A DNA stretch of 43,897 nucleotides, taken from assembly GCA_026329315.1 (NCBI GenBank), contig GCA_026329315.1_4342.1. One strand, written 5' to 3'. Made by a program: the position numbers and the translations under genes. The stretch is from a phage. Below are positions 1-43,897 of the stretch, piece by piece. The notes beneath the pieces were generated by a model. That model saw only the letters and a list, made by a program, of their open reading frames with translations. It was not told where the DNA came from and searched no databases. Every line of letters starts with the position of its first letter. Within the stretch, counting starts at the first letter, position 1.

Positions 1-1
1 G

Positions 2-1132
2 TCAGATGCTAACGTGGTTTGCACGAACTATGAGGTTATCGAGTGGCTGATTGACTACTACGGCAAAGACGACTGGCCTTTTACGGTTATCGTTGCAGAT
101 GAAAGCACGAAGCTTAAATCATTCCGCCGCCGTTCAGGTGGTAGCAAGCGTGCAAAGGCGCTTAGTAAAGTGGCTTTCGGAAGGGTTAAGCGTTTTATTA
201 ACCTGACTGGTACACCGTCACCAAACGGCCTCAAGGATTTGTGGGGCCAGAACTGGTTTATCGACGCTGGCGAGCGCCTAGGTTCGTCGTATACAGCATT
301 CACCGACCGCTGGTTTAATTCGGTACAGAAAGGAAAATCTGCGATGGCACGTGAATATCACGCCCGCCCTGGTGCAGATAACGAGATTCACCAGAAGATG
401 AAGGACATCAGTCTGACGATTGACGCCGCCGAGTGGTTCGGTTGTGAAGCGCCTGTTATCGTGCCGGTTGAAATCGACCTGCCGAAGAAAGCACGTCAGG
501 CGTACATCGATATGGAGGAGAAGCTATTCGCGGAACTGGAAAGCGGAGAAGTTGAAGCGGCTAACGCTGCGGCGAAGACGTCGAAGTGTCTGCAGATTGC
601 CTCCGGTGCCGTGTATGTTTCGGGCCCTGACGGCGAAGCAACCAAAGACTGGGAGAAAGTGCACGACACGAAACTGGACGCACTGGAGTCCATTGTGGAA
701 GAGTTACAGGGCGCGCCGTTACTGGTGGCCTATCAGTTCAAGCACGAACTGGAGCGCATCCTTAAGCGATTCCCGCGGGCCCAGGCATTTGCCAAAGGTG
801 CGAAGGGTAATAAGCAGATGGAAGCGTGGAACCGTGGGGAAATCGAGATTTTATGCGTGCATCCTGCGTCAGCCGGGCATGGTTTGAATTTACAGGACGG
901 GGGTCATCATCTGGCGTTCATCTCGCAAGGCTGGAACCTTGAGCACTATTTGCAGGTTGTTGAGCGTATAGGCCCGGTCCGCCAGAAACAAGCGGGGCAC
1001 GAGCGACCGGTGTTCCTCTATCACATCGTCGCTAAAGACACGCTGGACGAGGTTGTTGCCACACGTACTGACGAGAAGAAATCGGTACAGGAAGAGTTGC
1101 TTAATTACATGAAGAGACGAGGTAAGAAATGA
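2..1132 (+). CDS. SNF2-family DNA helicase, C-terminal portion (5' end cut by window edge)
   Basis: Frame is open to window start; DEAH-like motif II (VIVADEST), SNF2 motif III (LTGTPSPNG), helicase C-domain motif (HPASAGHGLNLQ). Confidence 0.75.
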   Translation, partial: SDANVVCTNYEVIEWLIDYYGKDDWPFTVIVADESTKLKSFRRRSGGSKRAKALSKVAFGRVKRFINLTGTPSPNGLKDLWGQNWFIDAGERLGSSYTAFTDRWFNSVQKGKSAMAREYHARPGADNEIHQKMKDISLTIDAAEWFGCEAPVIVPVEIDLPKKARQAYIDMEEKLFAELESGEVEAANAAAKTSKCLQIASGAVYVSGPDGEATKDWEKVHDTKLDALESIVEELQGAPLLVAYQFKHELERILKRFPRAQAFAKGAKGNKQMEAWNRGEIEILCVHPASAGHGLNLQDGGHHLAFISQGWNLEHYLQVVERIGPVRQKQAGHERPVFLYHIVAKDTLDEVVATRTDEKKSVQEELLNYMKRRGKK

Positions 1133-1644
1133 TGGATGGCGAGGAGTTACTACTTAAGGCGCATCTGCTGTCACGAGGTTTTGACGCAGACCGTCTCCAG
1201 GTAGTCTTAGCCCCTGGCGTTGCTACATTCTACTTGTGGGGTTTTGACGGTAGGCTACGAGGATACCAGCATTACAAGCCACATGCTGAAAAGAACTGTA
1301 AAAACCCTAAAGACGCGCGGTACTTTACCCGAACAACAAGGCCGTGTTTATGGGGACTTGAGTATTTGCCAAGTAGCGGGGTGGTATTTGTTACCGAAAG
1401 CATATTTAAAGCTGTTGCTTTGATGAATTGCGGGTTTAATGCAGTTAGCGCATTGGGGTCGAACATACCAGCTGACTTACGGCAGCAAATGTCACTTTTG
1501 CCGTATGAATGGGTGTGCGCCGGTGACAATGATAAAGCTGGTTTAAAATTTAGCAGAACATTCTCCAGAGGATTTGTATCTAACGACCTTGATGAACTTT
1601 GTGAAGAAGAAATAACGTATCTTGCGAGGAAATTTACCAGATGA
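1129..1644 (+). CDS. Toprim-domain protein
   Basis: ATGA start/stop overlap with helicase; VFVTES...NAVSALG...GDNDKAG pattern typical of Toprim fold. Confidence 0.5.
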   Translation: MMDGEELLLKAHLLSRGFDADRLQVVLAPGVATFYLWGFDGRLRGYQHYKPHAEKNCKNPKDARYFTRTTRPCLWGLEYLPSSGVVFVTESIFKAVALMNCGFNAVSALGSNIPADLRQQMSLLPYEWVCAGDNDKAGLKFSRTFSRGFVSNDLDELCEEEITYLARKFTR

Positions 1645-1778
1645 ACATCATAGCCCCGATTCCGGCATTGCAAAAACGTATCAAGGAACTTGAGGAAGAG
1701 GTTCTACGACTACGGCAACAAAGAGACGCCGCTAATGCGCAACTGGCGTTTGTACTGGAGAAGCTATCAGAAGAGTAG
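1641..1778 (+). CDS. small coiled-coil protein (45 aa, below ORF-track cutoff)
   Basis: ATGA overlap with upstream stop, ends just before terminator hairpin. Confidence 0.3.
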   Translation: MNIIAPIPALQKRIKELEEEVLRLRQQRDAANAQLAFVLEKLSEE

Positions 1779-1784
1779 AGAAAA

Positions 1785-1812
1785 GGCCCCTTTCGGGGCC
1801 TTAGTTTTATTT
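1785..1812. terminator. bidirectional rho-independent terminator (GGCCCC-TTTC-GGGGCC flanked by A/T runs)
   Basis: Perfect 6-bp GC stem, A-run upstream and TTAGTTTTATTT downstream; sits between convergent genes. Confidence 0.6.
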
Positions 1813-3942
1813 AGCAACCCAACCAATAGAATTTGTTCCTGACTCTTTGACGTAAAACCTAGTTGACGCAGAACCATCTGTCCTACGGTACTGTGACCCG
1901 ACGGGGGCGCCAATACCGGCTGTTATTGGTGAATTTGACCCCGTATGTACAAGCACACTATTCCCCGTGGCTTGGTTATTTATAGGGGCAACACCTCCGT
2001 AGGAGATATTATCCACCATATGCACATTTGTGCATGTAGATGTTGCGATGATACCAACGTTTGGTTTTATTGATGCACCATTATCCAGGATGCAATTGTT
2101 TGATATTATGACGTTACTCGCGGCAGAGTCTATGGTTATGCCGGAGCGAGATGTTGCCCCCGTAGAGACACCGCTCATGGTGTTACCTCGAATAGTAACG
2201 CCGTTAGCCTTGCAGTTAATATGTACACCATTGTAGGCTATATTGTCGAAAACGTTCCCCTCTATAGCGCCTAATGCCGTCAACCCAGTTCCTATGAATG
2301 TGGTTGCGTCGGTCTCCGCAATCCAAATACCATTATTGCTAGCGTTAGACCAGGTATTGTTTTTTATGGAGAACTTATTAGGGAACCTCATAGATATAAG
2401 CCCTAACCCGCCCGAACCTGTATTACCCGACACGACGATATTACGGCACCATCTTGCGTCTATCCCATAAGCGAGCGTCTCGCTTAGTTCCATGGAGTTA
2501 TTGGCTATTTCTATGTAATCGTGCCAAACATCGGAGGCGTCAGTGAACGGCCAGGTAGCCGCCGCCAGTAGCACGGGGTTGCGTACATTTATAAAATAGT
2601 TGTTTACGATGCGACCGTGGCGTGAACCCTGCGGTTTAGTTGAGTTTGGGTATGGTGTTACGTGCACGCCGCGGCCGGTAGAATCCCTGAATGTATTACC
2701 CGAAATAAGGTAGTTTCTCCAGTTGAAAACCCTAACACCGGCAAAAAGACAACCCTCTGTGGTGTTATTGATTATTTTGATATTGTTATCCTGTACTCCG
2801 TATGAGCTGACGTGGTTCCCTACCAGAGCGCCAAAACTCCCGAGTGAAGAGTTTGCGTTAGGCATGACGATGCAGTTGTCTACTGTCAAGTCACTACATT
2901 GCGTCGGCACCCTAATACTTATATCGCCTGGGTCTAACTGAATGGCTTCCGAATAGTTTCGCGAAGTGTCTACTAACTTGAATCCGGAAAAGACGCAGTC
3001 ACGAATGACAACGCGTTTCCATCCAGCGATATCGATACAGTGATAGTCACAAACATTACTGAACTTAATACCGGTAAACTTAAGGTCGGTATTCAGCGTG
3101 CTGGAGAGAATATTGAATGCAGTATCGCCCATGTTGTGCGCGTTGCCGTCGAATTCACCTCCGGAGATGGTGACATTGCTTGCGGAATTGTGGGCCAGAT
3201 TCACCATACTATCGCCTGTTGTGTAGTTTCGGCGAATGACAACACCATCGTCCATGACTATATGTGTGTTTGCGTAAACAGTTATCGTCCCGGATATGAG
3301 GTAAACGCCAGGAACGTTGATACGCAGCAAGCCGCCGCCCATAGAATTAAGTGCGGATAAGGCCGAATTCAATGCGGATGTGTTATCGGCATTTGACGGC
3401 ATGCCGTTGAAATCGTAAAGGTCAAGGCTTCTGGCGTTTTTATTGTGTTGCGTTTGGGGCACGGACCCATCATACGGCTGTTTAACCGCAACCAACATGT
3501 CGCCAAACTCTTCCCCGCTAGACGCAAGCTGGGCGCGTAATTGAATGTCCCCAACAGGTCGCCAGGCCCCCTCAGCAACACCACCAGTGGTCGAAGGAGT
3601 TGATGAGGCCGGGATAACCTTCGGCAGCGCGCCCTCCCAATAGTACCAGTCCCCGTCGCCCCCAGAGGCTAAAGTCCAGAGGACTGCCTTATTGCGGTCG
3701 CTCGGGGTTAACGTACCGCCTGTGGAGAAATCCCATGACACCGGAGAAAAACCCGCGTCGCGCAACACGGCAGGAAGCGTCTTCTGCGTCTGCCCGGTAA
3801 CCTGGTTTGTCGCGTAATCAATATCGGCCCCGCCAGCAACACCACCGGATTTACCGGTGATAACTTCGGCTTCGAAAATCTGGTGCTTCTTGGCGGTTTG
3901 TAAATCCGCCAGGCTTAAAACGTCACCGCATCCGCTTGACAT
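1807..3942 (-). CDS. tailspike / receptor-binding depolymerase (right-handed beta-helix, pectate-lyase-like)
   Basis: 711 aa, last gene of tail operon, repetitive G/N/T/S-rich beta-helix-like repeats; ATG with AAAGAGGA RBS. Confidence 0.65.
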   Translation of the reverse strand: MSSGCGDVLSLADLQTAKKHQIFEAEVITGKSGGVAGGADIDYATNQVTGQTQKTLPAVLRDAGFSPVSWDFSTGGTLTPSDRNKAVLWTLASGGDGDWYYWEGALPKVIPASSTPSTTGGVAEGAWRPVGDIQLRAQLASSGEEFGDMLVAVKQPYDGSVPQTQHNKNARSLDLYDFNGMPSNADNTSALNSALSALNSMGGGLLRINVPGVYLISGTITVYANTHIVMDDGVVIRRNYTTGDSMVNLAHNSASNVTISGGEFDGNAHNMGDTAFNILSSTLNTDLKFTGIKFSNVCDYHCIDIAGWKRVVIRDCVFSGFKLVDTSRNYSEAIQLDPGDISIRVPTQCSDLTVDNCIVMPNANSSLGSFGALVGNHVSSYGVQDNNIKIINNTTEGCLFAGVRVFNWRNYLISGNTFRDSTGRGVHVTPYPNSTKPQGSRHGRIVNNYFINVRNPVLLAAATWPFTDASDVWHDYIEIANNSMELSETLAYGIDARWCRNIVVSGNTGSGGLGLISMRFPNKFSIKNNTWSNASNNGIWIAETDATTFIGTGLTALGAIEGNVFDNIAYNGVHINCKANGVTIRGNTMSGVSTGATSRSGITIDSAASNVIISNNCILDNGASIKPNVGIIATSTCTNVHMVDNISYGGVAPINNQATGNSVLVHTGSNSPITAGIGAPVGSQYRRTDGSASTRFYVKESGTNSIGWVAK

Positions 3943-3954
3943 ATAGAGTCCTCT

Positions 3955-6522
3955 TTAATTAAAACCATTGCTGAATCCGTCGGAGAAGCTGCTGCCGTAT
4001 GGCGCGACGCCGTCGTATTTATAGAATCCGTCGTCATAGTTGTAACCAGTAATCTTGACCGTGCGGTCGTCGCCGGGGTCGATTGAAGAAACAACTATCT
4101 TCTGAGCATTATGCCTTGCTTCGTTGCCGAATGAAAACTCAGTTTTTAGTGCGCTATTCCCCGTGTAGATTGCCTCCTCCGGCGCGGAGAGCATAATCAC
4201 CTCGCGGTCGTGGCTTCCTTTGATAACAGAAATACTCTGCACGGAGCCATCGCGCTTCTTGAGGATGATGGAGTGGTCATCGCCGGGGGTAAACGTAACA
4301 GGTTGCGACAGTGTCAGCGTAAGCCCATTAACGGCAACAACATAACCATCCTGAGGCGCGATACGTGAACCTTTAACCACGCTGATTACACCACCCGGTG
4401 TAGCGAGTGCACCCTCTTCGGTAGCTTCGAACTCTACGACAACTTTACTTAACGCGTTGCGCTGGTAGCGACGCCACGCCAGCCAGTACGCTTGCTGATA
4501 GTTACGTACACCCTTCGATTCGTACTCCTCGGTGTTCGCGCCGAGTTCTTCCGGGATATAAATCGTCTCCTGTACGTTTGTATCCGGGTCAATGTACGAG
4601 AACGACAGGCTATCGTAGGTTGTCGAATCGTTGAACGTGCGCGTCCATTTCTCCGTACCGGTCGTTTTGCTGCGGTGGGTGAAAACCATCTCAGGCCCCG
4701 CAACAGGACGGTCGAATCGCAGCATAATATCAGCACCTTTACGGTATGCCGTACAAAACACGGCTTCCGCGATGGTCTGAACGATGTCTTGCATGGTTGT
4801 GTCGTAGTCGTCGAATGTGTAGCAGAACTGCCCGGCTAATTCACTGCCAAAATATGACTCAATCTCTTCCTGCACGGCAAGTAACTTGTCCATATTTGCC
4901 GTTGTCAGTTCCAGATTACCCACCACAGGGTCACGCGCCAGCCTGATTAGCGACTGCACGGCCTGAGTGTTCGGTGTCATTACCGTATCGAATACGCCGT
5001 TACCTAAGTATTTGTAGCACATCTCGGTTGCAATCATGCGCAGTTCCGGTTCGGACACCTCGGCTGCACGTGGGGTTTGTTTACGAGCGCAGCGTACAGT
5101 AGTGCGGTTGCCGTAGTGCGGGGTTGTATCCAGTGACTGCCCGTACAGATTAGTGAAAGTAACCTCGTCGCTAACAGTACCCTCAAAATCTTTATCAGTA
5201 TCGGAAACACGGCGCATACGGGCGCGGAATCTGGAAGCGGTAGGCAAGCTTCCGTATAGGGTAATACCAGTGTAATCGGTGTTTCTCCCTGTAACAGTGC
5301 CTTGCACGGTGAATATATCACCTACAGGCTGTTTCAGCTCATCAACCATCTGGTATTGCAGTTCCACTGTCACTGAAGCGCGGTTATAGTCGCCGTTGTA
5401 TTTATACATGCCGTTGCTGGCGGCGACATTGGCTACAACACGGTCGACAATACCGCGGGTGATGTACGCCCATTCAGAGAGAGAAGCCGCGTAAGTGTCC
5501 GCCGGGCCTATAAGATGGTTACCCTCTTCACCTATAAACCACACAGACGCCCCTAGCTGGTTCCATACTGATTGATTTGTACTGACGTCCACAATAAGGG
5601 TGGTTTCACTAACCGAAAGAACAGTGTACCTCCCGTCTAAGTTAACCTCATTACCTAAAGACCCGGGAGTTGTGTCCGCATATACGTTATCGAAATATGC
5701 CAGGTCTCCGACAGCCAAAAACTCATCGAAACCAGCGTCATCGCCTATTACAACGCCGGTTGTTCCCTGCCGCTGGACAGTGTAGTCCTGCACGTCTATA
5801 GCGATATCATTAGGGGCGGGAAGAACAGCGCCATCGACATAGGCGTTTTTAAATGTAACGTACAATTTCTGGTCTATCGGGTCGCCAATATGCAATTGTG
5901 GGGCGTTGGTGTTATTCGGCGAAGTGTAAGGGGAATACACCGCCACCGACGAGCCAGTTATCTCGCTGATTCGGGTATCTGCCTCAGTTACACCGTCTTC
6001 CTCAATATGCAGATACCCTCGACCGGCGTCATAGTACGCATATTCAATAAGTACCCCAGAGGCATTAAACACCTTATATGTTTGCATCAGGTCATTGGGG
6101 ATGGTCTGCACTGTCCCACAGATATCATAAGAACGCTCATAAGGTCGTGGCTTGTTTGAGCGGTCGGTGAGACTGTTGTTAGGCGACGTAGCCTGATTGT
6201 TGGTAGCGGAATAATTAGCGTTAGCCGCTGTGTTTAGCCCGAACAATTTGGCGATTGGCTTAAGGATGAAACTGAATACACTCCCGATGGCGTCGCCAAT
6301 GCCGCCGCCAGCGCCCTCAATAATGTGGTACACGGCGTCCTCGTCTTTGAGCGCGTCGAAGTCGTCTGTAACATCAGTATCATCACCAATCTCGCCAAGA
6401 TAGACGCGTACCGGAACGCCGTCCGGGATACGGTTAACGACAAACTCCATCGGCATCCCGACGTGTTTTGTACGGTCGAAAGCCCCGTCGGCATTTCGCG
6501 TGTAGTGCAGGATTATCGCCAA
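3955..6522 (-). CDS. central tail fiber / tip attachment protein (lambda J-like)
   Basis: 855 aa, position after K/L-like genes; apparent TTG start overlapping upstream stop. Confidence 0.55.
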   Translation of the reverse strand: MAIILHYTRNADGAFDRTKHVGMPMEFVVNRIPDGVPVRVYLGEIGDDTDVTDDFDALKDEDAVYHIIEGAGGGIGDAIGSVFSFILKPIAKLFGLNTAANANYSATNNQATSPNNSLTDRSNKPRPYERSYDICGTVQTIPNDLMQTYKVFNASGVLIEYAYYDAGRGYLHIEEDGVTEADTRISEITGSSVAVYSPYTSPNNTNAPQLHIGDPIDQKLYVTFKNAYVDGAVLPAPNDIAIDVQDYTVQRQGTTGVVIGDDAGFDEFLAVGDLAYFDNVYADTTPGSLGNEVNLDGRYTVLSVSETTLIVDVSTNQSVWNQLGASVWFIGEEGNHLIGPADTYAASLSEWAYITRGIVDRVVANVAASNGMYKYNGDYNRASVTVELQYQMVDELKQPVGDIFTVQGTVTGRNTDYTGITLYGSLPTASRFRARMRRVSDTDKDFEGTVSDEVTFTNLYGQSLDTTPHYGNRTTVRCARKQTPRAAEVSEPELRMIATEMCYKYLGNGVFDTVMTPNTQAVQSLIRLARDPVVGNLELTTANMDKLLAVQEEIESYFGSELAGQFCYTFDDYDTTMQDIVQTIAEAVFCTAYRKGADIMLRFDRPVAGPEMVFTHRSKTTGTEKWTRTFNDSTTYDSLSFSYIDPDTNVQETIYIPEELGANTEEYESKGVRNYQQAYWLAWRRYQRNALSKVVVEFEATEEGALATPGGVISVVKGSRIAPQDGYVVAVNGLTLTLSQPVTFTPGDDHSIILKKRDGSVQSISVIKGSHDREVIMLSAPEEAIYTGNSALKTEFSFGNEARHNAQKIVVSSIDPGDDRTVKITGYNYDDGFYKYDGVAPYGSSFSDGFSNGFN

Positions 6523-6878
6523 AATTCAATCTCCGTGTACGTGTCTCTGAGGTCCGCCAGCCGGTCAAGTCGTACCTGACGGGACGCAAGCTCGCAATGA
6601 CTCACCATCCCGTCGAAGTAAACTCCCGCGTGCCACACGATACGACCGCCACGGCGATACCCCATAAGCACCGCACAGAAGTTTTCAGGCTTATCAATCT
6701 TCGTAAGCCCCTTCGTGTCACGATGGCCTTCGTCGAACGCTTCGTTAATCGCCGTTGGGCTTGTAACGTCGAACGCCGGGGTTTCTAACCCGGCATCGGC
6801 CCGTACAATGCGAACGTGATGCCAGCAATTGCGTTTGCGAAAGTCGTAAGGTATTCCCGTGTAGTCGTTAATATTCAT
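6513..6878 (-). CDS. tail assembly protein, NlpC/P60-like (lambda K-like)
   Basis: Cys/His motif NCWHHVR; position in tail-tip cluster. Confidence 0.5.
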   Translation of the reverse strand: MNINDYTGIPYDFRKRNCWHHVRIVRADAGLETPAFDVTSPTAINEAFDEGHRDTKGLTKIDKPENFCAVLMGYRRGGRIVWHAGVYFDGMVSHCELASRQVRLDRLADLRDTYTEIEFWR

Positions 6879-7390
6879 GTGGTCAACAGGCCGCGTAATA
6901 ACGGTATCTCTTTAGGTGTCATCAGTATACCAGTGCTTCGTTGGTTCAGCATAGGTGTACCGACATCTGCGGAGAACTCGCCCTTCTCCTGATTAATGGC
7001 CTGTAACTCGTACACGACAGGGCCGTCAGCCGGGTAAGACAGGTCAGTGCTGACGTAACGGCGGAATATGAACTTCGGTAACTCGGTATTACTCATCGGG
7101 ATTTTATCCATCTCATCATCCAGTTGATTGAGAATATCCGGCAGAGTGAATGTTGTCGTCTGGTCCATATCACTGTTGTTAGCCGCCCCCGACGCCTCCA
7201 TCGGGGTAGGTTCGAATGTGATAGTTTCGCCTGTCTCCAGTGTTGCCGTAAGTTCCTGTAGCCCGCGCACAAGTAAATACCGCTTCGAAAGAAGCGGATG
7301 CACTATCTCCAGCGTCGTGTAGTCAATCTCGCCGTCGGGGTTTGAGGCCAGCTTACGGCGGTAGGCTGCTTCTACTGATTCCTGACTCAT
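6875..7390 (-). CDS. minor tail protein (lambda L-like)
   Basis: Position between tape-measure-proximal gene and K-like gene; ATGA overlap. Confidence 0.4.
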   Translation of the reverse strand: MSQESVEAAYRRKLASNPDGEIDYTTLEIVHPLLSKRYLLVRGLQELTATLETGETITFEPTPMEASGAANNSDMDQTTTFTLPDILNQLDDEMDKIPMSNTELPKFIFRRYVSTDLSYPADGPVVYELQAINQEKGEFSADVGTPMLNQRSTGILMTPKEIPLLRGLLTT

Positions 7391-7393
7391 AAG

Positions 7394-8182
7394 TTAACCG
7401 CCCACATTAAAATCAATACGAGTGATGTATTTACTGCCCCACGCAGAATCAGCCTGTGGGATGGCGGCGTAATCTCCAATCGCTGGAATGTTTACCACAG
7501 TGCCGTCAGAATAGGTAATGTCGATGCTTGTTGCGCCGTTCATTGCTACTTTTGCCGATGCCGCCGGGCGGGCTGATGGCACAAGATTGCCGTTTCGGTT
7601 GATGTGGTATACCTGTGGCCCCTCATAAACAATGCGGCTATCCAGCGCGGACGCCAGAAGGTTAATTGGCGGGTATCCCGCGGGCCCTTCATTACTCCAG
7701 ATGCGTGGGAACGTAGTCTCGTAGTTCGCATATATTTTCAGGAAACTGCCCAGGCAATCACCATAACAGCCATACAAATCCGGAAGATTGTTAATCAGGC
7801 ATTGGTTCTCAAGGTCCTGGAACGGCGATTTCTCGGCGGTTGCCGTGAAGGTAATTGTCCAGTTAATCCCGTCTTCGGTGGACTCCGCTATAGTGGACGT
7901 GATGGTTACCTGATAATCCTCAATACCCATGCCGAAGTCGTGCGCCATCCAGAAACTTGACGCGCCACCATCGACTTTCTCGAGGAACGACAGAAACGCC
8001 TGTCGCCCCATTGCGGATGTAATCAGGGTTACGCTAACAGGGAACACGTCGTAATACGTGTCACGGCCCTGACGCACCCCGCCACCGGCTAAATCTACAC
8101 TCCAGACGTTGTTACGTCTGGTCATTGAGTAGCCTTTTGATACCACCGGCTTAAGGCTACGTGGAAAGTATAAGTCGCTCAT
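7394..8182 (-). CDS. minor / distal tail protein
   Basis: Immediately downstream of tape measure gene; start overlaps tape-measure stop. Confidence 0.4.
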   Translation of the reverse strand: MSDLYFPRSLKPVVSKGYSMTRRNNVWSVDLAGGGVRQGRDTYYDVFPVSVTLITSAMGRQAFLSFLEKVDGGASSFWMAHDFGMGIEDYQVTITSTIAESTEDGINWTITFTATAEKSPFQDLENQCLINNLPDLYGCYGDCLGSFLKIYANYETTFPRIWSNEGPAGYPPINLLASALDSRIVYEGPQVYHINRNGNLVPSARPAASAKVAMNGATSIDITYSDGTVVNIPAIGDYAAIPQADSAWGSKYITRIDFNVGG

Positions 8183-10521
8183 TATTTAAACCCCGGCGCG
8201 TTTCTTGTGGCCTTGCGGGCCTTGCTAATCTTACTGTTGCTGTTCTGCAAAGATGCAGCAACTTGCTCTTCTATGATGATACGCAGACGGCCTTCATCAT
8301 CCTGCTCGGTGGATACGTTGCCAATCTGACTCGATGTATTATTTACAATGGTAACATTAGATGGGCCGGAAGAAGACCCGTTTTGCCCCATAATTTCTTT
8401 CATCTGCTGCGCGGTGCGCACACGCGATGCGCCAGCGGGCATGATAACTTCGGGTTTACCGCGTTCAGCGATGGTGGAAGCCTGCCCGGCGGATAACTGT
8501 CCACCCTGTTCACGTGCTGACCTGATAGCGGAAATCTGCGCCATACCTGCCCCGACGGCAGCGGCAGCGGCTACAGGGGCCAGGAACGGGCCAACAACAG
8601 GGATAGCAGCCGTTGACTTGTACGCCTCGATAGCTGCGGTGTACGTGGCTATAGTGGCCTGTACGATAGCGAATGCCTTGTACGCACCAGAAGCCTCGCC
8701 CAACGCAGACCCGATGTTTGAAGCCATGTTACCGAAAGCTGTTGCCGTTGCGTCGGCACGCTTGGTTGCGTACTGCTCGTTGATGGCGTTAAGCGCGGCC
8801 TGATACTGCTTCTCGCTAATCAGACCTTGTTCCCGGTACTTATCGGCTACCGCCAGTTTCTGCTGTTCCTGAATATCCAGAAGCTCAAGCTCGGTGGCGT
8901 TCTGGCCCATAATCTGAGCCATGAAATCATCACCTTTCTGCTGCTTCTCCTGGGCTTCTTTCCTTTTCTTGTCCAGTTCTTCCTGGCGGGCCTGTTCGGC
9001 AGAGAGCATAATCTGCGTCTTGGCGTTTTCGTACTGTTGGTCGCTAAGAAGCTTATTGCTATAAAAATCCTGCAACTTAGACAGTTGCTCTTCCTGGTTA
9101 GCTTCTATTTTCTGAAATACGTCATCATTAAGATGGATTGACTGATAGTAGAAGTCTTCCGCCGCCTTTTTCTGGCGCTCGAACGCGTCCGCTGCTTTCT
9201 TAGCGGCTTTTGCGGCTGACCCGTCATCGTCAGAACCGCCGCCGGTTCCGGTTACCTTAAATTTGTTTAACCCCTCAGCTTTTGCGGACTCCTTATCGAT
9301 GTCATACGCCGCGCGTTTTAACGCTACAATATCCTGTTGAGCTTCTACCTGTTCGCGGAAACTTTTACGCGTAACGTCGGCGACATCGCGCTGGGTATCC
9401 AAAGCCATGCCAAGCTGGAAGTTGATATTTTTAGCTACGTCTACTGATTCCCCGGGGGTAAAAGCGGCGCGTACAAGACGGCCAGCGTCCTGAGCACCTT
9501 TAACGATATCTTCAAAAAATCTCTCCATCGCGGTGAACTCTTCCGCGATGAAGTCAAGAGCATCGGCGGCGGATTCAGCGATGGTGGTGGCCGTTTGTTC
9601 TCCGCTATCGGTAATACTCTTGCTGCTGAAATCCCACAGTTCATTAAGCCCGTTGATGGCATCACCAACAAAGCCAAACGCAGCGTCGAATGACATCTCG
9701 ATAGCGCTTCCTACTTCCGACGCTATGTCGCCCCACATCTGCATTTCAGCGGCTAATTCACCGGAAGCAACAGACGCGTTTAATTCCTGGATCAAGTCAT
9801 CGATATACCTGATAGGTTCCGCAAGTGCGCCAACATCAAGACTGGTGGCAAGCGTCATTTTTAGCTGCGACCATGAGTCACTGGCGCTCGCGATAGCGCC
9901 ATTAAGGGTGTTGGCTTGGTCCGCCATGGCACCGGCAAAATTTACGTTACCAATATTAAGTAAATACTGCTCAATATCGGCAGCGCTTTTCTTAACTACG
10001 GTTGTTGTCCCCTGGAATGTAAACTCTACGTCGTTTTTGTTCTGCTTGGCTTTGATGCCGAATTCTTTTAGGCGTTCGAACTCAAACGTACTGGCGTCGG
10101 CTACCGCCTCAATCATCTGATTAAGGTCCTTGCCCATAGCCGATGCGGTATTGCCGTAGGACCGCAACGCCTCCTCGGATGGGGTAAGGCCAAGGGCCAC
10201 CAGCTTACGGAAGCCTTCCACCGCCTGCTCCAGTCCGTATGGGGTATCGCGGGCAAAATCTTGCAGGATACTTAGCGCCTGTTTAGCACCTTGGGTACTT
10301 CCTGTTAAGGTCTTCAAACTGGCGGACATCTTGTCCAGTTGCCGCTGTGAGTCAACCAGTTCTTGGGCAGCTTTATACGCGGTAGCCGCTACGATAGAAG
10401 CAAGGCCTGCTACGGCGGCCCCCGCTACTTTTGCGGACTTTGAAAGGTTGTCAAGACGGTCTGATGTGGCTTTCGCGCCTTGCTCTGTTACTTTTACTAC
10501 TAAACTAGCTACATCAGCCAT
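8182..10521 (-). CDS. tail tape measure protein
   Basis: 779 aa, coiled-coil-rich A/E/Q/K composition, follows chaperone pair. Confidence 0.8.
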   Translation of the reverse strand: MADVASLVVKVTEQGAKATSDRLDNLSKSAKVAGAAVAGLASIVAATAYKAAQELVDSQRQLDKMSASLKTLTGSTQGAKQALSILQDFARDTPYGLEQAVEGFRKLVALGLTPSEEALRSYGNTASAMGKDLNQMIEAVADASTFEFERLKEFGIKAKQNKNDVEFTFQGTTTVVKKSAADIEQYLLNIGNVNFAGAMADQANTLNGAIASASDSWSQLKMTLATSLDVGALAEPIRYIDDLIQELNASVASGELAAEMQMWGDIASEVGSAIEMSFDAAFGFVGDAINGLNELWDFSSKSITDSGEQTATTIAESAADALDFIAEEFTAMERFFEDIVKGAQDAGRLVRAAFTPGESVDVAKNINFQLGMALDTQRDVADVTRKSFREQVEAQQDIVALKRAAYDIDKESAKAEGLNKFKVTGTGGGSDDDGSAAKAAKKAADAFERQKKAAEDFYYQSIHLNDDVFQKIEANQEEQLSKLQDFYSNKLLSDQQYENAKTQIMLSAEQARQEELDKKRKEAQEKQQKGDDFMAQIMGQNATELELLDIQEQQKLAVADKYREQGLISEKQYQAALNAINEQYATKRADATATAFGNMASNIGSALGEASGAYKAFAIVQATIATYTAAIEAYKSTAAIPVVGPFLAPVAAAAAVGAGMAQISAIRSAREQGGQLSAGQASTIAERGKPEVIMPAGASRVRTAQQMKEIMGQNGSSSGPSNVTIVNNTSSQIGNVSTEQDDEGRLRIIIEEQVAASLQNSNSKISKARKATRNAPGFK

Positions 10522-10888
10522 CGTTTCTACCCTCGAAAATAGCGTCTAAGCTCATGATGATGTCGGATTCGAACATCCCTATATTCTGGCCTGAAACGGT
10601 GCTGTACGCCACTAAATCTGACCATCGTAATTGCTCGCGCGGGTACATCTTGATGCCGTCGTCGTCCACTCGGCGGGTGAATTTAATTTCCCTGTACTTC
10701 TCAAATGTGGTTAGTAGCTCAGGGGGGCATTCCGGCCCAGCGGCCTGCGTTGCATCCGGCGCGTCTTGCATAACCCCCATAGCAATTAGCGCGGCTTTAT
10801 GCCCATCGGCGATACTGTCAAATTCCCGCCGTTTGTGGCGGGTTATGAAGTTCCAACGGGCGAACTGGAGCAACGCGTCTACTTTTCC
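10514..10888 (-). CDS. T segment of tail assembly chaperone G-T (expressed by -1 frameshift from G)
   Basis: Open -1 frame overlapping 3' end of G with no ATG of its own; candidate slip site GGAAAAG at 10882-10888. Confidence 0.45.
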   Translation of the reverse strand, partial: GKVDALLQFARWNFITRHKRREFDSIADGHKAALIAMGVMQDAPDATQAAGPECPPELLTTFEKYREIKFTRRVDDDGIKMYPREQLRWSDLVAYSTVSGQNIGMFESDIIMSLDAIFEGRNDG

Positions 10889-11295
10889 TGTAGCTGGTGC
10901 AGTTGTTCGTTATGAAACACAACAACAAGTTCCGCGAGTCGTTTATATTGCGTCAGGAGTGTGTTCAGATTCTCTTTATTGAATTCGTCGTCAAGGCTCC
11001 ACCCGTTAACCAATTCAATCGCTAACTGACGGTTAAGGTCCGTCGCCGCGTCTTCCATCTTCAGGTTGTATTCAGAGAAATCTTTCATCTCTTCGCACTT
11101 ATCACGAAGCGGTTTTAATTTCCCTAATACTGCCCGGTATGCAAGGGTGAACGCGCGCATAGCCTTAACGGCAACGTCCGCCTCAGGAGAAACAACATTA
11201 AGCCATTCCCCGGAATCAGTACCGTCTTTTAGCGGTATCGGCATACGTGCGCCCTTTTCGGCTTCCGCTTCGTAATAAAAATCAGAAAGTTTCAT
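10879..11295 (-). CDS. tail assembly chaperone (G)
   Basis: 138 aa acidic protein directly upstream of tape measure; ATG with AAAGGA RBS. Confidence 0.55.
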   Translation of the reverse strand: MKLSDFYYEAEAEKGARMPIPLKDGTDSGEWLNVVSPEADVAVKAMRAFTLAYRAVLGKLKPLRDKCEEMKDFSEYNLKMEDAATDLNRQLAIELVNGWSLDDEFNKENLNTLLTQYKRLAELVVVFHNEQLHQLQEK

Positions 11296-11402
11296 TCTTT
11301 AATCCTTTGGTTAAGAGGTTACTGGTTAAAGGAAATGCGCCAGACGGGAACCACCCGCTTTTCGTGTGCGACACTAGGCGCAAAATTATTCTAGCACACT
11401 AC

Positions 11403-11431
11403 TTGCACACCCCAATATAATAGCGTACTAT
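11403..11431 (+). promoter_or_regulatory. sigma70-like promoter TTGCAC-N17-TACTAT with embedded palindrome ATAGCGTACTAT
   Basis: Member of conserved class-2 motif TTGCACACCCCAATATAATAG-N-GTACTATTCA; 42 nt upstream of cassette start. Confidence 0.5.
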
Positions 11432-11473
11432 TCACTTACACCAACGATGTTATCTCAAATCAGGAGTTATGTT

Positions 11474-11665
11474 ATGACCGGTATCACTATGTTCTTCTTA
11501 ATTATTTTTGTAGCCGTTTATTTTATCCCGTTTTTGGTGGCACATATGCGTAACCATAAAGCAAAGCTGGCGATATTCATGGCTAACTTATTTCTCGGGT
11601 GGATTCTGTTGCCGTGGGTATTCATTTTAATCTGGGCTTGCAACTCGAACGTGAAAGAGAAGTAG
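11474..11665 (+). CDS. small two-TM membrane protein, superinfection-immunity (Imm)-like
   Basis: AGGAG RBS; two hydrophobic helices; motif NLFLGWILLPWVFILIWA. Confidence 0.45.
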   Translation: MTGITMFFLIIFVAVYFIPFLVAHMRNHKAKLAIFMANLFLGWILLPWVFILIWACNSNVKEK

Positions 11666-11703
11666 GCTACTATAAGACAAATCCTAAACACGAGGAAGTA
11701 AGC

Positions 11704-12834
11704 ATGGCCCAGAAGAAAATAACCGACGAGCAATTACAGGAAGAATTGAACGCCGGGATGAAGAATATCGATATCGCCCGTAAATACGGAATCTCAGACC
11801 GCGTTATCCGAATCCGTAAAGCGAAGCTGGCTAAGAAAGGCGTAGGCCACGGGCGCGACGTTAGTCACCTTGTACCAGACGGTTACAAGATTAAAGGAAC
11901 GTCGTCCCTGGTGGACGAGTTCGGCAACACTAAGTTGCAATGGGTTAAGACCGACGCTGATGCCGAACGTCAGGTTGAATTGATGAAAGCCGTAATAGAG
12001 GGCATGAAGTCAGAGATTACGCCCGTTGCGCCTGTTAAACCGGCACGAGCCAAACGTGACGATAAACTACTCAATCTTTACACGGTATCTGATTTCCATC
12101 TCGGTATGTTAGCCTGGGCTGACGAGAGCGGCGACGACTGGGATATGAAAATCGCGGAGGACTTATTCTCTCGTTGGTTTGATGCTGCGTTTCAGAAAGC
12201 ACCGGATGCAGGTACGGGGGTTATTAATCTTCTTGGCGACTTAGCTCACTTCGATAGTCTTGACGCCGTTACACCGGCGAGTGGTCATGTCCTTGACGCC
12301 GACACGCGTTACCAGAAACTTGTCCGCTACATGATTCGCATGGTCCGCCGTGTTGTTGATATGGCTCTGGTTAAGCATAAAACTGTTCGCTTGCTTATAG
12401 TTCAGGGGAACCACGACGAATCCGGGATGATTTGGCTGGCGGAGATGTTCAGTACGCTGTACGACAATGAGCCGCGCGTGTTCGTCGATACGTCGCCGGA
12501 TGTTTACAAGATGGTGCAACACGGCAAAACGACGCTGTTCTTCCATCACGGGCATAAAGCACGATTCGACGCTATCGAACCGGTTATGATTGCCAAGTTC
12601 CGTAAAGCGTTCGGCGAGAGTGTTTACAGCTACGCCCACGTAGGCCATCTGCACCACCAGAAGATTGTAGAAAGCCGTAACATGATTGTTGAGCAACACC
12701 GCACCTTAGCGGCTAAAGACGCCTACGCCTCTCGCGGCGGATGGATGTCGGGCTGCAGTGCAAATGTAATTACTTATAGCGCCGAATATGGCGAGGTCGC
12801 ACGTTTAACTATTTCACCGGAGATGCTGGGATGA
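11704..12834 (+). CDS. HTH-fused calcineurin-like metallophosphoesterase
   Basis: N-terminal HTH (NIDIARKYGISDRVIRIRKAKL); phosphoesterase motifs SDFHLG, GDLAHFD, QGNHDESG, HHGH, GHLHH. Confidence 0.65.
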   Translation: MAQKKITDEQLQEELNAGMKNIDIARKYGISDRVIRIRKAKLAKKGVGHGRDVSHLVPDGYKIKGTSSLVDEFGNTKLQWVKTDADAERQVELMKAVIEGMKSEITPVAPVKPARAKRDDKLLNLYTVSDFHLGMLAWADESGDDWDMKIAEDLFSRWFDAAFQKAPDAGTGVINLLGDLAHFDSLDAVTPASGHVLDADTRYQKLVRYMIRMVRRVVDMALVKHKTVRLLIVQGNHDESGMIWLAEMFSTLYDNEPRVFVDTSPDVYKMVQHGKTTLFFHHGHKARFDAIEPVMIAKFRKAFGESVYSYAHVGHLHHQKIVESRNMIVEQHRTLAAKDAYASRGGWMSGCSANVITYSAEYGEVARLTISPEMLG

Positions 12835-13319
12835 AAGATATTGTAATTTTCGATTTAGACGGGACATTGGCCGACGGTACCCATCGCTTACACCTGTTAC
12901 CAAAAGATAACTACGGAGAAACGTGGGCGTGGAAGCCATTTAACATGGCCTGCAAAGATGACGCTCCGATATACGACAATATCCATTTGTGTAGCGTACT
13001 GTGGCATTCCGGACTTACTATAATTATCCTTACCGGGCGAAGTGATGACGCTGAGGAGGAGACTCGCGAATGGTTACGAGAGAATAACGTTAGGTTTGAC
13101 ACGCTAATCATGCGCAGCAAACACGACAACAGAAAAGACATCGTAATTAAAGAAGAGGTGTTGCGTGCTTTCGGACTGGAAAGAATCTTGTGTGCGTTCG
13201 ACGACTCTCCAGCGGTAATAAAGCATTTCCGTGACCTCGGCATAACCGCACACGCAGTTACCGAATACGACTGTAACGGGAACTCTACACACTTAAAACC
13301 ACACGGGAGCGATAAATAA
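12831..13319 (+). CDS. HAD-superfamily phosphatase (polynucleotide 3'-phosphatase / nucleotidase-like)
   Basis: DLDGTL motif at N-terminus, ILTGR and FDDS motifs; ATGA overlap with upstream gene. Confidence 0.6.
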   Translation: MKDIVIFDLDGTLADGTHRLHLLPKDNYGETWAWKPFNMACKDDAPIYDNIHLCSVLWHSGLTIIILTGRSDDAEEETREWLRENNVRFDTLIMRSKHDNRKDIVIKEEVLRAFGLERILCAFDDSPAVIKHFRDLGITAHAVTEYDCNGNSTHLKPHGSDK

Positions 13320-13874
13320 TGGCTAAGGTAATTATTCTTAATGGCCCTGCGGGTTGCGGGAAAGACACGCTTGCTATGGCGCTGGTAGAAATGGGCTTTG
13401 CGAAAGGAACTACCAGTTTCAAGAATCCAATGTTCAATATTGCTTTGGCAGCGTTAGGCCAGGATGCTTACCACGAATTTCTCGACGGCTACGACGACCG
13501 GGCGCGGAAAGAAAAACCCGAGGGTTTTTCTTAATGGGTTGTCCCGCCGCCGGTTAATGATTGCCATTTCTGAGCAATTCATTAAACCGGTATTCGGCGA
13601 TGATTATTTCGGTAAGTATCTTGCTGAAAACTTGCCTGACGGCGACGAAGTTTTTGTAGTGTCCGATGGTGGATTCGCCAGTGAAGTTGCCCCTATCGTC
13701 GCCGCGGGGCATGACGTGCGAATCGTCCGCCTCCATCGTGACGGCTATACGTTCATCTGCGATAGCCGTGGCTATCTGTACGATGTTAGTGGTGTAAAAG
13801 ATTACGACACCTACATCATACCGGGTGACGTTAAATCGAACGTTATAGACATTGCTTTAAAATTAGGTTTGTAA
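13319..13874 (+). CDS. deoxynucleoside monophosphate kinase (T4 gp1-like), interrupted by a +1 frame change at T5 run 13525-13529
   Basis: P-loop GPAGCGKDT in frame A (13319-13534); RRLM and kinase C-terminal region in frame B (to 13874). Confidence 0.55.
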
Positions 13875-13880
13875 GAAAAA

Positions 13881-13910
13881 GGCCCCGAAAGGGGCCTTAG
13901 TTTTATGCGT
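13881..13910. terminator. bidirectional rho-independent terminator (GGCCCC-GAAA-GGGGCC)
   Basis: Same stem as the 1785 and 21132 terminators; A-run upstream, TTAGTTTTAT downstream; between convergent genes. Confidence 0.65.
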
Positions 13911-15069
13911 AGGTGATACGTTGAATTACGATAGACGACTGGTACTGATTGCCGGTAGCCTGGCCTTCAATGGACTGAGTGATTGACTCAGGCCCACCAA
14001 TCTCAGGTGTAACCGCCGTAAGCTCTGCACGTTTCAAACTGAAAGACATAGCCCCGTTTACCCCTGCCAGAATAGAGTTAATCTCTACCTGCTGCTCGTT
14101 GATAAACTTCTGAATCATCGCCATGTCGTACAGCTTGCCAGAGATAGAGAATGTGTTAGCTGCGCGTCCACGTTCGACGAACGCCACGCTACTGTTACCG
14201 AGTTCGAACTGCGCGGAAGCTCCGTTGTCGTTGGTGATGGTGAGAGTATCGCAACGCAACGGCGTGGAGCCATCGAACACCGACACATCTACCGACGAGA
14301 ACGGCTCATCGGTGAACGTAACCTGAGAGAAATCAGAGCCAGACGGCGGCGCGGTAAGAATCTCCTGACTCCGGCCGATGAACGGGAAGCTGCCGGTGAC
14401 CATGGCGTTAACCGCCTGCTCTACGGTAAAGCCAGAGATTTCCACACCTTTGGTCAGCATGTACGCGTCCGGGTTACCACACTGGCCCTTGAACCACGTC
14501 AGGATGGAGAACGTCTTACACGCGTTACCGGTTTCCAGCTTGTCGCCAGTTTTTGCGTCAGTGGTTACTGTCTCTGCTGTCAGCGTGTGCTGAATACCTG
14601 CGCCCGTAACTACCAGAGCGGAAACCGCGGTCACGATAAACGGTTTTGCGTTGTCGCCGGTTAAGTCGGTGAACGCAATAAGGTCGCCAACTTCTACACC
14701 GTCAGTAATGAAGCTACCGGCAGCGCGGGTGAATGTTTTACCTGCTGGAGCGACCGTAATTTCGGCACCCGTAATCTCTACCCCATCCTGCCACGTAGAC
14801 GTCATCGCGCCAGCAAGGAAATCATCCTGACTACGGGAGCTAAGTTCGATGGCATACTCCCCGCTAACCTGCTTGTTACCGGTTCGGATGGATGTAGTTT
14901 CACGGCTGCCGTCCAGTTCGTTGGAAGTCAGTGCATCGCGGGTTACAGCGGGAACGCCGCCCGTGTTACGCAACGGCGACCATACCGGGTTAGTCGGTGT
15001 TACGCCAGGGGTAGTTTCCGCCACATAGAATTGCGCGGTATTCGCGCCCTTAAAAGGAGTTGTAGCCAT
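13903..15069 (-). CDS. major tail protein
   Basis: Large structural ORF preceding chaperone/tape-measure block; ATG at 15069 with AAGAGG RBS. Confidence 0.5.
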   Translation of the reverse strand: MATTPFKGANTAQFYVAETTPGVTPTNPVWSPLRNTGGVPAVTRDALTSNELDGSRETTSIRTGNKQVSGEYAIELSSRSQDDFLAGAMTSTWQDGVEITGAEITVAPAGKTFTRAAGSFITDGVEVGDLIAFTDLTGDNAKPFIVTAVSALVVTGAGIQHTLTAETVTTDAKTGDKLETGNACKTFSILTWFKGQCGNPDAYMLTKGVEISGFTVEQAVNAMVTGSFPFIGRSQEILTAPPSGSDFSQVTFTDEPFSSVDVSVFDGSTPLRCDTLTITNDNGASAQFELGNSSVAFVERGRAANTFSISGKLYDMAMIQKFINEQQVEINSILAGVNGAMSFSLKRAELTAVTPEIGGPESITQSIEGQATGNQYQSSIVIQRITYA

Positions 15070-15071
15070 AT

Positions 15072-15488
15072 TCACAGCCTCTTGGTGAATGCAATAAAGT
15101 TAATTGACAATGGTCGTTTGGCCCATCCGTTTTCTACAATCAGCGGCCCCAGGCTAACCGATTGAACCTCGGCGCAGATGTCGTTACGCGAAAATGCCTT
15201 ACCTGATTTAAACGCCGTGTTAAGTAAGTCTGCCATTTTATTGATTGGCGCGCTACCTTTCACCGATGCGTAGTTAATGTCTATCTGATAGACACCGGCG
15301 CGTTGTTCCGTGAAGAATAAGTCAGCCTGCTCGGTATCCGCCAGCAACATGTAACTTGCCAGATACGGCGTATCTGTTGACGTCGGCGCGTCGATGTTTT
15401 CAAGCGCTACCTTGATGCCGTTGGTGGTTCCGAAGGCTACCAGCGGCACATCAAACGCTTTTGTTAAGTCCTCAAAGTAGCCCATCAT
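15072..15488 (-). CDS. tail completion / neck protein (hypothetical structural)
   Basis: Tightly packed, overlapping stop/start in head-tail joining region. Confidence 0.35.
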   Translation of the reverse strand: MMGYFEDLTKAFDVPLVAFGTTNGIKVALENIDAPTSTDTPYLASYMLLADTEQADLFFTEQRAGVYQIDINYASVKGSAPINKMADLLNTAFKSGKAFSRNDICAEVQSVSLGPLIVENGWAKRPLSINFIAFTKRL

Positions 15489-15880
15489 CTCACCTTGCTA
15501 GCTTCTTCGTTAATGAGTTGCTGGAAGCGGGACACGTTAGTCCTGACGAATCCTTGCGGGGCCTGTTGCGACCAGCCATACTCCAGCCGTTGTGCATACG
15601 GCAGGTTATTTGTCAGCGTGAACTCATGCCAGTCGGTGGCTTTCAGCACGAAACTTGTAGCGTTTCCGGTTGCTGTGTTTCCTGATTTATCCGTAGCATC
15701 CGTAATCCCGGAAGCAGGAGTACCGCCAGATGCCATCCAGTTCATGCGAAACCGACCAGTATCTACCGGACTCGCCTTTATAATAGCGGAAAACAGCTTG
15801 ATAGACACCTGACGCATCACCTTCTCAGGGTTCTTCTTCGCCTTTTCCACGAACTTAGAGACGTCCAGCGCGAAACTCAT
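15485..15880 (-). CDS. head-tail joining protein (hypothetical structural)
   Basis: Translationally coupled ORF in structural operon. Confidence 0.35.
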   Translation of the reverse strand: MSFALDVSKFVEKAKKNPEKVMRQVSIKLFSAIIKASPVDTGRFRMNWMASGGTPASGITDATDKSGNTATGNATSFVLKATDWHEFTLTNNLPYAQRLEYGWSQQAPQGFVRTNVSRFQQLINEEASKVR

Positions 15881-16236
15881 TTTCTCACCTGAATAAAGTA
15901 GGCCACAACATCATCGTTAACCACCTTCTTCTCAATGGCTACGACGGACCATTGCTCGCCGCCGAATTGCACTTTGTCTTCCATCTTAGGAACGACGCTG
16001 TAATCGGCTTTAACAATCATGTCACCCGCCTGAATCGTCGTACCGTTCACCAGACCCGCATTAACAGGAACCGGAACGGCCTTCAACGGCAACACTTCGT
16101 CCGCATACCAGACGTACTCACCGAGAACTTCATCCCACACTTTCGAGCCAGCGCGAATCAGAGATACCGTGCTACCGAATTTGGTTAACAGGCGTGTACC
16201 TACGCCTTGCATACGTTTACTGAAAGCTGTGCTCAT
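15877..16236 (-). CDS. head-tail joining protein (hypothetical structural)
   Basis: ATG at 16236 with GGAGG RBS and ATGA overlap with upstream stop (shorter than ORF-track call). Confidence 0.35.
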   Translation of the reverse strand: MSTAFSKRMQGVGTRLLTKFGSTVSLIRAGSKVWDEVLGEYVWYADEVLPLKAVPVPVNAGLVNGTTIQAGDMIVKADYSVVPKMEDKVQFGGEQWSVVAIEKKVVNDDVVAYFIQVRK

Positions 16237-16850
16237 CAGGCGGCCTCCAGTCTCGAGATAACCAGTAGCGCGGATGGTGCTGTACCCCATGCGGTTACGG
16301 TAGCCGCTTGCGGGTATACGCCGCCGAAGTTGCTTCCGGCGCTATCCCGCATAATCTGAACGGCAAAAGTCTGGCCTGCTGTTGGGTTAATAACAACGCG
16401 AGATTCAATCGGGATTGTGGTGTCCGCGCTTACCAGTTTCGTGGCGGCTGGTGAGCCGTACTGAGCGCCGTTTACTAAAATACGTGATAGCAGGATTGAC
16501 GTTCCGCTGGCACCTGTGCGGCCTGCCTGTAACTTGATGCGAACGGCGTAGTTACCGGCGGTGTTGAATGTAACCAGCCCCGCGGCATTAATCATTACCG
16601 GGTCGGATGCACTACCCTGAGCTGCACCGAAAGTTAACTGCAATGCCGTATCTACCGCGGTAGGCGCTTGGGTTACCGTAGACGCGGCACGGAGAACTTC
16701 AACCTCTTTAACACCTGGAGTGGCGTAAATAGGTGAGTCAGCCATCTGTGTCATTACCTCGCACAACGCTGCTGGGGTAATAAGCCCGGTAGTGTTATCG
16801 GGGAGGTTTGCGCCGATAAGAGTAAACATCTCTGATTTAGTCTTCGCCAT
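16236..16850 (-). CDS. structural protein (hypothetical)
   Basis: ORF in capsid-to-tail interval, ATG start. Confidence 0.35.
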   Translation of the reverse strand: MAKTKSEMFTLIGANLPDNTTGLITPAALCEVMTQMADSPIYATPGVKEVEVLRAASTVTQAPTAVDTALQLTFGAAQGSASDPVMINAAGLVTFNTAGNYAVRIKLQAGRTGASGTSILLSRILVNGAQYGSPAATKLVSADTTIPIESRVVINPTAGQTFAVQIMRDSAGSNFGGVYPQAATVTAWGTAPSALLVISRLEAA

Positions 16851-16852
16851 TT

Positions 16853-17365
16853 TTAACCCCGGTACACATTAAATGAGAAGCCGTTGTTAAGACCACCACA
16901 CAGTAACGGGCGTAAGGCGTCGTCAGCGGCGGTAATCGCGGTTGTGTCCCCGCTGTTGCCGTTGTTGAAGTAGGTAACTGTTACCGCACCCTCTACACGC
17001 TCGGTCTGCACGGAACGTCCATCGGAGTTAGCCCGAACATCAGTGCCCGCTCCATACGTAACAGCGGCGATTACCTGCGCCCGGATTAACTGCGGTGGGA
17101 TAACATTATCAGCTACAGGGAAACCATTCAACGTTACGCCAGTGCGAGGGTACGCCAGAGACTGTTCGGCGGACACCCGACGACCGCACATCCGCGGCTC
17201 TGCAAGCCCGACATAAGTAGCACCGTTGCGCAGGGCCGCCTCTACGGCGGTATCGTCTGCGGGTAGCTCCAGACCATAATTAGCCGCTAACGCGCGGGCG
17301 TCAGCCAGACTAATGTAACTGTCAGCATTAGGTACGATTTCGCCCGTTTCCACGATTAGAGGCAT
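16853..17365 (-). CDS. head completion / connector protein (hypothetical)
   Basis: ORF in capsid-to-tail interval, ATG start. Confidence 0.35.
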   Translation of the reverse strand: MPLIVETGEIVPNADSYISLADARALAANYGLELPADDTAVEAALRNGATYVGLAEPRMCGRRVSAEQSLAYPRTGVTLNGFPVADNVIPPQLIRAQVIAAVTYGAGTDVRANSDGRSVQTERVEGAVTVTYFNNGNSGDTTAITAADDALRPLLCGGLNNGFSFNVYRG

Positions 17366-17369
17366 AAAT

Positions 17370-17548
17370 TATTCCTCTGACTTACGGCGACGACGTTTAG
17401 TACCACCGCCGTTGTTGTGCGCTTCTTCGTTATCTGGTTGCGTTGCCACAAGCTCATCCGGTTCTACAACACCGCGAACGGGCATCACCTGACCGTCAAC
17501 AACATCAACGTGGGTGTACTTTTCGCGGATTACATAATTATCTGCCAT
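17370..17548 (-). CDS. small protein with basic C-terminal tail (59 aa)
   Basis: AAGGAAAGG RBS; ends in RRRRRK; below ORF-track cutoff. Confidence 0.3.
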
Positions 17549-17584
17549 GACCTTTCCTTATTACGGCCCCGAAGGGCCGCGGTA

Positions 17585-17935
17585 TTAAGATACAGTTGCT
17601 ACGGTGCTGCTGGAGATAATATTACCATATACATCGTGGACAACCACTTTATACGTACCGGAATCGGTAGTAGCGAGCGAAGTTTTCTCGTAGGTGGCGG
17701 CGGTAGCGCCTGGGATAGCGTTGTTATCTTTGTACCACTGGTATGTGTACGGGGCCAGACCGCCAGTTACGGCTACGGTAAGAGTCATCGTCCGCCCCGT
17801 AGACTGGGTAGTGGTAGCGGCAAGTGCGGTAGAAAAAGATGCGGGCGAGATATTCGCCATATCGATTTCAACCTGACCATCGGCAGGAGAATCATCAGAA
17901 ACACCAGTAATACGACGTTTGATTACATCAACCAT
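17585..17935 (-). CDS. Ig-like domain protein (possible capsid decoration)
   Basis: Motif YTYQWYKD...GTYKV typical of bacterial Ig-like domains. Confidence 0.45.
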   Translation of the reverse strand: MVDVIKRRITGVSDDSPADGQVEIDMANISPASFSTALAATTTQSTGRTMTLTVAVTGGLAPYTYQWYKDNNAIPGATAATYEKTSLATTDSGTYKVVVHDVYGNIISSSTVATVS

Positions 17936-17947
17936 TTTTAAGCTCCT

Positions 17948-18154
17948 TTAGCTTACAGTTCCTGCATTTTTAAGCGCAGTCAACAGATTTGCTACGGTAA
18001 TGGCGGCAGCGGTAATGGCCGCGGGGGCGGCTACAGTAGCTGACTTTTTAACCCCACCAACTACGCTGGTAGTAGCCGGCGTTACTGGGATGTCAAAGTC
18101 GCCGAAGTCGACATTCTGAAGGCTGCGAGGCAAGCCTTTTCCGGTCTTAGCCAT
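17948..18154 (-). CDS. small structural-region protein (hypothetical)
   Basis: ATG start, just downstream of capsid terminator. Confidence 0.3.
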   Translation of the reverse strand: MAKTGKGLPRSLQNVDFGDFDIPVTPATTSVVGGVKKSATVAAPAAITAAAITVANLLTALKNAGTVS

Positions 18155-18171
18155 AATTTACCTCTTAGTAA

Positions 18172-18196
18172 ATGAAAAGAGGGACCGAAGTCCCTC
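18172..18196 (-). terminator. rho-independent terminator after major capsid gene
   Basis: Stem GAGGGAC/GTCCCTC, followed on - strand by TTTTCATTT. Confidence 0.6.
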
Positions 18197-18213
18197 TCGA
18201 TTATATCTTAACC

Positions 18214-19263
18214 TTAAGCCCCGACACCAGTTACCAGGAAGGCAATCGGTACATGCTTACGGTCAACCACACGGTTCCAGTTGGAAGCGTTCGCCAGGTC
18301 CTGCCAGGAAGCAGAGCGGGCGATAGTCTCGGTGCCGTTGCCGGTGATTACAGTGCTGGTGAAACTGTAACCAAACGGATGCAGCAACCAGGTCTTACGG
18401 GTCCACAGGGTTTCGACACCACCACCGTTACCGCGAGACGCTTCGCGCTCGTATTCCAGCGGGTTTGACGGAGAACCTTCGCCGTAACCGATAGCACCGT
18501 TGCCGAAGATGATGGAGATGAACTTACGGCTGTTGTCAGTTCCGACTACGGTCATGCTGTCGTCAACAATCACACGATAGCCCTGGTAGGTGGCGAACAT
18601 GGTGTTGTTGTCAGCGTCGCGAATGAAGTCGATAAGCTGCTGCTTACGCGCCTGCGCATAAACGAAGCTGTGCATCGCGATAGCGCCAAGCACTTCACCA
18701 CCGTTACCCATCAGCGCATCGCCCATAGTCTGGGTAGCATCGATGAACGCGCCGGAGTCGAAGCCCAGAGTAGCGGACACGTCAATAACCATGTCGTTCC
18801 GCTCGTGGTACGCATCGGTAGCCGCTACGTTATCATTGTACAGACCGAGCGCGGTAGCAATAAGACGGCGTTGTGCCTGACGCTGCCAGAAGTTATCCAG
18901 ACGGGAAGCCACGGATTGCAGCGGATTCTGGCTGGTCAGTTCTACCGTCAGGTCAGCCTGACCAAAACCTTCGTTCAGGTAAGCTACGCGAACATCCATC
19001 TCACCGGTTTGCACGTTACGCGGGGTGGCGACGTCCTGATATACGTCGTTCGAGTAGTTCGGCTCGATAGAGGTATCAATAGCTTTCCAGTACGGCAGGA
19101 CCGCTTTGTTGGACGGGCCGTTTGCGATAGCGGCGGCATACGGAGTCGAGGTAAGGATACCGGACTGGAAGAACGCGGTTTTCTCTACCGGGTCCTCTGT
19201 CATGTAGGACAGGATTACCGATTCTTTACCAGTTACGATGTCGCCGATAGTAGTAATTGCCAT
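18214..19263 (-). CDS. major capsid protein
   Basis: 349 aa ORF directly after scaffold-like gene, followed by strong terminator. Confidence 0.6.
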   Translation of the reverse strand: MAITTIGDIVTGKESVILSYMTEDPVEKTAFFQSGILTSTPYAAAIANGPSNKAVLPYWKAIDTSIEPNYSNDVYQDVATPRNVQTGEMDVRVAYLNEGFGQADLTVELTSQNPLQSVASRLDNFWQRQAQRRLIATALGLYNDNVAATDAYHERNDMVIDVSATLGFDSGAFIDATQTMGDALMGNGGEVLGAIAMHSFVYAQARKQQLIDFIRDADNNTMFATYQGYRVIVDDSMTVVGTDNSRKFISIIFGNGAIGYGEGSPSNPLEYEREASRGNGGGVETLWTRKTWLLHPFGYSFTSTVITGNGTETIARSASWQDLANASNWNRVVDRKHVPIAFLVTGVGA

Positions 19264-19967
19264 TATTTTTTCCTCAGGGCTTTAAGTTGCCGTTCAAATT
19301 CGGCAGGGTTCGATTCGTACAGAGCGATACGCTCCGCTTCACTCATGTCTTTAAACGCTGGTGCGGCCCCGCCGCCTTTGCTACCGGAAGCCCCGCCGCC
19401 GGAAGCTGCATTTGCTTTAATCAAATGTGAAAACGCTTTGTGTTCTCGCAAGTATTTGCGGAACTGTTCCGGGTCAGTCGTGATTACGTTGCCGTCTGCG
19501 CCAACAAACTTAGTAACCACATCATCGCCTTCGAACTCAGTCTTAACGAACGGCGCAAGAATGTCCACTGCTTCTGGGGTAATAAAGTCACCCGCGAAAG
19601 AGCCTAGCACCGCTTTACGTTCGCTGCCGAGGATACGCTCTGCCATTCTGGAGATGCGACCGTCTTTCTCGGCTAACACCGGGTCATACTGGCTACGAAT
19701 CGTCTTTTCGAACTCATCCATCTTACCAGCGGCTTTTAACGCCTCCTGGTGCGCGCGCTGCCGTTCTTCTTCGGCCTCTTTTGCTTTGCGAGCGGCTTCT
19801 TTCTTCTCCGCCAACAATGCTTCCTGATTAGCCTTAAGCCCGGCAACTTCTTTCTCAATCAGCGCCTGAACTTCTTCAGCGGTGAACATTTTCGGCGCGT
19901 CACCGCCACCAGCTTTATCTTCTGCCCCAGCTTCTTCCTGGAACGGATAACGTAAAAAACGATTCAT
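19263..19967 (-). CDS. scaffolding protein
   Basis: E/K/A-rich coiled-coil protein upstream of capsid gene; start chosen at first ATG (track start is TTG at 20021). Confidence 0.5.
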   Translation of the reverse strand: MNRFLRYPFQEEAGAEDKAGGGDAPKMFTAEEVQALIEKEVAGLKANQEALLAEKKEAARKAKEAEEERQRAHQEALKAAGKMDEFEKTIRSQYDPVLAEKDGRISRMAERILGSERKAVLGSFAGDFITPEAVDILAPFVKTEFEGDDVVTKFVGADGNVITTDPEQFRKYLREHKAFSHLIKANAASGGGASGSKGGGAAPAFKDMSEAERIALYESNPAEFERQLKALRKK

Positions 19968-20049
19968 AGTCAGTATGTCCCCTGGACGTTGGAACCCGGG
20001 CCACCCGGATTTACATGTCAAGAATAAATTATTCCAACATGCAAGGCAA

Positions 20050-20313
20050 CTATTCCAGAATATTCCTCACATAATCCTGCAACTGGAATACTTTCAGACG
20101 CAGTTGCCGCACGCATTCGGCGTTCTGAACGTCTATAGCCAAATCCTCGTCAGCATCGCTACTTGGCGCTGCCAGTTTGCACGGAGGCTGCATCATCGTC
20201 GTATCCGGTAATGGAATTAGCGTTTGCGACGGCGCGGGACTTGAGCTGCACGCGCTCAGGGTCAAAAGTGCACCCGCTGCGACCAGGCGTTTTAATGTAC
20301 TTAACGACTTCAC
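20050..20313 (-). CDS. o-spanin (Rz1-like outer-membrane lipoprotein)
   Basis: Signal peptide with lipobox LTLSAC, proline-rich mature region; GTG start with GAGGTGA RBS; overlaps the Rz-like gene out of frame. Confidence 0.6.
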   Translation of the reverse strand: MKSLSTLKRLVAAGALLTLSACSSSPAPSQTLIPLPDTTMMQPPCKLAAPSSDADEDLAIDVQNAECVRQLRLKVFQLQDYVRNILE

Positions 20314-20545
20314 GGGTAATCACCTCTGATTTCGTCTTGCCTTTGGAATCGGCGGCGGCGGCCTTAGATTCGTCCTGCTGCTGCCGTTGTGTTTTCTTAG
20401 CTAACTCAGCCTGTGCTTTTTGCTGTTGCTGCGAAACGAGATTAGCGCGGCCTTCGTGCCAGCCGCTGCGGTACTGATAAATGCCGTGTGTGTAAGCCAG
20501 GATGATGAAACATGCTCCTGCTACGACGGTTGCTTTAAGATTCAT
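20159..20545 (-). CDS. i-spanin (Rz-like)
   Basis: N-terminal TM helix, Q/A/K-rich coiled-coil periplasmic region; AAAGGAG RBS. Confidence 0.6.
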   Translation of the reverse strand: MNLKATVVAGACFIILAYTHGIYQYRSGWHEGRANLVSQQQQKAQAELAKKTQRQQQDESKAAAADSKGKTKSEVITREVVKYIKTPGRSGCTFDPERVQLKSRAVANANSITGYDDDAASVQTGSAK

Positions 20546-20796
20546 GTTTCTCCTTTCTCGATAAGTAAAGCCCCGCCTTAAAGCGGGGCGCTAGTCCTTA
20601 TCATTTAAACATAGAAACGGCGTAATCTCAGTAAACCAGTTACTTTTTACACAAGCAATAGAGTATGGCCCTTCCGAACGCGTCAGCGTAACTACACTCA
20701 GGACTTACGTCCCGCTCCGTTACCTGCCCGCGCCGCGGTCGCTTGTTCATACTTCACAAGCTCAGGTGGAGCTTATCATATTTTTAGTGAAAAGTC

Positions 20797-20812
20797 AACT
20801 ATTCGAATAGTT
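20797..20812. repeat. perfect 16-bp palindrome AACTATTCGAATAGTT
   Basis: Read directly; half-sites match the promoter-embedded palindrome but in everted arrangement. Confidence 0.7.
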
Positions 20813-20864
20813 TATTCCAACATTTACAATTGAGCGGAATAACTGGAATAAGTAAATAAATAGT

Positions 20865-20893
20865 TTGCACACCCCAATATAATAGGGTACTAT
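20865..20893 (+). promoter_or_regulatory. sigma70-like promoter TTGCAC-N17-TACTAT with palindrome ATAGGGTACTAT
   Basis: Near-identical to the 11403 promoter; precedes + strand gene at 20921. Confidence 0.5.
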
Positions 20894-20920
20894 TCAGTTA
20901 ACTTAAGCAGGAGGTGAAAA

Positions 20921-21124
20921 ATGTATGCAATTTGCGAAGTAGTTCAAGAGTTCGATGAAGAGTTCGACGGTGACTTGTGCCGTGTTAAAAAGGTTCTGCA
21001 GGTTTTCCCTGACGCAATGTCTGCTTACAAGGCATTAGATGTATTTGAACCTGGAAGATACGGGGATTATGACACTGTTCTGAGGGTCGTCCACGAGCAG
21101 GATTTAAACACAAGATTCCGTTGA
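20921..21124 (+). CDS. small acidic protein (67 aa), opposite-strand moron
   Basis: AGGAGG RBS, own promoter and terminator, inserted between head genes. Confidence 0.55.
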   Translation: MYAICEVVQEFDEEFDGDLCRVKKVLQVFPDAMSAYKALDVFEPGRYGDYDTVLRVVHEQDLNTRFR

Positions 21125-21131
21125 AAACTAA

Positions 21132-21155
21132 GGCCCCTTAATGGGGCCTTTTATC
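21132..21155. terminator. bidirectional rho-independent terminator (GGCCCC-TTAAT-GGGGCC)
   Basis: GC stem followed by TTTTATC on + strand and TTAGTTTTC on - strand. Confidence 0.6.
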
Positions 21156-21615
21156 ATTCGGGCTTAGTGACCTTCGCAGCTTTACTGACAGCCTCTACAC
21201 CATCAGCATCGGTAACTTTAACGAAGTATTCACCAACTGCATTAACCGTCAGAGACAAGGCCTCTTCCGGGGCGTTTACCACTTCCTTACCGTCTTTGTA
21301 CCAGGTCAGAGCATACGGTGCTTTACCCGCCTTAACTTCGACAGTGATAGTTGCGCTGCCATCTGTAAGTTCAGTGTCTTTCGGTTGCACAGAGAAATAC
21401 ACGTCACCAGCGTCCGCCAGATACGGAATTTCATAAAGCATACCAGCGGCAGAGAGTGCGATACCTGTCTTGTCTGCAAACGGCGTATCGTCTACTGGTG
21501 TACCGAGTACACTTTCATCTTCAATAAACACCACGTTCTCGCCAGAGCCAGACACGCGGGCGTACTGGACTACGCGACGCGACGGTACATCAGTTACTTT
21601 GAAAAAGCCCATCAT
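21154..21615 (-). CDS. Ig-like domain protein (possible head decoration)
   Basis: C-terminal motif APYALTWYKDGKEV resembles bacterial Ig-like domain; paralogous in motif to 17585-17935. Confidence 0.4.
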   Translation of the reverse strand: MMGFFKVTDVPSRRVVQYARVSGSGENVVFIEDESVLGTPVDDTPFADKTGIALSAAGMLYEIPYLADAGDVYFSVQPKDTELTDGSATITVEVKAGKAPYALTWYKDGKEVVNAPEEALSLTVNAVGEYFVKVTDADGVEAVSKAAKVTKPE

Positions 21616-22691
21616 TATTCCCCTTTCAGATAATCAGCAACACGTTTATCGAGTTCCGCCATCTGCTTAAGCGTGAGCGGATTCCCGAAACCATCTACAG
21701 ATATTACGCGAAACTCTTCCGGCGATATACCGCTGTTACGGAAAATCTTACCTCGCACCGGGCCGAGGGCCTGGTCCTGAAACCACGCCGGTTGTTGTTT
21801 AAGGAACTCGTAGTAAGTGGTGTCTGCGCTTACCTGAGTACCGCCGTCCGCACCCTTAGCCGCACGTTTTGCGCCTTTATCAAGGAAGTCGAACTCTGAA
21901 CTGATTACCGGTGCAGTGGTACTTCGGCAATTAGGATGGGCTGGTGGCATCGGACCTTTACCGATTTCCCACGTCATTCCGTCTCTGGCCCTGCAAATCG
22001 TGCTGGTACGGCTGTCCAAAGTTGACACCCACTCATATTTCTCGATGATGTCGTCGTTCTGGCGGTACGTCTCGTTACGGGCCTCGTTGGATACGTGGGA
22101 CAGCGCGGTGCGGATTACCGTAGTCGCGTTACGTTCTGAGATGTCGGCTAGTCCACCAGCGCCAACAACATTCTTAACAATCTGCCGTGTGGTTTGACCT
22201 TGCACAAAGCCCATCTTAACTCCAGTTACAAGACGTGCTACTTCCGTTTCGCCCCATCCAGACATCAGCTTGGTGAAATCAACGGGCTTGTCGCTCAATG
22301 ATAATGGTTGAAACTCGGCAGCGGCCCATACCTGCTCAGCGGTAGGCGTAACAAATTCCGCGTCTACGTTGGCGGTCAGTGTCTTTACGTTCCACTCAGC
22401 CTCATACGCCGCCAGTTCCTTAAGGTCTTCTGTCAGCTTTGTCTGCCAGTCGCCCGTAAGCCCCACCAGTGCTTCTTCAAGGTCGCGTAACAGTTTATTC
22501 AGTCGCGCGGTGCTACGCCCGTCGTCACCGAATAACAGCACCTGCCGTTTTATTTCGTCCCGCATCTCCTGAATGAACGGTGCTAGGTCTTTCACTTCAC
22601 CAGATGCGGTGCGTTGCAGCCATATCTGATGGCTGATTAGGGATGTAAGTAAGCTCATAGATAAACCCTGTGGCGCTAAAGTTAATAGCAT
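21615..22691 (-). CDS. head morphogenesis protein (Mu F / SPP1 gp7-like)
   Basis: 358 aa ORF directly downstream of portal gene. Confidence 0.45.
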   Translation of the reverse strand: MLLTLAPQGLSMSLLTSLISHQIWLQRTASGEVKDLAPFIQEMRDEIKRQVLLFGDDGRSTARLNKLLRDLEEALVGLTGDWQTKLTEDLKELAAYEAEWNVKTLTANVDAEFVTPTAEQVWAAAEFQPLSLSDKPVDFTKLMSGWGETEVARLVTGVKMGFVQGQTTRQIVKNVVGAGGLADISERNATTVIRTALSHVSNEARNETYRQNDDIIEKYEWVSTLDSRTSTICRARDGMTWEIGKGPMPPAHPNCRSTTAPVISSEFDFLDKGAKRAAKGADGGTQVSADTTYYEFLKQQPAWFQDQALGPVRGKIFRNSGISPEEFRVISVDGFGNPLTLKQMAELDKRVADYLKGE

Positions 22692-22727
22692 ACTATAAGA
22701 AAGCCCCTTTCGGGGCTATAGGTGAAC

Positions 22728-24209
22728 TTACTGCTGAGTGGTGTCCTGTTGCTGCGCCGACTGCGGAATCTCTCCCGCTACCTGAGCAACAGAACCCAAC
22801 GGCAGAGGTGCGTCTTCAATAGCGTTCTGAATGTCCTCATCTGTCCAGTCAGTCACACCTGCCTTGCGCAACGCAGCATAGTAAGCGGTGGCGGGTAGCA
22901 GGCCAGCGTTAATATCCGCCATCCACTGAGCGCGGTCCTGAGCTGTCATAGGTTGCAGGAAGAATTCCATATTCAGCTTGAACTCAATCTCAGTATCTTC
23001 ACTAAGCCCAAGCATACCCGCAACCCAGCGCAACGCATCGGTATACGCCATGCTTACATTACGTGCTATTGTTGCCATGACTGACGTGTCGGCGCCGCGT
23101 TGCAGGCGGGCCGATTCCGCGGTGATTTGCTGCGTCGGGGTGATAAGCTGCGCGCCAATCTGGATGGCCTGATTCTCTTTATCCAGCATATTCTGTTTGG
23201 CGAGGTTAGTTTCCGCCGCCTGAACCAGAAACGCATTTCCGCCGGAGCCGATGTTGTGGCCTGAACGCGACCCCATGCGTATGCCGTGTGGGTTGGCTTC
23301 TTTCCACTGCTCCATGCTCATGTTCTCGCCGGGGGCAATGAACAGTGTCGGTTGACCTACTATAAAGCTGGCCTCTTCCACATCGGCCGAATTTCTGAAG
23401 TGTCCTATATTTAGCTCAGCTAACGGCAGTAAAGGCGCATCGTCTATAGTGGCGTCGTTGTTGCTTGCGCCAATGAACGTGAACGGGATTTTACCGCGCA
23501 ACTGTTCGCCGAGTTCCGGGAAGATTTCGATTACTTCATCCTGTGCGCCACCTTCGGCATCGAAGCGGTAGATGCGCTGGCGGTAGCGACCGTCAATCAG
23601 GTCAAGGACGCGGTATTGCTCGCCGAATTTTGTTTCAAACTCAGCGCCTGGTTCCGAGTATTCCCATGCCTCACGCAATACAACCATCGTCACGCGGTTC
23701 ACTGAACCGATGCGGGTGAGTCTCCAGTTGATAATGTTCTCCGCGGTATAGAATGCGATTACCGGGTTTAATAATCCCGCGTTCTGTTCGGCTGCCGTTG
23801 CCGCGGCTGTCTCCGGGGCGTCCACCAGCAACCCGCCACGACCCACCGAATCAATCTCCATTAGCGTATCCTGTGCGTGCTGCCACAGCCCGACACCAGA
23901 ACCGTCCGCGTTACGTAACAGGTACTCCAGTTCAGGCGGTATAATCTGCTCGGGGTCTTTGCGCATGACACTGCCGACCATCCCCGCCAGCGTTCTCTTG
24001 GTGAAGTTGTAACAGATAGCGCCGTTCTCGTATTCTTCCTGGCGCTGTGCCGCGTAGGTCGGGTCCGGCTCATTCTTCCCAACGTTGCGCAGATAGCGGA
24101 TAAGGTCGCCTTCCAGCGCGTGGCGCACCTTCTGCCATTTATCGAAGTGGTGCAGCCATTCCCGGTGTTTTGTCTTAACACCCTGATTCTGACCGTTCAT
24201 AGTTAACAT
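22728..24209 (-). CDS. portal protein
   Basis: 493 aa, directly downstream of terminase large subunit; AAGAGGA RBS. Confidence 0.6.
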   Translation of the reverse strand: MLTMNGQNQGVKTKHREWLHHFDKWQKVRHALEGDLIRYLRNVGKNEPDPTYAAQRQEEYENGAICYNFTKRTLAGMVGSVMRKDPEQIIPPELEYLLRNADGSGVGLWQHAQDTLMEIDSVGRGGLLVDAPETAAATAAEQNAGLLNPVIAFYTAENIINWRLTRIGSVNRVTMVVLREAWEYSEPGAEFETKFGEQYRVLDLIDGRYRQRIYRFDAEGGAQDEVIEIFPELGEQLRGKIPFTFIGASNNDATIDDAPLLPLAELNIGHFRNSADVEEASFIVGQPTLFIAPGENMSMEQWKEANPHGIRMGSRSGHNIGSGGNAFLVQAAETNLAKQNMLDKENQAIQIGAQLITPTQQITAESARLQRGADTSVMATIARNVSMAYTDALRWVAGMLGLSEDTEIEFKLNMEFFLQPMTAQDRAQWMADINAGLLPATAYYAALRKAGVTDWTDEDIQNAIEDAPLPLGSVAQVAGEIPQSAQQQDTTQQ

Positions 24210-24221
24210 TGAATAATCCTC

Positions 24222-25493
24222 TTAAAGTGCGAAAGTCACCGGGACATTAATAACTGGTTTGCGAATCGGCATTTCATACGCGATAGGATATGTGGTCCCG
24301 TCGTTCGGGTGGTCCACACCACCCGATTTATCTGGTTCGCCGTTCTTGTCGTAAGCCTGTTGCTCAAGGCATCGCGCCGTAACCGGGCATGCCTGCTCAT
24401 TAATCATGACCATACCAGATTCAAGCGCCTTGTTCATTGCTGATACGCGGTCTTTAACCGACGGGTTTGTTGATTTGGCGCGTACTTCGAAACCGGCCTG
24501 CTGTAACTGAGCGATGTCTGAGGTACTGGCGTTGTTGCTTTTACGGTTTTTGCCGCTGGCGTCCGGGTACATAACGATATAGTGGCCCTTACTTTTCCAT
24601 CGCTCAGTTATGGCCCGCACTACGTCAGGCGTATCGAACATATCAACCAACTCGGCAACAGCGTGCCAGACCTTACCGCGTTGCACGTAAACCGTGCTCG
24701 CCATGTGACCTACGTTAAAGTCCTGCCCAATATACAGAGTCTCGCCGGGATTGATTGTTTCGCGACTGCTGTTTTTCCTGCGGTCGTAAGCATAGTATAC
24801 CGTTCCGGACGTGAGGTTTACGAACTTGCCGTCGATGTAGGCGTCAATCAACTGACCTGGGTATGTGTCGCGTAACGACTGCACATAATCTTCTGGCAGG
24901 AACGGGTTAGACAGGGTGGACGCCTGAATCATCTCGTAGCCTGGATTCTTTTTGACTACCCAGCGGTCATGTACGAAACGGAATCCTTCCGGAGTAGTGA
25001 ACACGGAAACGGTATTAGCAGGTTTCGGTGTAATAGGTTTATATGTCCGCGGCAACTGGCGGTTACGGGCGATGACTTTGTTCCACGCGTGCTCGGCGTG
25101 CTCCATGTTAAGGGTGTCCAACTCGTCGATTTTCGCACGAAACGATTCGTAGCCAACGATTCTTGCTGGATTATCAAGTGTACGCAGAACAAAATCCCCA
25201 AATTGTCCGGAAGACGTATAGATTATGTTGTCAGACTTGTTGTATTTGTACCGGATACCCCAGTCGGTGAGCTTTTCTTCCATACGCGGTGCAAGGATGA
25301 GGCGCACCAGGTCATAGGTCGGCTCATACATGGCGATGATAGAATCGCTACCACCTTCCATGCTGTCGAGTAGTGCAGAGTTGCACATAACTTCGGATTT
25401 ACCCGTACCGAAGCCAGCTACGAATGCCGGAAACTTGCAATGCATACCGAGAAACGCGCCTTGCGGCTCCGTTGCCGTGATATTAACGTTCAC
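24222..25493 (-). CDS. terminase large subunit
   Basis: Walker A-like GFGTGKS near N-terminus; GTG start with AAGGTGGTG RBS overlapping small-subunit stop. Confidence 0.7.
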   Translation of the reverse strand: MNVNITATEPQGAFLGMHCKFPAFVAGFGTGKSEVMCNSALLDSMEGGSDSIIAMYEPTYDLVRLILAPRMEEKLTDWGIRYKYNKSDNIIYTSSGQFGDFVLRTLDNPARIVGYESFRAKIDELDTLNMEHAEHAWNKVIARNRQLPRTYKPITPKPANTVSVFTTPEGFRFVHDRWVVKKNPGYEMIQASTLSNPFLPEDYVQSLRDTYPGQLIDAYIDGKFVNLTSGTVYYAYDRRKNSSRETINPGETLYIGQDFNVGHMASTVYVQRGKVWHAVAELVDMFDTPDVVRAITERWKSKGHYIVMYPDASGKNRKSNNASTSDIAQLQQAGFEVRAKSTNPSVKDRVSAMNKALESGMVMINEQACPVTARCLEQQAYDKNGEPDKSGGVDHPNDGTTYPIAYEMPIRKPVINVPVTFAL

Positions 25494-25992
25494 CGGACAC
25501 CACCTTAATTGTTACTTCGCTGATTGGCTCGTCGCGTACTTCTTCGGCGACAACTGTTTTATTCAGGCCCAGTTTCGCGGCAGCAAACGTAGCCGAGATG
25601 CCCGCGGCCCCTGTCTCAGTGAAGTATGCCTCTTCCAGGGCCTGGGCGGTTTCGTATGCTTCTGCAAATGCTGGAATCTCGCGCAGCCACAGCTTAATTA
25701 TCGGGATAGTTACGCCGATGTGTAAGGCGAAGCGGGCCAGTGACGGCGGCTTATCCTGAATCAGTGGGCGTTCATCACCCTTAGACGTTGGCACAAGCTC
25801 CCACGACGTGCGGTCAAAGAAACGAATCAATTCGTCGCAATAGTCCGGGTCCCACAGCGCAGCGGAATTACGGGATGATTGATAAAGGCTCTGTTTACCG
25901 CGCGGTTGTTTACGGCGACGGTTTGCGCTAACAGCTTCTTCATGTGCAGCTTGCACCACCTCTGGCGATGGCTGCTTAAGTTTCAGCTTCAT
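25483..25992 (-). CDS. terminase small subunit
   Basis: Immediately upstream of large subunit; ATG at 25992 with AAGGGG RBS. Confidence 0.5.
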   Translation of the reverse strand: MKLKLKQPSPEVVQAAHEEAVSANRRRKQPRGKQSLYQSSRNSAALWDPDYCDELIRFFDRTSWELVPTSKGDERPLIQDKPPSLARFALHIGVTIPIIKLWLREIPAFAEAYETAQALEEAYFTETGAAGISATFAAAKLGLNKTVVAEEVRDEPISEVTIKVVSGER

Positions 25993-26057
25993 AGAATCCC
26001 CTTGCATATGCGTCTGACCATCAGAGCGCACCAGACGCGCCCTACGCGTCTAAATAG

Positions 26058-26087
26058 ATTATATAAGGGGATTGGGCGGGATGTACA
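26058..26087 (-). promoter_or_regulatory. candidate promoter TGTACA-N18-TATAAT upstream of terminase small subunit
   Basis: Read on - strand; a 7-bp inverted repeat AGACGCG/CGCGTCT lies just downstream at 26034-26052. Confidence 0.3.
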
Positions 26088-26092
26088 GAAAA

Positions 26093-26108
26093 GCCCTCCG
26101 TAGAGGGC
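26093..26108 (-). terminator. candidate rho-independent terminator (GCCCTC-CGTA-GAGGGC)
   Basis: GC stem followed by short T-run on - strand. Confidence 0.35.
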
Positions 26109-26211
26109 TTGTATCAGTTGTATAGGCCGTGTCGTTGCGCTCTTTTACCGTCGCCGCCGTAATGGTCGTTGGCTACGGGAATGGCCCAGGCGTTAGGGAT
26201 GATTAGTAGTC

Positions 26212-26394
26212 TCATTTGAAAAACCACAAAAGGATGCCTGCCACGCCTGATACACCCATGCCTAAAAACATAGGCCACCACAGGTAACGAGGGAGACTGT
26301 TAAACAGAGTCGGTTGTTTTATCAGCACACCGAGAAAGGCCAGCCAAAACACCAGGTCACCAGCAACATTCGTAGCCCTCAAAATCTCAATCAT
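26212..26394 (-). CDS. small two-TM membrane protein
   Basis: ATG start; two hydrophobic segments. Confidence 0.4.
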   Translation of the reverse strand: MIEILRATNVAGDLVFWLAFLGVLIKQPTLFNSLPRYLWWPMFLGMGVSGVAGILLWFFK

Positions 26395-26627
26395 TCCCCA
26401 CTCTCCCCTTTAGCAATGCGTTGCTCAGTTTTAGTGATACCTCGGCGCGTGAATAACACCGGGCTTGTCTTAACATGTGTCATCAGACGATTGTTATAAA
26501 TTACGTGGCGCTCGCAATCAACGTCTTTGCTGTACTTCGCAATCGTCATTTCGTTGATGCCGGTTTGCCGGCATGTCTCGGCCATCGTGCCGAATTCTTT
26601 AATCAGGTTCGGAATGCTGGTAATCAT
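26391..26627 (-). CDS. small HTH-like protein
   Basis: ATG at 26627 overlapping upstream stop; segment TMAETCRQTGINEMTIAKY resembles HTH. Confidence 0.35.
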   Translation of the reverse strand: MITSIPNLIKEFGTMAETCRQTGINEMTIAKYSKDVDCERHVIYNNRLMTHVKTSPVLFTRRGITKTEQRIAKGESGE

Positions 26628-26794
26628 CCTAAAAAATTCCTCGTTGTCCACATCGCATTCGGATATTTGTTATCGCGGTCCTGCACTACGGCAATCATGT
26701 TACCGCGTTGCACCAGGCAGAAATGCCGTTGTTGCTCGCCGTTGTAGCGACGCCAGATTGCTTCTTCGATTGCCGCGTTAATGTCACTGAACAT
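26624..26794 (-). CDS. small protein (56 aa, below ORF-track cutoff)
   Basis: ATGA overlap with downstream gene start. Confidence 0.3.
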   Translation of the reverse strand: MFSDINAAIEEAIWRRYNGEQQRHFCLVQRGNMIAVVQDRDNKYPNAMWTTRNFLG

Positions 26795-26881
26795 TAGTAT
26801 TTACCCCACAGAAACCCAACCAACAGCCCAATGAAGTAACTAAGACCCACCAGACCGATAACCACCTCGAGACTCATACTC

Positions 26882-27067
26882 TCACCCCGCTATCTCATCA
26901 CCAAGCCACGCCGTTTCTCGAATATCGCCAACCACACAAGCGGCGTGCTCACGGCTAATTGCAAAAATGTAGAAGCTAAACTTCTTCCCGTCGGCGTCGA
27001 TGTGGTAAACCGAGTATGGCTTCCACAGGACGCCATCGATAACTACTGGTTCAGGCGCTTTAGTCAT
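26882..27067 (-). CDS. hypothetical small protein
   Basis: ORF in run of translationally coupled small genes. Confidence 0.35.
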   Translation of the reverse strand: MTKAPEPVVIDGVLWKPYSVYHIDADGKKFSFYIFAISREHAACVVGDIRETAWLGDEIAG

Positions 27068-27356
27068 AGTCGTACACCATCCAGTTATCGAACAGCGGGA
27101 TAGATACCGCGGGGCCGTCGAACGCTAATTCTTCTTCGGTAGCGTAGTAACTTAGTGTCTGCGAACCTTCCTCGTCAAGGAACACTCCCGCGTATGCGCT
27201 GGGTTCCTGCTTCATAACGCCGAGGAGTATACGGAACGCCTCCAGCTGAAACTCACCGTTAATCGACAGTTGCCCGCCTAACGTCTGTTTCTCCGACTCA
27301 AGCACCAGAATACGGCGCTCGAGAGATGCGATTGTGATTTTAGGCATTGGTGTCAC
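27060..27356 (-). CDS. hypothetical small protein
   Basis: ORF in coupled small-gene run. Confidence 0.35.
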   Translation of the reverse strand: MTPMPKITIASLERRILVLESEKQTLGGQLSINGEFQLEAFRILLGVMKQEPSAYAGVFLDEEGSQTLSYYATEEELAFDGPAVSIPLFDNWMVYDYD

Positions 27357-27525
27357 CTTTGTTCAGGTTGAAGCGGTTAATCAGTTCACGGCGCGTCTCG
27401 TAAAGCGACTCGACCATTTGCTCGGCTACCGCGATTTTAGTATTCAGGACGCGCATCACGTGTCCGATGTCTACGCCGCTGTTAACGACCTCAACCATCA
27501 TCTTTTCGTATTCACGGTCGGTCAT
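27340..27525 (-). CDS. hypothetical small protein
   Basis: ATG start; coupled to upstream 52-aa ORF. Confidence 0.35.
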   Translation of the reverse strand: MTDREYEKMMVEVVNSGVDIGHVMRVLNTKIAVAEQMVESLYETRRELINRFNLNKGDTNA

Positions 27526-27680
27526 TCTTTACGCTCTCCCCACATGCGATTGAGATACTTGTTCTTGTCCGGCCCTGGGAAACTGTTACGTTTCATCAGT
27601 TCCTCGCGTGTCGGGAACGGGGTGTGATTGACTTTACGGCCTACTCGTAACGGCTGGCTTACTGGGCCTTGTTCGCTCAT
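27522..27680 (-). CDS. hypothetical small protein (52 aa, below cutoff)
   Basis: AGGAGAGAAGAA RBS; stop overlaps next ATG. Confidence 0.3.
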   Translation of the reverse strand: MSEQGPVSQPLRVGRKVNHTPFPTREELMKRNSFPGPDKNKYLNRMWGERKE

Positions 27681-27826
27681 TTCTTCTCTCCTGCATAAGC
27701 TGCTTTCAGTGCCTGCATCGCGGCGGCCCAGAACGCGTCGGCCGGGATATTACCGCTAAGGTTACCAACGGCGATGCGTGCCATCAGTTGCGCGTCTTCG
27801 AATGCATCGATATCTGTGATTTTCAT
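27677..27826 (-). CDS. hypothetical small protein (49 aa, below cutoff)
   Basis: Stop overlaps next ATG (GAAATGA). Confidence 0.25.
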
Positions 27827-27934
27827 TTCCCAAAAACCCCTTTAGTTTTCAGATTATTGCGATAGAACTGCATCACATGTTCATTATGGAAGTTACTCAT
27901 CTTCTCTACTCCGTTCTCGTTGTCGATGAAGTAA

Positions 27935-27963
27935 ATATAATAGGGTCGAGGATAATAGTCAAC
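27935..27963 (-). promoter_or_regulatory. candidate sigma70 promoter TTGACT-N17-TATATT
   Basis: Read on - strand immediately downstream of the 27994 terminator. Confidence 0.4.
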
Positions 27964-27985
27964 TAGTCATCACAGAAAATAGATA

Positions 27986-28014
27986 AAAAAATCCCGGCTG
28001 GGTCAGGGCCGGGA
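27986..28014 (-). terminator. rho-independent terminator (CCCGGC ... GCCGGG + T7)
   Basis: GC stem followed by seven T on - strand. Confidence 0.55.
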
Positions 28015-28194
28015 GAAACAGAGAGCAGAGGGATGATACAGGAGGTTGGTGGAGCCAGTATGATGCTGCCGTTGTTGGGTGTCAACAGAGATTTCCGGCT
28101 CGCGTTACCGCACATCGGCTCGACCTTGCCACAGGTCCGCGCGGGTGATGATACCCGGAATGCCCGCAATGTTGTTTATCTTCTGTTGACGAAA

Positions 28195-28219
28195 TAAAAC
28201 CCGGATTCGCGGTCCGGGT
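28195..28219 (-). terminator. rho-independent terminator after endolysin (ACCCGGA-N7-TCCGGGT)
   Basis: Stem followed by TTTTAT on - strand, 60 nt after endolysin stop. Confidence 0.5.
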
Positions 28220-28282
28220 TTCAGGGCGGTGCAAGCACAAGCAGCGTAGACATATGTTACTAAACGCCTTCGTATTCGTCCA

Positions 28283-28786
28283 TCATTTTACTGCCCTCCC
28301 GATAGCCTCAGCTTCTTGCCACGGTTTACCGTCGAACAACGCCAGACGACCAGCAACACGGCGGCGGAGGCCCAGCACAGGCCCGAGTTTACCTGTTCTC
28401 GGGTTGCGCTGGTTGATGAACTGACCCATCTTGTGCCGCAAGGTAGGGGTGTCCCCCTGCCGTAGCGCCTTACCGGTTCCGGTATTAGCGGCAATGACAC
28501 CCGTCCCCGCGTTAAACACCAGGTCAACAACAGCATCAAACTGAGCCTGGGTTAGTGATGGGTGTGCCACCTCGTCAACCGCTTTCACGGCCCACTGCAT
28601 ATCACGGTTCAGCAGCAGTAACCCCTGGCCCTCGGTAATCTTCTGGCCTTCGTACACATCTGGCCCGGTATGGCCCCAACCTATGGTCCAGTACTTCTCG
28701 TTCTTTGTTGCTTTGTAAGCAGTTCCGCGAAACTTCTCCCACGCTTTCTTGAACTGCAACCCATTATCTGAAATATTTCGAGACAC
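28283..28786 (-). CDS. endolysin (phage lysozyme, GH24-like)
   Basis: Motif YWTIGWGHTG and E...D...T lysozyme pattern; GTG start at 28786 with GGAGGG RBS (track start 28837 is alternative). Confidence 0.65.
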   Translation of the reverse strand: MSRNISDNGLQFKKAWEKFRGTAYKATKNEKYWTIGWGHTGPDVYEGQKITEGQGLLLLNRDMQWAVKAVDEVAHPSLTQAQFDAVVDLVFNAGTGVIAANTGTGKALRQGDTPTLRHKMGQFINQRNPRTGKLGPVLGLRRRVAGRLALFDGKPWQEAEAIGRAVK

Positions 28787-29036
28787 GCTTATGCCCTCCG
28801 TACGACAGCCACGCCTGACGAATCTGACGCAGCGCAACTAAAGTGATTAATGTCTCAGGTAGCGTAGGTGACATGCTGCCCTGTAACAGGTGGATACATC
28901 CGGCGGCGCAGACAATAGCAGTCAGAATATAAAGCACACGCCCGAACAGGCCATCATCTACGCTGGGGTGGTATACGTTAAACAGCGATGTGCTCCCGAT
29001 TGCGAGCATACCACCAAACCAGAATAACTCATTCAT
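28764..29036 (-). CDS. holin-like / antiholin-like two-TM membrane protein
   Basis: ATG at 29036 with GGAGGT RBS, overlaps holin 3' end; two hydrophobic helices. Confidence 0.4.
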   Translation of the reverse strand: MNELFWFGGMLAIGSTSLFNVYHPSVDDGLFGRVLYILTAIVCAAGCIHLLQGSMSPTLPETLITLVALRQIRQAWLSYGGHKRVSKYFR

Positions 29037-29337
29037 TACCACCTCCGCAACGTGCGATGTATTCTCCGGCGACAATGCCAGAGAGACGGGAATAAATTGG
29101 CATCCAGAGAATAGCAATGATGAATCCAAGGCCCGCTATTTCGCGTTCACCTGCGATACCGAACCATTGAGCGGCGAGAGGCGCACCGAATACGGCGCAC
29201 GCAAAGCCAGTGGCGAGAAAACAGAGAGCATCGACAGGGCCGGTAATAGTGGCTTTGTGTTGCCGTAAGCCTATTACCCCACCAGCTAATGCGGCAGCGA
29301 GAAGCCACCCCGTCGCTGTTTCAGTAAATTTATCCAA
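29029..29337 (-). CDS. holin (three predicted TM helices)
   Basis: 102 aa, three hydrophobic segments; TTG start with GGAGGA RBS lying inside a 7-bp stem hairpin. Confidence 0.5.
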   Translation of the reverse strand: MDKFTETATGWLLAAALAGGVIGLRQHKATITGPVDALCFLATGFACAVFGAPLAAQWFGIAGEREIAGLGFIIAILWMPIYSRLSGIVAGEYIARCGGGNE

Positions 29338-29704
29338 GATGAATCCTCCAGGTGCGTATTAAGTATGCAGTAACTGGAGGATAGCACGGTTATGAATTAT
29401 CTTAATAACGGTTTATTTATGACGCCAGATGTATTGTCGTCTCTGCGGTTTAGTCGGAATATCATCGTATCCGAGCGATTTCCAGTAATTAAATAACCGA
29501 TTAGCGATTGCCGCGCGTTCCTGTGTTTTAAACTCACCCAGATTCACGGCCTTCCGTTCTGGAATCCACAGGCGCGGATAGCTTTACGCCGTTCTTGTAT
29601 CTCTGGGTACAGCACGTTACGGCGACGCTTGTGTATACGTGTCTTCGCTCTCGGTGACAGCGGCGCAAGGCCGCTTCGTTTCAGGATGTCAGTTGCTAAC
29701 GACA

Positions 29705-29893
29705 TCACTCCACCCCCTCCACATGTGTAACCGACCCACAGTTCGCGCACTCGACATAATCAGGGTACTGGTCTTTGTATTTCTGTAACTCAGCTTCAAG
29801 TTTCGCGTAATCTTCGTAAAGCACTAACACGCCCTCAACATCAGGAGTAAACCCGAATATCTGGTCGTAGGTATATCTCTGCACCATAATCAC
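29705..29893 (-). CDS. hypothetical small protein
   Basis: ORF in leftward small-gene run. Confidence 0.3.
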   Translation of the reverse strand: MIMVQRYTYDQIFGFTPDVEGVLVLYEDYAKLEAELQKYKDQYPDYVECANCGSVTHVEGVE

Positions 29894-30093
29894 TTCTCCT
29901 GTTTACCAAGTCTCTTAGGTGAGCAGATAGCGCGTGCCTCTGAATCGATGGGCTTGTCACCCTGAAACAGAAAGTGCGCGTTCTCTGCAGCACGGGCGGC
30001 CGACTGGCACGCCTCCATCGAGTAAAACGTTTCTGATGCTGCCAGGTGCATCTGGCCTGCAGACAGTACCCAGATAAAGAGGATGCTGGTCAT
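29890..30093 (-). CDS. small protein with N-terminal signal-peptide-like segment
   Basis: Hydrophobic N-terminus MTSILFIWVLSAGQMHLAAS; overlapping stop/start. Confidence 0.35.
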   Translation of the reverse strand: MTSILFIWVLSAGQMHLAASETFYSMEACQSAARAAENAHFLFQGDKPIDSEARAICSPKRLGKQEK

Positions 30094-30590
30094 TTCAGTT
30101 TAACCCCGCAATCCAGACACTTTTTAGTAAACCCCGGCGCAAAGCCCTTCCGCAAACCAACGGTATTAGTATGCTGACAATCGTTCAATTCCGCTTCTTG
30201 CTTACCGCATTTAGCGCAAACGAAGTAGTCGCCTTTTTCATCCAGAACCCAATCATGGTCACATTCTTTGCGCACCCCACATTTCTTGTACATCGCACCT
30301 TTATAGAAAACGTACCGATTGTGGGCACACTCCTGAGCATCATCTTTACGGCAACCGGATTGCTCCTGTTCGCGGATAAGTTTGTACGCCTCCGCGTCAC
30401 CCGTAGCTTTAACCAACGCCATATGCAACTCCTTAATCTGCGCCGAAGCATCTCGTAACTGATTCTTAAGTGACTGCACCTCGTGCGCCAGGTCTTCACA
30501 CTGTTGTTTGTATGGGTTGTTAATTACCTGCTGCCGTAGCTGGTCAATAAGGTACTCGAATACTTCGTTTTTGCTACTCACCATCCCCAT
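30090..30590 (-). CDS. coiled-coil plus Cys-rich (zinc-binding-like) protein
   Basis: Multiple CxxC-type pairs (CAKCG, CLDCG) after a coiled-coil N-terminus. Confidence 0.4.
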   Translation of the reverse strand: MGMVSSKNEVFEYLIDQLRQQVINNPYKQQCEDLAHEVQSLKNQLRDASAQIKELHMALVKATGDAEAYKLIREQEQSGCRKDDAQECAHNRYVFYKGAMYKKCGVRKECDHDWVLDEKGDYFVCAKCGKQEAELNDCQHTNTVGLRKGFAPGFTKKCLDCGVKLK

Positions 30591-30786
30591 CCCCTTCCTC
30601 GTTAATTAGTTCGAATTTACCGTTTGAGTGTTGTATAGCTTCTTGCCCGCAATGGTCACAGACAATAAGTTTATCGAACCCATCAAACTCATCCCCCACC
30701 ACGCAAGAAAGTACAAATTTATGGTTAGTGCATACTTCTTGCGGTGCGCCGAAAATTGCGTGAAAACATCTCGCCACTACATTCAT
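30574..30786 (-). CDS. small Cys-rich protein
   Basis: First gene after promoter at 30818-30846; CDHCG motif. Confidence 0.4.
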   Translation of the reverse strand: MNVVARCFHAIFGAPQEVCTNHKFVLSCVVGDEFDGFDKLIVCDHCGQEAIQHSNGKFELINEEGDGDGE

Positions 30787-30817
30787 CTTCTGTCTCTCCT
30801 CTCGTTTGTGTAAATGA

Positions 30818-30846
30818 ATAGTAGCCTATTCTATCCTAGTGTGCAA
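30818..30846 (-). promoter_or_regulatory. sigma70-like promoter TTGCAC-N17-TACTAT with palindrome ATAGGCTACTAT (- strand)
   Basis: Class-2 conserved motif; 32 nt upstream of gene start 30786. Confidence 0.5.
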
Positions 30847-30853
30847 GTAAATT

Positions 30854-31030
30854 TTATTGGTGTTTGGAATGCACGTGACGGCACTTTCTACATTTGTGCA
30901 CAACCTGGTCGCCTAAGTACGAGATTAACTGTACCTGCTCACTGCCGCAGTTGGTGCATTTACGGTAGCTTCGGGCCGCAGCATCTCGCTTTGCAACGAG
31001 CCCCATAAGTTTCTCTGTGAACGTTTCCAT
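30854..31030 (-). CDS. zinc-ribbon protein (58 aa, below cutoff)
   Basis: Two CxxC pairs (CTNCG, CRKC); AGGAG RBS; preferred over overlapping 30925-31158 ORF. Confidence 0.35.
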   Translation of the reverse strand: METFTEKLMGLVAKRDAAARSYRKCTNCGSEQVQLISYLGDQVVHKCRKCRHVHSKHQ

Positions 31031-31154
31031 TGTTGCATCTCCTGCAATAGTCGCTTCGATTGTTGCGTTTGGTGAAATAGAACAAAAATGAGAAAAATGA
31101 TACGCTGCTGTGTAGCAGCGTAAGTCACTCGGTAAAATCCCAAACTATTGAACA

Positions 31155-31340
31155 TCACACTTCCGGTGGCTCAGGTAAGGGCATCCAGTGGGAGATATCG
31201 CCGTGGTATAAACTCTTCGCTGGTCCCCAGTAGCCATCTGAATTAACACGCATAACCTCACAGCCAACAAAACAATCAGTTACAAGAACGTATTCATAAG
31301 GCTCCGGCATCCGCTCACTACACTTAATCCACTCGCTCAT
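31155..31340 (-). CDS. DUF551-like small phage protein
   Basis: Motif WIKCSERMPEPYEYVLV typical of DUF551. Confidence 0.45.
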   Translation of the reverse strand: MSEWIKCSERMPEPYEYVLVTDCFVGCEVMRVNSDGYWGPAKSLYHGDISHWMPLPEPPEV

Positions 31341-31498
31341 AAATCGCCTCTCTTCTCAAATGCGCCAGCCATTACATTCGCACCAGCTTTCCACGCCCGC
31401 CACGCGAGACGCGTCTTAACGTTCAGGTACTCTTTCTTTGAACCCTTGTTAACCGGCAGACCCTCGACGACGGCCCAACGTTCAAATGCTTCTCTCAT
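31338..31498 (-). CDS. hypothetical small protein (53 aa, below cutoff)
   Basis: GGAGGA RBS; stop overlaps next ATG. Confidence 0.3.
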
Positions 31499-31501
31499 AA
31501 A

Positions 31502-31705
31502 TTAGTCCTCCAGAACTTCGCACTCACTGCGTCTAATGAATAGCAGTCCATCATCAGTTTCGACTATAAACCCGTACCCATGCGCTTCCACAACCTCGAA
31601 CACATCACCGACAGCCACACCGAAATGGTAGAGCGGATGGTCGTCATAGGGTGCGGGTTGAAAACTGTTTACCTCTGTTATTCGAATCCTCATACCAACC
31701 CCCAC
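31502..31705 (-). CDS. small protein, paralog of 31754-31990
   Basis: Shared pattern I-x-I-T ... GDVFEV with neighbour. Confidence 0.4.
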   Translation of the reverse strand: MGVGMRIRITEVNSFQPAPYDDHPLYHFGVAVGDVFEVVEAHGYGFIVETDDGLLFIRRSECEVLED

Positions 31706-31753
31706 AACGCGTGCACCGCATAAACGGCGCTGACAATTAAAATGAACGGGTAA

Positions 31754-31990
31754 TTATTCACGGCAACCTCCCTCAGAGTCGTCGGCGCGAGCATCATGAT
31801 TCGATGCCGTTGTGTATATTTGCGCTTCGGCCTTAGTTACCGGGATTGTGTATCTTCCCGTCTTAATCCACCAGCCACCGTTACAGGAATCCAGTACATC
31901 GAAAACATCACCGATATTTACGCCTATGCTCTCCAGAGTATCGTTAGCCGTTTCATAGGTAACGGTGTTATCTGTAATTATGATTTGCAT
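31754..31990 (-). CDS. small protein, paralog of 31502-31705
   Basis: Shared GDVFDV motif; ATG at 31990 in ATGA overlap. Confidence 0.4.
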   Translation of the reverse strand: MQIIITDNTVTYETANDTLESIGVNIGDVFDVLDSCNGGWWIKTGRYTIPVTKAEAQIYTTASNHDARADDSEGGCRE

Positions 31991-32178
31991 CACTTCGCCC
32001 CTTTGAATTTAAAATTGTTGCCGATGAGTTTTAACTCATTAGCTTCGTAATAAACCGAAGAAGTTAATCCGTCCCGCCTGATATAACGGATGATATAAGA
32101 CCCTGGGTATACGACAGACTCTTTTCCGACAACACCAAAGCCATATGCTGTTTTAACCAACTGACCCTTCTTAAACAT
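31990..32178 (-). CDS. hypothetical small protein, first gene of leftward arm
   Basis: ATG at 32178 with GGAGTGAGGG RBS; directly downstream of promoter at 32213-32241. Confidence 0.4.
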   Translation of the reverse strand: MFKKGQLVKTAYGFGVVGKESVVYPGSYIIRYIRRDGLTSSVYYEANELKLIGNNFKFKGAK

Positions 32179-32212
32179 AACCCTCACTCCTCTGTCTCGT
32201 TTCGATAGGTGA

Positions 32213-32241
32213 ATAGTATCCTATTATGTTGGGGTGTGCAA
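32213..32241 (-). promoter_or_regulatory. sigma70-like promoter TTGCAC-N17-TACTAT with palindrome ATAGGATACTAT (- strand)
   Basis: Class-2 conserved motif at the head of the leftward arm. Confidence 0.5.
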
Positions 32242-32677
32242 GAGAATAGTTACGTTGCCGTTGTGATTCTTTCGTTTCTTAAAAGAGTACGCAACGCAGT
32301 GGGTGGGCGTTAGCCCACCCCAGCGGAGTGAAGTACTCCCTACCTTACTTACGGCAACTATAGAAACTTTTAATTATCAGTGGCTTAAGAGATATGCTGC
32401 CGATGAGAATAGAGCTTGCCCAGGGCAACCGGGGATACTTACGAAGGAAAGTTAAGATAATTCATATGTTCAGTAATCTGCCGCTTAACACTTCGCTGGC
32501 GCTGGTGCGCCGCTGCGTTTCAAGCGGGTATTACAAGGTGAACAGGAATCAAAGTAACTAAGATATAGAAGCACCTTAAACGAAGATTTTCATAATGTCA
32601 ATATGTGCAATTATGTTTTATTTCCCATTATTCGCAATGTATACTTGGTTTCGTTAACTGATAATGGGGGTTTGAGA

Positions 32678-32848
32678 ATGACGCAGAATGAGGTAGCTGA
32701 GCGTATTGGGGTTACTCGTCGAACGCTGAATAACTGGCTAAAGAGTGGGAAGTTCCCTGATTGCTGTATTCGCATTATGGGCCGTCGTCAGCCAGGTACG
32801 TTTGACCCAGAGAAAGTGGAAGCGTGGATTAAGGAGAACGTGAAATGA
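32678..32848 (+). CDS. AlpA-family HTH DNA-binding protein
   Basis: VAERIGVTRRTLNNWLKSGKFP matches the AlpA/excisionase-like HTH pattern. Confidence 0.55.
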   Translation: MTQNEVAERIGVTRRTLNNWLKSGKFPDCCIRIMGRRQPGTFDPEKVEAWIKENVK

Positions 32849-33078
32849 CCGAGTTTCAGTCACGCGTATTCACGGCGGTCGTTTCGTTGACACGTAAAAA
32901 AGGGTCGTGCAGTGTTATCGACTTGCGCCGCAGTTATTTTAAGTACTATAGTTCCGTCATTATTGAAGGGTCGTTAAAAGTGCTGGTTAAATCTGGCGTC
33001 GTGAAAAATGTTGGCGGGAAATATAGTGCCTTTGCTGAAGTTCGCGGAATGACCGCTACTTTAGAAGACCTGGAATAA
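32845..33078 (+). CDS. hypothetical protein
   Basis: ATGA overlap with upstream gene. Confidence 0.4.
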   Translation: MTEFQSRVFTAVVSLTRKKGSCSVIDLRRSYFKYYSSVIIEGSLKVLVKSGVVKNVGGKYSAFAEVRGMTATLEDLE

Positions 33079-33136
33079 AAGAAAGCCCCGACGCGGTGAA
33101 CGCCGAGGCCAAATTACTTGCTGAAGGAAATACAAC

Positions 33137-35404
33137 ATGTCCGATGTAATTTTATCCTACTCGTGGTCACGCCGCAACGCGCGGGCGGGGAAAAAGGATA
33201 TAAATGTCAGAACCGCACACACGGCAACACTGGACGACCTGAAAGAGTTAATCCAGCCGCTCGATGCCGTTCGTGACGGGATTAACCCGAAGACAGCGCC
33301 AGGCTATATTACTGCCGCGTGCGACTCTGCGCACAGCACTGTAAAAGACCCGGAAACCGGTGACTTTAAGCAAGCGCGTAAAGGCTTCTTTTATCGCTGC
33401 GATGCGTCTGTAAGCAAATCGTCGCTGGCGTATCTTGACTTCGACAGTGCAACACCGGAAGAGTACCAGGAAGCGGTGCGCCTGGTTAAGCGCAGCCGTC
33501 AGGTTATGTGCCTGTATACCACGGCATCACATACTGATGAGTCACCGCGCTTTCGCGTCGTCATGCCGCTGAGCCGCCCGGTTGAAGGCGGCGACATCAT
33601 CCGTGTTCGTCATGGCTTGCTGGAGCACTTCTTCGAAGGCATGGGCGCTGACCGCAGCGGGTTCACTCTGTCCCAGCCTATGTACCTGCCGCCGGTTGGC
33701 TCTACCGTTATCTGGTCGCGTCGCAACGACCTGATTGACCCGGACGAGTTACTGGAAGGCATACCGGATTACGAGGTGAGCAGCGCATCGGATTACCAGA
33801 TACCGGAAGAACTGCGCTCCGCGTTTACTGATGCGTTCGAAGCGCTGGCGTTCGAGTACGGCGGAGTTATGACCCCACGCGGCCTTAAGATGCCAGCTAC
33901 ACCGGAACACGCTGAAAACTACAGTGACCCGACACCGCGCCCGGACGACTTCCTGCTGTGCTTCCCGCGCGAGGGGTATGAAGCGCCAAACGTAACCATG
34001 ATTCACGACACAGACATTACGGCGACAGAAGGCCTGTCACCGAAAGAGGTGTGGAAGTACGCGTGCGATGCGACCGGGCTGCCGTTCAGTGAAGTCGCAG
34101 AGGCCATCGGTTGGGGGGCGCGTGAATCTGTCTCATGCAGCCTCGACGACCTGGAAGACGACGAGGACTCAGAGGAGGACGAGTTACCGGAGCCGGTAAA
34201 GGCTGATTTCGTCGTTGAGGGGTACATGCCGTCGGATTGTATCTGGGGTATCGTCGGAGAATCGGGCACGTACAAATCATTCTATACGCTGGGGATGATG
34301 TACCTGAGCGCCGCCGGATACCGGTTTGCAGGGGCTGACACCCAGCGTTGTCACCATTTCTATATCGACGGCGAGGGTGGGGCAGCCACACGTACACGTA
34401 TTGATGCGCTCGCGGCTAAATACGGCGAGGAAGGTAAAGATTATGTACACGTCATCGATATGGGCGAAGTCGGCAAACTTAAAAGCCTGATTAAGTTAAT
34501 GCGCGAAACTGCTGGCGACGAGCCAATTGGCATGGTTGCGTTCGACACCCTTAACCAGACCCTGGCACTGACGATTGATAAGTTCGACGAGAACAGTTCA
34601 TCAACAGCAATCGGCATGGGTAAAGTTATCGCCATTCTGAAAGAAGTACGCGATGCAACTAAAGCCGCAGTAGGCGTTGTCCACCATACGCCGAAGGGTG
34701 GAAAGAAAGCACGCGGCAGTGGGGCGCTGTATGCGGGTGTTGACGTGGAACTGACAATCGAACGTGCAACCGACCGTCAGATAAACGTATATCACTCGAA
34801 ATTCAAGCACGGGCCTCAGCAGAAGACGGTTGGCATGGTGCTGGAGTCGGTACAGTTCCGTGAAGCGCCGCCGCCTAAAGAATACCGAGCGGTTGAGTTC
34901 CTGGGTAGCACAGAGGAATACGGCACAATCGTAAACCTGGACCTGCCTGAACCACACAAGGCGCTTGTGTTGATGCCGTGGGGTTTCGAGCCGTTCAAAA
35001 CTGACGATGAGAAAGAGCGGGAAGAAGGGTTGACGAAAGAAGGTAAAGAAAATGTACGTAAAACCGTAGAGAACGCCGTCAACAGTTCGGAGGCCACGAT
35101 ACTCGCGGCGTTTGAACTGGCGGAAGGAACCTACAACGGCAACGAAGGCATCACAGTCGCCGCGGCGAATAAGCTCGCACAGTCAGACCCCAACGCAAAG
35201 GCGTTTAACTCCAAAGAAGCCATAGAACGCGGGAAGATTAAGAAAATGGTTGAGGCCGGGTATCTTGTTCCGGGTACTGACGAAAACAATCAGATAATCC
35301 CAGGTCGTTACAGGCTGAACACCAGAATAACTGATAACAAGATTCCAAAGACAATATACGAACCGAATGAAATGTTGACAGTGACAGAGGAGGATTTGGA
35401 ATGA
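33137..35404 (+). CDS. DNA primase (AEP/prim-pol-like N-terminus) fused to RecA-like P-loop ATPase (primase-helicase)
   Basis: N-terminal LDFD and ASH motifs; C-terminal Walker A GESGTYKS and HHTPKGG region. Confidence 0.55.
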   Translation: MSDVILSYSWSRRNARAGKKDINVRTAHTATLDDLKELIQPLDAVRDGINPKTAPGYITAACDSAHSTVKDPETGDFKQARKGFFYRCDASVSKSSLAYLDFDSATPEEYQEAVRLVKRSRQVMCLYTTASHTDESPRFRVVMPLSRPVEGGDIIRVRHGLLEHFFEGMGADRSGFTLSQPMYLPPVGSTVIWSRRNDLIDPDELLEGIPDYEVSSASDYQIPEELRSAFTDAFEALAFEYGGVMTPRGLKMPATPEHAENYSDPTPRPDDFLLCFPREGYEAPNVTMIHDTDITATEGLSPKEVWKYACDATGLPFSEVAEAIGWGARESVSCSLDDLEDDEDSEEDELPEPVKADFVVEGYMPSDCIWGIVGESGTYKSFYTLGMMYLSAAGYRFAGADTQRCHHFYIDGEGGAATRTRIDALAAKYGEEGKDYVHVIDMGEVGKLKSLIKLMRETAGDEPIGMVAFDTLNQTLALTIDKFDENSSSTAIGMGKVIAILKEVRDATKAAVGVVHHTPKGGKKARGSGALYAGVDVELTIERATDRQINVYHSKFKHGPQQKTVGMVLESVQFREAPPPKEYRAVEFLGSTEEYGTIVNLDLPEPHKALVLMPWGFEPFKTDDEKEREEGLTKEGKENVRKTVENAVNSSEATILAAFELAEGTYNGNEGITVAAANKLAQSDPNAKAFNSKEAIERGKIKKMVEAGYLVPGTDENNQIIPGRYRLNTRITDNKIPKTIYEPNEMLTVTEEDLE

Positions 35405-35598
35405 GCGGTAAATTTAAAGAAGTAAGCGACGAACTGAAAGGTAATAAATACACCAACCACAGAGGCGAAGTAGTAGAAGTTCTTAACGTAGTTCCTTATG
35501 GGCGCGGGTATCATGTTGTGTTCAGTTACACAGAGGCTTACAGCGTGTACTGTGGGTTAGGTAAGTTTCGCAAAAGATACCCGATAAAGGTGCAATAA
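35401..35598 (+). CDS. hypothetical small protein
   Basis: ATGA overlap with primase stop. Confidence 0.35.
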   Translation: MSGKFKEVSDELKGNKYTNHRGEVVEVLNVVPYGRGYHVVFSYTEAYSVYCGLGKFRKRYPIKVQ

Positions 35599-35611
35599 AA
35601 AGAAAGGGGCG

Positions 35612-35827
35612 TCAAGCCCCTTCACCGAACGCCAGCCACTTAGCGTCTACTTCCAGCACTTCCGCCAGTTTAAACAACGTTGCCGGGCGGACGTCCTGAG
35701 TTACACCGAGAGCCAGCTGGTTAATTGCGCTCTGGGAAACGCCGGTCAGGATCGCCAGACGGCGCTGGGAGATGCCGAGTTCTTTACGGCGTTGCTCTAC
35801 ACGGATGCCTAGTTCGGATGGTTGCAT
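35612..35827 (-). CDS. XRE-family HTH transcriptional regulator (Cro/CI-like)
   Basis: RRKELGISQRRLAILTGVSQSAINQL is a canonical XRE HTH; AAGGAG RBS; terminator hairpin at its 3' end. Confidence 0.7.
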   Translation of the reverse strand: MQPSELGIRVEQRRKELGISQRRLAILTGVSQSAINQLALGVTQDVRPATLFKLAEVLEVDAKWLAFGEGA

Positions 35828-35858
35828 GTCAATTACTCCTTAGTCAGTTGATGTGTGA

Positions 35859-35887
35859 ATAGTACCATATTAATTATTTTAGAAAAA
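35859..35887 (-). promoter_or_regulatory. candidate promoter of the XRE regulator, -10 TACTAT inside imperfect palindrome ATAGTACCATAT
   Basis: -10 present but -35 weak (TTTTTC). Confidence 0.35.
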
Positions 35888-35892
35888 GCCCA

Positions 35893-35921
35893 TTGACAAG
35901 TGAATAGTTCGCTATTATAGT
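35893..35921 (+). promoter_or_regulatory. strong sigma70 promoter TTGACA-N17-TATAGT with palindrome ATAGTTCGCTAT in spacer
   Basis: Consensus -35, 17-bp spacer, 5/6 -10; 33 nt upstream of first ORF. Confidence 0.65.
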
Positions 35922-35953
35922 TAGCCCATACCAAACGAGAGGAGAGAAGCAAA

Positions 35954-36103
35954 ATGACCAATAACCGCAAAGCAAAGATTCTGTTAGGCCTTGATATCGC
36001 ATTTGGGGCTAAAGAAACCGCACGATACCGCGTAAGCAACAATCGTGTTGGCTTCTTCGACAAAGCAACAGGCCAGTTAGTTAAAACCGTTAAATATAAA
36101 TAA
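35954..36103 (+). CDS. small basic protein (49 aa, below cutoff), first gene after promoter
   Basis: GAGGAGAG RBS 7 nt upstream of ATG. Confidence 0.4.
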   Translation: MTNNRKAKILLGLDIAFGAKETARYRVSNNRVGFFDKATGQLVKTVKYK

Positions 36104-36118
36104 ACAGGAGAGAAACAA

Positions 36119-36619
36119 ATGTTAGAGAAATTCTTAGTATTACTGGAACGTTTCGTAGTTGCACATGAACTGATTGCCGCAAATAGCGTGAAACAAGTTG
36201 TTCAGGCTTCCGCACCGCTGGAAGTAGAGACGGTAGTGTATGCCAAAGAAGCGGTAGCAGAGTGCGCCGAAGAAAAAGCAAAAGAAATCCCGGTCGAAGG
36301 TGAAGACATCGTTGACGCTAAACCAGCAGAAGAAGAGAAGCCGAAACGCAAGCCGCGTAAAGCTAAAGTAGAGGAGCCGACTCCAGAACCAGAAGAAGAG
36401 AAAGAAGAGGTCGATTACCAGTCTCTTCGTGACCAGATTCAGGCTATCGACGATGCAATTAACGAAGGTCCTAGCGATGCTGCGTGCGACGATTCCGATG
36501 AACTGCTGGAGGAGTTCACCGGTAAGAAAATGAAGATTGCCGCGATTAAAGACGAAGACCTGGCTGAATACCTGAAACGCCTGACGGCGATTAAGAACAA
36601 GTATTTCGAAGAAGAATAA
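36119..36619 (+). CDS. highly acidic early protein
   Basis: AGGAGAG RBS; long E/D-rich stretches with short basic patch. Confidence 0.5.
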   Translation: MLEKFLVLLERFVVAHELIAANSVKQVVQASAPLEVETVVYAKEAVAECAEEKAKEIPVEGEDIVDAKPAEEEKPKRKPRKAKVEEPTPEPEEEKEEVDYQSLRDQIQAIDDAINEGPSDAACDDSDELLEEFTGKKMKIAAIKDEDLAEYLKRLTAIKNKYFEEE

Positions 36620-36661
36620 CTATCCCGCGGCCTTCTGGCCGCTTTAACAGAGGGTCGTAAT

Positions 36662-36934
36662 ATGATTTACCAACTCTACCGAGGTATTGACCGACGGGAT
36701 AACACGGAGGCTCTATGGCTATTGCGCGCTCCTTCCGGTGCGCACCAGATGGAAGAGATGGCGTACTTATGCAAAGTACCCAGGCCCAAAGATATAGGCC
36801 GTCACGTGTCGCAGATTAAGCGCACGACTTTTGCCAAGCCTGACTTTTATGTCTTCGAGTCGATGTATAGCTGGGCCATGCACTGCCAGCACCAGACACG
36901 ACATTTAATTGACCAGTGGGAGAACAGGGTATGA
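36662..36934 (+). CDS. hypothetical protein
   Basis: AGAGGG RBS. Confidence 0.4.
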   Translation: MIYQLYRGIDRRDNTEALWLLRAPSGAHQMEEMAYLCKVPRPKDIGRHVSQIKRTTFAKPDFYVFESMYSWAMHCQHQTRHLIDQWENRV

Positions 36935-37278
36935 CCGATAAATGGTGGCTTAATCTGCGTAGTGGCGACAAGGTTTACACAGTCGGCGACCGCAGAAAGA
37001 GCAGCGGCGTAGCTACTGTGTTACAAAACGGCAAAAAGTACATTCACATTGTGCATGAAGCTCGTGCGCTCCGCGTGAATAAATCGTCTGGCAGGCTTGA
37101 GGATTACCCGAAAACATTAATATATAAAAGTGAAAAGCATCACATGGACGCTGTTGACGCAAGACGTCAGTTCGCAGGAATGTTGCAACAGTTAAGCGAC
37201 TTACATCGCGATGATTCTTTCATTCCTACAGAAGAACAGTTACAGGCATTAAACTTGTATTTGGAGAGTTTACGATGA
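36931..37278 (+). CDS. hypothetical protein
   Basis: ATG at 36931 with GGGAGAACAGGG RBS and ATGA overlap. Confidence 0.4.
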   Translation: MTDKWWLNLRSGDKVYTVGDRRKSSGVATVLQNGKKYIHIVHEARALRVNKSSGRLEDYPKTLIYKSEKHHMDAVDARRQFAGMLQQLSDLHRDDSFIPTEEQLQALNLYLESLR

Positions 37279-38516
37279 TTCTTAAAGAACGCGGCGGCAA
37301 TAACGATGTACATGCCTTACTGTCGCCGTCAGGGGCTAAAAAGTGGCTAAGTTGCGCGGCATCACTGGCCTGTGAAAAAGATATCCCTAACACGTCAGGT
37401 AAAGCCGCTGTATTAGGCACGGCAATGCACACCATAGCTGAGGTCCATCTCAACGCTTATATTCGCGGAACTGCGCTGCCGTTAGAGCGTGAAGTCGGTG
37501 CTTACGTGCTGGATGAAGGCAAAGGCCAGATTAAGGCACTAATCAGCCCGATGAAAGGCGCGGTACTGATTACGGCGGACATGATTGAGCAGGTGCGCAA
37601 GTACACCGACTACTGCAAGGCGATTATCGATATAGCGACTTACGCCAAGCTGGAAATGCGTGTTAATCTTACTGAGGTATTGCATCCGGGGTATGAAGGC
37701 GTTGAGACGTTCGGAACTGCTGACCTTGTTGCCATACAGGAACTGGCTAACACCGACGAACACATGCTTATCATCTGCGACCTGAAAACCGGGCGGCATC
37801 GTGTCGAAGCGAAAGAAAACAAGCAGCTTATGCTTTATGCTCTCGGCGTTTATCGCCGACTCAAGAGACGTTATAGCATAACAACCGTTCGACTGGTCAT
37901 CTTCCAGCCGTACGCTGGCGGTGCATCGGAGTGGGACATCTCGGTTGAAGGTCTGGAACTGTTCGCTAAGTTTGCACAGAAACGGGCGCTGTTGGCTCTT
38001 GATGCCTATTTCCGGGGTAAAAAGAACCTGAAAGCGTCGGACTTCAAGCCGTCGGTAGATGGTTGTCAGTGGTGTCGGTTCTCTGAACAATGCGCAGCGC
38101 GTACAAAAACCGTTAACGCGGGGCTGGCGGAAGAACTGGAGGACGACTTTGCACTTGAGCTTACGCCAGAGCAACTCGTAGCTGAGTATGAGAAGTTGCC
38201 GTTGTTGCGCCAGCACATCGACAAGGTTGAGAAAGCTATGGCTGCTGCGTTACATTCCGGTAAGAAAGTGCCGGGGTATAAACTGGTTGAAGGACGCCCG
38301 GGTAATCGTGCGTGGAAAGATACCGATGCAGTATTCGAGAAGTACGGTACTATGCTGCAAAAGGTAGTTCTTATGACACCGACCGAAGCGGTTAAAATTG
38401 TACCGGAAGAAGAACTGAAAGACTTCATTACCCGTAAGCCCGGTGCGCCATGCGTCGCAACGGCGGATGACAAACGTCCTGAGTGGAATCAAGTTACAGA
38501 GGAGGATTTAGAATGA
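37275..38516 (+). CDS. PD-(D/E)XK exonuclease with Cys cluster (Cas4/RecB-like)
   Basis: ICDLKTG ... E.K motif; N-terminal Cys and C-terminal CxxC...C (DGCQWCRFSEQC). Confidence 0.6.
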   Translation: MILKERGGNNDVHALLSPSGAKKWLSCAASLACEKDIPNTSGKAAVLGTAMHTIAEVHLNAYIRGTALPLEREVGAYVLDEGKGQIKALISPMKGAVLITADMIEQVRKYTDYCKAIIDIATYAKLEMRVNLTEVLHPGYEGVETFGTADLVAIQELANTDEHMLIICDLKTGRHRVEAKENKQLMLYALGVYRRLKRRYSITTVRLVIFQPYAGGASEWDISVEGLELFAKFAQKRALLALDAYFRGKKNLKASDFKPSVDGCQWCRFSEQCAARTKTVNAGLAEELEDDFALELTPEQLVAEYEKLPLLRQHIDKVEKAMAAALHSGKKVPGYKLVEGRPGNRAWKDTDAVFEKYGTMLQKVVLMTPTEAVKIVPEEELKDFITRKPGAPCVATADDKRPEWNQVTEEDLE

Positions 38517-38716
38517 TTCAAGTAAATGAAATGCCGACTGATAAAGATTTTTTGATGGTATGGCACTGGGATGGGTATCTACACTCGGAATCGTTCACGT
38601 TCTTGAACGGTACCATGATGCGATACTACCCTGTAGAGGATGAGTTCGAACCGGCCAATATGCTTAATTTCGAGAACATAATCCCTATTGCAAAATTTTA
38701 TTTGACACCTGAATAG
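38513..38716 (+). CDS. hypothetical small protein
   Basis: GAGGAGGA RBS, ATGA overlap. Confidence 0.4.
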   Translation: MIQVNEMPTDKDFLMVWHWDGYLHSESFTFLNGTMMRYYPVEDEFEPANMLNFENIIPIAKFYLTPE

Positions 38717-38730
38717 TTAGCTATTATAGT
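38702..38730 (+). promoter_or_regulatory. strong sigma70 promoter TTGACA-N17-TATAGT with palindrome ATAGTTAGCTAT
   Basis: Same architecture as the 35893 promoter; upstream of SSB-like gene. Confidence 0.6.
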
Positions 38731-38798
38731 TCTAATCACTGGCCGGGCAGCTTCCCGGAGTAAACTTTGAAATATAAACTGAAAAGCGAGAAATCACG

Positions 38799-39422
38799 AT
38801 GGGTATTAAACTGAATCTGCGTAAAGTAAACACTGCATGGGTTAACGTATTTGAACGTGAAAAAGACCGTGAAAACGATGATGGCTCAATCACTAAAGGC
38901 CAGTACAGCGCGACTATCATCCTGCCGTCTGACCATGCTCAAATCGATGCACTCTACGACACCGTTTACGCTGTAGTTGAAGAAGCGTTAGGCGCAGCCG
39001 CTGCCGAGAAATGGATGAAGTCCAACTACGGTGAAGGTAAGCACATGGATAAATGCGCGATTAAAGACATTGCCGAGCGCGACAATCCGTTTGAAGACTT
39101 CCCGGAAGGCTTCTACTTCAAAGCGAAGGCACAGAAACAACCGCTGATTGTAACCTCTAAAAAAGGCGAGACTCAGGTAGAGCAGGACTTCAATGTAGAC
39201 GGTGAACAGATTGAAGGTGAACAGGTTTACAGCGGCTGCGTTGCTAACGTAAGCGTAGAAATCTGGTTCAGCCAGAAATATAAAGTCCTCGGCGTTAACC
39301 TGCTGGCGATTAAATACGTAGGCGAAGGTAAAGCGTTCGGTGGTTCTAAAGTAGCTGCAAGCGTCGATGACCTGGAAGACGACGAAGAAGACGCACCGCG
39401 TCGCGAACGTCGCCGCCGTTAA
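38799..39422 (+). CDS. putative ssDNA-binding protein with acidic C-terminal tail
   Basis: Position between nuclease and polymerase; C-terminal DDLEDDEEDA tail. Confidence 0.45.
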   Translation: MGIKLNLRKVNTAWVNVFEREKDRENDDGSITKGQYSATIILPSDHAQIDALYDTVYAVVEEALGAAAAEKWMKSNYGEGKHMDKCAIKDIAERDNPFEDFPEGFYFKAKAQKQPLIVTSKKGETQVEQDFNVDGEQIEGEQVYSGCVANVSVEIWFSQKYKVLGVNLLAIKYVGEGKAFGGSKVAASVDDLEDDEEDAPRRERRRR

Positions 39423-39481
39423 TTTCTGAATCAATTTAACTAAGACCCTTCATTGGGCCTTTTTACTAAGGGTCGAAAATA

Positions 39482-39760
39482 ATGGCAGCGGAACTTAAGA
39501 GATACAGACGCATCACATACTGCAAATTTTGTAAGGCAGAAGGTAAAAAAGTTAGAGCAATTTGGATGACTAAATACCCTCCAGCTTACGGTGTACGAGA
39601 CTGGTATAAACACTATGCATGCGAGGAGCATAAACATTTAATAGAAGACACAGACCCAGACCGGACTTGGGCAGAAATCATAGAACGCGGTAAAAACAAG
39701 AAACAAGATCGCGACGACCATCTCACAGAAGCAGACTATCAGACGTGGTACAGACTATGA
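39482..39760 (+). CDS. small Cys/His-rich protein
   Basis: CKFC ... C..H pattern; upstream of polymerase. Confidence 0.35.
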   Translation: MAAELKRYRRITYCKFCKAEGKKVRAIWMTKYPPAYGVRDWYKHYACEEHKHLIEDTDPDRTWAEIIERGKNKKQDRDDHLTEADYQTWYRL

Positions 39761-42009
39761 ACACATTGCTTTACTTAGACTTTGAAACATTCTCCGAAGC
39801 CGATTTGAAGAAAGTCGGCTCCTATGCTTACGCCGAGCATCCAACTACCGAAGTGCTTATCTGTACCTACGCTTTTGACGACGAGCCTGTACAGGTATGG
39901 TATTGCACCGACGGCAGTGATATGCCCGTGGATTTACACCGCGCTCTACGCCGTCTGGTTAAGCCAAACAGTCGCATTAAGATGGTATGGCACAACGGTG
40001 GACTTTTCGATCGCCTAATCATGAAACACTGCTGGGGCTTTGATATTCCGGTAAGTAACACCATTGATACTATGATTTGGGCGTTCCGTCACGCGCTGCC
40101 GGGTTCTCTTGATGCGCTGTGCGAAGTGCTGGGCGTGTCTGCAGACAACGCGAAAGATAAACGCGGCAAGGCTCTGATTAAGCGTTTCTCTAAACCGACG
40201 CCGAAGAACTACAAAATCCGCCGATATACCGCTGAAACGCACCCTGACGAGTGGGCGATGTTCATCAGGTACGCCGTGAGCGACATCACTGCGATGCGTG
40301 AAGTCTTCCATAAGCTGCCGCGTTGGGGTAACTCCGAGTTCGAAGACCGTGTACTGGAACTTGACCAGTTAATCAACGACCGCGGATTTAAGGTTGACGT
40401 CGCACTGGCGGAAGCCGCGATTGAAGCCGTAGAGAAGCACAAGGCACAGTTACAGGAAGAAGCTCAACGTAAATACGGCGGCTCGCTTACCGGTAAGGAC
40501 TTTCTGCCTATTCTACGTGAACTGGCCCCCGCACACCGCATACACAACGCACAGAAGTCGACGCTGAATGACCTGCTGGCCGATGATGATTTACCTGACG
40601 ACGCCCGCACGATTATCGAAATGCGCCTCGGGGCCGCGTCAACAGCGTCCACGAAATATAACCCGCTGCTGTTAGGCCGCTCGTCGGACGACCGACGCCG
40701 CGGTTGTATCCAGTACGGTGGGGCAAAGCGTACGTTACGGTTCGCGGGTAAAGGCTTCCAGCCACAGAACCTGGCGCGCGGGTACTATCATGACGACCCG
40801 AAGAATAAAAAGAAGAAAGTACGTTATGACTGGATGTCAGAGAAGGACTGGTGGAGAGTAACACACCCATTGTCCTACGGAATCGACCTGTTGTTTAAAG
40901 GCCGCGCGCATCGCCGTTTCGATGTAGCCAAGCTAACGGCATCGACGGTGCGTAGCTGCATCATACCGGAAGCCGGGCGTAAGTTTGTCGTAGCTGATTA
41001 CTCTAACGTTGAAGGTCGCGGGTTGGCATGGCTGGCGGGAGAAGAAACCGCTCTCGATACCTTCCGTGCGGGATTGGATATTTACTGTGTAACCGCGGGT
41101 AAGATGTTCGGCATGGACCCTGATTACATTCTCGAAAGCCGTAGTGACCTACGCCAGATAGGTAAAGCATGTGAATTGGGCCTTGGCTATGCTGGTGGTG
41201 TCGGTGCTTTCGTTCAGTTTGCTAAGAACCTCGGCTTAAACCTGGTTGATATGGCAAAAACAATGGACGGGACATTCCCCAACCATATATGGGCCGCTAC
41301 TGCACGCGGCTATGAATGGGCACGTATTCAGGAAGCCAAGCGACCTCCGCGGCCAGGTGAAAAGGATGACCGACCATCGTATATTCTTGATAAGAAAGTG
41401 TGGCGTACCTGCGACGCTATCAAGCGCATGTGGCGTGAGTCACACCCGGAAACAGTAGCTTTCTGGCGTGATATTGAAGACGCGGCTATGGCGGCTATCC
41501 GCAATCCAGGTAAAGAGTTCACTGCGGGACCGCGGGGTGTTAAGTTTTCGCGTAACGTAGAAACGGACAACAACGGCAACAAAGTCGCTGGTTGGTGGTT
41601 GCGCATGACGTTGCCGTCGGGTCGCGTTATGTCTTATCCGGGCGTCGGGTTGAGCGTGTCGAAAGAAACAGATGGAGACGGGAAGGTGTCTACTAACGTG
41701 CGCATTAAGTACCAGGGCGAAAATCAGCTAACCCGTCAGTGGGGGTTCCAGTACACCTACTCGGGTAAACTGGTGGAAAACTGCACTCAGGCATTGTGCC
41801 GTGATTTGCTGGCTAATGCCCTGCTGAACGTAGAAGCAAACGGCTACCCGATTGTACTTCACGTACACGATGAGATTATCTGCGAGACACCAGATTCACC
41901 GGAATACAATGTAGCAGAGCTTGAGCGGTTGATGTGCGAATTGCCGGAATGGGCGGAGGGGTTCCCTCTTGTAGCTGAAGGTGCGGAGATGAAGCGATAT
42001 GCCAAGTAA
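39757..42009 (+). CDS. family A DNA polymerase with 3'-5' exonuclease domain
   Basis: Exo motif LDFETFS; pol motif A DYSNVEGR; motif C HDEI; start at ATG 39757 coupled to upstream stop. Confidence 0.75.
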   Translation: MNTLLYLDFETFSEADLKKVGSYAYAEHPTTEVLICTYAFDDEPVQVWYCTDGSDMPVDLHRALRRLVKPNSRIKMVWHNGGLFDRLIMKHCWGFDIPVSNTIDTMIWAFRHALPGSLDALCEVLGVSADNAKDKRGKALIKRFSKPTPKNYKIRRYTAETHPDEWAMFIRYAVSDITAMREVFHKLPRWGNSEFEDRVLELDQLINDRGFKVDVALAEAAIEAVEKHKAQLQEEAQRKYGGSLTGKDFLPILRELAPAHRIHNAQKSTLNDLLADDDLPDDARTIIEMRLGAASTASTKYNPLLLGRSSDDRRRGCIQYGGAKRTLRFAGKGFQPQNLARGYYHDDPKNKKKKVRYDWMSEKDWWRVTHPLSYGIDLLFKGRAHRRFDVAKLTASTVRSCIIPEAGRKFVVADYSNVEGRGLAWLAGEETALDTFRAGLDIYCVTAGKMFGMDPDYILESRSDLRQIGKACELGLGYAGGVGAFVQFAKNLGLNLVDMAKTMDGTFPNHIWAATARGYEWARIQEAKRPPRPGEKDDRPSYILDKKVWRTCDAIKRMWRESHPETVAFWRDIEDAAMAAIRNPGKEFTAGPRGVKFSRNVETDNNGNKVAGWWLRMTLPSGRVMSYPGVGLSVSKETDGDGKVSTNVRIKYQGENQLTRQWGFQYTYSGKLVENCTQALCRDLLANALLNVEANGYPIVLHVHDEIICETPDSPEYNVAELERLMCELPEWAEGFPLVAEGAEMKRYAK

Positions 42010-42130
42010 ACTGATTATTGCGGTACTGGCGGGATTCGCCGCCGGTGTCTACTGTCACGAGGGTCAATACGGCATGATGGTTGCCGTATTAGGTATGTTA
42101 GTAACAATTTATCTGTGGGTGCTGGAATGA
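41999..42130 (+). CDS. small membrane protein (43 aa, below cutoff)
   Basis: Hydrophobic; ATGA overlap with next ORF. Confidence 0.25.
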   Translation: MPSKLIIAVLAGFAAGVYCHEGQYGMMVAVLGMLVTIYLWVLE

Positions 42131-42225
42131 AAATTTACTGGTTCTACGAAGAAGACCGCCGGATCTGTCCGCGCTGTGGTATTGCGCATACGAAACGTGA
42201 GGGGTGTGTGGATGAGTACGCCTGA
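42127..42225 (+). CDS. zinc-ribbon peptide (32 aa, below cutoff)
   Basis: CPRCG ... C motif; overlaps VRR-NUC start. Confidence 0.25.
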   Translation: MKIYWFYEEDRRICPRCGIAHTKREGCVDEYA

Positions 42226-42499
42226 GGGCAAAATACAGAAATACGCAAAAGACCGATTCGAGGCCATTGGTGGCCTCGTTCGTAAACTTTCCTACGAAGG
42301 ACGTTCCGGCGCCCCTGACCTGCTGGTAATTCTCCCCGGCGGCGTCATCTGGTTCGTCGAGATAAAGAAAGACGAAAGCACGAAGCCGGATCCACACCAG
42401 TTACGGGAGCACGAGCGGATGCGTAAGCGTGGTGCTAATGTTTTTGTCGTTGGTTCGTTTAAACAGGTTGACGCCCTAATAGCGAACTATTATAGTTAG
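42212..42499 (+). CDS. VRR-NUC domain nuclease
   Basis: GAPDLL ... VEIK motif; GAGGGG RBS. Confidence 0.6.
   Translation: MSTPEGKIQKYAKDRFEAIGGLVRKLSYEGRSGAPDLLVILPGGVIWFVEIKKDESTKPDPHQLREHERMRKRGANVFVVGSFKQVDALIANYYS
42468..42496 (+). promoter_or_regulatory. sigma70 promoter TTGACG-N17-TATAGT with palindrome ATAGCGAACTAT
   Basis: Same architecture as the 35893 and 38702 promoters; lies in 3' end of VRR-NUC gene. Confidence 0.55.
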
Positions 42500-42529
42500 T
42501 CCTACACCAACAATATAAGGAATTGAGAA

Positions 42530-42721
42530 ATGAAACACGAATATGACCGCAAACCAGCACGTGACATCGTACCTGGCGACATGATTTTCAACGTTAAGCC
42601 CCGTCGGCCTGTTGCCGTTGATACGGTGTACGTCGAGTCGAACGGTAAACTGGTTATCGAAGATGTAACCGGTAACGTTACGGCGTTCGGGCGTAAAGAG
42701 TTAGTTCTGGTGGCAAAATGA
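42530..42721 (+). CDS. hypothetical small protein
   Basis: AAGGA RBS; coupled to methyltransferase start. Confidence 0.4.
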   Translation: MKHEYDRKPARDIVPGDMIFNVKPRRPVAVDTVYVESNGKLVIEDVTGNVTAFGRKELVLVAK

Positions 42722-43647
42722 ACTATTACAACGAATGGGATAAAGGCGCAGCCGCGTGGCTGCGTGAATTAATAAAACAGGGTCACATACCTTTTGGAGT
42801 TGTAGATGAAAGAAGCATTACTGAAGTTAAGCCAGAAGACCTCGACGGATTCACCCAGTGTCATTTTTTCGCTGGTATCGGCGGCTGGCCTCTCGCGCTC
42901 AGACTTGCGGGAGTTCCGGAAGATGCGCCTCTCTGGACGGGAAGCCCGCCTTGCCAACCGTTTAGCGCAGCGGGAAAGCAACTCGGACAGTTCGACCCGA
43001 GACACCTCGCACCTGTGTTCCTCGACCTCATCAGCGAGTGCCGCCCTCCAGTCCTCTTTGGGGAGCAGGTTGCGCCAGCAATTGCAAAATCGTGGATGTG
43101 CGATTTACAAACTCACCTGGAAGGAGAAAACTACGCCGTCGGGTTTGCCGTACTCCCAGCTTGTAGCGTCGGCGCACCGCACAAACGCGACCGACTTTTC
43201 TTCGGCGCGCATAGATTGGCCCACGCCAGCAGTATCACTGATAACAAACGACGTGAACATGCGCAGCACAGACGGCAGGACGAAACCGAACAAACTGGGG
43301 TGGGCCGCCGCGATGACGGCATGGGCGACGCCGACCGCGAACGATTACAGAGGGAGCGGAGAGACAGTGATTCGCAAGGACGGAAAGGACCGGACTTTCG
43401 ACAGGCTGGACTACTCAACGGAGCAGGGACTGAAAATATCGCGACCAATCCGCATCACGGCTTCTGGTCAGAGGCAGACTGGCTCGGATGCCGGGATGGA
43501 AAATTCAGGCCAGTTGAACCCGGCACATTCCCGCTGGCTGATGGGATACCCGCCAGAGTGGGACGATTGCGCGGTTACGGCAATGCCATCGTCCCGCAAG
43601 TAGCTGCTGAATTTATAAAGGCATTCATGGGGGCGGTAAATGAGTAA
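42718..43647 (+). CDS. DNA (cytosine-5) methyltransferase, orphan
   Basis: Motif I FAGIGG, motif IV PPCQPFS, ENV-like FGEQV, motif X GNAIVP; no adjacent restriction endonuclease. Confidence 0.7.
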   Translation: MNYYNEWDKGAAAWLRELIKQGHIPFGVVDERSITEVKPEDLDGFTQCHFFAGIGGWPLALRLAGVPEDAPLWTGSPPCQPFSAAGKQLGQFDPRHLAPVFLDLISECRPPVLFGEQVAPAIAKSWMCDLQTHLEGENYAVGFAVLPACSVGAPHKRDRLFFGAHRLAHASSITDNKRREHAQHRRQDETEQTGVGRRDDGMGDADRERLQRERRDSDSQGRKGPDFRQAGLLNGAGTENIATNPHHGFWSEADWLGCRDGKFRPVEPGTFPLADGIPARVGRLRGYGNAIVPQVAAEFIKAFMGAVNE

Positions 43648-43897
43648 GTTTCAAAGGCGTGAGTACCAAAAGCTCATGACTTCGTTCATGCTGCGGCACC
43701 ATCGCTGCAACATATGGGCAAGCATGGGCGCTGGGAAGACTGGCAGCGTACTGTGGGCATTAAACCGACTGTTCCGAAACGGCCAACTTAATGATGACGA
43801 CCGCGTGTTAATCCTCGCCCCGCTGCGGGTTGCGTCTGGTACGTGGCCTGCAGAGCAAGAGAAATGGCGATTCCCATGTCTGCGTGTTGTAGATGCG
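43640..43897 (+). CDS. SNF2-family helicase, N-terminal portion (3' end cut by window edge)
   Basis: Walker A SMGAGKTGS; ORF runs to last base of window. Confidence 0.65.
   Translation, partial: MSKFQRREYQKLMTSFMLRHHRCNIWASMGAGKTGSVLWALNRLFRNGQLNDDDRVLILAPLRVASGTWPAEQEKWRFPCLRVVDA

Follow-up and report, generated by a model that had tools for sequence, protein, structure and literature searches.

Locus and regulator

The stretch of DNA analyzed here, 43,897 nucleotides in length and referred to below as the window, is that of a Kagunavirus (Guernseyvirinae), a phage of E. coli. On its minus strand lies an XRE-family HTH gene (Table 1) that had been picked out in an earlier note made from the sequence; the assignment was confirmed, as the ORF encodes 71 aa and matches Pfam HTH_3 (PF01381) over residues 11–65 (E 5.7e-12, 45.9 bits vs a cut-off of 23), and PHROGs “transcriptional repressor/regulator” families match the protein as well. 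Among solved structures its best sequence match is 434 Cro (phmmer, residues 6–68, E 1.6e-6), and the two proteins, both of 71 aa, align over their full length. An AF2 model (pLDDT 76) places helices at residues 5–17, 21–28, 32–39, 48–57 and 63–66, the five-helix fold of the 434 type with its helix 2-turn-helix 3, and its best Foldseek matches are 434 repressor, SinR and 434 Cro; the entries 1pra, 2cro and 3cro score TM 0.72–0.75. The protein consists of the DNA-binding domain only, with no oligomerization domain, no S24 autocleavage domain and no CI-like C-terminal domain, and so differs from repressors of the CI type. The earlier note called the region “Cro/CI-like”, which for the regulator is supported by the 434 Cro match and the 434 fold; this is the single HTH protein at the locus, and it has no CI-like partner.

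The XRE gene belongs to the core set, and its dN/dS of 0.05 among 37 Kagunavirus copies points to strong purifying selection. The closest homolog outside the Guernseyvirinae is 44% identical and comes from the lambdoid Klebsiella phage GZ7, where it occupies the cro slot, with CI on one side and CII on the other. The XRE gene is convergent with its neighbor on one side and divergent on the other; the GC-rich hairpin at its end, found on the minus strand in a terminator scan, may serve as a bidirectional terminator between the helicase-primase operon (plus strand) and the XRE gene (minus strand). An antitoxin of the HigA, HipB or MqsA type was considered and rejected, as the gene is monocistronic, bounded by a promoter region of its own and a terminator, and lacks a toxin partner; the match of the protein to MqsA falls below the Pfam threshold. 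A restriction-modification controller was likewise rejected, as no restriction gene is linked to the XRE gene.

The XRE gene is separated from the plus-strand ORF at 35954 by a gap of 126 bp (35828–35953). Within it the earlier note had placed a consensus sigma-70 promoter and two palindromes, all of which are present: the promoter, P_R, runs from TTGACA (35893) to TATAGT (35921) with a 17-bp spacer and matches 11 of 12 consensus positions, one palindrome is perfect (35904–35915, ATAGTTCGCTAT) and the other imperfect (35859–35870, ATAGTACCATAT). Both extend by one base per side, to AATAG-N4-CTATT (35903–35916) and AATAG-N4-ATATT (35858–35871), and sit within a 25-nt direct repeat (35848–35872 and 35893–35917). 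These predicted operators, termed O_R and O_L, lie 45 bp apart from center to center, compared with 55 bp, by our own count, in Salmonella phage Jersey. They are not peculiar to the gap, nine further copies being found elsewhere in the genome.

For the promoter of the XRE gene itself we infer an extended −10 element, TGgTACTAT, which O_L overlaps and whose TG is created by the G-to-T mismatch in the O_L arm. The TACTAT hexamer is common to four TTGCAC-17-TACTAT promoters and is kept in Jerseyvirus. A promoter scan also offered TTCACT (35904)-17-TAAAAT (35876) as an alternative promoter for the XRE gene.

Downstream of P_R lie a 49-aa ORF, the gene for a 166-aa protein, a PD-(D/E)XK nuclease gene and further genes. 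The 49-aa product contains no HTH, has nothing significant in Pfam and falls in a PHROGs family of unknown function. A search of 30.6–36.2 kb for RNA elements gave no Rfam match at E up to 1. The proposal that the region resembles a lysogeny-type switch was not borne out: with a single HTH gene, no CI-like partner and a variable first rightward ORF that encodes no HTH, the locus lacks the two antagonistic divergent repressors of a bistable CI/Cro switch, and it holds two sites 45 bp apart in place of the three adjacent graded operators of a lambdoid one.

Table 1. Coordinates of the regulator locus, the candidate regulators and the predicted operator-bearing promoters in the window
Feature	Coordinates	Strand	Description
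Class B promoter, TTGCAC-17-TACTAT	11403..11432	+	Perfect operator 11419-11432 overlaps −10
Class C-like element, TTGACT-17-TAAGCT	20770..20803	-	One-mismatch operator 20790-20803 overlaps −35; upstream of spanin, scaffold and capsid genes
Class B promoter	20865..20894	+	Perfect operator 20881-20894; upstream of lone plus-strand ORF 20921-21124
One-mismatch site	22684..22697		Just after hairpin terminator, between portal and minor-head genes; no promoter assigned
Class C promoter, TTGACT-17-TATATT	27934..27967	-	One-mismatch operator 27954-27967 overlaps −35
Class B promoter (TTGCAC 30846..30841, TACTAT 30823..30818)	30817..30846	-	Perfect operator 30817-30830
Class B promoter	32212..32241	-	Perfect operator 32212-32225; start of leftward transcription units
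HTH_17/MerR-like gene, 56 aa	32678..32848	+	First gene of helicase-primase operon; Pfam HTH_17 E 2.1e-7
GC-rich hairpin	35603..35623		8-bp stem with 5 GC pairs, then T run
XRE/HTH_3 gene, 434-Cro type	35612..35827	-	Monocistronic; RBS AAGGAG 9 nt before ATG
O_L, imperfect operator (predicted)	35858..35871		AATAGTACCATATT; minus strand reads AATATGGTACTATT
XRE promoter core (proposed), extended −10 TGgTACTAT	35860..35868	-	TACTAT 35865..35860, TG 35868..35867
P_R, TTGACA-17-TATAGT	35893..35921	+	Consensus match
O_R, perfect operator (predicted)	35903..35916		AATAGTTCGCTATT; in spacer of P_R
First rightward ORF, 49 aa	35954..36103	+	Variable slot, replaced or absent in relatives
Class A promoter, TTGACA-17-TATAGT	38702..38730	+	Perfect operator 38712-38725 in spacer
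Class A promoter, TTGACG-17-TATAGT	42468..42496	+	Perfect operator 42478-42491 in spacer; upstream of g56, Dcm and helicase

A palindrome at predicted promoters across the genome

Allowing one mismatch at most, AATAG-N4-CTATT occurs at 11 sites in the window against 0.98 expected, with a maximum of five in 100 shuffles. An unbiased census of all palindromes with 5-nt arms ranks the same sequence first, with seven perfect copies (the shuffles never exceeded three), and it also ranks first in the census of phage Jersey. Eight of the 11 sites lie wholly within non-coding DNA, which makes up 9.6% of the genome (binomial ~1e-6, by our own arithmetic), most are 27–42 nt upstream of a start codon, and all but one overlap the −35, spacer or −10 of a predicted promoter, every promoter assignment being a consensus match. 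A site is present in four of the top six sigma-70 matches of 26–43.9 kb, and the same fraction (4/6) of the independently annotated promoters in the Jersey record overlap one. Copies of the predicted operator are spread over predicted promoters across the genome. A scan of IMG/VR for the class A operator with its −10 recovered virtually the same Kagunavirus contigs, together with a scatter of chance-like matches.

The location of the site divides the promoters into three classes: in the spacer (class A), over the −10 (class B) or over the −35 (class C). The class A promoter at 38702..38730 stands upstream of the genes for ssDNA-binding protein and DNA polymerase and its site is kept in 30 related loci; the Jersey orthologs of the 38712–38725 and 42478–42491 sites both fall inside promoters annotated in the Jersey record. 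The class B promoter at 11403..11432, located in a divergent gap adjoining the tail operon, serves a gene island encoding superinfection immunity, exonuclease, PNK and dNMP kinase, that at 30817..30846 serves leftward small genes and the lysis genes, and the Jersey ortholog of the 32212–32225 site overlaps an annotated promoter. The class C promoter at 27934..27967 follows a terminator and precedes small genes and the packaging genes; its operator reads ACTAGTTGACTATT on the minus strand, with a mismatch that is identical in three Kagunavirus genomes and Jersey. The assignment of the 20770..20803 promoter is tentative because its −10 is weak. The site at 22684..22697 is kept in three Kagunavirus genomes.

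Conservation follows the arms of the dyad. At O_R both arms are unchanged in 37 of 37 related loci, with six variants of the 4-bp center; O_L is present in all 37, with invariant arms and three spacer variants. Both P_R hexamers are invariant in the 37 Kagunavirus loci, the −10 in Jerseyvirus too, and divergence of the control region (0.043) is about 6-fold less than dS of the adjacent gene (0.27). Sites are retained at orthologous promoters in four genomes spanning two genera, Kagunavirus and Jerseyvirus. A promoter spacer is a region that sigma-70 does not read; the invariant arms in the class A spacer, together with the varied positions of the sites, suggest that the dyads behave as operators and not as polymerase signals.

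STP-1, representing a third Guernseyvirinae lineage, has no AATAG-N4-CTATT. It has an analogous promoter-linked dyad, ATTAS-N4-STAAT, along with a 42%-identical XRE protein; the STP-1 dyad was defined after inspection of the data and shows a modest excess (9 vs 3.8). The start of the recognition helix is similar in the two XRE proteins (TQSAI in STP-1 vs SQSAI), yet the dyads differ.

A model for repression of the lytic program

With moderate confidence, and reasoning from sequence, we favor a model in which a single autoregulated Cro-type repressor of the 434 family binds the 14-bp dyad and governs a genome-wide regulon over the lytic program. The 71-aa protein would most likely bind AATAG-N4-CTATT as a dimer. 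As O_R fills the spacer of the strong P_R promoter, a textbook location for a repressor site, a dimer on it would obstruct RNA polymerase at that promoter, while occupancy of O_L, which covers the gene's own −10, would give negative autoregulation and put a ceiling on the protein level. The regulon would take in about nine other promoters with the same operator; altogether, the operator would act from the spacer at three replication-module promoters, from the −10 at five (the four TTGCAC-17-TACTAT promoters and the XRE gene's extended −10 promoter) and from the −35 at two. Because the operator stands on promoters genome-wide, the 71-aa protein would be a genome-wide repressor of transcription of the phage by the host polymerase. 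To our knowledge, Guernseyvirinae phages use host-type promoters only, and we know of no late activator in them.

Perfect operators are found at the replication, early-leftward and accessory promoters and one-mismatch operators at the XRE gene's own promoter and at the packaging and head promoters. As the protein accumulates, shut-down would be graded, reaching the early and replication promoters first and hardest and the late ones least; the early and replication promoters are probably repressed more strongly than the gene's own and the packaging and head promoters. The graded-affinity argument draws on four imperfect sites only. For an obligately lytic phage, it would be odd to have a repressor acting on head and packaging promoters as well. 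The earlier note had suggested that the regulator times early versus middle and late expression; a regulator of the lytic program remains the most likely reading, and its temporal role is what we infer from the distribution of the sites. The only transcriptome of a relative, that of vB_Eco_K1B4, is coarse and classes the XRE ortholog (_004) as “middle” (PMC12645636). It neither supports nor refutes early shut-off. A search of the Guernseyvirinae literature for binding, footprint, transcription-start or mutant reports found none.

Alternative regulators and roles

The operators could be real and yet be bound by the 56-aa HTH_17/MerR-like protein, with the XRE protein acting only locally or regulating something else. 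The HTH_17 protein occurs in 443 phage records confined to phages of the Kagunavirus and Jerseyvirus types, the genera that share AATAG-N4-CTATT, and STP-1 has neither the gene nor the exact motif. At 87.5% identity between the two genera it is also better suited to a common site than the XRE protein, which is only 51% identical although the operator is the same, and its vB_Eco_K1B4 ortholog (_008, 60 aa) is classed as “early” (PMC12645636). However, 56 aa make a single winged-helix unit without a dimerization element, which is a poor fit to a symmetric 14-bp dyad. The K1G copy, 71% identical, carries an RR-to-PM change at the putative start of its recognition helix and nine sites (one mismatch at most) are nonetheless kept, and STP-1 retains a promoter-linked dyad regulon despite lacking the protein. 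Binding by the HTH_17 protein is thus improbable in our judgment. Iterons or other repeats that might be separate HTH_17 sites were sought in the 450-bp non-coding stretch 32226–32677, with nothing convincing found. An antiterminator of the Q/AlpA type was also considered for the 56-aa protein and rejected, the protein being far too small and the position of the dyad varying among promoters; in the AlpA structure paper that protein has eight helices, an N-terminal ring and DNA contacts at positions 128–142, and it binds as a monomer to a 6-bp asymmetric element, GGGACG. Antiterminators of the Q/AlpA type are characterized by an N-terminal ring entering the RNA exit channel, a fixed asymmetric element located between −35 and −10, and a sigma-dependent pause.

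A second alternative keeps the regulon and gives it another purpose, namely dormancy in place of lytic timing: a one-protein silencing system could hold an unintegrated genome silent in some cells, in a carrier, pseudolysogenic or hibernating state of a non-integrating, temperate-like phage, and make those cells immune to superinfection. Operators on essentially all transcription units recall the prophage repressors with dispersed operators, the repressor gene, flanked by its own promoter and a terminator and facing the opposite way from its neighbors, is isolated as an immunity gene would be, and a superinfection-immunity gene is itself under an operator-bearing promoter. The single match in PLSDB, CP088689.1, is also a complete Kagunavirus genome, entered as a circular “plasmid” of 44,086 bp from a clinical isolate of E. 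coli. Against dormancy, the lack of integrase and partition genes stated in the earlier note was upheld when the window was mapped by homology to an annotated relative and scanned with Pfam and PHROGs, which revealed no protelomerase either. No prophage copy matched in 5,426 complete E. coli genomes and no prophage or plasmid match was found in 185,579 species-representative genomes; in a collection of 15 billion proteins the XRE protein was on no contig above ~45 kb in every cluster checked. None of the usual marks of a temperate phage (integrase, partition system or protelomerase, prophage copies) was found in these searches, and the 71-aa protein is Cro-sized, lacking a CI-like C-terminal domain. 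All published descriptions of phages of the Kagunavirus/Jerseyvirus group call them lytic. A search of the Kagunavirus and Jerseyvirus literature for operators, promoters and pseudolysogeny found nothing. As for the lone “plasmid” record, co-culture on a receptor-variable host, as reported for K1 phages (PMC3990542), could account for it. We therefore consider a dormancy regulon unlikely.

It is very unlikely, finally, that no dedicated regulator is involved and that the dyad merely reflects how the promoters are built (for example, two divergent −10-like elements of bidirectional promoters) or is a phage-specific promoter signature read by host polymerase or a host factor. The right arm of the class B sites, CTATT, does form part of the −10 TACTAT; three class B sites with genes in both directions are flanked on the reverse strand by −10-like hexamers (TATATT, TATGTT) followed by GGGG, this hexamer is degenerate at 30817, where there is no reverse gene, and the STP-1 arm (STAAT) has changed along with the −10 (TAATAT). 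The class A arms, however, are invariant in the spacers of unidirectional promoters within a long plus-strand operon. The class B left arm is no opposite-strand −10, because CGCTAT, CCCTAT and similar hexamers lack the essential TA, and bidirectional −10 symmetry was accordingly rejected as the source of the dyad for the class A sites and class B left arms. Since the site is displaced by 6 to 13 bp from one class to another, polymerase cannot read the dyad as a fixed element. We know of no E. coli regulator with the consensus AATAG-N4-CTATT, and none of the host sites known to us (the CTAG dyad of TrpR, and those of ArgR, CRP, Fur and Cra) fits the palindrome.

Implications

With the palindrome on almost every phage promoter, the system looks like a global transcription throttle rather than a local lysogeny switch. 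For therapy, food biocontrol and engineering, few E. coli and Salmonella phages are chosen as often as the Guernseyvirinae, and members of the group (BASEL phages Bas70–76) now grow on E. coli K-12 derivatives. The “repressor” gene of these phages has variously been passed over, left without annotation (as in the reference record of K1G) or singled out as a marker of lysogeny. Were the favored model, a single Cro-type repressor over the lytic program, true, lifestyle and safety calls for therapeutic phages would rest on a mechanism instead of a gene name, and one graded repressor would let these phages order their gene expression in a simple way, with no known late activator. Engineered phages could employ the 14-bp operator as a means of tuning the expression of a payload. 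Dormancy, if true, would mean that “strictly lytic” therapy and biocontrol phages have a repressor-maintained state without integrase or partition.

Comparison with known systems

The operators of phage 434 are 14-bp dyads, ACAA-N6-TTGT, with conserved outer bases and a free center. The operator predicted here is likewise a dyad of 14 bp, in which the 5-bp arms are invariant and the 4-bp center varies, and the Gln at the start of the 434 Cro recognition helix is conserved in the 71-aa protein. In contrast, the operator sequence is not the same, the gene has its own promoter and reads leftward whereas 434 cro heads the rightward operon, and there is no CI partner and there are about 11 dispersed sites compared with six clustered ones. 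The gap resembles the lambdoid O_R region in that an HTH gene diverges from a strong early rightward promoter, with operators overlapping both promoters and the weaker site on the regulator's own. It differs in having one repressor in place of two, and a pair of sites 45 bp apart where the lambdoid region has three side by side; unlike the lambdoid switch, it has no cooperativity or autocleavage domain, no integrase and no sign of bistability.

Single repressors with many dispersed sites are found in P1 (C1), mycobacteriophage L5 (gp71, with its “stoperators”) and phiC31 (c, which binds conserved inverted repeats), all of which form stable lysogens; the repressor sites of P1 and L5 are asymmetric. 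The window shares with them the many copies of one site at or near promoters, but no prophage form was found in the genomes searched and the group is described as lytic; compared with P1 and L5, the site is a dyad. C proteins of the C.AhdI type and SinR have the same small XRE fold, as the Foldseek matches indicate, and a similar arrangement for autoregulation, in which two dyads, one strong and one weak, precede the regulator's gene and give a timing delay. The difference from C proteins is that no restriction enzyme gene is linked, the sites are genome-wide and there is no sign of an activating site.

Virulent cos phages of S. thermophilus keep a cro-like gene from a lost lysogeny module. 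The S. aureus phage SA97, also virulent, has likewise kept one from such a module (PMC4632378). These phages resemble the present one in being lytic, with a Cro-type HTH gene and no integrase. The gene is regarded as a remnant there, whereas here it is a core gene, strongly constrained (dN/dS 0.05) and accompanied by conserved sites throughout the genome.

The putative operator dyad and the XRE locus

The dyad AATAG-N4-CTATT occurs at 11 sites with no more than one mismatch in the whole window, seven of them perfect, against an expectation of 0.98, and no shuffled sequence exceeded 5 sites. In a census of all palindromes with 5-nt arms and gaps of 0–8 nt it ranks first, as it does in the same census of Salmonella phage Jersey, a member of another genus. 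Eight of the 11 dyads lie entirely within non-coding DNA (9.6% of the genome), the remaining three lie at gene ends, and most are followed by a start codon 27–42 nt downstream. Of the six top-scoring sigma-70 matches in 26–43.9 kb, four carry the dyad, and it overlaps four of six promoters that the Jersey RefSeq record annotates independently. Its placement relative to the promoter elements defines classes A, B and C (Table).

Table. Putative operators, predicted promoter classes and mapped genes of the window, with two intact ORFs of phage K1G
Feature	Sequence or content	Position	Strand	Remark
O_R	AATAG-TTCG-CTATT	35903-35916		perfect
O_L	AATAG-TACC-ATATT	35858-35871		one mismatch
Class A promoters	TTGACA/G-17-TATAGT, spacer filled by dyad	35893, 38702, 42468	+	all replication promoters
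Class B promoters	TTGCAC-17-TACTAT, right arm inside −10	11403(+), 20865(+), 30846(-), 32241(-)		
Class C promoters	dyad centre TTGA + CT forms −35 TTGACT	27962(-), 20798(-)		
Dyad site		22684		no promoter assigned
XRE gene	71-aa ORF	35612-35827	-	
HTH_17 gene	56-aa ORF	32678-32848	+	
Replication module		32678 to window end, continuing at window start	+	fEg-Eco06 protein mapping
Small genes, lysis, packaging, head and tail genes	long series		-	fEg-Eco06 protein mapping
Two small islands	within leftward block		+	fEg-Eco06 protein mapping
K1G XRE ORF		NC_027993.1 33428-33640		unannotated
K1G HTH_17 ORF		NC_027993.1 36451-36621		unannotated

The XRE-family HTH gene described in the earlier note is indeed present, with an HTH_3 domain (E = 5.7e-12), and the promoter it placed in the adjoining 126-bp gap, TTGACA-17-TATAGT, matches the sigma70 consensus at 11 of 12 positions. 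The two ATAG-N4-CTAT palindromes noticed in the gap are likewise there, although they are better written with 5-nt arms; these operators, O_L and O_R, lie within a 25-nt direct repeat whose copies are 45 bp apart. A GC-rich hairpin terminator (35603-35623) at the end of the XRE gene separates it from the convergent helicase-primase operon, making the gene monocistronic. The O_L–O_R distance is 44–46 bp in Kagunavirus versus 55 bp in Jersey (our own count); an 11-bp insertion, close to one helical turn, accounts for the difference, and both operators may therefore have to lie on the same helix face. The first gene past the rightward promoter is a mosaic slot, occupied in the window by a 49-aa ORF (35954-36103) and in related loci (L001–L038) by other small ORFs, while many lack it; the exchange point lies a few bases upstream of the start codon, within the final bases of a leader that is otherwise conserved.

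Three class B elements lie between divergent genes (11403-11432, 20865-20894 and 32212-32241), and on their opposite strand a −10-like hexamer (TATATT or TATGTT) is directly followed by GGGG, in class A geometry. The element at 30817-30846, with no gene on its other side, lacks this arrangement. The three divergent elements may be bidirectional promoters with one common operator and might provide the promoters that the tail, head and helicase-primase operons otherwise lack; no consensus promoter for the tail operon was found in 11296-11473.

Conservation of the putative operators

O_L and O_R are kept with identical arms in all 37 of the related IMG/VR loci, with six centre variants of O_R and three of O_L, and 30 loci retain the ortholog of site 38712, whose centre likewise comes in several versions. 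Alignment columns with changes in two or more sequences are confined to three stretches: the one separating the −35 from the dyad, the dyad centre, and the bases downstream of the −10; arms and hexamers contain no such column. Pairwise divergence is 0.043 in the gap, whereas synonymous sites of the neighbouring gene diverge by 0.27. In the three further complete Kagunavirus genomes examined, dyads sit at orthologous promoters and the “imperfect” ones keep the identical mismatch; six dyads are orthologous in Jersey. Sigma-70 does not read the promoter spacer. Since both arms of class A dyads lie inside the spacer, and since the position of the dyad relative to the −10 shifts between classes, a bound protein blocking the polymerase would fit better than any promoter-recognition role.

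Candidate binding proteins

The XRE protein is the natural candidate for binding the dyad, and we consider it the probable binder. Of the solved structures, 434 Cro, likewise a protein of 71 aa, matches it best (residues 6–68, E = 1.6e-6), and the AF2 model of the XRE protein, a five-helix fold, yielded Foldseek matches to the 434 repressor domain, SinR, 434 Cro, C.AhdI and P22 c2. Aligned with 434 Cro and 434 repressor, the protein shares with both the Gln that opens its recognition helix; 434 operators are 14-bp dyads read at their outer bases. The closest homologs beyond the subfamily include a 44%-identical protein of the lambdoid Klebsiella phage GZ7, encoded between CI and CII, the cro slot. 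The XRE gene is present across Kagunavirus and Jerseyvirus records with a dN/dS of 0.05, indicating strong purifying selection; judged by its sequence, it is a working core gene and not a decaying relic. Its database entries read “transcriptional repressor”, “cro”, “DicA” or “hypothetical”, and some records carry no annotation for the gene. In the RefSeq record of species Kagunavirus K1G both it and the 56-aa HTH_17 gene are unannotated, with both ORFs intact.

The HTH_17 protein is a second candidate. It is confined to the two genera that have the dyad in common, its identity between Kagunavirus and Jerseyvirus is 87.5% versus 51% for the XRE protein, and the third lineage, STP-1, has neither an HTH_17 gene nor the exact dyad. 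However, K1G keeps nine sites despite replacement of RR by PM in the putative recognition helix of its HTH_17 protein, and a single 56-aa winged-helix unit is a poor match for a symmetric dyad. Moreover, STP-1, with an XRE homolog (42%) only, has a related promoter-linked dyad, ATTAS-N4-STAAT, at 9 sites versus 3.8 expected for a pattern defined after inspection of the data; six are in promoter contexts, in the same three geometries as in the window. Because the pattern was defined post hoc, this last argument is only suggestive. The helicase-primase block of STP-1 (OR526487.1, 9970-13161) is inverted relative to Kagunavirus, its operon begins with the XRE homolog at the Kagunavirus HTH_17 position, and both divergent promoters have GGATTAST in their spacers. 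An AlpA/Q-like antiterminator role for the HTH_17 protein is excluded by size and site symmetry.

Proposed mechanism

With the XRE protein as binder, occupation of O_R would repress the rightward operon, whose near-consensus promoter has this operator between its −35 and −10. O_L overlaps a − strand TACTAT, the −10 common to class B promoters, which is kept in Jersey and gives the XRE gene's own candidate promoter a −10 identical to class B. The G to T arm mismatch of the Kagunavirus O_L makes TGgTACTAT, an extended −10, which would explain the invariance of this “imperfect” arm; the weaker operator over the gene's own −10 would provide negative autoregulation. Perfect dyads are found at replication promoters, early leftward units and accessory islands, and one-mismatch dyads at the XRE gene's own promoter and at those for packaging and head genes (27954, 20790, 22684). 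A protein level capped by weak O_L would leave strong sites mostly occupied and weak sites less so. We infer from the four imperfect sites a Cro-like turn-down of early transcription in which late genes would be spared. The sole transcriptome of a relative (phage vB_Eco_K1B4), sampled from 5 to 120 min, groups genes by peaks before 30 min, at 30–100 min or after 100 min only; the XRE ortholog is “middle” and the HTH_17 ortholog “early”.

Genome organization

The window is a complete, circularly permuted phage genome whose full gene map was obtained by placing on it the 76 annotated proteins of fEg-Eco06, a close relative. The 5.6-kb region surrounding the XRE locus is 98% identical to Escherichia phages BEU33 and BEU35 and matches 445 phage records, nearly all Kagunavirus or Jerseyvirus, subfamily Guernseyvirinae. 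Strong GC-rich hairpins mark every convergence of + and − genes, called on both strands at 13879-13898 and on one strand only at 21130-21150 and 35603-35623; if they terminate both ways, leftward late transcription must restart past each + strand island. Upstream of the helicase-primase operon, a 450-bp non-coding stretch (32226-32677) contains several hairpin-forming inverted repeats but lacks Rfam matches and clear iterons. The stretch could serve as an origin or a long leader, or encode a small gene or RNA missed by annotation.

A 61-aa ORF (26882-27067, −), for which Pfam finds no match, is 98% identical to a fEg-Eco06 protein annotated “RNA polymerase inhibitor, similar to 2LMC_A” (T7 Gp2); such an inhibitor would be odd in a phage apparently relying wholly on host polymerase. 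The first gene of the island under the class B promoter at 11403 is a T4 Imm-type superinfection-immunity gene (11474-11665; Pfam Imm_superinfect, E = 1.3e-13). In Jerseyviruses, the + strand island under an operator-bearing promoter includes a gene annotated as anti-repressor (Ant-like; 14352-14963 in Jersey); the window has a dNMP kinase at this place.

Lifestyle and comparison with known systems

As the earlier note held, the window has no integrase or partition gene, and it also lacks a protelomerase. Searches of 5,426 complete E. coli genomes and of 185,579 species-representative genomes gave no match, and in no cluster checked did the XRE protein occur on a contig larger than ~45 kb. Integration is effectively excluded. 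Dormancy maintained by the repressor is improbable. Weak evidence for it comes from CP088689.1 (1-44086), the circular “plasmid” pC16EC0033-2 of a Korean E. coli blood isolate, which is an entire Kagunavirus genome in which the XRE gene and every operator are undamaged; a carrier culture on a host with variable receptors could also account for this entry, which may represent carrier culture, contamination or true persistence.

No paper on operators, a regulon or any function of the XRE gene was found in the Guernseyvirinae literature. The likeness to a lysogeny-type switch suggested earlier extends to the layout, which is shared with the lambdoid O_R region, but not to a bistable CI/Cro switch: the locus has one repressor, two sites, no CI domain and no integrase. 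By fold, the 71-aa protein belongs to the XRE/434-Cro family. The temperate-phage repressors P1 C1, L5 gp71 and phiC31 c have regulons of dispersed operators, which those of the window resemble, here in a phage group that, unlike P1, L5 and phiC31, has no detectable lysogeny.

Follow-up and report, generated by a model that had tools for sequence, protein, structure and literature searches.

Operators in phage 434 take the form of 14-bp dyads whose centre varies; those read by 434 Cro and by the N-terminal domain of the 434 repressor (OR1-3, OL1-3) have conserved outer arms, lie over promoter cores and adjoin the regulator gene. Lambda Cro, which has a different fold and only two operator clusters, turns down PL and PR during lytic growth. 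Many genome-wide sites for one phage repressor are found in mycobacteriophages L5 and Bxb1, whose stoperators are asymmetric 13-bp sites of temperate phages, oriented with transcription and located mostly away from promoters. Restriction-modification controller (C) proteins such as C.AhdI and C.BclI are small HTH_3 dimers on promoter-overlapping dyads, their C-boxes being paired sites at one promoter that serve activation and then repression. The window analysed here, a DNA stretch of 43,897 nucleotides, belongs to a lytic E. coli phage of the genus Kagunavirus (Guernseyvirinae) and matches phage BEU33 at 99%. As in 434, it carries, over promoter cores, a 14-bp dyad (AATAG-N4-CTATT) whose centre varies between conserved outer arms; this adjoins a gene whose product shares with 434 Cro its length of 71 residues and, in the predicted structure, its five-helix HTH_3 fold. 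The half-site is AATAG rather than the ACAA of 434, and, unlike 434, this virulent phage lacks a CI partner, OR/OL arrays of three sites and a lysogeny module; instead, single operators, with predicted binding, lie over about 11 promoters in three registers. Its sites also differ from stoperators in being symmetric and on promoters, and from C-boxes in forming a genome-wide set. Most likely, the dyad is bound by a small 434-Cro-like repressor that the phage itself encodes, and such a repressor with a genome-wide operator set is the best reading of the data (probability about 0.6). The repressor/operator mechanism itself is classical; its spread across the genome is unusually wide.

The repeat has already been published. 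The papers on fBC-Eco01 and Golestan (PMC9825357, PMC7203180) list seven copies per genome as PHIRE "phage promoters", with the consensus tgAATAGTa-ccTATTat-T in fBC-Eco01, and read them as phage RNA polymerase promoters or as generic conserved promoters; the dyad symmetry, the three registers and the link to the HTH_3 gene are not noted there. Since the annotations of these phages contain no RNA polymerase gene, assigning the repeat to a polymerase of the phage, as published, is wrong and was rejected. Binding, footprint, transcription-start or expression data were not found for any phage in the Guernseyvirinae literature.

The first-pass annotation had described three TTGAC(A/G)-N17-TATAGT promoters with the palindrome ATAG-N4-CTAT against the -10 element. 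This was borne out: TTGACR-N17-TATAGT has exactly three matches in the window, all on the + strand (35893, 38702 and 42468), while 0.01 were expected (mean of dinucleotide-preserving shuffles) and three were reached in 0/100 shuffles, and in 3/3 composite promoters the palindrome ends one base before the -10. Conservation extends to a 14-bp dyad, whose last T doubles in these class A promoters as the first T of TATAGT. Beyond the three promoters the dyad is present at eight more places (11419, 20790, 20881, 22684, 27954, 30817, 32212 and 35858), giving 11 copies with at most one mismatch (seven perfect, four with one mismatch) against 0.98 expected, a number reached in 0/100 shuffles. In an unbiased count of 5-N(2-8)-5 palindromes, the dyad was the commonest in the genome (seven exact copies; runner-up three), and with one mismatch allowed its 11 copies compare with at most eight for the best palindrome of shuffled genomes; in the Jerseyvirus AG11 it likewise ranked first. 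Almost all dyads lie within the approximately 9% of the genome outside ORFs.

The dyad-bearing sites comprise about 11 promoter regions on both strands and take three registers relative to the hexamers of predicted sigma-70-type promoters (Table 1). In class A (three replication promoters) the dyad is in the spacer, centred at about -18.5; in class B (four TTGCAC-N17-TACTAT promoters) and in the regulator's own promoter it covers the -10 TACTAT, centred at about -12.5; and in class C (two promoters) it covers the -35 TTGACT, centred at about -33.5. The three registers argue for a separate binding site and not for a polymerase-contact element. The earlier limitation of the system to three rightward early/replication units proved too narrow, as the dyad is also found at the regulator's own promoter, at leftward small-gene units and ahead of head and terminase genes.

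Table 1. Predicted promoters, dyads and regulator genes in the window.
Feature	Coordinates	Strand	Promoter elements	Operator	Context
P_A1 (class A)	35893..35921	+	TTGACAAGTGAATAGTTCGCTATTATAGT; -35 TTGACA 35893-35898; -10 TATAGT 35916-35921	AATAGTTCGCTATT 35903-35916	predicted to drive unit from ATG 35954 through exonuclease gene
P_A2 (class A)	38702..38730	+	TTGACACCTGAATAGTTAGCTATTATAGT; -10 38725-38730	AATAGTTAGCTATT 38712-38725	downstream: DUF2815 SSB-like and DNA polymerase genes
P_A3 (class A)	42468..42496	+	TTGACGCCCTAATAGCGAACTATTATAGT; -35 TTGACG	AATAGCGAACTATT 42478-42491	operator inside last codons of ORF 42176-42499
B1 (class B)	11403..11431	+	TTGCAC-N17-TACTAT	11419-11432	predicted to drive superinfection-immunity, exonuclease and PNK genes from 11447
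B2 (class B)	20865..20893	+	TTGCAC-N17-TACTAT	20881-20894	predicted to drive small gene at 20921
B3 (class B)	30818..30846	-	TTGCAC-N17-TACTAT	30817-30830	predicted to drive gene starting 30786; surrounding genes all minus-strand
B4 (class B)	32213..32241	-	TTGCAC-N17-TACTAT	32212-32225, over -10	predicted to drive leftward small genes, start 32187
C1 (class C)	27934..27962	-	TTGACT-N17-TATATT	ACTAGTTGACTATT 27967->27954, one mismatch, over -35	directly after terminator; leads into small genes, then terminase and portal genes; kept in Golestan, K1G and AG11
C2 (class C)	20770..20798	-	TTGACT-N17-TAAGCT	AATAGTTGACTTTT 20803->20790, one mismatch, over -35	downstream: Rz, scaffold and major head protein genes
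Regulator's own promoter		-	weak -35 TTTTTC 35887->35882; -10 TACTAT 35864->35859	AATAGTACCATATT 35858..35871, imperfect, over -10	
Further dyad	22684..22697			TATAGTATGCTATT on the - strand, one mismatch	between portal terminator and head-morphogenesis gene
Candidate promoter, back-to-back with B1	11388..11415	-	TTGGGG-N16-(TGC)TAGAAT, extended -10	centre about -44.5	points to tail-assembly-chaperone operon
Candidate promoter, back-to-back with B4	32229..32256	+	TTGGGG-N16-TACGTT, weak		points to HTH_17 and primase-helicase operon
HTH_3 (XRE/434-Cro-like) gene, 71 aa	35612..35827	-			proposed dyad reader; divergent from P_A1
HTH_17 (AlpA/excisionase-like) gene	32603..32848	+			rival candidate reader; Pfam HTH_17 E 5.3e-7

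To follow the class A sites across relatives, orthologues of A1, A2 and A3 were located through the genes that follow them and then aligned at the -10 (67 unique sequences from about 50 relatives). The dyad arms carried 1.8-2.0 bits, the central N4 0.46-0.86 bits and the four upstream nucleotides 0.55-1.2 bits; as judged from these alignments, selection acts on the dyad arms only, while centre and flanks drift. The motif search over the genome and its relatives confirmed the composite promoter and showed the dyad to be more widespread (11 sites), conserved in the orthologous promoters of about 50 relatives and changed in Cornellvirus. The P_A1 site was recovered in 30 relatives, with invariant arms in 27/27 distinct sequences listed, and at P_A2, whose orthologue is annotated as an RpoD promoter in the AG11 GenBank record, the upstream flanks are mosaic (at least six contexts) with promoter and dyad retained. 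At P_A3, Leu xTA, TAT TAT and the rare Ile codon ATA are kept in the orthologues, and a third-base C is fixed although its amino acid varies (N, S, D, G, H, R); at the codon level, this amounts to constraint on the DNA within a coding region. One-base insertions in class A orthologues are confined to the interval between -35 and dyad, so that the dyad stays against the -10. In Cornellvirus, a changed dyad (ATTAG-N4-GTATT/RTAWT) occupies six promoter sites in the same registers, for which the expectation of 0.23 is optimistic because the pattern was defined post hoc; the A1 orthologue there reads TTGCAy-N5-ATTAGyTTAGTATT-ATAGT in four contigs.

These patterns bear on the possibility that no dedicated regulator exists and that the block is a phage-specific promoter module, kept either for the tuning that its sequence exerts on sigma-70 polymerase (spacer or extended -10 effects) or as copies homogenised by recombination. 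The same 20-mers are listed as conserved "phage promoters" in the two Kagunavirus papers (PMC9825357, PMC7203180), identity among the class B copies extends over a longer block of about 33 bp, which suggests duplication, and the class B -10 (TACTAT) is half of the dyad. We nevertheless consider such a module quite unlikely: dyad symmetry is not required for polymerase contacts, the dyad is found in three different registers, both arms changed together in Cornellvirus, and centre and flanks differ from genus to genus around invariant arms, where recent copying predicts otherwise. Invariant arms around a variable centre, the apparent constraint within a coding region and the concerted Cornellvirus change instead support the first-pass view of an operator overlapping a promoter and read by one phage regulator, though not its confinement to three units.

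Two phage proteins had been named as possible binders, the XRE regulator and an AlpA-like protein, and the former is the better supported. The XRE protein belongs to Pfam HTH_3 (E 5.7e-12), its best solved relative by sequence is 434 Cro (E 1.6e-6, residues 6-68), and its AF2 model (pLDDT 81) has 2cro as top PDB fold match (TM 0.73/0.79), with the C proteins C.AhdI and C.BclI also among the fold matches. Its gene, followed by a terminator at 35623-35603, is flanked by two dyads, one of them on its own promoter; this operator is conserved in all Kagunavirus orthologues, and AG11 retains the -10 half-site with a degenerate other arm. The gene is present in 3/3 genera with the dyad network. Homologues about 42% identical in the HTH are CI repressors of lambdoid loci (L058-L060 and L062, related to Pseudomonas phage D3 cI and 933W/phi24B cI), which also have 5-N4-5 operators, of the form A[AT][AT]AG-N4-CT[AT][AT]T. 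In both L058 and L059, three dyads stand in tandem immediately upstream and a further two on a downstream promoter (ATTAG-N4-CTAAT, ATAAG-N4-CTTAT and AATAG half-sites), and, as here, one dyad is in the spacer against the -10 and a second covers the -35; L060 and L062 have upstream dyads of this type as well. These CIs differ in being full-length autocleavable repressors (HTH and S24 peptidase) with tandem cooperative sites in temperate phages, whereas the lytic phage has only a Cro-sized protein.

Counting against XRE as the reader, the protein is just 52-54% identical between Kagunavirus and Jerseyvirus, yet the dyads are identical; the recognition helix differs (SQSAINQ and SQSLITH), and no simple residue-to-base code emerged across the XRE homologues. 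The dyad could instead be an operator for the HTH_17 protein, a NinH-like protein (26391-26651), an unrecognised small early protein or a host regulator, which we think unlikely. HTH_17 is 80% identical between the two genera (XRE only 52%), its homologues are restricted to contigs with AATAG dyads and its operon adjoins the B4 element; moreover, no domain is recognisable in the majority of the small early proteins. However, HTH_17 is absent from Cornellvirus, whose variant dyad keeps the same registers, and it is the CI homologues of XRE that adjoin dyads of exactly the 5-N4-5 type. From what is established for these families, a MerR/Xis-type protein of about 56-81 residues, lacking a dimerisation domain, fits a 14-bp dyad less well than a 434-Cro-like dimer. 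We know of no host regulator whose consensus matches the dyad; those weighed were TrpR (ACTAG) and ArgR (TGAAT-N8-ATTCA).

A further proposal is that the spacer element loads a processive antiterminator of the Q/AlpA type, like the lambda QBE and the AlpA-binding element (ABE) of P. aeruginosa, both located between -35 and -10. The ABE occupies positions -25 to -20, within the promoter spacer (PMC9371919), and an "AlpA-like" HTH gene exists in this phage. This is very improbable, as a single monomer binds the ABE, an asymmetric element of 6 bp, and AlpA requires an N-terminal ring segment, with contact residues up to H142 (PMC9371919), whereas the HTH_17 protein has at most 81 residues and the dyad here shows symmetry and takes three registers; a search for terminators immediately downstream of A1-A3 found none.

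Under the Cro-like reading, AATAG-N4-CTATT would be the operator of the 71-residue HTH_3 protein and, by analogy with 434 Cro, one dimer would bind each 14-bp dyad. The dyads appear to overlap core elements of host sigma-70-type promoters, so occupancy should block RNA polymerase. The protein would be produced early, from a weak promoter with an imperfect operator; as its level rises, promoters with perfect operators would be turned down first and those with imperfect operators, the regulator's own included, afterwards. Such a small early repressor, lowering early transcription and its own synthesis, would play the part that Cro of lambda or 434 plays at PL and PR. A repressor over nearly every promoter, including those of head and terminase genes, counts against this reading in that the escape of late genes needs explaining.

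No convincing promoter was identified at the dyad at 22684..22697, which corresponds to a PHIRE "promoter" that the Golestan paper lists ahead of ORF3 (Kagunavirus PHIRE papers PMC9825357, PMC7203180). At the candidate promoter opposite B1, TAGAAT is retained in K1G, Golestan and VSiA, and AG11 has TGCTATTCT at this position.

The three class A promoters (TTGACR-N17-TATAGT) read exactly as the first-pass annotation had described them when their coordinates were rechecked; three copies of this string were found against 0.01 expected, and they are the best sigma-70-type matches of the genome (11, 11 and 10 of 12). The unit conserved within them is a 14-bp dyad, AATAG-N4-CTATT, whose final T is the first base of the class A -10. 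At most one mismatch being allowed, the dyad occurs at 11 sites in the window (0.98 expected; 0 of 100 shuffles reached 11). It was the most frequent palindrome in an unbiased 5-N(2-8)-5 count (7 exact copies vs 3 for the runner-up) and came first when all 5-N4-5 half-sites were ranked, both in the window (11 copies, the best of the shuffled genomes never exceeding 8) and in the Jerseyvirus AG11 (9 copies). The sites lie almost wholly within the approximately 9% of the genome outside ORFs, and all but the one at 22684 fall on a -35, a spacer or a -10; the promoters concerned, among them that of the candidate regulator's own gene, are themselves sequence predictions with verified coordinates. 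Symmetric sites, 10 of 11 of them over predicted promoter hexamers, differ from the stoperators of L5 and Bxb1, which are asymmetric, oriented with transcription and mostly located off promoters. The earlier proposal of one operator overlapping promoters is supported, whereas its scope of three replication units has to be widened to about 11 promoters. A third half-site (CTAT-T-ATAG, formed with TATAGT) was rejected, as the AG11 orthologues of A2 and A3 have TATATT.

Predicted operators, promoters and leader motifs of the window, and dyads at temperate-phage loci
Feature	Position (strand)	Arrangement
Class A dyads	35903, 38712, 42478	dyad in spacer, abutting -10
Class B dyads	11419, 20881 (+); 30817, 32212 (-)	TTGCAC-N17-TACTAT, -10 inside right arm
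Promoter of the XRE gene	imperfect dyad at 35858	built like class B
Class C dyads	27954, 20790 (both -)	TTGACT inside dyad, then N17-TATATT or N17-TAAGCT
Further dyad	22684	no clear promoter
Leader motif (A/C)AACGAGA(G)GAG	35930-35950, 30787-30812, 32188-32208, 27905-27925	also in Jerseyvirus
Candidate back-to-back promoter	11415->11388	TTGGGG-N16-TGC-TAGAAT, toward tail operon
Candidate back-to-back promoter	32229-32256	TTGGGG-N16-TACGTT, toward primase operon
Temperate loci L058, L059	directly upstream of CI-type gene	three tandem dyads
Temperate loci L058, L059	on downstream TTGAC promoter	two more dyads, one in spacer abutting -10, one over -35
Temperate loci L060, L062	directly upstream of CI-type gene	dyads of 5-N4-5 type

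Escherichia phages BEU33 and BEU35 share 99.3% identity with the region 34000-42000, which was matched by 453 phage records, nearly all from Kagunavirus or Jerseyvirus (Guernseyvirinae); the window and its relatives are virulent siphoviruses. The annotated relatives compared were Golestan, K1G, AG11 and the Cornellvirus VSiA, whose records are all oriented opposite to the window. Orthologous promoters were located by anchoring on downstream genes rather than on the motif, and 67 unique A1, A2 and A3 sequences were aligned on the -10. The dyad arms carry 1.8-2.0 bits, vs 0.46-0.86 for the centre and 0.55-1.2 for the four upstream bases. Upstream flanks of A2 are mosaic across relatives (at least six unrelated contexts), and single-base insertions in orthologous promoters occur only between the -35 and the dyad. 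A3 lies inside the last codons of ORF 42176-42499. There the orthologues retain a rare Ile codon (ATA), an A as third base of a Leu codon, and TAT TAT, and the following codon invariably ends in C although its amino acid varies (N, S, D, G, H, R); this codon pattern is a constraint on DNA, not on protein. When 2.9 million viral contigs were scanned for exact matches to TTGAC-N5-AATAG-N4-CTATTATA, 68 stretches came back, practically all of them from Guernseyvirinae contigs of 41-45 kb. An additional perfect dyad is present in Golestan (L001 38971-38984), and fBC-Eco01 has two identical 20-mers, PP1 and PP2 (PMC9825357, Table S2), so that the number of operator sites varies between genomes.

The repeat is already in the literature, though misread: the same 20-mers were published for Golestan (PMC7203180) and for fBC-Eco01 (PMC9825357), the latter with the consensus tgAATAGTa-ccTATTat-T and an assignment to a phage RNA polymerase. 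Their publication as promoters, from PHIRE repeat analysis, favours an intrinsic promoter module without a dedicated regulator. Promoters of a phage RNA polymerase would, however, need one fixed register and orientation relative to the transcription start, whereas the dyad is symmetric and stands in three registers relative to sigma-70-type hexamers. The symmetry, the three registers and the concerted change of the dyad in Cornellvirus also count against an intrinsic module. Moreover, no RNA polymerase is annotated among the 52-78 features per genome of Golestan, K1G, AG11 and VSiA. We regard this explanation as distinctly unlikely, and the published reading of the repeat as phage-RNA-polymerase promoters is corrected here. 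A literature search for transcriptomes of phages of the Guernseyvirinae type found none.

The direction of the class B promoters (B1-B4) was assigned from the 17-bp spacing of their hexamers, a ribosome-binding site and start codon 15-30 nt downstream, the leader AAACGAGAGGAG, common to A1 and C1, and the context of B3, which is surrounded solely by minus-strand genes. Reading them as class-A-like promoters on the same strand with a missing -35 was rejected because the other strand gives TTGCAC-N17-TACTAT; the nearby ribosome-binding site and start codon and the leader ACACCAAACGAGAGGAG, as in A1, also count against it, and in some relatives the forward '-10' is without the T at -7 (TATGTC, TATATC). 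Between the -10 and the start codon, the A1, B3, B4 and C1 units share the leader motif (A/C)AACGAGA(G)GAG, which suggests promoter-leader cassettes at mosaic junctions. Class B elements also show an apparent second promoter back to back with the first, the adjoining -35s (TTGCAC and TTGGGG) being on opposite strands; the dyad centre falls near -44.5 of these candidate TTGGGG promoters and near -42.5 in Jerseyvirus. The stretch 11320-11384 (-) matches the Rfam int-alpA RNA (RF02996) at 36.6 bits, just over the gathering score of 35.8; it is part of the leader that follows the predicted TGCTAGAAT promoter and precedes the tail-assembly-chaperone gene (start 11295), and AG11 and VSiA have a similar leader.

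Only three recognisable DNA-binding candidates were found in the window: the HTH_3 protein XRE (35612-35827, -), the AlpA/excisionase-like protein HTH_17 (32603-32848) and a weak NinH-like protein. XRE matches Pfam HTH_3 over the gathering score (E 5.7e-12) as well as HTH_19 and HTH_31. Its nearest PDB sequence by phmmer is 434 Cro (E 1.6e-6, residues 6-68 vs 4-64), both proteins being 71 aa long, and its AF2 model (pLDDT 81, five helices) has 2cro as best PDB match in Foldseek (TM 0.73/0.79, 38% identity). XRE thus shares the HTH_3 domain with the 434 Cro/CI-type systems, in sequence and fold, and the dyad is like their operators, a 14-bp element with conserved arms and a non-conserved centre that overlaps promoter elements (here predicted ones), including those of the regulator's own gene. 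Temperate-phage loci were retrieved with an XRE alignment as query, the homologues being approximately 42% identical; these are complete CI repressors with an HTH and an S24 peptidase, kin of D3 cI and 933W cI, and at L058, L059, L060 and L062 they adjoin the same operator type as the dyad of the window. Half-sites at these loci read ATTAG-N4-CTAAT, ATAAG-N4-CTTAT and also AATAG, from which the HTH subfamily of XRE would use operators of the form A[AT][AT]AG-N4-CT[AT][AT]T. The XRE region gave no match when searched against E. coli genomes. A perfect TATAAT on the strand opposite the class A sites was rejected as the -10 of the XRE gene's promoter, as it has no in-register -35 or TG and as the TACTAT closer to the gene fits better. 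A 76-aa ORF at 35833-36063 (-), lying over the XRE-A1 intergenic region and spanning both operators and both promoters, is almost certainly spurious.

A binder other than XRE (HTH_17, the NinH-like protein or another) would fit the observation that Kagunavirus and Jerseyvirus, genera with the same dyad, share 80% identity in HTH_17 vs 52% in XRE. HTH_17 was favoured at first because Cornellvirus lacks AATAG dyads. A first impression that this genus has no dyad network was dropped, as six of its promoter sites bear ATTAG-N4-RTAWT in unchanged registers (0.23 expected, for a pattern defined post hoc); its A1 orthologue is TTGCAy-N5-ATTAGyTTAGTATT-ATAGT in four contigs and its class-C-like site is AATATTTGACTAAT. 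HTH_17 is absent from this genus and XRE is present, and an altered dyad in the same geometry there favours XRE over HTH_17. We regard another binder as unlikely. Outside the subfamily, HTH_17 homologues were limited to one weak partial match on a short contig. Two points weaken the case for XRE: its recognition helices differ between Kagunavirus and Jerseyvirus, the dyads being identical, and covariation of recognition-helix residues with half-site bases across homologues gave no clean code. To our knowledge, none of the host regulators TrpR, ArgR, Fur and SlyA fits the dyad. The family of the protein, its 434 Cro match and the Cornellvirus pattern point to XRE, which the first-pass annotation had named as a candidate, as the probable reader of the dyad.

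That the dyad serves as a loading site for a Q/AlpA-type antiterminator is very improbable. An antiterminator of this type would need an RNA-exit-channel ring segment besides its HTH. The P. aeruginosa AlpA element is 6 bp, asymmetric and occupied by a single monomer of a far larger protein, with contact residues reaching H142 (PMC9371919), whereas HTH_17 is at most 81 aa, with domain matches to HTH-type models only. A terminator scan found no terminator just downstream of A1-A3.

In the mechanism proposed here, XRE would be made early from a weak promoter bearing an imperfect operator. By analogy with 434 Cro, its dimer would bind dyads centred at approximately -18.5, -12.5 or -33.5 and would occlude RNA polymerase, turning down its own gene last, after the replication and early units. 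Such a mechanism would belong to the Cro/CI operator kind, in which occlusion of a promoter by a repressor is textbook; its moderate interest lies in the genome-wide spread of the operator in a virulent phage. A lambdoid CI/Cro bistable switch needs a CI with S24 peptidase, tandem OR/OL triplets and an integrase. In the window the dyads are single sites and form no tandem triplets, Golestan, K1G, AG11 and VSiA have neither an annotated integrase nor an annotated CI, and the genome papers on fBC-Eco01 (PMC9825357) and Golestan (PMC7203180) report no lysogeny genes. With single operators and no annotated CI or integrase, the XRE system would correspond to the Cro arm alone and fall outside the switch class. 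Overall, the interpretation given in the first-pass annotation is partly supported.

A wider proposal, that one Cro-sized protein runs the whole transcription programme of a strictly virulent subfamily as an early-to-late switch in which the Cro half of a former, now lost, lysogeny switch is reused, is tentative and rather unlikely. Room for it comes from the dyad near -44.5 of the candidate back-to-back promoters. Three operator registers with graded perfection would be used, and at class B XRE would silence the early promoter and at the same time free or activate the TTGGGG promoter facing the other way, toward the tail or the primase operon.

If the main reading, XRE as repressor at the dyads, is true, the Guernseyvirinae would have a concrete, testable circuit in which a single protein acts through one 14-bp site at about 11 promoters, and a virulent lineage would have kept only the Cro arm of the lambdoid switch, with its operator spread genome-wide. 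Among the Guernseyvirinae are hundreds of phages of Salmonella and E. coli that serve, or have been suggested, as agents of biocontrol and therapy. Expression of the 71-aa XRE by a host or plasmid could then confer immunity to all operator-sharing Kagunaviruses and Jerseyviruses, and such predicted immunity would bear on cocktail design and resistance routes.

The early region (26114-32187 and 11447-11665) contains lambdoid nin-region-type genes (NinH-like, DUF2737, DUF551) together with genes for a superinfection-immunity protein and Cro-like and AlpA-like proteins, a gene set consistent with descent of the module from a temperate ancestor. A GC-rich leader of approximately 225 nt (20546-20769, -) lies between class C2 and the Rz, scaffold and major head protein genes; it matched no Rfam family, and AG11 and VSiA have comparable sequence. 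Between class B4 and the HTH_17 gene there is a non-coding stretch of approximately 350 nt (32257-32600) with a GC-rich hairpin near 32303-32330. The homologous stretch of AG11 (L003 35465-36010) is read through from a predicted TTGACA-N17-TAAGTT promoter, and beside the primase gene of VSiA (L004 37000-37300) there are G-rich GGGGGAGA repeats as well as GTGAATAGTTAT in two copies. Judged from sequence, the stretch and its counterparts could be a replication origin or a non-coding RNA. Finally, the 69-nt leader of the DUF2815 SSB-like gene contains a hairpin (38743-38758, CCGGG-cagctt-CCCGG) that is kept even in Cornellvirus, where the promoter dyad differs, and that could act as a translational or stability operator.

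Follow-up and report, generated by a model that had tools for sequence, protein, structure and literature searches.

How a cytosine-5 DNA methyltransferase of only 309 aa might recognize its target is the question raised by the gene at 42718–43647 of the window, a phage DNA stretch of 43,897 nucleotides (contig GCA_026329315.1_4342.1) that belongs to Kagunavirus and is 99.9% identical to phage Golestan; all features described here lie on the plus strand. An earlier note had read this gene as an orphan enzyme with a short, Arg/Asp-rich target-recognition segment. We find that the gene is read in two frames over most of its length, and that the missing recognition part probably lies in the second of them.

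The annotated neighbours of the gene in Golestan are a DNA polymerase, two small ORFs, a VRR-NUC resolvase, one further small ORF, a helicase and a primase. No restriction enzyme adjoins the methyltransferase gene among them, as the earlier note had stated for this DNA; the gene has no cognate restriction endonuclease partner of the M.EcoHK31I type and sits among replication genes. Relatives are located in replication/recombination modules of phages and prophages. At its 5′ end the reading frame, here called frame A, is coupled to the upstream ORF through an ATGA (42718–42721), and at its 3′ end (TAA, 43645–43647) it is overlapped by the helicase ATG at 43640.

Frame A is a genuine phage cytosine-5 DNA methyltransferase gene with its catalytic motifs intact. 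Its full length matches phrog_363 (7.8e-89), aa 68–186 match PF00145 in Pfam (E=5.6e-17) and aa 36–165 align with M.HhaI in hhalign (probability 97.8), so that the claim of a C5-cytosine methyltransferase with motifs I, IV, ENV-like and X in 309 aa is upheld. Motif I is FAGIGG (aa 51–56, 42868–42885), motif IV, with the catalytic Cys, PPCQPFS (aa 77–83, 42946–42966), the ENV-like motif VI GEQV (aa 115–118, 43060–43071), motif VIII GAPHKRDRLFF (43171–43203, with PHKRDR at aa 154–159) and motif X GNAIVP (aa 288–293, 43579–43596); the last two occur in frame A only. The motif order is permuted, since YYNEWD (42724–42741), the equivalent of motif II, lies N-terminal to motif I. The overall layout is II-III-I-IV-VI-VIII, followed by an unconstrained linker, a conserved C-terminal block (FWSEADWLGCRDGKFRPVEPGTFPLADGIPAR, 43462–43557, dual-coded with the frame B motif IX discussed below) and motif X. 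Motifs VI, VIII and X are all conserved in the frame A polypeptide, with A-frame pN/pS of 0.08–0.33.

The best PDB matches of the AF2 model of frame A (Foldseek) were M.HaeIII (1dct), M.HhaI entries and DNMT2, with E ~1e-6, and aa 1–170 (pLDDT 55–85) form a Rossmann-like large-domain fold. Both the Pfam and the hhalign matches end at motif VIII, and frame A itself has no small domain (TRD and motif IX) in the interval from motif VIII to motif X: AF2 models the large domain and a C-terminal helix, with aa 171–289 disordered.

The Arg/Asp-rich stretch to which the earlier note had assigned target recognition is present, at aa 167–245 (43216–43452), and is free of stops; its assignment as a short target-recognition segment did not hold. 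In an alignment of 62 sequences it is mostly gaps, with identity of 0.03–0.24, and it varies greatly in length between relatives, whose complete frame A proteins measure 264–449 aa. It evolves neutrally, with a pN/pS in frame A of about 1 (0.92–0.99), and AF2 predicts it to be disordered (pLDDT 23–37). Rather than a short TRD, the Arg/Asp-rich middle of frame A is a shadow, the out-of-frame reading of DNA that encodes a second, conserved protein at +1. The further argument, from a short recognition domain to a short or degenerate target and thence to broad self-protection, is unsupported, the region being a neutral read of a nested ORF that carries the conserved, recognition-like part. Independently of this, the BASEL study reports high sensitivity of Kagunavirus isolates to the restriction-modification systems tested there, which argues against broad protection, for those tested systems only (PMC11990801).

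The nested ORF, frame B, lies at +1 relative to frame A and wholly inside it (42806–43603); it encodes 265 aa and matches phrog_1008 (1.8e-59). Its ATG at 42806 follows immediately after an in-frame TAG and stands 6 nt downstream of a GGAG Shine-Dalgarno (SD) sequence (42796–42799). The large-subunit gene thus contains a complete second ORF in a different frame, as in M.EcoHK31I. The earlier note had overlooked this +1 ORF on the same nucleotides.

Frame B represents an ancient protein family, and the two-frame layout is common to thousands of phage and prophage genes. The B family comprises 21,976 clusters at 50% identity, and alpha-type proteins at least 8,000 clusters at 90% identity. By tblastn, frame B matched 244 phage records, among them N15, epsilon15 and phages of Rhodobacter, Bordetella and Erythrobacter. 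B was always +1 to the methyltransferase-motif frame in the nine records checked; the motif frame is the annotated CDS in eight of these, while the annotated 127-aa CDS of phage R6L is the B frame. The partner ORF is annotated as ‘hypothetical’, ‘Mte8-like’ or a second ‘DNA methyltransferase’, and NCBI PGAP sometimes breaks the alpha gene into two pseudogene pieces. In the annotation of K1G the nested ORF is named ‘Mte8’; the literature on this name yielded an incidental mention only, without explanation. A literature search on nested, overlapping or frameshifted phage methyltransferases returned no report on this two-frame family.

Two further searches addressed relatives of a different organization. 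A plasmid tblastn for a restriction-modification-linked relative gave none that was obvious, only matches annotated as ‘DNA cytosine methyltransferase’, and a search for a B-type module in frame with PCQ found PF00145 in none of the top 120 B-type proteins. PCQ and LNP do share one frame in two bacterial loci (L087 and L140), where the frame switches directly after motif IV and motifs VI–VIII are in the other frame. We take these two to reflect indel mutations or errors rather than ancestral single-chain forms.

In about 60 of 64 viral loci each of the two frames stays open over nearly the whole gene, while the third frame is open for only 40–90 aa; 73 of 77 bacterial loci show the same, and the median length of their overlap is 900 nt (675–1368 nt in relatives). 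Synonymous-codon shuffles, used on 62 loci to predict stops in the opposite frame, gave 3–4 stops in frame B for the N-terminal part coded by A (about 1–5 over all 62 loci) and 2–12 stops in frame A for the middle coded by B; no stop was observed in those regions in any of the 62. Selection changes frame along the gene. At 42806–43017 pN/pS is 0.12–0.15 in A and 1.7–1.8 in B, at 43216–43465 it is 0.92–0.99 in A and 0.60–0.66 in B, at 43526–43557 it is 0.22–0.25 in B, and at 43558–43600 it is 0.08–0.12 in A. Within a dual-coded stretch, R2 (43016–43180), frame A encodes motifs V–VII including GEQV and frame B a helix (43031–43090) and a beta-hairpin (43106–43171); here pS in A is halved, pN/pS in B is 0.61–0.64 and AF2 pLDDT is 66–87. 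All indels preserve both frames.

Codon choice in each frame is tied to the protein encoded by the other. In counts that treat related sequences as independent, the Phe of frame A FGEQV is TTT in 103 of 103 loci (background 118 TTT : 284 TTC) and its Val is GTT in 122 of 123, which fixes Leu-Leu in frame B. Reciprocally, within frame B HSRW, counted in the same way, His is CAT in 97, Ser is TCC in 99 and Arg is CGY in 104 of 105 loci, which fixes Phe-Pro-Leu in frame A. The start of frame B is similarly embedded in the frame A motif RSIxDV: its Asp is GAT in 79 of 93 loci, whereby a B-frame ATG is present in 77 of 124, and its Arg is AGG in 54 of 124 loci as compared with 68 of 1045 in the background (p=2e-25, again taking related sequences as independent), which places AGGAG 8 nt upstream of that ATG. 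Of the 77 loci that have the B ATG, 59 also have an SD-like sequence, as against only 1 of the 47 that lack it; the counterparts in the window are the GGAG at 42796–42799 and the ATG at 42806. Among the 150 best predicted B proteins, the majority begin at profile position 26 or 32. The open frames and the reciprocal codon fixation together indicate that both frames are translated. On this evolutionary evidence, both are under purifying selection and are kept open, and B has a conserved start.

It could be argued that frame B is untranslated, and that codon bias or a nucleotide-level constraint, such as RNA structure, accounts for its openness and conservation. The first ∼70 B codons, with pN/pS of 1.7–1.8, are indeed without protein-level constraint, and C-ending A codons automatically enrich B in Ser, Thr and Ala. 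Such an account fails to predict the middle region, where it is B that has the lower pN/pS and A that is neutral, or the existence there of WxTPxAxD peptide repeats with a 36-aa period; it is also at odds with indels that all respect both frames, with an SD and an ATG that co-vary, with a B helix-hairpin modelled confidently by AF2, and with zero stops in 62 loci where shuffles predict several. We consider it extremely improbable.

The conserved parts of frame B, which we take to be translated, are the helix-hairpin (aa 71–125 in the confident part of the AF2 model), the WxTPxAxD repeats, ∼36 aa apart, and a motif-IX-like LNPxHSRWLMGYP. The WxTP modules of the window lie at 43217–43354 (WPTP, 43217–43228; WATPTANDYRG, 43322–43354); among relatives their number per frame B protein is 0–10, with 10 or more in some. 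They are followed by a distal TRD-like segment (PIRITASG...) and the motif-IX-like LNPAHSRWLMGYPPEW (43514–43561), which together span 43445–43561. LNPAHSRWLMGYP in frame B fits the canonical motif IX pattern LxPxExxxLxGFP, and B pN/pS there is 0.22–0.25. Of 80 bacterial loci, 71 carry GNA[ILV] (motif X) exactly 65 nt past the LNP of frame B and in the −1 frame; one has it at 125 nt, one has GNGL at 65 nt, four gave no match, and three further loci also give GNAV/GNGL matches in another frame. AF2 monomer models are of low confidence at B aa 126–265 and A aa 171–289. Against M.HhaI the B profile gave a single hhalign match, of B 215–254 to HhaI 249–291, the distal TRD loop and motif IX of that enzyme, at E=0.28, which is not significant alone. 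The B profile gave no match to PDB sequences, Pfam or NCBIfam, and PDB searches returned nothing meaningful either for the single B sequence or for a profile of 94 sequences. Also present within the frame B protein are the stretches LTWKEK... and ...WLMGYPPEWDDCAVTAMPSSR.

These features bear on whether frame A alone is the methyltransferase, using a minimal recognition element or its C-terminal block (CRDGKxRPVEP), while B is an overprinted protein with another job, as a regulator, a DNA-binding protein or an anti-defence factor. The absence of detectable homology between B and solved or curated families would suit such a division, as would the number of WxTP repeats, which reaches 10 or more in some B proteins and would be uncommon in one TRD. 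Furthermore, motifs I–VIII and X are under selection in A together with a motif-IX-like string, RPVEPGTFPLADGIP, which is kept across the B motif IX, so that alpha might be self-sufficient. Against this, the conserved B module is placed exactly at the TRD/motif IX site, between motifs VIII and X, and its LxPxxxxWLMG[YF]P is closer to canonical motif IX than is the A string. The one alignment of B to M.HhaI is colinear with TRD and motif IX (E=0.28), the confident parts of the A model are the large domain and the motif X helix only, and M.EcoHK31I, as described in PMC2836561, is a precedent for a nested pair acting as one enzyme. On balance, a methyltransferase made by frame A alone seems to us unlikely.

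An arrangement in which both frames contribute to a single chain would require two programmed frameshifts, +1 from A to B after motif VIII and −1 from B to A before motif X. The resulting A-B-A splice would restore the canonical motif order (I–VIII, TRD and IX, X), and pN/pS by region does switch from A to B and back to A. A conserved slippery heptamer or stimulator is absent at both junctions in 31 diverse loci, and frameshifting would leave unexplained why B is open and partly constrained upstream of motif VIII (the fixed TTT and GTT), why A stays open through the middle, why selection also acts on A opposite the B motif IX and why B has its own SD and ATG. Scanning a constructed A-B-A chimera and C-terminal fragments with Pfam did not lengthen the PF00145 match, which lends the splice no support and is in itself uninformative. 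We regard a frameshifted single polypeptide as very unlikely.

We conclude that frames A and B probably constitute a two-polypeptide C5 methyltransferase of the rare type represented by M.EcoHK31I, with beta nested in alpha. [quoted passage not shown] Because beta is nested there in alpha in the other frame and both chains are needed, we infer by analogy that A and B may associate, that B may recognize the target and that both may be necessary for methylation. Frame A would supply the AdoMet-binding and catalytic large domain (II-III-I-IV-VI-VIII) and, joined to it by a disordered linker whose sequence is dictated by frame B, the C-terminal motif X helix. Translation of frame B would begin at its own SD and ATG ∼30 codons into A, giving a disordered, dispensable-looking leader of ∼70 residues and then a helix-hairpin that probably serves for docking. 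Next would come WxTPxAxD modules of recognition-like character, one to ten in number and ∼36 residues long, and after them a distal loop resembling a TRD, and motif IX. Each WxTP module might conceivably specify a target. Several points weigh against the two-subunit reading: B lacks a PDB, Pfam or NCBIfam match, its alignment to M.HhaI is not significant alone, the AF2 models are of low confidence over much of B and the middle of A, the motif-IX-like string kept in A might make alpha self-sufficient, the codon counts treat related sequences as independent, and the TRD of M.EcoHK31I has been assigned to alpha.

A broader claim, on which we are evenly divided, is that a large family of phage and prophage C5 methyltransferases consists of obligate two-subunit enzymes in which the B repeats set one or several specificities and A carries a neutral tether. 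If this is true, the +1 overlap of 0.7–1.4 kb would have few known equals, in length and in breadth of conservation, among the same-strand dual-coding regions of prokaryotic viruses, and databases would now be annotating a pair as a single ordinary methyltransferase. Thousands of phage and prophage cytosine methyltransferase genes are read in one frame only, and specificity predicted from the alpha sequence alone, as in the earlier note, is misleading. The locus also offers a rare and testable case of a long and long-lived overlap, in which the frames alternate as constrained and as tolerated shadow and are both constrained over short stretches. A repeat-built, modular recognition subunit could serve the engineering of targeted methylation.

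The proposed enzyme can be placed among known systems. It shares with the canonical monomers M.HhaI and M.HaeIII the large-domain fold and motifs I, IV, VI and VIII; unlike them, it has its motif II-III segment N-terminal to motif I and no in-frame small domain, the putative TRD and motif IX being in the +1 frame. The lambda spanins Rz and Rz1 likewise involve a gene embedded in the +1 frame whose product forms one complex with that of its host gene, although their function is unrelated, and Rz1, of ∼60 codons, occupies a small part of Rz, whereas the overlap here is about 800 nt. The orphan multispecific C5 methyltransferases of Bacillus phages SPR, phi3T and rho11s carry a variable number of tandem recognition modules of ∼40 residues, and variable tandem modules are found here also (0–10 WxTP, ∼36 aa spacing); the Bacillus phage enzymes are single polypeptides in one frame, and the likeness drawn is one of architecture.

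M.AquI (CYCGRG) is a C5 methyltransferase split into two subunits, with motifs IX and X on the small one, and so resembles the arrangement proposed here: the split is a natural one, and a second polypeptide contributes motif IX and parts of the recognition region (PMC3404938). Here, unlike in M.AquI, the catalytic chain keeps motif X, and the second chain is encoded wholly within the gene of the first, in another frame. The closest parallel is with M.EcoHK31I, in which, as here, the ORF of the smaller subunit lies entirely in the larger gene in another frame. The dispensable N-terminal ∼40 residues of its beta chain have a counterpart in the first ∼70 residues of B, which are unconstrained and predicted to be disordered. 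The TRD of M.EcoHK31I is assigned to alpha, while the VIII–X region of alpha is neutral here, and the likeness is one of architecture rather than the outcome of a sequence comparison. Unlike M.EcoHK31I, the phage gene is an orphan in the replication module of a lytic phage, outside any restriction-modification pair, and its nested ORF falls little short of the host gene in length (265 of 309 codons) and carries conserved, modular, recognition-like repeats. Should the two-subunit reading hold, what has been a curiosity in M.EcoHK31I would extend to a major natural class of split methyltransferases.

The ORF at 42718–43647 (+; 309 aa, hereafter frame A) had been read in an earlier note as a methyltransferase carrying C5-cytosine motifs, and both the call and the motifs hold: FAGIGG (aa 51–56), PPCQPFS (aa 77–83), GEQV (aa 115–118), motif VIII GAPHKRDRLFF (aa 152–162) and motif X GNAIVP (aa 288–293) are intact. 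Pfam PF00145 covers only aa 68–186 (E=5.6e-17), PHROG phrog_363 spans the full length, and hhalign matched aa 36–165 to M.HhaI with a probability of 97.8. AF2 modelled a large domain (aa 1–170) with moderate confidence (pLDDT 55–85) and a C-terminal helix (aa 290–309), while aa 171–289 fell below pLDDT 50; the closest PDB structures were M.HaeIII, M.HhaI and DNMT2. Taken together, these matches establish frame A as a genuine C5 methyltransferase catalytic chain.

The motif order in frame A is II-III-I-IV rather than the usual I-II-III-IV, with YYNEWD, the counterpart of motif II, and VDERSI, which resembles motif III, both N-terminal to FAGIGG (42724–42885, +; aa 3–56). The hhalign alignment with M.HhaI has a 35-residue gap from motif I to motif IV, phmmer aligned aa 3–13 with HhaI 37–47, and the modelled strands at 2–5, 27–30, 47–49 and 72–74 would be consistent with a permuted Rossmann order.

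Entirely within this gene, and overlooked previously, lies a second ORF in the +1 frame (42806–43603, +; 265 aa, frame B). It belongs to a different PHROG (phrog_1008, E 1.8e-59), had no sequence match in Pfam, NCBIfam or PDB, and is named in phage K1G a ‘putative Mte8-like protein’ overlapping a ‘C-specific methylase’. An unconstrained leader of ∼70 residues, predicted to be disordered, is followed by a conserved helix (aa 76–95) and β-hairpin (aa 102–122; AF2 pLDDT 66–87), WxTPxAxD modules (consensus LAGWPTPxAxDxKGG), and an invariant R..T..G segment preceding LNPxHSRWLMG[YFL]PxEW. The modules number 0–10 per B-type protein at a median spacing of 36 aa, and protein length follows copy number (r=0.89); frame B of the window has two. 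When the B profile was aligned with M.HhaI, hhalign gave a single match, colinear though not significant (E=0.28), pairing B 215–254 with HhaI 249–291, the distal recognition loop and motif IX. The family comprises 6507 clusters at 90% identity and 21 976 at 50%, and PF00145 was absent from all 120 top matches. One B-type protein of 627 aa (P0121) has about a dozen GWPTPxAxD modules; its α-frame linker would then be several hundred unconstrained residues.

The two-frame layout is widespread. The C-terminal 171 residues of B matched 244 phage records by tblastn, including N15 gene 58, the epsilon15 cytosine methylase and phages of Rhodobacter, Xanthomonas, Bordetella, Erythrobacter, Klebsiella and Burkholderia. 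In all nine relatives inspected (K1G included) the match was +1 to the methyltransferase-motif frame, with both frames open almost gene-long; the motif frame is the annotated CDS in eight, the exception being phage R6L, whose 127-aa ‘cytosine-specific methyltransferase’ is the B frame. Among IMG/VR loci with 43–100% identity to A, both frames were open in ∼60/64, while the third reached only 40–90 codons. In bacterial (prophage) loci, motif IV was −1 to the B motif in 75/77 and both frames were open in 73/77, overlapping by 675–1368 nt (median 900 nt).

In P0207, P0215 and loci L028, L030 and L072 (B frame 668–2029), the B ORF meets no stop before the next gene and reads on in the same frame, reaching either a domain of the Dam N6-adenine methyltransferase type (PF05869, NPPY) or a downstream Cys-rich ORF; these may be real fusions or simply the longest ORFs chosen by gene callers. 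In Erwinia tracheiphila (L087) and an uncultured Burkholderiales (L140), the frame changes just past motif IV (…PCQPFS.AG…), at nearly identical positions, so that the A N-terminus runs into the B frame; this is most likely a single-base indel, and the two could be pseudogenes or homopolymer errors. PGAP gives the α gene of the E. coli ECCTRSRTH03 prophage (L155) as two ‘incomplete’ pseudogene pieces, one missing its C-terminus and the other its N-terminus, with an unalignable linker between them; this split looks like a probable annotation artefact.

Coding in both frames was assessed in 62 loci by shuffling synonymous codons and counting stops in the other frame. The A-coded N-terminal part was expected to contain ∼1–5 B-frame stops (3–4 in Kagunavirus-like loci) and the B-coded middle 2–12 A-frame stops; none was observed in any of the 62 loci. 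The probability of remaining open was 0.000–0.024 in Kagunavirus-like loci and at most 0.31 elsewhere.

Codon-position entropy and Nei–Gojobori pN/pS then resolved usage by region. Frame A alone is constrained at 42806–43017 (pN/pS A 0.12–0.15, B 1.7–1.8), at motif VIII (43168–43215; A 0.18–0.23, B 1.5–1.9) and at motif X (43558–43600; A 0.08–0.12, B 0.7–0.9). Both frames are used at 43018–43167 (A 0.28–0.33, where synonymous differences per site, pS, drop by half; B 0.61–0.64), at 43466–43525 (A 0.39–0.49, B 0.69–0.83) and, with B dominant, at 43526–43557 (A 0.45–0.62, B 0.22–0.25). Between 43216 and 43465 only B is used (0.60–0.66) and A is neutral (0.92–0.99).

Individual codons are fixed accordingly. 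In motif VI of A, FGEQV, the Phe codon is always TTT (103/103 loci; background 118 TTT : 284 TTC) and the Val codon almost always GTT (122/123), thereby fixing two Leu of the B helix; in HSRW of B, His is CAT (97/105), Ser TCC (99/105) and Arg CGY (104/105), fixing Phe-Pro-Leu in A, even in hosts of 60–66% GC. This site-specific fixation indicates, at the level of sequence, that the same nucleotides are translated in both frames at each end of the overlap.

Frame B also carries signals for its own start. Asp of the A motif RSIxDV is GAT in 79/93 loci, creating a B-frame ATG in 77/124, and its Arg codon is AGG, rare otherwise, in 54/124 (68/1045 elsewhere; p=2e-25), creating AGGAG 8 nt upstream. 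Such a Shine–Dalgarno-like sequence occurs in 59/77 loci with the ATG, as against 1/47 without. In Kagunavirus, GGAG (42796–42799, +) precedes an ATG at 42806, right after a TAG and six codons upstream of the RSIxDV-type start. Among the 150 best predicted B-type proteins, most start at profile position 26 or 32. These patterns indicate that frame B possesses its own start.

A single chain made by a pure double frameshift, from A to B and back to A, is very improbable, since conserved slippery sites are absent, B shows constraint 5′ of the first supposed shift, A is constrained across B motif IX, frames are kept open where such shifts have no need of them, and a ribosome-binding site of its own serves B. 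A model of two polypeptides has the best support, and the conserved gene-long two-frame coding most probably encodes a methyltransferase of two subunits. The α chain would comprise the large domain and motif X joined by a neutral linker, itself a shadow of the B repeats, and β would supply motif IX together with a docking element and recognition-like modules; by analogy, the chains would associate and both be needed.

The DNA at the window end shares 99.9% identity with Escherichia phage VB_EcoS-Golestan (Kagunavirus, Guernseyvirinae), and the same end has DNA-level matches in 472 phage records. Golestan has the order DNA polymerase, two small ORFs, VRR-NUC ‘Holliday junction resolvase’, small ORF, methyltransferase, helicase, primase; in agreement with the earlier note, no restriction endonuclease is among these neighbours. 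A single ATGA (42718–42721, +) combines the upstream stop with the methyltransferase start, and the helicase ATG (43640, +) overlaps the methyltransferase end (TAA, 43645–43647). A strongly hydrophobic 43-aa ORF (MPSKLIIAVLAGFAAGVYCHEGQYGMMVAVLGMLVTIYLWVLE; 41999–42130, +), hypothetical in Golestan, begins within the last DNA polymerase codons, and the ORF at 42176–42499 (+), called VRR-NUC/Holliday junction resolvase in relatives, matches Pfam VRR_NUC weakly (E=0.09, below cut-off). Genes reported in phage vB_Eco_K1B4 as co-transcribed with the DNA polymerase gene (PMC12645636) may be the two overlapping ORFs.

The earlier proposal that a short target-recognition domain (TRD) implies broad protective methylation gains no support from this anatomy and is countered by the BASEL study, in which Kagunavirus isolates were highly sensitive to the restriction–modification systems tested there (PMC11990801). 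The notable feature is not the short variable region but the conserved two-frame arrangement.

This two-frame, two-subunit kind is already known from one studied enzyme. As described, M.EcoHK31I has motifs I–VIII and X in α and motif IX in β, and needs both chains, the first ∼42 β residues being dispensable (PMC2836561; PMC3404938). The architecture proposed here is that experimentally shown there, the likeness being one of layout. In contrast to M.EcoHK31I, the present system stands as an orphan within phage replication modules, its nested ORF covers 86% of the host gene, and its conserved modular region lies in β, the α-frame stretch between motifs VIII and X being neutral. Multispecific Bacillus-phage methyltransferases have tandem TRDs, to which the WxTP modules, variable in number, may be likened. 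Its prevalence, its occurrence as an orphan in phages and the placing of a recognition-like module within the nested frame seem not to have been described before in the literature searched.
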